A DNA stretch of 51,276 bases, filler included, from Jimgerdemannia flammicorona (GCA_003990765.1; 2 parts of 2 records of this genome joined end to end with filler, not necessarily neighbours in it); one strand, 5' to 3'. Counted from the first letter of the whole stretch, positions 1 through 51,276 are shown. Notes: a model not told the origin generated them from the sequence alone. Numbers and translations: made by a program.

Positions 1-510
1 TTTTTTTTTAATGGACTTGAAGTTCTGCAGATTTTTATTAGAAGAGATTCTAGACTATATAAGCCAAAACTCTCCCCCACCATCTATTGAGTACTACACT
101 TTCATTAATCTAGACTAGCTATTGTCTAGCAGCTCAACTATATCAGACACAGCAGGGCAAAGTTATCTGTATCTCATTTTATATATTATACTCTTCTTAC
201 TACCAGAGAGTAAACAACTATATATCTAAAGATGTATATTAAAACTCCAATATATATATAAGACTATACTCAAGCTGATTTATATAATCTCTACTGCTCT
301 AAGAAGAGTGACAGGTAAAGAAAAATTCTCCTCAAAGTACAGAATAGTAGATAGGATCTAATTCTTCCTGATAAGATAAGTAGAGGACTTACATATGAGA
401 TAAGAGGAGCCCCTCAATACTCTACTACTCAAGTCTGTAGATCTTGATTATATTACTATATCAGCTTCTGGTTCTAGTTGAGTGTAGCTAAGATATTTGA
501 TCTAGATAGC
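1..510 (-). mobile_element. Probable degenerate 3' end of a non-LTR retroelement (second family)
   Basis: Window opens with a T-run followed by AATGGACTT, the same tail-adjacent motif as AACAGACTT at 15202-15210. The sequence is CpG-depleted like the other repeats. No recognisable protein motif. Confidence 0.3.
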
Positions 511-515
511 TTTGG

Positions 516-1815
516 ACCCCCCAACCACTCCCAATGACTGGGACCCAATCTTATATATCATCAAAAGTAGTCAAGAGTACATAATACCTACTATCTAACT
601 ACTCTATACCAATCAGAAGGCCCCATTAATACAGCACTTACTTTAGCCTTAATAACTGCCCCCAGTCTGATACCCCACTAGTCTACTGTAATTGTTCTTT
701 CTCTTATCTATAATAGTCATCTCTCCTCTCATCTCAACTCCATCTAAAAAACAGCTATCTATACTAGCATCATACTTGCTGAGAAGCTCACCAAAGCCCA
801 GAGGGCTTTACCACAGGTACTGAGAACCTGTAGATAATTTATACTAGTACTTGATGCCTAAGGTTGGCTGATACCCTACATAGTTCATAATATATCAGAT
901 GATATCTTATTGATAATAACAAAAGGAAGAATATATTATACTAAAATAAGTATATCTTAGATATAGTCAGAGATATCAGAGATCATGAAAAAGTAGAAAA
1001 AACATCAATCAGATACTGATAAAGAGATAACTCATCACTATTGCCTTTCTCCCACTATACTCTTATATATATAACAAATCAACCTAAGATAGAGGAGATA
1101 AAAGTAGGAGAAAGGAGACTCAGAAGATCATTTACTAATCTTATAACTGGTATGATAGTAGAGAAAGAAGCTACCCTCAACTACTCTCAATAACTAGAGC
1201 CCAATCTCATATATTATCAAAAGCAGCTAAGAGAAATACCTACTATCTAATCACTTTATACCAATCAGAAGACCCCATTAATACAGTATTCCAATAATTA
1301 TCCTCAGCCTGACACCCCACTGATTCACTATAATTATCCTTCTTCTTATCTATAATGATCATCTCTCTTTCCATCCTAACTCTATTCAAAAAATAGTTAC
1401 TTATACTAGTACCATACTTGTTAGAAAGCTTGTCAAAGCTCAGAGAGCCCCCACTACAGATACTGAAGACCTGCAGATAACCTACACTGGTACTTGATAC
1501 CCAAGGTTGGCTAATATCCTATATAGCTCATAATATACCAAAATAATATCTTGTTAATAATAGCAAAAGAAAAAAGTATGATACCAAAATAGATATATCC
1601 CAGATATAGTCAGAGATACCAGAAACTATAAAAAAAGTAGAGAAAGTACTGATCCAACACTAATAAAGAAATAACTCATCACCACTACCTTCCTTCTACT
1701 ATGCCCCTACAGGCACAGCAAACCAATCTAAAATAGAGAGAGTAAAAGCAAAAGAAAGAAAACTTAGAAAATTACCTACCAATCTTATGATCAATATAAT
1801 AATAGAAAAAGAAAC
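516..1815. repeat. Two diverged tandem copies of a ~655 bp unknown repeat unit
   Basis: ~516-1172 aligns with ~1174-1815, e.g. CCAATCAGAAG(G/A)CCCCATTAATACAG, AAGGTTGGCT and GATATAGTCAGAGATA occur in both. Most differences are transitions. A third, inverted partial copy lies at ~14389-14830. Confidence 0.85.
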
Positions 1816-2074
1816 ATCTGAAGAGATCAGCTTTCTTCATCTTTATAATACATTCTCTACTATACATCAACTTTGATATTATAGTTTATCTATAGAAATA
1901 GTCCTTTTCAACTTTGGCCAATATTTTTTTTTTTTTTTTTTTTTATGGAGAATGAATATCACTATGGTCGCGATACATGGAGGCACAAAATAGTAACAAA
2001 AATCATTTGTATGACAATGGGATTCTGGCAGATTTGGATATACACTAATCATTCCGAACTTCTCGCCACTCGAT

Positions 2075-2853
2075 TTAAGCTACCAGCCGACTTAATCTGT
2101 GAGCGATTGGTGGCTTCATGCTCTCAATAATTTGCCTGATTCGAAGTGTGTGTTCATGCGTCTTCACGAAATGCGATTTGACATGGTATCTATGCGATCA
2201 GAAGAGCAATTACACAAATGTCAAGGCACATGGCGGAATGATACCGTACCTCCAAAGTACAAAAACGTGATAGGACGCAGCAAAGAAAATGATACGTACA
2301 GAAAATCATAGACTTGCTCCAAAGCTTGTGTACTAGAATTGGGCTTAAGCTCCAAAGCGGACGTCACTTGATATACTAAGTGCATCAACTCCACAGAAAA
2401 CTGAGAGCGCCGTGCATAGATTTCAGCAACTGCTCAAATGCTTCAACGCTGACGTAAGTGCATTTGCAATATCTCACCTCAGCATTCACGTGCGGCACCT
2501 TCTCGATGCGATGCAGAACTGGCCCTATAAGCGCGCACATGAATGAAAGCTGCACGTCTGTGGTAAGGATACCGCTTTCGCGCAAAGACCGGAAGTATTG
2601 CAAGAACACGCCGAAAGAATCCAGAGAAGAATAGTGCAGAACACTATGAAACAGTGTCAGAAAACTGTTAGGAGTATTGGTACAGTAGTTGTGCACGTTA
2701 AATGTATAGTCGTTAAACGTGTAGGTGAATGTTTTGGTTTTGGCCAGATGGGCCTCAGTCGTCGATGCGCCTCGCAAGACGCGAGAGTTCGCTAAGTCCT
2801 GCAGCCACGGCGCGGCACCATTCATCGACTGAAGTAGTTCACATTGAATCTAG

Positions 2854-2906
<53 letters not shown>

Positions 2907-5900
2907 GTATTTGGTTTCAATAACATACGACCAATAACGAGTTTAGTGTGGATGCCTTGCAACTTGATATAGCTAAACCCTAAGGTACAGCACACACACA
3001 TGTGAGGGGAGGAGTGAAAGACGGAGACCGAACCAACTTACCAAAGTGCAAGGTTCTGAATTTTCCAGAAGATATGGATCCGTTCTTATTACATGAATAA
3101 GTTCCACCCATATGGGCATGACGAAGTCGTCTACAGGTAGGCTCGCAATCAGGAGACCAATAGCGTGCATGGTCATTGCCGATATTCCTATACTGTGATC
3201 ACCTCGAACCAAAGCTAGGTCAAGGATGTAGCGAACGATCTGCGATGGCGGAACTGGTGCTGCCATAATTTCGACCGACGCATTGTACATGGCTTGGACT
3301 GCTGGGTTAGCGATCTCACGAAAATGTCTCTCAGGCAAGCTCGGGTTCGATTTCGGGGCAGATTTCTGAGGCGATAGATCTGGACAGTGATAAAAGTATG
3401 AGATAACTAGGTTACAAAGCATTGCCTGTGTCGCAGAAAAATGATACTTACTCTGCGCCAACTTGTTAACTACACGTTCAAAGTATGCACTATCAAATAC
3501 TGTATCTGAAGCGTTCTCATTTGTTGCATAATCTTTGATTTCCGGTGCCAGCTCGTGTTGCGTGAAATCTGCAAATCGATTATCGTCATAATTCAATGAT
3601 TAAAATATGGCGAAAATCCTTCCCTGCCCATAACTAACAGGATACTCGAAATTTCGCCCACCAAGCAACTTTAATATATGTTTCATCACTCTTGGCTCCT
3701 TGAGAACTGGCGAAGTAAAATAGTTATGCAAGAGCCCACGCACAAAAGACAGCTGGTAGTGATGATAGTAGTACAGGCATTCGTATTTCTCCAGAATCTT
3801 AATCAGCAGTTCCACTTGCTGATATTCGATTAGACGACCGAGTAGTGTGTCGAAGATGGGAAAAAAACGTATTACGGCGTTCGTGTAGTAGACTGGCATC
3901 TGAGTGGAGCAGGGTGGGTCGAGTGTCTTTTCTATCCGATCATAACCATCATAACCGTTCATCGCATAGGCCTCGTACTCAAAGAATTCAGGGAATTCCT
4001 TCAGATATTGCATTAACTTATCGTGGTGATCGTCCTCTGTCCAGTAACGGTAACTGAAATCCAACCTTATCCACTTAGCAAAGCGATTTGAAAACTCTAG
4101 CGAACCAACAAGCAGATATTCCAAGAAGTTGAAAGTTTTTTCGACTCGAGACGGATGGATATGGCCTCGCACCAACGCAAATATCACATGGTTGAAATCG
4201 AGGATCTGGTACTTCCAAATGAAGCGGTCGAGAATCGTGAAGGACTAGGCAGCCAACGTATTGATATATCGTCAGCCTTTAACTTTCTTTCGCTTTGTTT
4301 GTTATTCCTTGACCGCGAAAAATAAATTTATGAGAAATCCGGTTTACCTGAACGGGGTCAGAATATTCTTTCTCCAGAATGAAATCCACTAGATCCAAGG
4401 TATAAGAAGCCATTCTAGAAGCCGGAAACATAAGAAGAATTTTTCGAACCGCTATTGCCCATAACAAGATAATGAAAGTTGAGTACATCATGGTGTTATT
4501 ATTGTTGGAGAAAAAAAAAGGATCGGGAAGGTGAAGTTATGGATTTGCATATAGTACTCACAGCTCATCGAAATAGCATCTACTGATTTCATTAACGCAA
4601 TCGTCCACACGATACAGAGAAAATTCGGCTGATTCTCCAGAAGACTGTAGCGTTCTTTAATGTTGCGTTCGTCTGCAATAGTGCCTTGTCCCAACAAGTA
4701 GCTAGCAAGTGGATTGTTGGAACTCATAGGTTTGATCTGCATTTGAATCGCATAACAGACCGTTAAGGTTATATCAACGATCGGAAACCGAATATGATCT
4801 CCAAGGCAATTACCTTTTGTTGACTTAAAGCTGGTTTCGTATTACCAGTGCTTGGTTGTTCGATATAGAATGAACGTACAACCTCCGGAAGAAAATGTAA
4901 AGTTTGTTCCGACCATTCCAACCGATAGGGGTAAAGCTCGTGAAGCACACGGTGAATCATTTCCGTTGGCAAATCGGCTTGACCTCTGTAATGAGAAAGG
5001 TGGGATACATGATTTATCGAGGATCTTTCGCAAATCAGAGTGCAACGTGGAATTTTTGATCACAACAGCATACCTGGTTTTAATTAATTTGCCAATGCTT
5101 AATACCATCACTCGAGCTAGCATCTCCGATTCGGCAAACCAGATAGGTTTGTCCCGGTTTCTGTCGTCCAGCGTGCGCAAAACTTTTATGTCAATCTGCA
5201 TTCTCTAATAGTCCCAACAAGTAGTCAGGTAAGTAAAGAAACGAGGCCATTAACACAACATAGGGCTAGATACTTCAAAGCAAAAAGTATTACCATTACA
5301 TTCACCGCAAAGGATTCTAAAACGAAATATATCTGTCGGTGTTCTATAGAAGATATTGAATACCGGATACTATACAGTAGAGTGAACGATAGGGACGAGT
5401 ATGTGCACGGTGATTAAGGATGAACAACAGAACAAGTGAACAATTCCAAACTGCTACTTCTGCATTTTTTTGGGTTCCATTTTGCAAAACATAAAGGATA
5501 TTTTAAAAACCGCAGAAATCGATAATTGAGCAATTGCAGCACTGTGTGCAGCCAGCGTAACGTATGATCCGGTACTGCGGGTCCACCCGCGGCGCGAGTC
5601 TTGATTGATTTGTCGCATCGGCGGAGTTTGTCAAGAATCTCTTTAACCATGAGATCAGCACTAGGAATACAGAGTGTCAAATTGGTCCTGGATTGGGTGC
5701 GTAACTATTCTGAACAAACATCGACATAAAATCTCATATTGACGATGTGCAAGTTCACTTACGAGCACGGTGCACTATACAGTAGCTTATATACAACATC
5801 GAGGACGTACGGTGACACACAATTGACTTGACTTGAGGTGTCCGATTGAAATTGGGGTCCAGAGTCGCTATCGAGCATCATTTTATATATAAGTTGCAAT

Positions 5901-8900
5901 AACCTATTCAGTTAAAACCAACACATTAGTAAGGAGCATTACAATACACTGGGGAATTTTTTCTGATCTAACATACCTATGTTTTGCACTGACGTTGAGA
6001 AAATCCAGAAGCTTGTGACCCAATGCACCACCTTTAAGGTAGGTCGCCTTTGGGAAGGCAAGTTTGCCGAGATCCACCATATTCGGCACGAGATAGACAT
6101 AAAGAGTATTGGGCACAAGGTTTTGGCGTAACTGGCTCTCCATGGAGATTTTTATAATCTCCTGCATCTGTAAATTGCGAAAAACTCCGTGGTTGGTAGC
6201 ATTACCTAAATATATCAGCGGTGACGGGATATTCAATATATATTGTTGGTGTCATGCTGACCCGATCATTGACAGAAATGGACTGCTCACTGTAGTATTG
6301 GTTGCTAAAATACTGCTGCAAATGATTGCAAATCGTAGCATATGGAAGGACATGCGTGATTTGTGGGTGACGCTGCCTGATGGTTGTGAGATCGCGGATA
6401 TTCGGCTTTTGGTGGTTAATCTAAGCATGAATGAATGTATAATAGATACGCCCAGTGCACAAATTATTGACAGGCACTACTGCCGACAAGATTTCAATCA
6501 AAGTACTCCTCCCACTACGAAAAAGTTCCACATCGGCACCATTCTCAAGAGATTACTTACCGCGCACGGCAAAGCGAGATCACGAAGCGAAAACGCGTCT
6601 ATAGATATTATCTGCTTTTCGTTGTACAACTTCACAAGCATGTCAAACAGTCGCTCATCCCCGGCTAAATCCTTGGCGATTACATTAGAACCGATTTTCT
6701 CTATGTCTTACGAGAGCGTATGACATCATATGATTCCCATAGTCAAGGATAAATTTGCCAATATTTTGTACATGAAAAATCACCATCCTCGGCAGAAACG
6801 AAGAATCCAAGAAATAATACGGAACAGCGCAAAATACCAAACAGTAAAAATCACAAAAGGATACGAAATAATTGCAGCAAAAGCCAAATGAGCGAATTGT
6901 CCTTACGGAGTCGCCGCTTAGTGTCTGTTAACGAAGATGACGCACTTTCCGGAGAGACCATTTGATAGAAGTCCTGCAAGATACTTTCGTATGTGAAGAA
7001 GCTGCAAGCACCTCGATTGAAAATTTCATAATCACCATCAGCCAACGAATTCAGATTATGTAAACCGTAGCAATTGTCAGCTAAGCCTCAAAACGTACTC
7101 TGCCGCTACAAAGCTATACAGTTGGTCTGCGGTCTCAATCATCATTTCCCACAAGTCGATGTTCTCCGGGATCAGCATATCTGTCTCCTCATTGGCGGCC
7201 GAGGGCGTACTGAGGTCGGATTGTTTCATCTCTGCAGGTGCGTCTGTGGTTTCAGATAATCATGAATATGGTCGAAATTTCAAGCTAAAAATACGCAAAG
7301 AGTACTCGACATTGTCGCAAGTGAGTCTACCATGTGTAGCTTGTCTCGGTTCATCAAACTTTGACCTCTCCTGGATACATCGCACAACAGCTCGAATCTT
7401 CGCCACCATAGCGCGACGTATCTGGCTCGTGTCGATCGGGCCGCTAGAAGGAGATTTACTGAGTTGCCGATACTCGTCCATTGAAGCACGCTGAAATAGC
7501 ATGTCCCGAAAATGAGATTCCAGACATGTGGAGTTGCCTTCTTTGATAAAATTAATCTATCATGACACAATTGCATATTGCAAAGTTTGGGGAGGGAGAC
7601 AAGTCCAGGCCGTCCGTTATTTAATATGACAGGGGATTCGAACCAAATATAAGTGATGGCGGAATAGAAGCAACACTCGACAATGGGTAAGAATATTACC
7701 AAATCTCCCTCGAACATGTGGTAGCTGAGACGTGTTGTCAGGTCATTGTACTCGTGCCTTCGGCTAATCTGTGATATCAAGGGCCATGATGCATCTGTTC
7801 ATTGCACGGGGCGAAACGAAAGAAAATGTAAGACAGCAGAGTAGAATTCGCGTTTAGATAGTGCTTTCCCAGGCCATCCCAGCCACAAGACAAAATTGTG
7901 AAATGAGTGTACCAGGTGGCATCATGAGAAATACTAGATGCCTGCGCCGTTTACTGAGTTCGTTCACAAAGCGCTCCATTGTCCAGTGAATACTCTTCTC
8001 GAATGTACCCCCAGAGAAGTTTCCGTATATTTTTGGAAGCTGTTGTAGATGAAATAATGTTCACTATGAGCTAATTCAAATAATCATAGGTTTGTACTAT
8101 CACTAGAGCCAATCAAGTAAGGAGTCGTATCCACTCACCGCCACAATAATGTCGTAGTGTGATACACAACCAGCACCATCGCCCTGTGGTCCAACAAGTA
8201 ACGCGTTGATCAAATCCATTCCCTTGTTTAGAGACTCCGTTTGCGAACGAGATAGGCTGGGCGGAAGAGTATTTATCTGTAGCATAACGTGCTTGATAAT
8301 GTCGACTCCATCCGCGGACGAAATGGCCTCTAAGGTTCGTACTGGGTCCTTATCAATCAGAGAAAGAAGAAATGTAATTATCATGGACCATGTTTGATGG
8401 CAATTGATGTCAAGCGCCTCTCGAAGGTGTTTAAAAATGAGCGAGACGGGAAAACTGGGCGGGTGGTTGTGATAGAACGCCGACCCAGATGTCGACGCCG
8501 GCGTTCCAACAATATTTGGAGTGGATATCGGGTCCGACGATGCGTCAATAAGCAAAGTTTGGATAAAATTTAGTAGGAATCTTATTTTGGACTCAGAATC
8601 AATGGATTCTTTAATTTTTTGTACAATGAGTTTCATAGGCTCTTCCTACGTGAATACGAGATCATAGGGAGGGAGTCGGTGAGTTATGCGCGTTGAATGC
8701 TATCTCTGGGAAGGGGAATCGACTCCTAGAATAAATCTTACCGCATTGCCACTAGCAGCATGCGAAGCCTTGGCAAACTCTACCGCAAGATCAGCGATAT
8801 AATCATTCGACGCAATTTGGCCAAGATTTCTCACTCTTTTTGCTGGTCGATTATCGAACAAGCTTTGGTTTTAGGAAACAAAATGGAAACGAACCACATT

Positions 8901-9148
8901 AAGTTGGATTGTTCGGGAATGAACTTCAAAATATGAGTAAACTGACCCGAAATACAGAGGTTGACGACTGTAACTCAGTTCCAAATCCTGCAAGGAATGG
9001 TTAGTTAGAATAGATATTATTATGTAAGTTGATAGATAATGAACAAACGGGTCGCAAGAGAAATGTGAGTTGGCAGACATAGACGACGGAGTACATTTTT
9101 CTGAACATCTTGCAGGGCAACAGATAGAGCGTTGTACAGAGTCTCCAT
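2075..9148 (-). CDS. MED23: Mediator of RNA polymerase II transcription subunit 23 (multi-exon)
   Basis: Spliced translation from ATG 9148 (METLYNALSVALQ) to TAA 2075. It contains MED23-type motifs MPVYYTNAVIRFFPIFDTLLGRLIE, HFREIANPAVQAMYNASVEIMA, MHAIGLLIASLP and C-terminal VYDFLYHVK. The introns traced preserve phase. The N-terminal exons are less certain. Confidence 0.9.
5403..5501 (-). other. U12-type (minor spliceosome) AT-AC intron in MED23
   Basis: Donor |ATATCCTTT, branch site TCCTTAAT ~10 nt before the AC| acceptor. Removal restores ...YRFLRFLK-YSSLSFTLLYSIRYSISSIEHRQIY in frame. Confidence 0.9.
6707..6864 (-). other. U12-type GT-AG intron in MED23
   Basis: Donor |GTATCCTTTT, branch site TCCTTGAC (6749-6742), acceptor AAG|. 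Removal gives LIWLLLQLF-H-IEKIGSNVIAKDL in frame. Confidence 0.8.
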
Positions 9149-9342
9149 TAATGAATGAATAGTAGGCACGAAGGTGGAGGAGTAAGCGGTAGACTGGCTT
9201 TCTATTTGTATACAAGTAGCAGTCACAGTCAAACGTCCAATCAGATCTGTAAACATCTATTTTTACATACACCCTACCAAACTATACACATACATCGTTC
9301 ATAAGGTATGACCGCCAACGCGTTTGTCCATCATCATTCTTA

Positions 9343-12300
9343 TTAGATCCCCCCGCCACCGACCTTTGTCTTCGCCTGCCTATCCTGTTGCCTACGAACT
9401 AGATAGTTGAGTTTATCCATGACCTCTTCCAATTTCATCTTGCGCTCCTGCAAATCGAGGTGTTTACCCAAAGCGGGGTTTTCTCGCGCAAAAGCCTGTA
9501 GCTGGCTAGGTTTGACCTCATATACTAAGCGGTTATCGACCTCTCGCGGGAATTGGAAAAAGAACTCGTTCAGCAACTCCACCTGGATAAACATAACCGC
9601 CTAAGATAAAACCGGAGGAAAGGGAATAATGAAAAAGACGCGGAATTATTATCTGCGGTTTGCCATTGGCATTTGACGCATGCAAAACCAGCTATAACAA
9701 TGCCTCACCCTCCAAAAAAAAAAAAAAAAGAAAACAGAAAGATCGGAGACCGGTTTCACCTACATTATATGTCAATTTCTCTGCAATGACGTTGAGGAAA
9801 GCTTCTGGACAAAACTGCTTGTTATCCGGGATTTTACATTGCCTGGATTTGAGGGCGGCAATCCGGTACTTGAGGATCATGGCGCGATCGCGTAGGAACA
9901 AAGCTTCCCGTGCCTTCTCTAGCAGTTTAGGATTATAGTGAGTGCGGGTGACCTCCTCAAGCTCCACATCCTCGCCGGTTTTGCTGTCTGAAATGCCCTT
10001 CACGCCTTCCTCGGCTGAAAGCCGGGCACGATCCGTACGACGTTGTTCTTCCTTTTCTGTGTCAAGGACATGTTTTATGGCTGCACGAAGCTTCTTTTTG
10101 CCGACTGCGATGCGCATCTGATCACTGAGCTTGTCACACATCTCGAGCTCACGTTCGAGCAGCGCGATGGAGCGGCGAACGCCTTCAGCCCATTCCTGAT
10201 CGGTAACCTCAACTTCATACTTGAATGGCTTGATTGTATTCTCCACCTGATCTGAAGTAGTAAGGAATTTATTGCGCAGAATCTCGCTGCTGAAGTCTAA
10301 AATTTGTTTTTTGGCGCTTGGGTGGAAGCCAAATGGCTCGGCTGATGTGAGCTGTTCCATGTTGTTCATAAGCACGTCAACGACCAGCTGGGTGGTTGCT
10401 CGGCCCACACCGCTCTTAGTTAAAGCAGCTGCACTTAAATCCACTTTGTAAAGCCAATATATGTCGTCGGGGAGAGCCTTCGGGAGCTCGGAAACTTTAG
10501 GATCAGACCAATAAGTTTCGGCGCAGATGTCGAGAACACGTTGTTCTAGCATCGTGCGAACTTCGTGACGCACTTGTGGTTTACCGAAGGAAGTTGCAAA
10601 GTCCTTGAAACTGTGCTTTAGAGAGTCCATGGTTTCTGCGACATACGATTCCGCAGTTACACGGCGGTCATTATATTGCACCTTAAACTGATAACGCGAT
10701 TCTTCAAGCTCTTTCTGTACGGCATCAACAATTCCATACAAAGATCGTCCCATACTTTGTTCTAAAACATTCATCAATTTCCTCCGCAATGTAGCGGTGC
10801 CCACGTTTACGCCACGTTGGTTATAGATTAGATTGCTCCTGAAAAAAGCCTCTTCGTTGCGAATAACTGCTCCAGTCATGTTTCCGTCTCCGGCATTGGA
10901 TGGCACTCGGCTAACGACCCCGATATAGCCTAAATGTAGTGGGTAATCCGAATTCCTCAAAATTGCGGCACCAACCTCCGGCTGCACTAAGTCCATTTTC
11001 GTAATCACACCAATTGTTCGTAAGCCAAGCGGGTCGACCTTGCGACTCGCGTTAAGAGCCGGAGAATTCGCTAGATCAACGTCAGCAGCGCATACGGCCA
11101 AAATGATATTTGGCTCACGTATGTATTTTTCGCAAAGTTCTTCGATTTTTTGCTTCAGCGTTTCAGGCTGATTCCTGTTGTGAATCTGTATATAGCCGGG
11201 CAAATCTATGAGCGTGAGGTCGGGAATGTTGGGAGAATATATACGCAATTCGATGGGCGTGTTGGAGACACACTCCGTTTCAGGAACCGCCAGGTTCAAG
11301 TCCGTAAGTGTTTTCTGCACTTGCTTGAAGTCGTGTACTTTGCCGAGTCCCAGTTGTGGAAATTCACCATATTCTTCGTCGGTTTCCGGCGTATGAATTA
11401 ATGTCAATTCAATGGGCCGGCGGGTCACCATGTTAGAGCCCCTAGTGTGGTTGAAGAAGTTAGAGTACTAGTTGATTGCCCAATCAATGCATTGAAACGT
11501 GTGTTATGTAATGTAGGCAACAATATGCTTACTTTGGCAAGAATTCATGTCCTACGATTGCTTCCAAGACTGAGCTCTTGCCGGAACTCTGCGAACCAAT
11601 AACAACGATGCTGGGTAATTTCAGCGTCTCATTGTGGTCGATAGACATCAAGATGGTCCGAATTTCTATCAATTTTTTGGTCAGCATCATAAATTGTTCA
11701 TCATGCTGTTGAATTGCCGTCCCACTGCGGTCCGATTTCAGGATGGTCTCTTGGCTCTGCCCATCCGAAATTACTACAGCGGTTGCTGCGGCGATGGCAG
11801 CCGCTGTGTTCAGATCCGGGCGCGGATTACTATCATTTGTGCTTTTACTTGTATCGTCGTTCCCTGCTCCGGCAGAAAATTTTCGCTGCGTTGTTGCCTG
11901 ATTATCGTCTGTGGTAGTCTTAGAGGCTAGAAGCCCCTTAATGAAGTCTGGAATCTGGAGATGGATTTCGGGAATGCGAACATCGAAATTCTCTAGTTCG
12001 TCAGACATAACGCCTAAAACGATCTTCATATCTTCGGCAATGCCATATAAAAAGTCCGTTCCGCGATCAGTGTACCCTGGAAAACGTGTAGTAATTATAT
12101 CACAATACATTAAGACGAGAGGTGAAACAGTATGCAAGTCAAAAACCGTTAGCGACCGAAAATATATCGTTGACGTTTACCTTTGACTTTATAGTTCACG
12201 AAAGTGAGACCGGCGGCGGCAGTTCCAGCCGCTGCAACAGGAACCCTAAGTGCATGCACAATGATTCTTGGCGCCGCCGAAAAAACGAACTGCCTTGCTT

Positions 12301-12646
12301 GGTGATTAATGATCCTGCGAGCAAAGGCTTTCGAATAACGATGCACATGGAGCAGAGGGTGTCCAGTAACACAATGAACGCGAAGGCCCGAGGGTGATGC
12401 TCGCGGAGAACGATGGAATGCCCTCGAGACAATCGGAGGAATAGAACTACCGAGAGGTTGGGTCCTGATGGCAGAGGACGATGTAAAGAATCGAGCGGTA
12501 GAGGTGGGACGAGTTGCAAGTGGTATGGAGAATTTCGTTAGAGTAGTACAATTGTGGTAATGAATATTATAAATTGAACGTGGCCGCAGTGTGGAAGAGG
12601 ATCTGGTAGCGGCTAATGGTAACGCTTGCACTAGGCTTGACATCAT
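9343..12646 (-). CDS. MGM1: Mitochondrial dynamin-like GTPase Mgm1/Msp1 (OPA1-like)
   Basis: Exons 12646-12181, 12076-11533, 11441-9764, 9600-9343, all GT-AG. Arg/Ser-rich presequence plus hydrophobic segment, G1 [40 protein letters not shown]-terminal [15 protein letters not shown]...HLDLQERK. Confidence 0.96.
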
Positions 12647-12841
12647 GACGTCGGGAGATCAGCGATGGACTGGAAGTGCAACGTGTTTACAGTGGACGAG
12701 ATAAATCCATATTTATGAATCACATGACACCTTTCACACGTGCCATTTCTGGTTTATTGACAAGAACATGCTAATGCCACAGAATGAAATTGCGACAAAT
12801 GGATCGAGATCTTGTGTAGCCAGCCACGAGGGAAAATATCT

Positions 12842-14107
12842 CTAACGATTGCCTGTAGAACACAAGGGGTATGTTAAAATCACAGACCAATGCCAATGCC
12901 GAACAAACCCAGAGACAATAGCGGAAATGTATACTCTTTGCAACACGCTCCAGCTCGTCCTTCTTTTTGATGGCATACGAGTTGGATGAACCCTGTAAGC
13001 CACAAACAAAGTGAGAACATTGCTTCGTATTTGCGTAACCTTTGGCCAACAGAAGCGAGAAATTACAAACAGACCTTGGCAGCATTGATCAGCTCATCAG
13101 CAAGACACTCGGCGATTGTCTTGTTGTTACGGAAAGCGGATTCACGAGTCTAACAGAATAGGGGGAAAATAAAATAAAAGGCGTCCAATTAGCCTTATGA
13201 TATGCACACTTGAAGCAAGAAGTGGGGCCCCCAACCCCCCTGATCACACCTCGAAAACAAAAAGAATACATTGGCCAACAAGGATTAGAATTTTACATCC
13301 AGGTGAACAAAATGCACACAATGACAAAGCAAAAATACACTTACACCGATAGTTAAAAGGGCGATAGCTTGGTTGACGCGACGCAGCGGAGAAACATCAA
13401 CTGCCTGGCGTCTGACAGTACCAGCCGAACCAATGCGAGTAGAATCTTCGCGCGGACCAGTGTTAATGATGGCATCAACAAGCACTTGAATAGGGTTCTG
13501 GTCGGTGAGCAAGTGTATAATCTCAAAGGCGTGCTTAACGATGCGAACTGCCATGAGCTTTTTGCCATTGTTGCGGCCCTTCATCATGAGCGAATTGGTC
13601 AAGCGCTCGACGACGGGGCACTATACATTCATTGAGTCAAGACAAATGAGTATACTTGGGGTCGAGCAAACCCAACCTCATATTGTCTCTCTAACTAGCA
13701 CACCTTTAGGTATGGCACGTCACTTCCGTCCAAAAAATATAGCATAAGCAAACATGTTATATGTCCAGCTATTACAGGACCCCAACAAATGGAATCTCTA
13801 CAAATGTCCCCAACATTTTAACCCACTCATTCTTTCTCACCACCCCAGATCTCGCATTATGTCCCCGCCATAGCTGGTCCCTTGTATCAGACGTAATACA
13901 TAATACATTGCATACCTGCGCTTTCCGGAATCTCTTCTGAGCGAATCGTCCCGCGGTGTGCGGCAAATAGACATGGTGCCTAATTTGGATATAGTCCTGC
14001 AGGGAGATGTCCTTGATTTCAACATCTTCATAACTCCAAGTATTGAATAACTTGCGCGTGCCATCAGCAGTGGCAATAACGTCAGTGGGCAAGCCAAGAG
14101 AAGCCAT
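12842..14107 (-). CDS. RPS5: 40S ribosomal protein S5 (uS7)
   Basis: Exons 14107-13916, 13620-13345, 13149-13075, 12992-12935, 12852-12842. Motifs [69 protein letters not shown]. Probable 5'UTR intron at 14258-14113. Confidence 0.98.
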
Positions 14108-14388
14108 ATTGCCTGATTTTCACGAACACCGAATGCGAGAATCAATCCAATAGCGCATATAAAGACAGAAGATCAAAACCGATACATTAGCTGTCAGTAA
14201 CGGATACATTGACGATGAGATGGATGGATGATGAAACAGAACGCAACAATACACTCACCTATAGATTAAGCTTCTGTGTGAAAAAGGAGAATTACTGATT
14301 CCCAACTTCACTGACAATATAGATTGCCCTCGAAAATTTGTGACGTCATTAACCTTGTATCAAAACGTTTAAATTTACGCGCCCCTCT

Positions 14389-14396
14389 CAGTCACA
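14389..14396. promoter_or_regulatory. Homol-D-like box (CAGTCACA) upstream of RPS5
   Basis: Exact CAGTCACA, the fission-yeast ribosomal-protein promoter element, ~130 bp upstream of the 5'UTR intron donor. TGACGTCA palindrome at 14341-14348. An 8-mer can occur by chance. Confidence 0.35.
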
Positions 14397-14830
14397 AGGT
14401 TTTGGTAGGTGATCTTCCAAATCTTCTTTTCCCAATTTTCATCCCCTCTACCTCAGGTTGGTTTGTTGTACCTATTGCAGGACAGTGAGAGAGAGGTAAT
14501 GGTAATGAGTTGCTTTTTTATAAGTATTGAATTAGTGTTTTCTTTACTTTTTTATAGTTTCTGATACCTTTGATTGCATCTTATCATCACAGTATGTCAT
14601 TGGCTATGTAGTGAGTCAGCTGACCTTGGGTATTAAGTGTCAGTGTAGATTATTTGTAGGTTGTCTATAGTAGAGTTTTCTAAGCTTCGATAAGCTTTTT
14701 GATAAATATAGTTCTAGTATAGATAATTGTTTTTTAAATAGAGTTAGAATTAAAAAAAAAAATAGTTGTTACAGATTGAAGGAAGGGAGATAATGATAAA
14801 TTGGTTGAGTATTAGACTAGAGATAATTAT
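14389..14830 (-). repeat. Inverted partial third copy of the ~655 bp repeat at 516-1815
   Basis: Reverse complement AAACCAACCTGAGGTAGAGGGGATGAAAATTGGG...GATCACCTACCAAA matches 1720-1790 and 1075-1150. Confidence 0.75.
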
Positions 14831-15080
14831 GCAGTACCTTTCTCTGATACAATTAATATTATATAAAACTTCAGACAATATTTTTTGATATAACTTAGAG
14901 AAAAGATATTAGAAAAATATTATCAAGTAAGAGTTCTGATAGATATACTGGATTAGGTAGATCTGGGACATTTGGCTGACAGTATATAGAGAGATTTTGA
15001 TCTGGAAATAGGTACTTTTGGAGGGGCAAATAATAGAGAGAGCTCTGGAGGAGGGCTAGTATCTAGTGAGAATAAAGACA

Positions 15081-15121
15081 GATCTTGTAAGAGGATTACT
15101 TATTAGAGTAATTATTAAAGT

Positions 15122-15157
<36 letters not shown>

Positions 15158-15445
15158 TATTTTTTTTTTTTTTTTTTTTGTTTTTTTTTTTTTTTTTTTT
15201 TAACAGACTTCTATTATGTAGTTCTGAAAGAGTTTTCTAGAAGTTCTGGATATTCTGGAAGACTGTTTTCTTAAGGTCAAGATCAATTTCATATAGAGTA
15301 TATCCTCTATACTTATTGATTTTAAAATCGAGTTAATGTTTCAACTAAAGTTTAAGAACCTAAGACTAGCTTAGTTGAATTAATATAATGCTGCAGACAA
15401 TATCTAATTAGGAAATTTTGTGATGAAGTTAGGAGTAGGATCTAA
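15081..15445 (-). repeat. Dispersed repeat, inverted copy of 36526-36840, interrupted by a poly(A) retro-insertion
   Basis: CTTAAGGTCAAGATCAATTTCATAT and its flanks are the reverse complement of 36720-36760. The alignment continues across the T-run at 15124-15201. Confidence 0.8.
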
Positions 15446-16068
15446 TGGGGTGTAGATTTACTTAAGAGTAGTTTATAAGTTATTAAATAGGTTTATTTGC
15501 TATTTATAATATTATTATACTAGGAGTAGTTGTATAAAGAGATATTATGGGAAAGTATTCAGGAGTTGTGTTCAGATTGTTCTAGTCTGTTCAAGTCTGT
15601 TCAAGTCTAGTATTCTGAGGTCTGGGGGAGGGGATATTTATACTAATAGAAGATTATCTGGACTATACTGAATATGGATATAGCACTTAGTATCTTACTG
15701 AGTCAGAATATAGTTACATAGTATAAGTGTGATCTGATATATCAAGAGATCATCTGACTGCTGAGTTAGTTCACAGTCATATTATACAAGGCTAATCTAA
15801 TTATACTGATAACTACTAGACTATCTATAGATTTCAATACTATCTGAGTAGGTTTTTTTTTTTTTTTTTTTTTTTTATATCCGAGTAGTCTTTGATGATA
15901 TCACTATTGATGACATTATCTCTGGTAAAGTCAGAACAGTCTTCTGACTTCTAATATCATTAGTTTCAAGATATTATCATATTTGTCTCTTGCAAAATTA
16001 AGCTATTTTCCTATTGTAATAGAATAACAAGTCTTAGTTCTCTTTTTTTTTAGACTATTGATATATTT

Positions 16069-19000
16069 TATTATTTTTATTTTATTTTATTTTTTGTTTT
16101 TTCCCTTTTTATAGTTACTCAGACTATATTCTATACTCTTATCTATTCCATATATAATATACTTATTTCACTCCTACCCAATCTCCCTAAGAGGAGGTCT
16201 CCTCTCTCTCTCCCCTAATACCAACCCAATCAAAGACCACTAATTCATTTATCACTGCTATTCTTCCTCCACTCTGCTCACAGATCCCCTCTACTAAGTG
16301 GCGGTGTCACCCACTATAGAGATCCCAATCAGCCCATTACCCCATCAGTATATCCCCCATCAACCTCTCTCATCTTAATAACCACTTCTATAAACTTATC
16401 TATCACTCCTCCTTAAAAACAAAGAACCAATGTTCTGTCAGCCCCACCTATATAGCTAAAATCACTTTACAGTAAGCCATTCATTACCTACTCTCCCCAC
16501 TAACCTAGTGTACAAATCTTCCCAATAACCCCTCTCCCCATCAGGCCTTCTTTTGATCTCCAGCCTATCTCTAACTGTTAACCAAAAGTTCCCCAAGACC
16601 TCACACTCTCTCAGCCAATATTCAGACATCTGCACATATCTCCCAACATGTTCTACATTGTAGTACTCCTTATAATCTAGCACTCCACCTTCTACCAAAT
16701 ATCTAGAGTGGAAATTCAACATGATATTCCTTCATAGTACCTATCACCATTCTATTCAGAACTTGGGAGGAAGCCATTTCCTCACCTCAGCACTCTATAA
16801 CCAAACTCCTGCCTAGTCCCACTCCTCACCAATTCTCACCACCTGCCAGCCCTTAGGCCAAAGATCCTGACCAAGGCCCTGTTGACACTCTATGCCATCC
16901 TTAATATCAAACTCAATGAGTGGAGCACCCTCCAATAACAATCTGTCCCATCTTCACATAGCTGGTCTCTATATTAACTCTCCTTTATTATTTTGCCAGC
17001 ATAAGTCAATATAATGTGTACCCTCTATCATCTCTTACCAGAAACCTTTATATTACAACCACTAGCTCCCCTCTAGTCTAACCATAGATAGTAAATCTCC
17101 TGAGAACCCTCTCAGAGAGAATCTCACCTCCCATACCTTCTGCATCAGAGACACTCATCCAGCTCCTTGCAGCTCAATAGCATACTTTAGCCACTAAGCT
17201 CTCAGACAATGCAGCCTCTATGAAAGATCCATCAGTCTAAGCCCCTCACAATTCACTGATAAAGAGAGGGTATCCCAGCTGATCTGGGATCTCCTACTAG
17301 CCCATATCCAGTCTCTAGCCAGCTTCATCAATCTCTTCACTATCCATGCCAGAAAGACCAAATGATAGGTAATATACCACAGTTTAGAGAACCAGTAGTC
17401 ATTCAGAATTGACACCTGATCTATCAGGGAGATATAGTAGCCCCCCCAACTTCTAAGGACCTCTCCCCAGATGACCACCCTCCTCTCCCACCACACTTAT
17501 GGCAAAACAGATCCATATACTAAGAGAAAGATGCCCAGATATCTCACAGCCTCCTCTGTAGGGACAATTGTTTCAATGACATCCCCTTCCACTAACTCAT
17601 TCCCCAACACCATTATCTCACACTTATGCCAGTTGAGTTTTACCTCAGAATATATCTCATACCATTCCACTGTCTCCTTGAGTGCTTTGACATCCTCCAC
17701 TAATCCAAGTCCAACTACCATATTACCTGCAAAGGCTCTCACCTTCCACACTACACTATATACCAAGAGTCCGGTTATCTTTTGATGGATCCTATCCATC
17801 AAGAGTTGTAATGATAGGGTATAAAGAATAGGGGATAGTGGATCCCTCTGCAGAACTCCCCTCCCCAAAGGAAATGTCAACTTCTAGTGACCATTATACA
17901 GCAATGCTGCCCTACTGCCCTCCAACAGCTTCAATATAGAAGCTTAAAATAGTGTAGAAATACTAAGTCTGTCCAGTACTTTACCCAACCACACCCTCCT
18001 CACATGGTCATAAGCTTTCTCCTGGTCTAAAAAGACCAATCTTCCATCCAATCTACTAGCCTATACTCCTTCAATGATACCATGAACCCAAGCTATCCCA
18101 TCTCAGATAAGTCTGCCTCCAACAAAGCCTCACTATTCCTCACTAAGCACCTGTTGAGCAACTCTCTGTAATCTCATTATGATCACCTTAGTAACTATTT
18201 TCCTATCCATATCCAGAAGTATAATTGGCCTCCAGTTCTTCTAGTTCTCTCTTCTTCTCTTATCCTTATACAACAGGGCCACCAGTCTAAGATCCTGTCC
18301 TCCAACCCACTCACTCCTCGAAAGAACAAGGTCACAGAGGGCTGTCATCTCTCTCAATACTCTGGAGACTCCTGCCATCTTCTTCCAAAAGTCCCAGAGT
18401 AATCCATCCTCTCTAGGAGCTATTCTAAGCTTAGTGGCTACAAGGACTTATTGGACCTCCTCCTCTTGAACTGGTTGGATCAGATCCCCCAGATTCTCTA
18501 TTTGGGCTGACTCCCAATCCTCCAAAGTATTCCCAATTGTCACAACATCAGCACCTCCTTCTTCCTCACTCCACAGACCTCTCTACCTCTCCTTCAACTC
18601 CATCAAAATCTGTTGCATCTCATATACCAATTCTCCTTCTGCATCCAGAACTCCATTCCAATGATACTACACCCTTTTTGCCTGGAAGAGTCTCGACAAG
18701 AACCTTATAGGCCTCTCACTCTTCTCAAGCACCTGCCACTACAGTCTAGCTGCTATATCTTTCACACACAACTCCTCCTCCTCTCTTAGTACCTGTTGCA
18801 ACTCCACCACCTCTAACCTAGCATATGTCAATCACCAATTATCTATTTCTCCAGAGTTAAGTAATTCCACCTATTCCAACTGCAGTCTCACCAACCTATT
18901 GGAGGCCCACCTCACTCTCCTCCTTCTTTTTCTCTCAGCCTCCTTACCAGCTCTCCCTCAGTAAACTCTTACTGCTTCTTTCAATTGCATCTACTAGATA

Positions 19001-21991
19001 CCCACTTATATACCCTCATATGTCCAACTAGAAATCATCTCCCATATATCTGCCTCCCATGGATTCTATAGTTTCTTCTCAGTCAGTAGGGAGAAGTTAA
19101 GGTGCCAATGTCCAGGTCCATCTCCACTTCCCCCAAATTGCCCCTGCTCTAACAATCCCTAGTGATCTGACCATAGGTACCACTCTACCTCCAAAGTCCT
19201 CTAAATATCTACTCTCCAGCAATTGGCAGTCAGGATTCAATCAATCCTCATATCTAACCCATTCACTCAATATATATAGACTCTCCATTCTCCCCACAGT
19301 GTTCTACCCCTATCCCCTAAGGAGCAAATATTCTCTACCTTCTCCTATACATCTAATCCACCACTCCTTCCACCAGTACCCCTCTCTCTATCTGTTCTAT
19401 CCACTTGAGGATTTCATACTATATTGAATTCTCTACCCAGAATATCTATGCCATCTTCCAAGAGAGCACCCTCCTCTAGAAGATTCCTGATCCATGCAAT
19501 CTGCTCACCCTGCTCAGCAGAATAATAGTAAGAGCCAACTCTCACTGATTCTCATCCAGGTCTATTCCATTCCCCCCACATCAGCCAGTCTTCCCAGCTC
19601 CTGATTCCATCTAGCTCCTCTTTATCTCTCCTTACTAGAATTGCCATCTTGTCAATCCAAGCTATAGCACCACTCTATTCTCTAGTCCACTTAACTTAAT
19701 CCAAATCATCCTCACATCATACATCCTGTAGCAAAAAGATATCAGCCTCCAATCTCTTAAGCCAAGAGAAAATATTCTTATACTGTCCAGAGCCCTGTAG
19801 CCTATTTATATTGAGAGAGAAAATATTGGTTATACTGTTCATTGGGAATAATATTTTTGAAGACAAGTCTCTGCACTCCCCTTACTGCTCTATCTCCATT
19901 CTTTCCCATGCTAGGTCTAAGTTATGTTCTGCAGCCCACTCCTCCTCCTTGACTCTCCTCCCTTTTATTCTCTCCAGAAGTTCATTCAGTTCCCCCTCCT
20001 CCTTTTCCTCAAAATCCTCATGATACTCCTGGCATACATTCTGCCAAAGCTATAGTTTATATCACTCTACTCAACAGTAGACCACTTGCTCACCAGCCAC
20101 CACTGCCAGCTCAGCTCTCTTCTTCTTATCAACCTCATATCCTTCCTCCTCTAAGAAAATTGCAAGTACCTCCTCCTTCAGCACCTCTACTACCCCATAA
20201 CTCTTATCCAATACTCCTCACTCATAACCCTTAGATCCACTTCCCCCAATTCCTCAGCAGCTAAGTTATTCATCATCTGGCACATCCAAAGTAGATTCCC
20301 CACCTTCTTCACCCCTGACATTACAGGCCAGCCCCCATCTAGCATTATTGTGTCAGCTCCTACACTTGCAGTCTCATCCCACTCTTCCACTGGGACATCC
20401 ACCAGTTCCTCCTCACCTATAGCCACCACCTGTTCCCCCTTCTCCACCTCAGGAATACCAAATCTCACTTACTGTACCCCATGTATTAGAATATCTACTA
20501 CCTCCTATCCTCTTGCTACAGGGCTCCTTCTGATAAACAGTATTAGGGAATCCTCCCATGCCTCCTCTCAGACCTCAAATGTACCATCCTTGTATAGATC
20601 TATACTCAGTGCCTTCCCAGTTTCCTCAGGACCCACCTCCTCCCCCTCACCACTTCTGCCAGTCCAAATACTTGCCTTGACTCCCCTACTCTTCTCACTA
20701 CTATCAGTAGACTTCTTCACCTTACTCCCTAGCTTCACCAGTAACTACCTCTGCTGCTTGCACTCCTGGGACCTCTCCCATATCTTCTTGTCAACTTGAA
20801 TCTGCTTCTCATCAACAATCTCCAAATGTATTGCCTCTATGTGAGCTTTTCAAGTCTTAGCCCTCCTCTCCACTACACCACTCTGCTCTTCCAAAGCCTC
20901 CAGCAGATCCTCCTCCTTCTCCTTTCTCCTCTTCACTCTCAATATCTTACAGGTGAAGGCTCCCCATATTATTACTGAAGGCCAGTCACTCATCTTCCCA
21001 GTGATCTCTCTTTCAGCCAGCTGGATCCTGATATCAATATCTTCTATCCTGAGAGTCATCCCCTTCCATACCTGAAATCCAATATCAACTATATCACCAT
21101 ATTCTGTCATTACCTCCTCAATCTACCTCTTGGTCTCAGCTGTCATCACTGTTGGCACTCCTTTCACCAGAAGCTGAACCACTCTGGGGTCTCACTGCAA
21201 GTAGCACACTATAGGGACTACCACCTCCCCAACAGCTACTTCTATCTTCAATGCTTCCTCCAATAGGCCTGCTTTCTCAAATCCCACTTCAACCCCCTCT
21301 AGTCTCTTCAGAAACCTCACCAAGGCAGCTCCAGCCACCTGCTTAGAGATAAGCCCCAGAACCATCTTCACTATCACTGCTAAGCCCCAGAAATACAGAG
21401 TCACTACAAACTCCAAGATCAACTTCTTGAGTAATGGTGCCACTGCCAACCCTGTCATACTATCAGCCAGGTCCTCCTTCCTCTTTGGGCCCTCTAGCCC
21501 AGCCCCTCCATCAGCCATCACATCTGGATTTTTTTTCAAATTCTCAGTCATGCCACCATCAGTAGTCTCTCTCCTACTCTCAGCTGCTACTTCTCCATCC
21601 CTTCCACCCACTGGCTAAGGTACTGTATCTCCTATATCCTCTTCCCTCTGCTTTCCCTTTCCCCCTACCAGACTGCTACAAGATCTCACAGGTCATCCTC
21701 CACTCTTTAGCATCTCAGTAAAGCTCTTTTTCTGCTGCCCTCTTGCTCCTCCTCCAGTACTACTGCCACTTCCTGAACTACCCTGCCTACTCAGACCTCC
21801 AAACAACCCCATCTCTAATCCATACCCTCACCTGATATATTGCCAGTTGAAGGCTCCAGGTCTACCCAATCTAGTATATATGTTGGCTTGCATGTTGTTT
21901 GCTATGATCTTAGTACCTTTCTCCAATAAACAACTTGAAAGTAAGTTGCAAAAACATGTATAACATAAGTGGTAACTGAGAAAGGTTGATC
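16069..21991 (-). mobile_element. Full-length degenerate L1/Tx1-like LINE
   Basis: 17-bp TSD AGACTATTG(A/G)TA(T/C)ATTT at 16052-16068 and 21992-22008. Degenerate poly(A) tail. ORF2 from ~19842 with AP-endonuclease start (IFSLNIN.L) and RT motifs GVLQRDPLSPILY / AFAGN (mutated QGDPLS / FADD) and VRYLGI. ORF1 remnants at ~19.9-21.9 kb. Many stops. Confidence 0.92.
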
Positions 21992-22413
21992 AGACTATTG
22001 GTACATTTGTAAGAACTGGTCATCTATGTCTAGGGTGAGGGCTCCCAATATTGTAACTGAGAATTCAAATCTCTCAGAAATGATATTTTCTATAATTTAA
22101 GATAATTTCTAGTAGTAATATCTATTATATAGATAGACTTGAGATTAGTTTTGACAATATCAGCTTTTTTGAGTTCAGATGAAGCATCCATTATTCTCTA
22201 ATAGAGATGATATAGATAGTATGAATAGAGTTATTCAAATGTATTTTACTTCTTCTAAGTATAAGGTTTTATATGGTTACAATATATCTTAGTCTTGAGT
22301 TAATAAATGTGGTTTGCAAACTTTTGATAGATGAGATAGAGTTCTTCTCATTTCAGTTTGAGTTTGATACTTTAGTTTTCTTTTATAATAGTATAGTATA
22401 CTAAGACTGATTG

Positions 22414-22415
<2 letters not shown>

Positions 22416-22492
<77 letters not shown>

Positions 22493-25258
22493 TTTTTTTT
22501 TTTTTATAGTTACTTGGACTTTGCTATTTATTACCAGTCTATACATATATTTACATTATCTCCTCCCACTACCCAATCTCCATAGGGGAACTCTCTCTCT
22601 CCTCTACCCCTTCATACTTGAAAACTACCCTGTCTCCTATGACCCCAACTATTCCCCCACTCTGTCTACATATCTTCTCTACCAAATGATACTACTGATA
22701 ACCCTGCAGTTCCCACCCATACCACCAACTTATCAGAGTATCCTCCATTAGTCCTTCCCATCACAATAGCTATACCTCTAAGCCCAGACATCTCTCATTC
22801 TCAAACACATATAGTCAGTATCCTGCCAACCCTACCCATATAGCCAGCACCTACCCTAAAGTAAGCTATTTCCTTCTAACCCCACCTACTAATCTATCTC
22901 ACAGATCCTCCCACTGATCCCTCATACCATTCTCCCTTTGCATAATACCCAATCTCTTCTTAACTGCTATCCAGAAGTTATTGAGTATCTCGCACTCCTC
23001 TAGCCAATATTCAGGCATTTGTATAAAACCCCCTTCCTGTCCAACATTATAGTACTCACAGTCAAAGATTCCCCCTCCACCAGGTGGCCAGAGTGAAAGT
23101 TGAGCATGATATTCCTCCTCAACATGTACCACCAGACCATCTAATACTTTGGTAGCAACTACTGCCAAATCTCAGCACTCTAGTTCCAGATCCTGTCTCA
23201 GTCCCACTCTTTACTAATACCTATCAACTGCTATCTGCTGGGCCACAGATCCTGCCCCAACTCCCTCTGATATTCAACTCTATCACTAATATCAAAGTTA
23301 CTAAGGGGGACACCCCCCAGCAACACTTAGTTCCATCTCTACATTGCTGGGCCCCAAGGCCTTTCTCTCTTATCTCCCTACCAACAAATGCCAATATGTT
23401 ATGCTCCATCAGTGACTCCCTACCAGAAGACCTTAAACCATATGTGCCTATTGTTCTGAAGCCCAACCAAGAACAAAAGATCACCTGTGGATCCTCTCGG
23501 TGAGAACCTCATCTCCCAGACCTTCTTCAATAGTAGAACCCAGCTACTACCCCCTAGCTCAATAGCTCTCTTCAGCCATTATGCTCTCAGACAGTATAAC
23601 TTCTTCAGGAAGTCAACCAGCCTAAGTCTCCCTCTAGTCACTGGTAAGGACAAAATTTCCCAGCTAATCTGACTCCTCCTCCCTGCCCAGATCTACCCTT
23701 TCACCAGTTTCAGTAGTCTCTTCATCACTCAGGCCAGGAAGTCCAGATGATATATCAGATATAATAACTTCAGTAGCCAGTAAGTATTCAAGATAGAAAC
23801 ACACTCTACTAGAGACAAGTGGTGGTCTCCCCAGCTTTGCAGGACCTTCCCCCAGATAACTATCTGCTGCTCTTATCTGAGTTTTAGAAGAATGAATTCA
23901 TATATTGACAGATAGATGCCCAAGTATCTCACTGCTTCTCCAGCAGAGACAATTGTGCCAATGACCTCTCCCCCTATCAGTCCATTATCTAGTACCATTG
24001 TTTCACACTTGCACTAATTAAGTTTAGCCCCAGAGTATGCCTTATACTACTCTACAGTCTCCTTGAGTTTCTCAACATTAGTAATTGAACCTAGGCCAAC
24101 TACTATATTATCTGCAAAAGTACTAACTTTCCACTCAATGCTATAAACTGAAAGCCCTCCTATCTTCTGCCAAATCCTATCTATTAGAGGCTCCAAGGAG
24201 AGTATATACAAAATGAAGGACAGTGGGTCTCTCTGGGGAACACTTCTATCCAGAGGAAAAGCTACCTCTTGATGCCCATTACATATGAGTGTAGCCCTGC
24301 TCTCTTCCAGTAAACTGACCATTGCTATATGGAACTAATGAGAGACTCCAATCCTGTCTAGTATCTTTGCTAACCAGACCCTTCAAATACAGTCATATGC
24401 CTTCTTCTAATCCAAGAAGATCAGGCACCCATCCAATCTACAGGCCTGTGCTCCTTCAATAATACCATATACCGAAGCCATGCTATTCTAAATGAGTTAG
24501 CCTCTAACAAATCCCTGCTACTCTACCCCTAAGACCTGCTGGGTTACCTTTTATAGCCTCACTACTACTACCTTAGTAATCAACTTCCTATTTATATCCA
24601 GTAGCATAATCAGTCTCCAGTTTCTCCAGTTCTCTCTCCTATTCTTGTTCTTATACAGCAGTGTCACCAGTCTCAGATCCTGCTCTTCTACCTATCTTCT
24701 GGACTACAGTACTAAGTCACAGAGTGCTCTCAGCTCTCCCAGCATACTGGGGACATCCACCATCTTCTTCCAAAAAGCCCAGAGCAGGCCATTCTCACCT
24801 GGTGCTATATCCAGCATAGTTGTGACAAGGACCTGGCAAATCTCCTCCTCCTGTACTGGCATCATCAGGTTATCCAGCTCTTCTGCCTATAGTGAGTACC
24901 AATCCTCCAAGGCAATACCAATAGAGGCATCTTCTACCCCATCCTCCTTCTTACTCTACAAGCCACTCCACTGCTCCTTCAGTGACCTGAGAATGTCTTG
25001 TATACCATATACTAATATTCTCTCAGAATTGAGAATCCCCTCTCACCTCTACTGAACTCTCTTAGCCCAAAGAGCCTTTGTGAGAAATATAGAGGGCCTC
25101 TCTCCTTTCTCTAGCCCCTGTTAATGGAGATGTGCTGCCAAACTCTGCATCTGCACTTTCTTCTCCTTCTGCAATACCTGTTGTAACTCCACAATCTTCT
25201 TTTTCACCTGTAGCAATCTCTAATCCTCTACTGTAATAACTCTCACTTCTACCCCTCC
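22416..25258 (-). mobile_element. 5'-truncated degenerate L1/Tx1-like LINE
   Basis: ~90 nt poly(A) tail (22416-22505), shared 3' motif, RT remnants SVPQRDPLSFILY and FADNIVVGL; colinear with the other copies. Confidence 0.9.
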
Positions 25259-25588
25259 CTTATCCTTTGGATAATTAGGGAAGTGGACTATTACTTAGGG
25301 ACTTAGTACACAATGTGTACCAAGAAGTCTTCAGTTTGAGGAAGCGCTCGCTTAAAGTAGTTGTAATGGCAGTGCCTTATCTTTCAAAGGTCTTTCTGGT
25401 TTGCCTTCTGTTTCAAAGATCTTTCTCTTGTGCCCTATTTCGAGGGTCTTGTTCTTTGCTGTGCACAGACTGAATTCACCTTGGAATTCAGGTTCAATGG
25501 GTTTACTTAAGTCTTTGGGGATTTATATACCGGTCTCAGTTCTGGCAGAAGTTAGCTAAGCTTCTGGAGTTTAGTCAGAAACACTAGA

Positions 25589-25688
25589 NNNNNNNNNNNN
25601 NNNNNNNNNNNNNNNNNNNNNNNNNNNNNNNNTTAATTAATTAANNNNNNNNNNNNNNNNNNNNNNNNNNNNNNNNNNNNNNNNNNNN
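25589..25688. other. Artificial scaffold gap linker
   Basis: 44 N + TTAATTAATTAA (stops in all six frames) + 44 N = exactly 100 nt. Confidence 0.95.
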
Positions 25689-25964
25689 ACTAGAGCAGAG
25701 TAGAGCCTCAGCACCAGAGTGAGTAAAGTGAGTGGAGGTAGACATGTAGTTCTATTTCTGTTATTGGATGGACGAAATATAAACCCTCTCTCTCTTTTTC
25801 ATAGAATATATAAAATGAAACCTTTTAGAAATCGCTGTATGGTGCACAGGTTCACAATATAATTATGATACCAGCATAATCCCGTGTCTTGCAGTTGTGG
25901 GTCTGCCCACGTGGATTAAACATAGACGAAATGTAAATTCTCTCTCTCTATTTCTATAGGATAT

Positions 25965-26270
25965 TGTGACAAACCAAAACGTACCACCCGAATTATAACT
26001 TAGTCAGATGACATGAACACATAGCATAGTAACTAGACACAGCAACCATTGCTGCGGAAAACTGTATAAATAGTCAGACTACCAGATAAGGTATACCTGT
26101 GCCCAAACCTGCACACCTGTGCTGAACCAGCACACCTACCATAGATAGCAATCTATAATTAGCAATGTAGTAACCAGATAGCAACCAGAACTGTATAAAA
26201 TATCCCAGAGATAAGAGTGAATAAACCTCAGTCTGAAAATTCAAAGCAAAAGACAAGTCTGCCTACCACA
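25965..26270 (+). repeat. 5' LTR (TG...CA, 306 bp)
   Basis: Starts TGTGAC, ends ACCACA, contains TATAAATA and AATAAA. The first ~207 bp match 36319-36525. Confidence 0.9.
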
Positions 26271-27738
26271 TTTTGAGAGGAACTCTACAGCCACTGCTAG
26301 GAGATTGTGAGCTTTGCCATTTCTACTCCAGTCTACTTTCTGATATAAAAGATTGGTTCACTTACTAGATAAGCCTGAAGATTTGCCACCAAAGTTCAAA
26401 AAAGAACTTTATCACCATTTGAGTAATCTACCACTTAAGGAATGAGCTACCATTTTCAAGAAGAAGTCTGCTATATTTTTGGTTTGCTTGTCAGATAAGC
26501 CTGAAGAGAAACTGATATTTCCAGAGAGCCTGCATTAAGAAATCTTACCACAAGCCAGTCTCTTGATACAACTTTACAGTAGAGCCAGTCTAACAACATA
26601 ACTCTATATAAATGAAGCCAGTCTTTAATATAACTTACCAAGAATCTATGACATCTGAGTTATTCATCTATTTTCAGTGAGAAGAATCCATACCAGTATA
26701 ATTCTCAGTAAGCTAATTCAAGAGAATCTGTACCAAATTGAGTTGTCTGCTAAATTGTATAAAGAAACTATCAAATTACCAGATCATCATATAAAGAACT
26801 TGCTGTACTATACAGAGATTGTTATACTATACAAGAGATTGTCATATAGAAATCGAATCTGATTATCATACAGAAATCACATACTTTTGAAGATCATCAC
26901 ACTATACTAAAATTGTCTACTACATATATAAAATACCACTATACCTTAAGAACCATCTCAATAAGAAAATCACTCACAGATATCTAGTTTTGACTATTAT
27001 ACCACTAAATACCAAGAATATTTTATTGCTTTTAACAAAGTAACTAGAGGCTCAAGCCAAACTATATTAATCTCCAACTTTGTAATTTGCCTCTATTGAG
27101 TCAGATATATTATATTTGTGGGCTCAACTGGGAAGATTTCAAAATTGATATGACTTTTCAGCTCACAAGAACCCACAGTCAAACTGGATACATTTGATAC
27201 AATATCAATCTCTACCACTATAGGAGAATTAGTTATCACTAGTATTTGGACAGAAAGAGAAGTAATAACTTCAAGACTTACTAACTATATAGCATCAGAA
27301 GAATTCCAATCAGAAGAACCAGAAGCCAGTATAGCCCAAAATCCTCAACTAAAACAACTAGATGACATAGGAGGCCTTGTTAGAAATTTTGAAGAACTTG
27401 CCCAAGAACTAAAAGATCTTATTATACAAGTCTGAAATTCTGCAGCCAGATACCCCACAGCAGTTCCACCAATCTCACTCATTGAACCTTTATCACCAGC
27501 TCTTGCAGAATTAGAAGTAGCTCCTTTAAGAATACCTAGGCTTATTCTACTTTATCTAAGGTCTAGAATACTATTCTCAAAATACCCAAGTACCTTTATC
27601 TCTAGTGATAGTTCAGAAAGTGAATCAGAGTCAGAATCTGAATCAGAATCTAGACCAGAACCAGAATCAGAAGAAAGTGATGATGAAATAGCTACCTTAT
27701 TGCCCACTTTTATAAGATATCTAGAGGAAGACCCTAGA

Positions 27739-29343
27739 TTGGGATCGATTACTGATGTCAAGGAGCTCAAGAAGACAGTGGAGTGGTATGAGGAAAACTC
27801 TGGGGTGAAGCTTAACTGGCATAAGTGTGAAATAATGATACTAGGTAATAGTCTGGTAAGGGGAGAGATTATAGGAACAATCATCCCTACTGGTGAGGCA
27901 GTACAGTACTTGGGCATCTATTTATTAGTCTATGGGTCAGTTCTGCCCAGGCTTTGGTGAGAGCAGAGAATTAGAATCTGGGAGGAGACCATATGGGGTT
28001 GGGGGGGATGACACCTATCTCTGGCAGGGTGTGTCTTGATTTTGAATGTCTATTGGCTGCCAAAGTTGTGGTATCTGACTTATCATCTGGACTTCCCAGC
28101 CTGAGTGGTGAAGAGATTGATGAAGCTGGCAAAGAGATGGATCTGGGCTGGCTGAAGGAGTCAGATCAGTTGGGAGACCTTGTCCTTACCAGTGGCAAGA
28201 GGTGAACTTGGGCTGGTTGACTTTCCAAAACAGCTATACTGCTTGAGAGCATAGTGGCTAAAGAGAGTGGTGGAGTTGAGAGGAGGTAGTTGGGTCCTCC
28301 TGCTGCAGAAGGTTTGGGAGAGGTGGTCATCACTAAGAGGCTCAACTGGCAATCTCCTTTCATTAGTTGGACTTTGGAACACTGAACAATTATGTTATAA
28401 AGGATTCTGGTGGGGGATAGTAGAGGGGGTGCACCACATTGGAATTCATTGGCAAAGAAATGAAGGAGAGATGGCTTAGGACCCAATGATGTGGAGATGG
28501 GATCAGATACTGCTGAGTGGCATTCCTTTAATTGAGTTCAATATTAGTGATAAAATGGAATACCAATGGAGACTGGGCCAGGATCTGTAGCCTAGTGGTT
28601 GGCAAGGAGTTGGAATTAGAGAAGAGTGGAACTAGCATAGTGTTTGGACCTAGAGTGCTGCAGTGAGAAAGTGGATGCCGCCAAAGTACTAGATGGTCTG
28701 GTGGTATATACTAAGGCAGAATATAATGCTTAACTTCCACTCAGGTCACCTTATTGTAGGGGGGTGCTTTAACTGTGAGGAGTACCATAATGTAGAGTAG
28801 GAAGGGGGTTATATACAGATGCCAGAACATTGGCTAGGGGAGTGTGAGATGCTGGGGGACTTTTGGTAGGCCATTGGGGATCATTTGGGGGTAGGGTGTA
28901 GAGGAGATGAAGTGTGGGAGCAGTGGGAGGATTTGAGAGATCAATTGGTAGAAGGGATAGGAAAGGAGTAGCTTACCTTAGGCTGGGCTTTGGCCATTTG
29001 GGTGGGGCTGGCCAGTTACTGGCTATTTGTTTTTGAGGATGGGAGGAGACAGGGCTTGGGAGACTGGTTATTGCAGTGACATAGTCTTATGGAAGATACC
29101 CTGACAGGCTGGTGGCTTGGTTGGGAACTACAGAGTGGTTGGAGGTACTGCTTGGTAGAGAAAATCTGTAGACAGAGTGGGGGGAGAGTTGGAGTAGTGA
29201 GTGAGAGGGTGGTCTTTATTTATGAGGAGGGGAGGGGCTCCCCTATGGGGATTGGTTAGTGGGTGGTGATACTGTATACTTATTCATAGACTGGTAATAA
29301 AGATAGAGTCTAAGTGACTATAAAAAAAAAAAAAAAAAAAAAA
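27739..29343 (+). mobile_element. 5'-truncated LINE nested in the gypsy gag gene
   Basis: 16-bp TSD AGAGGAAGAC(C/T)CTAGA at 27723-27738 and 29344-29359; poly(A) 29322-29343; ORF2 C-terminal remnants (VKLNWHKCEIM, YLGI, LPKLWY). Removing it restores gag EEDPREFLD. Confidence 0.95.
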
Positions 29344-32300
29344 AGAGGAAGACTCTAGAGAATTCCTTGATAGAATTAAAGGAATTGCAGCCCTGAGAAA
29401 TCTCTCCAATAAAAGAAAAATTTTCATCTACAAGATCTAGCTCAAAGAATCAGTTAGAGGAATTTTCTACTAAATAACAAATGACTCTCACTTAGAACTG
29501 GTAATGTAAATACAAGCAACAGCATCTTATGAGCTAGAATACATAGCCATGGTCCACTGGCTCATCAAAAAATATACAGAAAATGAAACCTGCCATAAGG
29601 CTCAAGAATTCATCATGGAGATGAAGATGAATCTTAGAGAATCATCCAGAGCCTTCTTTACTAGAATTTAGAAAAGAATACATATAGTCAGGTTCAATGC
29701 TACCAACTAAGATATCATAGGTCTGATGACCTTTATGAATAGAATTCCCCTAAACATTACCCAGTATGTCTGCACCCTAGGTATCAGAAGGTCTGAAGAG
29801 CAAGTTGATACAGTCTAAGAATTCTTTAATATTAGACAAAAAACTACCTAGAGTGACTATGATAAGAAGGATGATAAAGAAGACATTCTGGTCAAAGCCC
29901 TATAAGGACTCCTTCAAGGACAAGAAAGATCTGAAGAAAGAAGGCCAGCTAAGGAAGGAAAGAAAGATAGGAGTGAAATTCAAGACCTTAGTTCTAAGTT
30001 GGACAGATTGGTTGGATAAATTGAAAAACTCACTATATGCAAAAATCAGAGTTATCAAGATAATAGAGGATATCCAATACAAAGGAACTAAGGTTATCTA
30101 TCCAGAGATAACAGGAGCTATCAGCAAGAAGAAAGAAGATACTCTGTCTGAGATAGAGCCTAAGTCTAATACTTCTACTGTAGACAATTCAGATACTATG
30201 CCACTGAATGTGATAATAAAATAAGTGACCAAAGAGATTCAGAACCACTAAATTGAAGGAATGAAATCCAGTACAAGAAGACTAAAGTCTATCCTATTGA
30301 GGATTTTGAAGAAGAAAGCAACAGTGAAGACTACAGTGACCTAGACTTGTACCCAGTCAAAGTCAGCATCTGAAAGACAGTTTATCTAGTAGAGAAAAGG
30401 AAGAGACCTGTTGGAAGACCATCCAGGAATATCAGCAGAAGAATCATCCAAGAAAAAGATGAAGAACATGAAGAGGAGCAAGTAGAAATACATCTCCAAA
30501 CTCTCTCATCTTTTGTCTCTGAGACAAATGAGTTGCCACTAGAGGATGAATAAATGGAGCAAGAAGAATAGGAGCCTGCTACCCCAAAGCCTAAAAAGAA
30601 GTATACCCTGAAGACCATGCCCAGAGATATCTATAATGAAGCCTGGCAGAAGATTCAAGAAGCTAAGATAGAAGTCTCTCTCCTACAGTTCCTGCAATTA
30701 ATACTAGCTAGAGTCTGAAACAAATTGCTGAGGACCACCAGGTCTAGCACTAGTCAAGTTCCAATCCTATAGCAAGAGTCAGCCCCCACACCTATCCAAG
30801 CAATAGAGAGATATATCAGCACCTACTTACATAAAGACATTAGAGGACAAAAGATGAAGATTCTCATAGATACAGAAGCAGCTATCTGTATTATTGCCAA
30901 AAAAATTCCTAGATACCCTCCAATGGCCCATTGATAGACTATTCAATCTTAGCATCACAGTAGCAGATGGAGCCCGAACTCAATCTCTTAGAGAAGTATG
31001 AAATATTACCATCTCTCTTAGACACATTCAGTTCTCTATCAAAAGCTATTATTACTGAAGCTATCACCTATGACATAATTCTTAGCACTAACTGGATGAA
31101 GGAAATGAATGCAGTTGTTGATATTGGTCAATAAGTACTCAAGTTTAACTATTGAGACAAGAAGTATAGAGTTAAGGTGACTAGCTATAAGCAATTTAAA
31201 AAGAAGAAAAAGGTCACTATTCAGAAAGAATATATTAGTAGTGAAGAATCTATCACAGAAGAGGAGGAAGAATCTAAAGATAGAAATGATCCCAGACTCA
31301 AACCCTAGATCAACCTAGTGGATGACAGGCCAGAAGACAATATATGGGCCAAGAATACCATCTCTATTACCATTAGAGCCATTATAGGAGAAATCAAAAG
31401 ATACTCTATCTGCCTCAAGAGACATAAGTGCTCTGAGCACTCCTCCAAGATCATTGGGATAAGAAATTCGTCTGGTATAGCCTACCCTGAGTGCAGAAGA
31501 AAGAAGAAGAAATACAGATATATTCCAGAAATATCTGCAGTCAAAGCTGCAGAAGTACAAGTAATTTGGAGTCAAGAATCATCTGAGGAAGAAGAAACCC
31601 CTAAACAGGAGATTCCTGAACAAGAAGCCCTGAAGAAGAAGAGGTCTCTGAACTCATTCCCTGGGATGACTCTTGCTAGACACTACCTGAAGATAACAAC
31701 TCTTGGAATATAGATGAAGGATTCAGCACAATCTCCATTATTTCTAAGAAAGAAACTCACCAAGAAAGAGCTTTTTGGCTAGGAAGATGTCCACACCAAA
31801 TGATCTTCCACTCTCTCTAAGACTACTACTATTAGTGCCATCTACTAGACTAGTAAGAGAGACAGAGACCCCAAAGACCAGAACCCCTGGCTATAGTTGC
31901 ATAGTCAACTACCTTCTAAGAAGTTATCACTAAGTTGCAAAGTTGATTTAGGGGACAAGACCTCTTCACTTAAACAGAAGTACACTCCTTGTCCACTCTT
32001 CCCACAACTTATGACTAAGATGGGTACTAATTCCCAAAATAATAAGAAATCAACAACTGGGAACATCACTTCTGAGCAATGAGATATTGCAATTATGGAA
32101 GACACCCAGACTGCCAAGACTGCAGACATCAGAAGATTCATCTTAGTTATAATATTGTGATCTATATCTTGAAGAGAGGAGATAATAGAGGCCAGATCTG
32201 AAAAAGCCAGACCAAGAAGCTAGGAAGAAGGACCCTTAAGATCTATGATTAGGAGAAGACATCCTAGCTTTCATCAGACATACAATCTGCCAAGAATAGG

Positions 32301-32494
32301 TAAAAGATGCCACCAACTTCATAGAAGCCCTAGACTCTATAGGAAGAAGAGAAATAAACTATCTCTGAGACCCCTCTACTGGAGCCAGATGGCTACACCT
32401 CAACCTCAGAGCCTGGAGGTTCTCTGCTAGTAGAGTCTCAGCCCAAGGATAGCCCAAACTCAGTAAAGATATTGCCCAGTATGCCCTGCTATAT

Positions 32495-32886
32495 CCTAAG
32501 GCCAAACCCCTGACCAAAGCCTACCCAGAATATATATATAGGATATGATCTTCATAGTCTAGAGGATGAATCCATCAAGCTTGGAAAAATATTCATAATC
32601 AGAAACTGGACTAGCCATGCAGCCATCTCAAGAAACTTACATCCAACTGACCTCAAGGTCTGGACTTGCCAGACAAGGAATAACTATAGAAGAAGGAACT
32701 ATTGACTCAGGATATACAGGCAAAATCAAGGTCATCCTACACAACAGTAGTATAGAATAGTACTAAATTATTAGAGGACAGAAGATTGCTCAAGCAGTCT
32801 TCATAAAGGTCAAGATCCCACAATTATAAGAAGTTCCCAAACTGACTGAAGGAATAAGACAAGCCAAAGAATTTGGAAGTTCAGAC
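32495..32886 (+). pseudogene. Trimeric dUTPase domain within the gypsy pol (stops, frameshifts)
   Basis: All five motifs are readable: GYDL (32541), SRSGLA (32653), GTIDSGYTGKIKV (~32695), GQKIAQ (~32776), R..KEFGSS (~32857-32883). Confidence 0.92.
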
Positions 32887-35800
32887 AAGAAGAAAGTATA
32901 TCTCCTTCAAGTCAACCACCTCAAGAGGAATATTCTCTAGCAAATATACTGCCAGCCAGTCAAACTGCACAAGAATCTTATTCTGGAGCCTGGAGAGCAA
33001 ACCACCTTCAAAATCTTTGCACTACCTGACCCCAGAAATCTCTTTTTTGAACCTAATGAAGATATCCCATACCTGGATATAGAAGGACATATATTTTCTA
33101 ATAAGATGAATCTAGTATACTCCCAAGTAACCAACCAAAGTTGAGAGACTATCATTCTGTCAAAAGGAACCATCATAGGACATCTGGTGCCTTTTCTCAA
33201 TCAAACTTATAGAGAAGTTTATGAACTGAACTTATTGGGAAATAGCAAAAGGTTCTAGAAGAAAGAAAAGGCTCCTCTGCGACCCAAGAGACAGTGAAGC
33301 CTTCCACCAATATTGGAGAAGAATTGACACCTCAGCAATAGCAACAATTAGTAGAACTTCTCAACAAATATCAAGATATCTTCACTACTGATTATAGCAA
33401 CCTGCTATATAATCCATCATATCACCATAGCATAAATACAGAAAATGCAACACCCATCTGACAGAAACTCTATAGAATACCCCATAATCTAAAGATATTT
33501 GAAAAGGAGCACATTCAAGAACTCTTGAACAATAGAGTCATCTGATCCTCAACTAGCCCTTGGGCCAGCCCAATACTTATTGTATCAAAGAAAGGAGGAT
33601 GGAGACTCTGTGTAGATTACAGGAAACTCAATTCAGTTACTGAAAAAGATACCTATCCTTTATCTAGAATCAATGACCTCTTGGACTAGTTACAAGATGT
33701 CAGATACTTCAGTAATATAGACCTTTTCACAGGATTCTACAAGATTCCCATGGACCCAAAAGACATTCAGAAGACAGCCTTCCTTACCCTAGGAAAACTG
33801 TTTGAGTATCTTTGAATGTCTTTTGGACTTTGCAATGAACCCCCCATATTCTAGAGGATGATGAATTCAGTCTATACCCCTCTGATCCACTACTACCTAA
33901 TTGTATATATAGATGATTCCAACATCTATTCAGCAAATTTCAAGGAATACCTATACCATCTAGAAGAATTTTTCAAGCTCACCTATAAGAACCATCTGAG
34001 ACTCAATATCAAGAAATGCTATTTTGGAAAACAGAAACTTAAATTTCTTAGATTTATAGTTTTAAAAGAAGAAACCCATTCAGATCCAAAGAAAATAGAG
34101 AAGATCAACAATTGGCCAGTACCCAAGACCACAAAGGAAACACTATCATTTCTGATACTAGTATCCTAATACAGAAGGTTTATCAAGGACTTTGTCCAAA
34201 TTACTGCCCTAATTCGAATTCTTCTCAAGAAAGAAGTAGCTTATAAATAGACAGAATCATAAAAACTAGCCTTCAAGGAACTCAAGCACTATATGACCAT
34301 AGCATCAATCCTTGTCTGCTATAATCTACAGAAGCCATTTATCTTATATACAGATACTTTCAAAGATGGTCTAGAAGCAGTTCTAGTCCAAGATAGATCT
34401 GACCAACAGCACTATGATAGCTTATGCAAGCTGAGCTACCAATTAGCAGCAGATGAACTATGGCAGCACCAAATTGGAATATCTTATAGTCATATGGGTA
34501 GTCATCCTATTTAAGTATTACTTTATCAAGAAAAGATTCACTCTGATTACAGACCATGCAGCCCTCAAATAGCTATTCAATCATAAGGAATCTACTGGAA
34601 TTCTAGCTTGCTAGATCCTTATCCTTCAGGATTACAAAATTACCATTATTCACAAAGCAGGGAAAGCTCACAACAATATTGATATACTTTCCTACCAGTT
34701 CCAATGAACCAGAAGAAGAGTGTCCCAAGGAACTACACTTTAAAGGAAGCTCCTCAGACCATTAAGACATAAGAAGATCTTATCTGAAAAGAATATTGGA
34801 AAGCCCATCAAGGACAGACAAACATAGAAGAAAAGCTATGAATGATATATCAATATTGGCCCAACCTTAGAATTCAAGTCTCAGATATACTCAAGAAATG
34901 TGATACTTGCCAGAAGTATCAAGGAAGGAAGAACTATCAAGCACCACTGCAACCAATTATATCACCAGACAATATCTTTCAAAGATAGGAAGTAGATGTA
35001 ATTGGACCTCTACCAGTTATACCAAGAAGAAACAAGTATATTCTTGTATTTGTGGAATATCTGATCAAGTGGCCCAAGGCTTTCCCAATAGAAATCACAA
35101 ATGTCTTAACTATTGTAAGCCTTCTCCATAGACTTGCCCTCAGATATAGATCCTCAGAAGAACTCATCTCTAACTGAAGCACAGAGTTTATCAATAACAT
35201 AATCACAAGTTATACTCAAATTTACAAAATCTACCTCAAATAGACCACATTATACTACCTCCAGACCAATGGTATAACAGAAAGAATGAACCAGACTATA
35301 AAGAAAGAACTTACCCAAGTCAATCCTACCAACTGGGACCTCTGCTTATCTGAGATCCTATGGGAAATTTGGAATACCCCTGCTATCTCCATCAAACAAA
35401 AGCCATTCAAAATGATGTTTACCAAGAAAACCAGAACTGCTGACTATAAGAATCTTAAAGACCTCCTCAAGAAGACAGAACAGTTATATAATCAGACCCA
35501 AGTTTAGATTACCAAAGCCTAAGAAAGAGAAAAGAAGTACTATAATCAGAAGTAGAAGGATTAGAAGATCAAGATTAGAGATCAAGTACTAGTTTGGAGA
35601 AGCATAATTAAAATGAATTTTGCTGCCAAACTGAAGCCCAAGTGGGAAGAACCTTATCTTGTATACAATATCAGAGGAATCAGCATCTATTTAAGAAGCA
35701 TGGATAGACAAACCCTAAGGATACCAGTATACATCAATTATCTCAAGATATATCTCTCTCTATATCATAAATCAGAGAGTTGACAACTGCCTTCAGACTC

Positions 35801-36318
35801 TTATCCTTAGCTCATTTCAATCACTATCAGTTCTCTATCCCAATTCCAAGAAGTCAATAGGAATATCCTCTAGAAAATTTGGATTCATCAAGAGAATCTT
35901 ATTCTGGTCAGATAATTACTACAGGTCCATCAACTTCAGACCCATTATATAATTGGAGAACAATTGCAGAACCTTCTAGCCCCAGAACAAACATATATCA
36001 GAAATACTATAGAACTATCAAGAAGAGACATCACTGCAACAGACAGGCTCTATACCCTTTATAAATGAAACCCTGCAGCCCTGATATAGGCACAATTCTC
36101 CTGGTGTAATATATGAGGAATGAACCTAGTCACCTACCTGAGCATCATCAATGCTGTTAAAATCCTATTCCCAGAAGAAGAAGAACTCCTGGAATAGAGT
36201 AACCATGGTACAGATGATGAAGATGATGGAACAGTTATTAATGCAGAAGATGCTTATCTACACTAAGATGATAACTAAAGGACAGTCTGAGGACAGACCA
36301 TCCTTTAGTGGGGGCTGA

Positions 36319-36525
36319 TGTAATAAACCAAAACATATCACCTGAATTATAACTTAGTCAGATAATGTGAACATATAGCATAGTAACCAGACACAGTAAC
36401 TATTGCTACAGAAAACTGTATAAATAGTCAGACTACCAGATAAGATATATCTGTGCCAAATCTGTACACCTATACTAAACCAGTATACCTACCATAGATA
36501 GCAATCTATAATTAGCAACATAGTA
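36319..36525 (+). repeat. 3' LTR, truncated at 36525
   Basis: Follows the PPT, begins TG, aligns with 25965-26172 with 25 transitions and one 1-bp indel, then switches to an unrelated repeat. Confidence 0.9.
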
Positions 36526-36840
36526 GGTCCCACTCCTAACTTTATTATGAAATTTCCTAATTGAGTATTGTCTGTAGCAATACACCAATTCAACTAAGCT
36601 GGTCTTTGTTTCTTAAACTTTCTGAAATATGAAAAATGCTGAATATTCAGAACTAGTCTGAAAAAGGACTTTGGTTGAGATGTCAATCTGATCTTAAAAT
36701 CAATAAGCATAGAGGATATACTTTATATGAAATTGATCTTGACCTTAAGAAAATAGTCTTTCAGAATATCCAAAACTTCCAGAAAACCCTTCCAGAACTA
36801 TATAATAGTTATTCTAACAAGTAACTCTCTTATAGAGATC
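36526..36840 (+). repeat. Dispersed repeat replacing the end of the 3' LTR
   Basis: Reverse-complement match to 15081-15445 with an internal indel. Confidence 0.8.
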
Positions 36841-37039
36841 ATGATCTGATCTTAGAAAAACTCTGGCTCACAAAATACAATCTAAATATTAATTGATATA
36901 AGAATAAAGTTACTCTACTTTAAAAAGAAGTCAACATTACTATTAAGATAGACAAGCCTATGAACAAGATCTCAGTTACAATACTATCAGTAATATAATA
37001 TAAGAGAGTACTCAAGAAGGTAGTATATACTTTATTATA

Positions 37040-38128
37040 ATAGTTAGCTAGTTGATTTTTAGCAGTAGTTGAGAGCTCTTCAGAGCTGGTGGGGGTGCCA
37101 TCTTATAGAACTGAATAAGAAGTCTGCTCTGAGTGAGAAAGATTGACAGACTGTAATATAAGAGATTCTGGTGGAGTATTATAAAGGCCTGGCTGGCTAT
37201 AGAGTTGGTAGGGTCAGAAGTTAGAGAAGATGTGAGCTCTGGGCAGTAGTAGTGGAGGCTAGAGCTACTCTAGATTGGTAGCAGAAGTATTTCTTAGCTG
37301 AGGCTATGGAATGGACTAAGATAGGACCTCTTGAGAGGTGGTCAGTAGATTGGTAGGTAGCTGGAGTTGGTGAGATATAGAAGTAGAGATAGATCTGATA
37401 TTGAGTAGCTACTTTATACTAAGTAGTACCCTCTTGATGCTGGGTTATATAGTAGTAGTTTTTGAGAAAGAATGTGATACTGAGTTATCAGACAGGCTGG
37501 ATGGCAGTAGATGGTTATTGAGATTATAAGTAGTATACTGAGCTCTATGGAAAGATAGTTCAGATACTAGAGTAAGTCTTAGTGATCTGCTCTAGAGTAG
37601 AAGATTATTAGCAGAGCTTAGAGAAATATTGGGACTCCAGGTGTAGGAGACTTGGAGATTCTATCAGTATAGTAGTCTGAAGATAGTTGGTGGGAGAGAT
37701 TGGTGATATCTGAGATAGTATTAGTCAGATTTTGAAGATATGGGTCTTGATGGTATCATACTGGTAGTGGGTCTTTGAGGGTGATCAATGAATAGAAATA
37801 AGAGAGTTGGTAGAGAGATAGTGGTGACTTCTTCAAGAAGTAGTATAAGGATAGTAGTATTAGAAGAAGTAGTAAGAGATTGAGACTATAAAAAAGATAC
37901 AAGACATTATTATGAAAAGTTGGTATTATTTAGTATTGAGTAATAGAGAGGTATAGTAGAAAGTCAGTATTGAGTAATTGTTTTTTTAAGATAGTTAGTT
38001 AACCTCTTCTTGGATAGAGTTTGTGTTAGTGGTTTCTAGATCTATAGATTTGTATATTGTTTATAGATTTTATTTTAGAATAATAAAAAAGTCCAAGTGA
38101 CTATAAAAAATAAATAAATAAATAAATA
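37040..38128 (+). mobile_element. Heavily mutated 3' fragment of the LINE family
   Basis: Colinear with 50110-51260 (e.g. GAGGCTATGGAATGGACTAAGATAGGACCTCTTGAG vs GAAGCTATGGAATGGGCCAGATCAGGCCCTCTTGAG); ends AGTCCAAGTGACTAT plus an A/TAAA tail. Confidence 0.85.
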
Positions 38129-38930
38129 TTTCAGATATTACAGAATACTTTTCAACCTGTGAAAATTCCTTAAATATAGAATTTTATAGTTGTAATTTTT
38201 GAGTTAGATGCAGTTCTAGTTTTTTGTATATATTATATATTGCTTTTTTTTATTTCTAGTTTGTATTCCTTTTTTGAGGATATAGTTAATTTATTTTTTT
38301 TGGTTTCAATATATATCTTATTGAGTAGATGACAACTCAATATGTCAGTATATGACTTACATCATTTCATCAGTTTTATGTCATTCATCAAGTAATTGTA
38401 TAAAATACATGACCTATGCAACTTCAATAAAATCACCTCTTACCCCTCTTTCATACAGAACTTAGCTACTAATTAGAGAAATCTGCTAATTTACTACATT
38501 ATACAGAACCTGCACTATTTAGGAAATTACCAAAATCATCTGTGTTATATAAACAAGAGAACTTACACTTTTAGAAACTGAACATTTTGTTACTTTTTGA
38601 CAAGGTAACTGGGGGCTCAAGCCAACTTGCATAGCTGCCCCACCTTGTAATTTGTGGGCACGTTACAGTATAATGTATCACAGATTACAAAATGTTGTAC
38701 AAGTATTTATTCATATGTATTTTAAAAACTTTACTTCTTTCAAAGGTATTCTATTATTGATGAATTTCGTCTAAAGGAGGCAAGCTGACCTCAGTTGATC
38801 TCCCATAAATATGTATCAGTTGCCGCAGTAAATGTCGATCTTCCCCTAAATTTAACAGTGCCGCCGCAGTACATGTTGATCGCCAATAAATAAATATCGA
38901 CATGTGTTCAATTACCGCCCAAAATCCATC

Positions 38931-40194
38931 ATGGGTCCCCCTTGCTTCCATCCCTTTAACGACAACTACCTCCCTTCCGAAATCATTGAGCAAATCGTTC
39001 AGTACCTCCCCGGCCACCTACTATTCGAGCTCAAAGACATCTGTGTGGCCCTCTCTGAACCTTGTCGAGACTGCCTCTTCAAGTACGCTTACAAACTCGG
39101 TCTCGTACCCTTATGCGCTCCGAAGTTTCCCTTACTCGAGAAAGTCGACAATGACCCGCTGGGATGGCGTCGTGAAGCTCCATGGGGTATGTGCTCGGGC
39201 CTTTTCGCATGCAAGCGCAGCGTCAACAACGTATACGAGCACATGGCGCTCAGCGTCCGGGACCTGTTCCATATTGCTGGATCCAAGGGTAACGAGCGAG
39301 GGGTGCGCGAGATGTGGGACGTAATTAGCGTGCTTCATTTGGACGAGGAGGCGTTGTTCAGCCAGGTCGTGAAAGATTTCCACGAGGTGCTTGATATCGG
39401 TGGCAAACCCAGCCAGATTGCTCTATGGAACGCGTACATCGAGTCAGAGTATTATGACCGCAACGTGGGGTAGGTTTTGTTGGATATAATATCCTTCCAG
39501 AGTCTTTACTTCTCCTTTTTTGTACATGTCGCGCAATGCACTCATCAACAAATGAACATACTCTCCGCTTCCAAGCTTTCAAATCAACGCAAATTTCCAG
39601 ATCTATATCAATTCTCTCTACAACCGATATTACGTCCAATATCGAGGCGGCTCCAGGCCACCATTCAACGAAAGAGTCGAAACCTGTTTGATCGGTAATG
39701 ACGCCATCTTCCGAAATATTGGCCGGTATCGTGTCATGCTGGCCAGATTCTGGGCGCTCAGGCATCAGTTATTTCCGTTCGACTACGATGAAAATCGAGT
39801 ATGGTTCGACAGGCGGAGGGACATGGTGGAGGATCTGGAGAAGTATGAGGCTGTGAGTGCGAAACCGTTTGTGAACGAATGCCAGAGGCGGATGTGGTGC
39901 GCCAAGTGGAAGGCGGAGAGAGATGGATCGGATAAGCCGGTGGAGGGGGTGAAAAAAAGTTTGGCGGAGCAGAAGTGGGAGAAGCGGAAGGAGGAAGTTT
40001 CGAAGCAGCTTAAAATCGAACAGGAGAGAGAAGAGAGTCGGAAGAAAAGAATCGAGCAGAAGAAAAACCAGAGCAAAAAAAAATCGACCTCGACATCGAC
40101 AAGCGTGGTTGAGATTAAGGGAGAAAGTTCGAAGCACAAGGGCAAGAAAAAGAAAAATTGGGTTCGGCCCTTGAAACCGACATCAGATAAATAA
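38931..40194 (+). CDS. Putative F-box domain protein with Lys-rich coiled-coil C-terminus
   Basis: ATG 38931; N-terminal LPSEIIEQIVQYLP..LL..L..IC fits the F-box pattern. An intron 39465-39600 (GTGGGG...TTCCAG) joins the two long ORFs in frame. CpG-normal composition. The donor site is weak. Confidence 0.6.
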
Positions 40195-41188
40195 TTGCAC
40201 TTTGTATAATTATTACGTGTATAAAAAAAAAAAAAAAAAACAATTATATCCAAATAAACCAAATCTTTACCGTTTGTAAAATTTATAATAGAAATGGACT
40301 TTAAAGTACAATTTTACATGTCCCCTTCTTGCAGCAAATACAACACATGGTTCATGCAGTGGCCCGGGTTAGTCAGATAGGTGCATCATGCTACATCCTA
40401 AACAACTGCTCTTATGATTCCATCGATCCGCTCAGCTTGATGGCAAGAATCTATATCGATACTTCTCCACGGACGACCCACTCGTCGCTCGAAGACATAA
40501 ACGTTCCGTCATTGAAACGCCCTCCAAAAAACCAACCCGTCGACTGGACGTATGGCGTACTATTCTCGCCCCACGCTCGAATCCTTGCTGTCTTGCTCCT
40601 CGATCTCGTTGTGGGTTTTCATAACTGCCCAAATGTGGTTGTGTTTAGCCAACTTTCCAGTGTCGAGCTCTAGCGCCCTCACCAATATGGTGTCATTCCA
40701 GTTCTGTTTGAGGATTTCCCGTCGCGGTCGAAGTAGTTTCATGCTCGAGGAGTCAGAGCCAAGTTCTTGTGGCGAGCGTCCCAATTTACATCTTCATCCA
40801 TTCCCAACTATGATTTCGTCATATATTGTGATGCTGGAGCGTGATTGTTACAGGACGCAATAGCGGCAGCTTGGAGACCTTCTGCCACAATCCTTTCCGG
40901 GCAGGATTCTAGGTACTTCTTTGAGCCCAATTCTTACGTGCTAATTTGAATTTATTATCAGCTTTAATCACAATCGGCCAAACGATAAGTTCACAAATTG
41001 CCATAGTATAAGGATACAGCAATAGAGAATGTCTTTTGCTTACAACGACACTAATTGATCACTGGCACAGTTGCTTGCGAACCTCAACTGAACAGTCAAA
41101 GTCGCAGGGCCGACAGGTTATATATAACACAAAAACTATTACATTGTACCCAGCGAATAGAACAGTAATTGACGATCCAAAGAAATAT

Positions 41189-41255
<67 letters not shown>

Positions 41256-41569
41256 CCTTAGGAAGTAGACCCTTGCCAATATTCAAAGCAAATATCGTAA
41301 TATTGCAAATATTCCTTGATACTCTTTTGTTGATTAGCCTGCTCTTCTGTTTGCCCCATGAGCGTTCAGCTTGTTTACTTTGATCTAGGATCTATAGCGT
41401 CCGACCAGTCCGAGTAGGGCGGACGATGATAAAGTGTGCTCCCTGAATTTACTTCTACATTTTTGCGGCTACATACACCCAATTATATAGCCCGCTTACA
41501 TTCGCTATTCTTGTGCTGCTCTTTGTTATGCTCCGTTATAGTCGCCGAAAAACACTGCGCCACAAATAC

Positions 41570-43048
41570 ATGGTCGCGCAATCCAACAGTGGTCTTAACC
41601 TCAAGGATGACATCGCCTCTATATGGAAAGACACATCATACCACGACGTAACCATCGTCTGTGCTGATGGTGTCGAGCTTGGCGCTTGCTGTGCTGTACT
41701 GGCAGCAAGGTGTTCGATTGTTTTCTTGATTGTGTTTCATGGTCTTTATATCTATCTCATATTAATTCATGTCATGTGGTCCAAAGGTGCCCCCCGTCTT
41801 CAAGGCAATGCTGTACAGAAACATGCATGAGAGTATTTCCCAGCGCATCATCCTCCACGACATCAACTCTGCAGCGCTCAATGTCGTCCTCAACTTCATC
41901 TACACCGAATCGATCGAAAACACCAGCATAAACATCGTGGTAGACATCTACCGCGCAGCGAGCTTTCTTCTCCTCCCAAAGCTCATGGAAATGGCATTAA
42001 AGAGCGTCCAAAACATTTCCGACTTCGGTGTCTCTTCGTCTCTCCTCAACGTGGCCGCCGCCTCTATCCCATGGAGTGAGGCCAGCAAGGAGCTCTATGC
42101 CGTGTTCCTCAAGCCCCTCTACACTCGCAAGCTCGCCATAGGAGAGTTGACAAACCTCTCCAATGAGGCTATTGAGCTTCTCTTTACTGCGCCCTGCGCG
42201 ACTACCTTCGCCATTTCCGAATACGACCTGCTTCTGTGTATCGTCGATTGGGCCTGGGCACATGCCGAAAAACCGGGACCCGACGTTGCCGAGCGTCATG
42301 GTGTCTTGCGTGATGTTGCTAATATAGTCCCGGGATGCGAAGGCAAAATTCGGTGGGAAAATGACTCGTTGCTGAACATGATGAGACATCTGGACCTCAC
42401 CCTTGTGTGCCCGCATCGCTTGAAGAGTCTCACGGAAGCGGTCGATGGGTTTGCAGAGACATCTCCGCACTACATGGCCTTTTGTCACCACGCATGCAAA
42501 AATACCGTGTGCCCAATCGGGCACCCGTCCGGATATCGCGGACTTCAGTGGGATCAATCGAAGATCGGTTCGCACATTGGCGTCTGTGATGATGGCAAGG
42601 TCGTGGAGTTTTCTGTCGGGACGCCGACATCGGTGAGGCAGACGGCGCGAATCTCCATCCCTGGGACGACGACTCAGGAGGGGCTGTGCGAATGGGACAT
42701 AGTGGTCGAATCTGTTGCATCACCTACCTGGGGTGGGATCAGCGAGATCGGGTTAGTGGGAGAGGAGTTCACTGACTTCAATTCCCACATGGAGAACGGC
42801 ATGGGTATTCCAGACTTGGTCGAACACTCGACATGTACTAGGGTCGGGAAAAATCCGTGGCTATGGCGTTAATCTTCAGAGTGGTGATGTAGTGACTTTG
42901 CATCTGGATAATGAAAAGCATACTTTCTCCTTTTCCGTTAATGGGATTAATCACGGAATTGCATGGACCAACCTTCCGGAGAAGGTGTATATACCCTGCC
43001 GTGACTTTGAGAGCTGAATCCAAGTATCGGATAAAAGATCGGCATTAA
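41570..43048 (+). pseudogene. BTB/POZ plus SPRY-like domain gene with three apparent frameshifts
   Basis: BTB: YHDVTIVCADG...AVLAAR-C-PVFKAML...ES....I.LHDINSAALNVVLNFIYT. SPRY: GLCEWDIVV, IGLV, GYGVNLQSGDVVTLHLDNEKHTFSFSVNG.NHGIAW.NLP...YPAVTL. Intron 41710-41786. Frame breaks at C-run 41790-41795, ~42790 and TA-run ~42990. Confidence 0.8.
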
Positions 43049-44291
43049 TTTTATTTCCCCTCCCCTTTATGAATACAATCATCTTCATTGCTTTGTGGAG
43101 TGATGCATATTGTGTGAATTTATATGTATATATTCTTTTAGGCATTTACTTGAAAGCGGGCATGCCTTTTATTTATGATTTCATAAATATTCCGGTTCTC
43201 ATTTTGTGCTCTCCCCAATTAACGATGTACAAAAACCCTTCGGTAATTTATGTGCTAAGAATTTCGCCAAAGTCGCAATCGCTATATTCATTTTACAAAT
43301 TGTTCCATTTAGAAATGTGGGCACATGATTATCGCGCAAATTTGTATTCATTTCCGCAGCTCGTGCATTTTACAACAATTGCGAAAACACATGCTTATGG
43401 GTGAAACAACGCTATTGGCCATAACTTCCATAGACTTCGTACCGATACTATTCTGGTTGCATTTATCATGAATTCACCCAACATTTTTTTTATTTTCAAA
43501 AATAAATAAATAAATACACTGGATTGACATAGTGGCAAATTGCTGTCTCAACCGAGCTGTGGGCAATAAGCTAGCCGAATGTGATATATCAGTAGTGCAA
43601 AATATTATTTTAGCGCCTCAGTAAGACCGCGAACGAACGATTGCTCTTATAGTCGCCATTGAATGGAACTCGTTCAGATAGATTCACGAGGTTTTAGTGC
43701 TCTTGGTATTGGGCCTTCACCGACTCGCCGACGATGTCAGCGGTCTGCTCGGCGAAGAAGATCAGCTTGGTTGCAGCCGAAATTCTACTCGAAATGTGTG
43801 TCGTACCTGGCAGGAAGACAGTAACATGCTTTCTCGAATTCCGTCTGCGAAAACCGATTTGGGCACGAGTCGCTACGTCACAGTTCACCTTGCGAAGAGG
43901 ATGGATCTCGACGGTGGGCGGATTCTCGGCGAGAAATCTCAGTGAAATGATCACGGTGTAAAAAAAAATTTGCAGAAGGATCTCAGCAACTGGAGTGATG
44001 TTGTAGAGGGATCTCGGCGGAGAGATCTCAGCTCGCTGAAATCCTTCGTCGCTAAGATCGCTCTCGCCAGCCGGGATTTCCCGCCACTCTCTAATCTCCC
44101 CGCCGAGCTCCCCCTTCCCTCGCTAATCGAGGTCGTCATCCTAACTGACATCCCACTCTACCAACCTCCCGCCTAGACTTTTGTCATCCCCTCTACCCTC
44201 CAAGAACTCCCAGCACTCTCTCCGCTAGCCAGAAATCCCTCCGCCCACTAGTGTCAATATTTATATATTTATCAAGTTCAGTACGGTTCAC

Positions 44292-44342
<51 letters not shown>

Positions 44343-44773
44343 CGCGCCGTGCCTTAGTCGTATCATGGTCTCAAATCTTTGGACTTCGTGTATTATCAAG
44401 CAAAATCGTTGCAGTACAGTAAAAAGCCTCCTAACAACCAATTTCCAAATCACTTAAAGCTCGCTTCCTATGTGGAAGACGACAAACGTGCCAGTGAATA
44501 GTAAGTATACGGAAAATACAGAACAGCAAGCACGGATATGTTAGCTGATTGCGGAAGTGGGCATAAGGATCTGTCAGAAAATTGGGAGGCTTTCTACTTA
44601 CCCATGATGTCCCGTCCGCATCCTCCGCTCTGACCTCGTAACCGTGATTTCCGATGAGCGTGCTACTACCTTTGAGAAAGTGGTCGGTCGCAAGGTGGCG
44701 GAGTGTGAAGGCCTGATTGATTTGCCAATTCTACACAAGAGAGAGTAATATGAGTTTTGCACTACGGCTCGGA

Positions 44774-44820
44774 GCATCCAAACGGTCATCCAAACGGTCA
44801 TCCAAACGGCCATTCAAACT
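44774..44820. repeat. 12-bp tandem repeat (CATCCAAACGGT) x~4
   Basis: Directly visible; lies in the inferred intron between MIR2 and MIR3. Confidence 0.9.
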
Positions 44821-45315
44821 TGATTCTCTCAGCAAAAAGTAAAAAAGAACATTGCCTGCTCTCCGGCAGTGAGGGGCCTCTCAACGATCCAATGGTCATT
44901 ACTGTCGGAGTCCTCATAACCAGTCACTTCCTGGCCTACCCCGCTGGGGGGCGAGTTCACTTTATGGGAGTGAAGCTTTCGGCCGGTCGGGACGTGCCGG
45001 AGCCGGATGATGTCATTATAGCGGACGGGCAGAATCAGAGAGCCGGCAACACGGTCCATAGGATGCGAACTGTGGGTAATTTGCTGTCCGCAAAGACCTG
45101 GAAATTGCTCGTTATATCAGTTGTCCTTGTGAGGCCATCTCTCGTTCGTCCGATATCAATGGCTCACCATGTGCTGTCCGCACCCGTCGCTGTGCGTATA
45201 CTTTGCGTCCTTCGTGATCAGGTATCTCCATGTCCCAAGCGAAGAATATTTGAGGACAATTCTGTCTCCATACATATGACATTAGGCGGTGTTTGGCCGG
45301 CGTGGTTGTCGGCGT

Positions 45316-45436
45316 GATGGTGGCAGTGGTTGTCGATATGACGGTGGCAGTGGTTGTCGATATGACGATGGCAGTGGTTGTCGATATGACGGTGGCAGTG
45401 GTTGTCGATATGATGGTGACAGGAGCTGTCGATATG
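45316..45436 (-). repeat. 24-bp coding tandem repeat x~5 encoding VISTTTAT
   Basis: GA(C/T)G(G/A)TGGCAGTGGTTGTCGATAT repeated with period 24. Confidence 0.95.
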
Positions 45437-46104
45437 CCGGCATTAAAAATATTGACGATAGTCGCGGATAATCTTGTTGCGACAAATGCTAGAATGACCA
45501 GGATAATGCTCAAGAACGCCAACGGGTTCTCGCTCACCCCTAAGACGAGAAATATAAGTGAAAAGTGAGCGTGAAATAGCGATTCTGTATTAAACAAAGG
45601 TGAACTCACAAGTTAGTGTGACATGCAGCCCGCAGCGCCTCCGCGCACTCCTACATGTTCAACTGACAACAGTTTCTGGTTAAGGGATCTTCGGTACTTC
45701 ACAGAATATAACATGAAGCAGCAGAGATTCCCACCTTTTAAAAATCGACTTTACCAAAAGTGTCTTTCCTAAGCTGCATTATCGACAGACGTGGTATTTA
45801 GCCAATGTCACGTCACACATCACGGGACATCTGGCTGATGTCGCAGCTGCATTACAATTGAGGAAACTATAAAGTATTCATCTAAAATTATTTCATCTAT
45901 AAATATGTTGTAGCAACAAGAATATTTTACAGTTGTTATATTATCAGTCGCCAACGATATTAGCGGTCTTCTCGTTAAAGAAGCGTGTGCCGTATCTGGC
46001 AGGAAAACAGTAACATGCTTAGAGATAGACGAACAATTTGCACACTTTTGCTCAAACCATTCGGAGCGAGCTAAGCCACACGGACATCTTTTCGCGAAAA
46101 GCAA

Positions 46105-49100
46105 CACGTTTTTAAGTTTTCACTTTGCCTATATTGGTGTACAAGGTGCAGCAGGAGTCTGGCAACAATTCACAATAAGTTTCATTAAAATCCATCAAGT
46201 TTTTGAGCTATGGTAACCCAGGGTTCATCAAGCTCAGAGTGCCTGGAGAGGAGGAGGCCTGGCCTGGGTCTCTCCAAGAGTTTCACAGCAGCTGTCAAGA
46301 ATTTCAAGGTGGGGATGGCAAGGTGCCTGAGATGGGACCCATGTGTGGTGGGAAGAATTGCTGATACTGAGCAGACAGGAGACCAAGATAGTGATCACCA
46401 AGGCTCTGGAAGGCTTTGGTAAGATGGTAAATTTTGGATTTATATTTTGGGAGAGCATGAAGTTGAGGAATAGCAATTGCAAGGTGATGGTATAGCTGGA
46501 GGAGAAGGAGGCAATGGGTTTGGGGCAAGACTGGCCAGAAGTCATTTATATTAGGGAGTAGGAATATTGGGTTTGGAGGAGGAAAGGCTCCAAGTAGGAA
46601 GAGGAGGAGCTGCTGATAGCCCTTGAGGAGCATAATGAGGCAAAGACTCTGTGGAAGATAAAATGGAAGGAATTTGCTAAAGATTGGATCTGGATTGAGA
46701 CAGATGGAAAGAGGAAGCACTAGTATAAGGCAAACTGAGAGTGGCTGCAGGCAGTATTATAAGTGTCTACAGAGGAGGAGGTTGAAAGAATGGCATCTGA
46801 CAGGAATCAAATGAAAGGAGTGGAGGCAGCTGAGGTGTCCTTCTTGCAGCTGGGGGGAGTGGGAGAATCTGTATATATACCTATAATAGGGAAGTGGGCA
46901 GATAGTGAGGAAGAGCAAGGAGCAGGCTTCAAAGAAAATGTTGAGGTGGTTCCAGAAACTCAGATAGAGGACACAGTGATAGCTAGATCAGCGAATGTAC
47001 ACTGGGAATATTCTGAGATAGGAGAGGTGGTGAGGTTGGATAAGGTCTCTGAGGAGGACAAGCTGGTGGATGTTACTTCTGATATATCTGCAGACAGAAA
47101 ATTGCTTCAGGAGCTGTGCAGGACTCCTAGACCCATAACTCTAGAGCTGCTGGTAATGGTAGCAGATGGCTAGTTCCAGGCAGTCCTAGAGGAACTAGCA
47201 GAGGATGACATTAAGAAAGTAAATGTATTTCAGGATTCTCCAAAGGCTTGGGAAGGATTTCTCAAGGTGGTATTGCAAGGATCAAAGCTGGTGACTGCCA
47301 TGGTAGCAGCCCTTCTAGAGGATGAAAGATATGAGGTAGATGATACCAGAATGGCAGAGATTCATAAGGTGGCATCAGAGCAGATAGACTCCTTCTGTGG
47401 TAGTGTCAATGGCAAGAGAATTTGGTGAGCAGTCTATAAGGAGCATTGAGACATCATTAAAGGCAGAGCTGAGAAGGTGGTGGTAGTGGCAGCTGATATC
47501 TAAACTCCAATTTTTCATAATGAAGTACAATCTACGAATTCTGTCAATCAATGTCAATGGTTTATGAGATGGGGTGAAGTGGCAGCATCTCTTTTGATGG
47601 TTGAAAGTCTGGAAGTATAATGTGGTGTTTCTTCAGAATATTCAGCCCTATGGTAAGGAGGACTATGAGTTGTGGAGTAAGAAATGGTTTGGAGATACTG
47701 GCTGGAGTAAGCAAGTTGGTATTCTAGTTGGAGTTGGAAAGGGGGAGTTAGTTGATGTGAAAAGATTTGGTAATTGTCTGGTGTAGAGAAGGCTGAAGAG
47801 AGGGAAAGGAGATGGACTCTTGGTGGGCTCCATATATTTACCAGTAGTTGGCAGAGAGCAAAAGCAATGAGTGGAGCTTGGGAGGATTGGGCAGCTCTAG
47901 GGTTGAATATTCTGGGGGGTGATTTCAATATGGTAAGAGACTATGTACTAGATTGGTCTAATGGTGGAGCTGGTATAGCAGTTTCTCTAGAGCTGTCTCA
48001 GTGGCTTCAGGTGGAAAAGGGCATAGGATTGGTGGATAGTGTACAATTGAGGGTGGGAGATGAGTCAGGGCCCTTTACCAGGTGGCATTTAATAGACAAT
48101 GAGATGGTTGGAATGCAGATTGATTGAGTACTGGTAGCTAAATATTGGGGTAATGTCTTCAACACAGTTGGGATATGGTAGTGCCCTTAGTCAGACTATT
48201 GGGGAGTTGAGGTGTGTGGAAGATTCCAGACTGTTAATGGAGGAGGTGGGTGCTGGCATCTTAATGTAGCTTTGCTCTAGCAGCCAGTGGAATAGGAGTA
48301 ATTTATATATTTGGCCAGACAAGAAGTAGAGCAATGGGTGGCTGGTGGCCTGCCTATTGCTGATTGGTGGAGCTGGTTTAAATACCTTACAGGTGCATAT
48401 TGATGAGACACTGGGGAGGTGGCAGGAAGGGAGCAAAAGGACAAGGAAAGGAGAGTTGAAAGAGGTTTGCAGTGATGACTGAAGTTGCTAAAAGATGGAT
48501 CACTGATAGAAGAGAAGAAATGTCAGCTTGCTAGAGAGATAGTCAACTTACAGTCAGCTTTAAAAGAGGCTGAGGATAGGGCTGTAGATAGACTCCTGGT
48601 GTACCTGAGGACTAGGTAACTGGAAGAGGGTGAGTGACTGATGAAATACTTATCTGATGTCTTAAAGGCTAGAAAAGTGCAACACAGCTGGTCTTCAGTA
48701 TTACGAGAAGATGGCGTTGAGGTTACCAGTGTGGCAGATATATTAGAGGAGGTTTCTGGATAATAGCAGACCCTCTGGAGTGATGATGATAGGAGAGGGG
48801 GTGCTGGGGTAGAGGATGTTGCTGAGGCACCTCTTATACATAACTGGCCAGTGGTGCTACTGCCAGAGATCAGGGCTTTGGTATTAGACAGAGTGTCTTT
48901 GGAGGAGGTGTTGGAGGTTTTGCAGAAGGCACCTGGTGGTTTATTGCCAGGTGAGGATGGCCTCTCTTAGGAGTTTTGGAAGGAGTTTCAGGTGAAATTT
49001 AGAGCTTAGCTTATTGAAATAGTTAATTATATACTAGAAGAAGGATGGTGGATTGGAAATGGAAGCTTAGGACTGGTGTCTCTGCTGTATAAGGAGAAAG

Positions 49101-51276
49101 GTGACAGGAGGGAGTGGTATAACTGGTGGCCGATCATGCTGTTGAATATGGATAGGAAGCTAGTCTCCAAAATCCTGGCAGAGAAATTGCAGCAGTGGAT
49201 TGGAAGACTGATAGGGGAGGAGCAGAGGGGCTTTGTGAAGGGTTGGCAGATCAGGGACAGTACTGCCTAGGTGCAAAATGTCTTAGAAGGCTGTAGGAGT
49301 TAACAGATCAATAAGAGGATAGTCTTCTTGGATCAGGAGAAGGTATATAATAGGGTGCAGTAGCATTATCTAGAGGTGATACTCCAGAAAGTAGGGTTTG
49401 ATCTTGGAGAAGTTGGAAGGCTGATGAGACTAGTACAAGACTGTTAAGAAGCAGTACTGATGAATGGCTGGAGTAGTCTGGAGTTTGTCTTAGGAAGAGG
49501 GGTTCCACAAGGGGACCCTCTTTCTCCACTTCTTTACATTCTCTCACTGGAACCAGTGTTGGTCTGGCTAAGAGGATGGCTAAATAGATTGCAAATGAGT
49601 GAGGTAGTTTGGAAGCTGGGGGTCTTTGCAGATGATATGGTAGTAGGGCTTAGCAGTGTGGTGGATGTGGATACTTTAAGAAAAGGAATAGAACAGTATG
49701 AGGAGTTGGCAGGTACAAAGTTGAATTAGGGAAAGTATGAAACCTTAGAGCTTGGTACAGGCTTAGAGGTAGTGGGGCTTGGCCAAGTAGTACCTACAGG
49801 AGAGGCAGTATAGTACTTAGAGATATGGTTTTCAGTATTCAGGATAGTTTTGCTAAGAGAGTGGTGGGGTTCAATGGTATAGAAATGGAAAGGTATGCTG
49901 ACAGGCTGGGCTGATTGAAACCTCTCCCTGGTGGGGAGAGTGGTGGTCCTGAATGTGTACTGACTGCCAAAGTTGTGGTATCTGGGTTACCACTTAGATT
50001 TCCCTGGGTGAGTGGTGCAGCAACTCAAAAAGGCTATTGAAGGTTGGCTTTGAAGAGGTAGATGGCCACAGATTGGATGGGAAGCACTGGTACTGCCAAT
50101 TGCAGATGGAGGTTTGGAGTTGGTGGACTTTTGGTGAAGGTTGAAGGCACTTAGGGGCTAGTGGGGTTACTGATTAGTAGAGTTAGGGGAAGAAAGTTGG
50201 AGCAGATTGATAATAGACAATTGGGAGATCAGATTCTGTCCCTGGAGTGTAGAGAGAAAGGATTTGCAAGAACTACTTCAAGTTAGATCAGTGGGGAGGA
50301 TGAGGTTCAAAGGGTTCTGATGGGGTATTGTTGAGGCCTGGCTTATGATGGGACTAACAGGGCTAGAGGTGGAGACAATAGGAGAGGGGGCTGATCCTGA
50401 GCAGTGGTGGTAGCAACTTGGACTATTCAGAGTAGAAGAGAAGGAGCTGAAGGACTATTCTCTGGTAGAAGCTATGGAATGGGCCAGATCAGGCCCTCTT
50501 GAGCAGTGGCCAGTAGGATGGCAGACAGCTGGCATTGGCAAGATATGAGAATGGGGTTGAATTTGGAGATGGGTGGCTACTTTGAATAAGGTGGTATCTT
50601 CTAGATATTGGGTAGTTTGGTGGCAGTTCCTGAGAAGGAATGTAATGTTGAACTATCAGACAGAATGGATGGTGGTTGATGGGTGCAGAGATTGTGAATG
50701 GTGTTCTAAGATCTCTGGAGAAGTGGTTCAGACCCCAGAGTATATCATAGAGACCTGCCCAGGGGTGGAGAGTTATTGGTAGATACTAGAGGAGCATTGG
50801 AGTTCTGATAGAAGGAGGCCAGAAGATTCTGTCAGTGTAGTCACCTGGAGGAGACTGGTGGGGGAGGTTGGGGACATTTGGAGAGGTGTTGGGCAGATCT
50901 TGGGTATGTGGGTCTTAATGGCAGCACACTGGTGATGGGTCTTTGAAGGCAAATGTTGAATGAGAGTTGGGGACCTAGTGGAGCGATGGCACTGGCTGGT
51001 GAGAGAAGTAGTACAGGGTTGGTAGCACCAGGGGAGGTGGCAGGAATTGAGGGTGATAAAGAAGGTACAAGACATTGTGTTGGGGAGTCAGAGTCATTTG
51101 GTACTAGGTGAGAGTGGGGTACAGTGGAAAATCGGGGTGGGTTGATAGGCCCTATTAGGCTTATTTTGTCCTCATAGTGTGGAATAGATAGTTGGTGGGG
51201 TAAATTTGTGGTTTAATTCATATAGACTAGTGGAATAAAGGAGTCCAAGCAACTATAAAAAAAAAAAAAAAAAAAA
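46105..51276 (+). mobile_element. Near full-length degenerate L1/Tx1-like LINE
   Basis: ORF1 remnants from ~46210; ORF2 from ATG 47520 (MKYNLRILSINVNGL), endonuclease GGDFN, RT WWPIMLLNMDRK, EEQRGFVKG, GVPQGDPLSPLLY, FADD, C-terminal CEWC...ETCP; shared 3' motif and poly(A) at the window end. The 5' boundary is approximate. Confidence 0.92.

Follow-up and report, generated by a model that had tools for sequence, protein, structure and literature searches.

Genes and repeats in the window

The window, meaning the whole stretch of 51,276 nucleotides analysed here (filler included), consists of two contigs separated by an artificial linker at 25589-25688 (N44-TTAATTAATTAA-N44). Unique genes occupy two compartments with a CpG O/E of ~1, the first holding MED23 and MGM1 (1946..14401; the unmutated control below) and the second a BTB protein among others (38655..46109), while no tRNA or Rfam family was detected anywhere in the window. 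The Med23 domain (Pfam) at 2973-4244 lies across the linker from the LTR element described below, as the first-pass annotation had noted. Because an MGM1 exon matched a protein of Jimgerdemannia flammicorona at 100% identity, the host is this early-diverging, mycorrhizal member of the Endogonales (Mucoromycotina), which bears out its earlier placement outside the Dikarya. A repeat adjoining the 3′ LTR of the element (36524..36808, plus strand) is related to one that the other contig carries on its minus strand at 15211-15444. The two share 83-87% identity and are separated by 32 transitions and 3 transversions, indicating that both contigs stem from one genome. The second contig would thus also belong to J. 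flammicorona, to which it is tied only by such repeat families (83-87% identity) and by the same composition pattern, five of its ORF products having no exact counterpart in the protein collection searched.

Towards the start of the first contig, two tandem units of ~650 bp each (518..1813, plus strand) show 147 transitions and 4 transversions between them, and the CpG count is 0 across positions 1-1968. A further fragment of this 650-bp family (14402..14750, minus strand) differs from 1373-1782 by 86 transitions and 13 transversions. LINE A (16052..22008, minus strand) has a single reading frame for its endonuclease and reverse transcriptase, with 109 in-frame stops over 1986 codons, without a frameshift between both domains and with a CpG O/E of ~0. 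LINE B (22438..25588, minus strand) is of the LINE A family (65.6% identity over 2.6 kb) and is truncated by the contig end, and LINE C (46110..51276, plus strand) carries a reverse transcriptase domain and ends in poly(A) at the window end. The search for a close intact protein relative of the LINE gave none, the best reaching 33% identity.

A degenerate Ty3/gypsy element with unequally mutated LTRs

A 10.6-kb element on the plus strand of the second contig is delimited by a 5′ LTR (25965..26172) and a 3′ LTR (36319..36525), with a purine-rich tract (GTGGGGGCTGA) immediately upstream of the latter. Pfam domains and motifs identified its internal region (26173..36318) as a degenerate Ty3/gypsy retrotransposon, in which gag, protease, RT, RNase H and integrase follow each other in order, together with a dUTPase. 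Specifically, we located a gag knuckle (30170-30211), a protease motif (30869-30880), the dUTPase (32596-32883), RT (RVT_1; 33588-34052), RNase H (RT_RNaseH; 34408-34635) and an integrase zinc domain (Integrase_H2C2; 34803-34922), all on the plus strand. Compared with the generally known intact consensus motifs, both the gag knuckle, which reads TAC..TGT..TAC..TGT (Y..C..Y..C), and the protease motif, which reads GAT ACA GAA GCA (DTEA), are broken, in agreement with the earlier claim of damaged catalytic motifs. The internal region has 20 in-frame stops in 766 homologue-covered codons, and no close intact protein relative of its pol was found (best 44% identity, among proteins of length 651-2000). 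Nested within the element is a LINE 3′ fragment with a poly(A) tail (27739..29343, plus strand), flanked by a 16-bp target-site duplication (27723-27738 and 29344-29359) with one C/T difference. LINE A likewise has a target-site duplication, of 17 bp, with 2 transitions. The three duplication pairs reported before (16052/21992, 27723/29344 and 15841/15878) are real, and their 4 differences in ~44 bp are all transitions.

Global alignment of the two LTRs (207 aligned bases) revealed 1 indel and 25 substitutions, all of them transitions, an outcome with P = 4e-5 if two thirds transitions are expected and P = 0.004 if 80% are. When CA/TG double differences are taken as ancestral CpG, the differences fall in CpA (14), CpG (7) and CpC (4) contexts, and the T/A allele is found in the 3′ LTR at 22 of the 25 sites versus 3 in the 5′ LTR (binomial P = 1.6e-4), exactly reproducing the first-pass counts. 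While the 5′ LTR is nearly unmutated and has kept 3 CpGs, the 3′ LTR is hypermutated, with no CpG remaining and with T or A at 22 of 87 inferred C/G sites. The premise that the LTRs were identical at insertion held in part: the LTR pair is real, but no clean target-site duplication was found around the element (GATAT versus GGTCC) to confirm that both LTRs stem from a single insertion. If they do, most of the load must be post-insertion, because the load of the 3′ LTR is about that of the interior (~25-27% of C/G sites). Moreover, a repeat that is almost untouched, as the 5′ LTR is (3 versus 22), is not what a strictly homology-driven process predicts.

Hypermutation stops at repeat edges

In line with the reported near-absence of CpG in repeats and its abundance in genes, CpG O/E was 0.03 in repeats (30,989 bp) versus 1.05 in unique DNA (19,911 bp). 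At four repeat edges, CpG O/E drops from 0.9-1.4 to 0.0 between adjacent 200-bp windows (from 1.44 to 0.0 at the 5′ edge of LINE C), and at these four boundaries the switch lies within ~25 bp of the repeat edge, with the 5′ LTR spared although it is a repeat. The CpG-rich gene flank stops 22 bp short of the 14402..14750 repeat fragment, and the first dense CpG of the 38655..46109 compartment lies 7 bp past the last repeat fragment (38580-38654). Of the 330 conserved codons in the MGM1 control, only 12 had changed, including 1 C>T/G>A, 2 reverse changes and 3 transversions. These findings draw on a single window with ~31 kb of repeats and on two contigs from metagenomes.

A one-way C-to-T process on both strands

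Over the four young repeat pairs, transitions and transversions stand at 290:20 in total (147:4, 32:3, 86:13 and 25:0), with both copies about equally mutated in three of the four, and point mutations far outnumber indels in the repeats. Majority-rule polarisation among three in-window copies at a time assigned 66 changes to C>T/G>A and 65 to the reverse direction in the 650-bp family, and 291 and 191, respectively, in the LINE 3′ ends. We take these counts as uninformative, owing to saturation with parallel hits and subfamily structure. Taken alone, the symmetric majority-rule counts would also fit a non-directional transition bias. Together with the LTR pair lacking a clean target-site duplication, they are what can be held for the absence of any special process, with the pattern due to such a bias, to an assembly or sequencing artefact, or to inheritance from degenerate master elements.

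Polarisation by conserved codons and by external relatives took the place of these counts. At conserved pol codons (79 of 255 changed; 19 transversions), the single-step changes comprised 40 C>T/G>A versus 0 T>C/A>G, where ~50:50 would be expected (P = 7.5e-13), and 35 of these 40 are at non-CpG sites. Four LINE copies gave 51 C>T/G>A versus 11 reverse changes. Among external relatives, the near-intact L001 lies on a metagenome contig, matches window positions 32067-35755 at 75.5% identity and runs through 804 codons with 0 in-frame stops, versus 20 in 766 codons of the window copy. For 15 of these 20 stops, a C>T or G>A change in the corresponding L001 codon (CAG, CGA, TGG or CAA) suffices. 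A three-way comparison including a further relative, L004 (1769 columns), assigned 191 C>T/G>A, 36 reverse changes and 81 transversions specifically to the window copy, as opposed to 34, 40 and 33 to L001 and 23, 40 and 22 to L004. With 8% transversions from the window copy, L001 and L004 are rough ancestor proxies only; L002 and L003 (36% identity) were left out of every count. Externally polarised, C/G sites were mutated at 167 of 612 (27%) versus 33 of 726 (4.5%) for the reverse T>C. The stops of the LINEs point the same way, supportively but noisily: the 40 LINE A stops aligned to LINE B have TGG (10), CAG/CAA (5), a stop (13) or another codon (12) as partner, and the 46 LINE B stops aligned to LINE A have TGG (14), CAG/CAA (4), a stop (17) or another codon (11), which would favour a C>T origin.

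An account without any special process is scarcely credible given the 40 versus 0 at conserved codons, the 22 versus 3 between LTRs and the 167/612 versus 33/726 of the external polarisation. In addition, the adjacent genes are intact, with MGM1 100% identical to the deposited protein, and transitions also separate the two copies of target-site duplications that later insertions created.

Both strands were affected equally, with C>T at 266 of 970 sense-strand sites (27.4%) versus G>A at 193 of 710 (27.2%). This equality bears on the possibility that a methyltransferase-independent cytidine deaminase was responsible, either through AID/APOBEC-like editing of cDNA or as a chromatin-recruited enzyme. 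C>T is indeed the sole elevated class, the affected sequences are mostly retroelements, and the comparison with external relatives revealed a mild 5′-neighbour effect (AC 0.34, TC 0.29, CC 0.22, GC 0.23). However, APOBEC-type strand asymmetry is absent, the in-window rates are 0.22-0.24 for all four 5′ neighbours while the 3′ neighbour is strongly influential, and editing during reverse transcription cannot yield differences between the LTRs of one insertion, target-site duplications or tandem genomic repeats, all of which are post-integration. We consider a deaminase unlikely, though one recruited to chromatin might still have acted on this DNA. As far as aligned sequences can tell, these data show that a one-way C-to-T process acted on the window repeats in place, on both strands and probably post-insertion, and the proposed repeat-restricted, directional hypermutation with a large non-CpG component is borne out.

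Sequence context departs from RIP and from CpG decay

The context of the changes was counted at external sites where L001 and L004 agree, revealing changes at 19 of 40 CpG, 72 of 222 CpA, 52 of 179 CpC and 24 of 171 CpT sites. The same per-site order (CpG > CpA ≈ CpC > CpT) was obtained in every data set, in-window and external: nearly all CpGs have been lost, about a quarter to a third of the CpA and CpC cytosines have been converted, and far fewer of those in CpT. The description of the process as CpA-dominated consequently holds by raw count, but not per available site.

CpG being the most mutable context, together with the O/E of 0.03 in repeats versus 1.05 in unique DNA, might suggest ordinary decay of methylated CpG (DNMT1/DNMT5-type) plus neutral divergence, without a special non-CpG process. 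This reading can also draw on the high (CpA+TpG)/(ApC+GpT) in repeats, as expected of CpG loss, on the transposon CG methylation known in the related Rhizophagus (PMC8647823), and on L001 and L004, which are already CpG-depleted (O/E 0.31-0.36) without a non-CpG bias. It is, however, already contradicted by the non-CpG excess. On the window branch, 29-32% of CpA/CpC sites have changed versus 4.5% for T>C and 4.6% for transversions, in-window pairs without common CpG still stand at 147:4, and 35 of the 40 polarised codon changes, as well as most pairwise changes, are non-CpG. Moreover, the entries consulted in Dataset S1 of PMC9963178 include no J. flammicorona row for DNMT1 or DNMT5. We regard CpG decay alone as very improbable.

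Canonical Neurospora-type RIP (RID/Masc1-dependent, premeiotic, and acting in homology-triggered bursts on duplicated DNA) would explain several of the features described above. The changes are transition-only, directional and on both strands, they are confined to repeats, both copies are about equally mutated in three of four pairs, and indels are rare, with the LINE A frame intact despite 109 stops. RIP in Neurospora has a strong CpA preference, and its order is CpA-dominated, whereas here it is CpG > CpA ≈ CpC > CpT rather than CpA far above the rest. Classical RIP criteria demand a high TpA/ApT, a low (CpA+TpG)/(ApC+GpT) and a composite above 0. Among the 56 repeat windows, the stringent triple index test was passed by 0, the classic pair by 8, and the composite exceeded 0 in merely 10, with a median substrate index of 1.33; standard RIP indices miss this load, as CpA and TpG are replenished by CpG decay. 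The mutations of one RIP event lie on one strand and leave strand-coherent runs, none of which were found in the repeats (116 runs, with 118 ± 7.5 under the null, and 233 versus 225 ± 10). With bins of 150 and 300 bp, the mutations hinted weakly at tracts that alternate between strands (P ~0.025 each), but this concerns two of six bin sizes and fails overall. With no strand-coherent runs and none of 56 windows passing the stringent indices, the Neurospora RIP signature suggested by the first-pass annotation was not recovered in these repeats. Adding the spared 5′ LTR and the reported occurrence of RID-1 in Pezizomycotina only (PMC9963178), we deem canonical RIP improbable.

Candidate enzymes and relation to known systems

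The same survey, in which RID-1 is confined to Pezizomycotina, reports DIM-2-like homologues in Endogonales, and three DIM2-class proteins of J. flammicorona AD002 appear in its Dataset S1 (JGI 471264, 479070 and 483080), each with BAH and C5-methyltransferase domains (PMC9963178). This enzyme link comes from one paper's table and from another assembly of J. flammicorona (PMC9963178). DIM-2-class enzymes without RID favour a methylation-linked, RID-independent route, and the non-CG C>T excess in transposons (CpA 72/222 and CpC 52/179 versus T>C 33/726) is what a DIM-2-linked process should leave. It is somewhat probable, judging from this excess and the listed enzymes, that the repeats underwent RID-independent hypermutation tied to DIM-2-type methylation. 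The agent would be the machinery responsible for cytosine methylation of heterochromatic repeats, with DIM-2-class methyltransferases methylating repeat cytosines in all contexts and the methylated cytosines being lost by 5mC deamination or by enzyme-promoted C>T conversion, making the process a RID-independent relative of RIP. More specific, and rather doubtful as yet, is the idea of an Endogonales RID-independent RIP-type defence that works via an expanded DIM-2-class set, targets C where G, A or C follows, sparing C before T, and stays invisible to index surveys.

DIM-2 is able to mediate RIP in Neurospora (10.1101/115501), and this DIM-2 branch in N. crassa resembles the process proposed here in that repeats undergo C-to-T change by a DNMT1-like, heterochromatin-tied methylase with RID dispensable, although it is premeiotic and genetically shown there and known from sequence alone here. 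In Zymoseptoria tritici, Dim2 drives CA>TA in transposons during mitosis, with >95% of mutations being C>T transitions inside methylated transposons; this mutator has been dubbed a mitotic form of RIP and does not require the strand-burst signature (PMC8016269). Nevertheless, Zymoseptoria belongs to a different phylum than J. flammicorona, and its Dim2 hits CA and spares CG (PMC8016269), while in our window CpG is saturated and CpC equals CpA. With CpG hit hardest and CpC at the level of CpA, the signature is unlike that of any characterised DIM-2 system. Classical RIP of Pezizomycotina is alike in being transitions-only and repeat-restricted, with many nonsense mutations (CAG/CGA/TGG to stops) and few indels, but differs in RID, passing indices, strand-coherent runs and context preference.

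Outside these systems, Rhizophagus irregularis (PMC8647823) and many basidiomycetes likewise have bimodal CpG, with depleted repeats and genes as expected, but the excess here also reaches CpA and CpC (29-32% changed), unlike Rhizophagus-type CG methylation. A RIP-like claim outside the Dikarya exists for Zoophthora radicans and other Entomophthorales, which are also transposon-inflated early-diverging fungi, and is based on composite dinucleotide indices alone, with caveats flagged by its authors (PMC11105155). In J. flammicorona, by contrast, such indices are negative and the evidence consists of aligned, polarised substitutions. A kingdom-wide k-mer screen reports the RIP-like signature in Ascomycota only (PMC12543289), and the Rhizophagus study reports no RIP signature for Mucoromycotina (PMC8647823). 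In the literature searched, to which the genome paper (Chang et al. 2019) did not belong, we found no description of repeat C>T hypermutation in Endogonales. An undescribed RIP-like or non-CpG-methylation-driven defence, as proposed in the first-pass annotation, agrees with that outcome, though its two alternatives are inseparable by sequence alone.

RIP-like mutagenesis is regarded as a Dikarya trait, chiefly an ascomycete one, and here one Endogonales window carries a strong repeat-restricted C-to-T load that standard indices miss. If a DIM-2-class defence is indeed at work, repeat mutagenesis either predates the Mucoromycota/Dikarya split or arose more than once. Should the load prove genome-wide, index-based surveys would undercount such defences, and methyltransferase-linked repeat mutagenesis would originate deeper in the fungal tree. 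The DIM-2-class paralogues of Endogonales, and perhaps those of Glomeromycota, would then have a role, and a defence that coexists with a 240-Mb genome of ~77% repeats would pose a puzzle.

Host, contigs and repeat content

Two contigs make up the window, separated by an artificial linker (N44-TTAATTAATTAA-N44, at 25589-25688), so that adjacency across these positions is meaningless. A 591-residue exon of MGM1 (mitochondrial dynamin) at 9692-11467 (- strand) was 100% identical to the NCBI Jimgerdemannia flammicorona protein, and Med23 domains were located at 2973-4244. The MGM1 match bears out the first-pass annotation, which had placed the host probably outside Dikarya, and specifies it as a member of the Endogonales (Mucoromycotina). 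The second contig was assigned to the same genome only on the basis of its composition pattern and of repeat families common to both contigs (36524-36808 and 15211-15444, 83-87% identity; a LINE fragment, 71%); five of its ORF products had no exact match among deposited sequences searched.

This second contig carries a degenerate Ty3/gypsy retrotransposon (25965-36525) with LTRs of 207/208 bp, a gag knuckle, a protease motif, dUTPase, RT, RNase H and an integrase zinc domain. Nested within it is the 3′ part of a LINE, which has a poly(A) tail and is flanked by a 16-bp target-site duplication. The dUTPase domain (Pfam PF00692, E = 6e-14) lies between protease and RT at 32596-32883 (+ strand), and such a retroelement-encoded dUTPase could have a bearing on uracil handling in a cytosine-deaminating host.

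The other repeats in the window are three LINE copies in which endonuclease, RT or both are present, two ~650-bp tandem units and smaller dispersed fragments. In one LINE (16042-21999, - strand), endonuclease and RT share a single reading frame over >760 codons, although 109 of its 1986 codons are in-frame stops; point mutation is far ahead of indels. The LINE families (16000-25588 and 46110-51276, also 27739-29343 and 37000-38000) showed a GC skew of ~±0.45-0.55 over kilobases, with a G-rich, C-poor sense strand; the sense strand of the LTR element had a mild excess of C over G. A poly(T) run at 15841-15888, flanked by an 11-bp target-site duplication, resembles a LINE tail without a body, and a run of ~60 A was present at 41187-41255 within an otherwise unique, CpG-normal gene compartment.

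Differences between repeat copies

The first-pass annotation had described a RIP-like, CpA-dominated C-to-T hypermutation from the two LTRs (25965-26172 and 36319-36525), and its counts were reproduced: the LTRs differed by 25 transitions, no transversions and 1 indel, in the contexts CpA (14), CpG (7) and CpC (4), with CA/TG double differences taken as ancestral CpG. The T/A allele was located in the 3′ LTR at 22 of the 25 sites (P = 1.6e-4). Likewise, the three target-site duplications it had named contained 4 differences in ~44 bp, all of them transitions, and the broken motifs were indeed present (knuckle TAC/TGT/TAC/TGT; protease DTEA, with GAA). Per available site, the 3′ LTR was changed at 5/10 CpG, 13/36 CpA, 4/16 CpC and 0/25 CpT positions, the difference between CpA and CpT being significant (P = 4e-4).

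Transitions also prevailed over transversions in three further young repeat pairs (147:4, 32:3 and 86:13). Older LINE pairs were less extreme (306:142, 517:315, 290:196 and 153:54), as would be expected if divergence between active subfamilies adds in.

The load of the 3′ LTR (22/87, or 25%) was the same as that of the element interior (~27%). Assuming a common origin of the two LTRs from a single insertion, this means that the element entered essentially unmutated and was then mutated in place. The 5′ LTR, although itself a repeat, was nearly unmutated (3 changes versus 22 in the 3′ LTR) and had retained 3 CpGs; it adjoins a flank with a CpG O/E of 0.77, on the margin of the mutated domain. 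Protection by a promoter or by the position at the margin could explain this escape. Alternatively, the LTRs may not belong to the same copy, as the LTR element lacks a clean target-site duplication.

Direction of change

Because repeat pairs alone give no direction, changes were polarised by means of conserved codons and of external relatives. Majority rule among three in-window copies yielded symmetric counts (66 versus 65, and 291 versus 191); saturation with parallel hits gives such counts, but a non-directional bias would do so too.

Conserved codons were defined as LTR element pol codons with at least 70% agreement among at least 30 homologues, and 79 of these 255 codons were changed. 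Single-step changes comprised 40 C-to-T or G-to-A versus no T-to-C or A-to-G events, at opportunities of ~50:50 (P = 7.5e-13), the remainder being 19 transversions, 5 multi-step changes that were all C-to-T/G-to-A, 2 ambiguous cases and 13 other multi-step changes. The same treatment of the host gene MGM1 revealed changes in only 12 of 330 conserved codons (single-step: 1 C-to-T/G-to-A, 2 reverse, 3 transversions). Four LINE copies, compared with distant homologues, displayed 51 C-to-T/G-to-A changes, 11 reverse changes and 42 transversions. On the sense strand, these polarised LINE changes were G-to-A in 35 and C-to-T in 16 cases, which merely mirrors base composition.

External relatives were obtained from a scan of metagenome contigs, in which L001 aligned to 32067-35755 (75.5% DNA identity) and L004 to 33987-35826 (76%). 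Both contigs differ from the window copy at 8% of sites by transversions, and serve as rough ancestor proxies only. In L001 (4101 bp, with the relative at 156-3842; GC 0.457), none of the 804 homologue-covered pol codons was an in-frame stop; the LTR element family seems active, or formerly active, somewhere. The window copy, in contrast, had 20 in-frame stops in 766 codons, 15 of which can be derived from the L001 codon via C-to-T or G-to-A (CAG, 5+1; CGA, 4; TGG, 4; CAA, 1). Over 1769 three-way columns, window-specific changes amounted to 191 C-to-T/G-to-A, 36 reverse and 81 transversions, versus 34, 40 and 33 for L001 and 23, 40 and 22 for L004. At the conserved codons, L001 and the window had 21 versus 19 transversions and 15 versus 13 multi-step changes, but 9 versus 40 C-to-T/G-to-A changes; the equal size of the first two classes marks these as family-specific and limits the inflation to the C-to-T/G-to-A class. 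Two independent polarisations thus settle the direction as C-to-T/G-to-A.

Sequence context and strand

Context rates were determined at sites where L001 and L004 agree. Relative to this proxy, the window copy was changed at 19/40 CpG, 72/222 CpA, 52/179 CpC and 24/171 CpT sites, versus 33/726 for the reverse T-to-C change. The CpG value is near saturation, as a single hit per dinucleotide destroys the site and ~0.5 per strand therefore corresponds to the loss of nearly all CpGs. The four young pairs shared one context order, with sites changed in either copy at 0.70-1.00 for CpG, 0.39-0.70 for CpA, 0.25-0.57 for CpC and 0.00-0.36 for CpT. In the pooled in-window data the 3′ neighbour had a strong effect, whereas neither the 5′ neighbour (0.22-0.24 whichever base precedes) nor the distinction between CHG and CHH had an influence. 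CpG decay alone was rejected, given that non-CpG rates were six times the reverse rate. In L001, CpG was depleted only in part (O/E 0.36) and a non-CpG bias was absent, and from this contig CpG decay and a non-CpG mutator look separable.

Both strands were hit equally (sense C-to-T 266/970, sense G-to-A 193/710), and the load was uniform over 3.7 kb. Interleaving of C-to-T and G-to-A was at chance level, both in the external comparison (233 runs versus 225 ± 10) and in the in-window pairs (116 versus 118 ± 7.5). A negative per-bin correlation of the two, seen at only 2 of 6 bin sizes (P ~0.025), is at most a hint of strand-alternating tracts. Editing of cDNA during reverse transcription was rejected because the differences between LTRs, target-site duplications and tandem repeats post-date integration, and because strand asymmetry and a consistent 5′ motif were both lacking.

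By the usual yardsticks the pattern was also unlike Neurospora RIP: 0/56 one-kb repeat windows reached stringent index thresholds, the composite index was >0 in 10/56, and the median substrate index was 1.33. The thresholds applied here are general background values. As CpG decay replenishes the CpA/TpG pool, index-based surveys would rate this genome unaffected.

Repeats versus unique DNA

Repeats (30,989 bp) had a CpG O/E of 0.03, unique DNA (19,911 bp) one of 1.05. At four repeat edges, the values for 200-bp windows fell from 0.9-1.4 to 0.0, and wherever the boundary of the repeat could be placed, this step lay no more than 25 bp from it. An artefact was rejected, as the neighbouring genes are intact.

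A 75-bp fragment (38580-38654) directly bordering the gene compartment is 75% identical to 27016-27089 in the 5′ region of the LTR element. G/C positions of this bordering copy are A/T in the copy inside the element, and dense CpGs begin 7 bp past the fragment. Within the CpG-rich gene compartment, a tandem repeat of 24 bp, present in six copies (45278-45463), has kept its CpGs, and two 66-bp registers offset by 24 bp differ by 8 transitions and 2 transversions. The hypermutation does not extend to short tandem repeats located in unique DNA.

Candidate mechanism

A literature search, with the species genome paper lying outside it, yielded no account of RIP-like mutation in Endogonales. A kingdom-wide screen describes the RIP signature in Ascomycota only (PMC12543289), and a Rhizophagus paper, citing Venice et al. 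2020, states that none was detected in Mucoromycotina (PMC8647823); for Entomophthorales, and hence outside Dikarya, one paper describes a signal based on indices and attaches caveats to it (PMC11105155). Our evidence base comprises ~31 kb of repeats in one window and two metagenome contigs.

From the 3′-neighbour dependence, strand symmetry and apparent repeat confinement we infer a DNA-methyltransferase-linked process, which would give such a pattern. RID-1 is described as exclusive to Pezizomycotina, and DIM-2-like homologues are stated to occur in Endogonales and Glomeromycota (Navarro-Mendoza et al., PMC9963178). Dataset S1 of that paper includes three DIM2-class proteins of J. flammicorona AD002 that carry BAH and C5-methyltransferase domains; its parts 229 (DNMT1) and 238 and 239 (DNMT5) contain no J. 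flammicorona row. DIM-2 is reported to be able to mediate RIP in Neurospora via a heterochromatin pathway (10.1101/115501), and Dim2 to drive mitotic CA-to-TA changes in transposons of Zymoseptoria (PMC8016269).

The context preference of the window repeats differs from that of both these DIM-2 systems, and the 5′ LTR escaped, which both count against a DIM-2-type reading. We nevertheless lean somewhat towards a RID-independent, DIM-2-type process behind the C-to-T load of the repeats, taking the link to the enzyme from published tables. In such a process, 5mC might be set on repeats in all contexts and subsequently deaminate, or the DIM-2-type enzyme might itself promote the C-to-T change.
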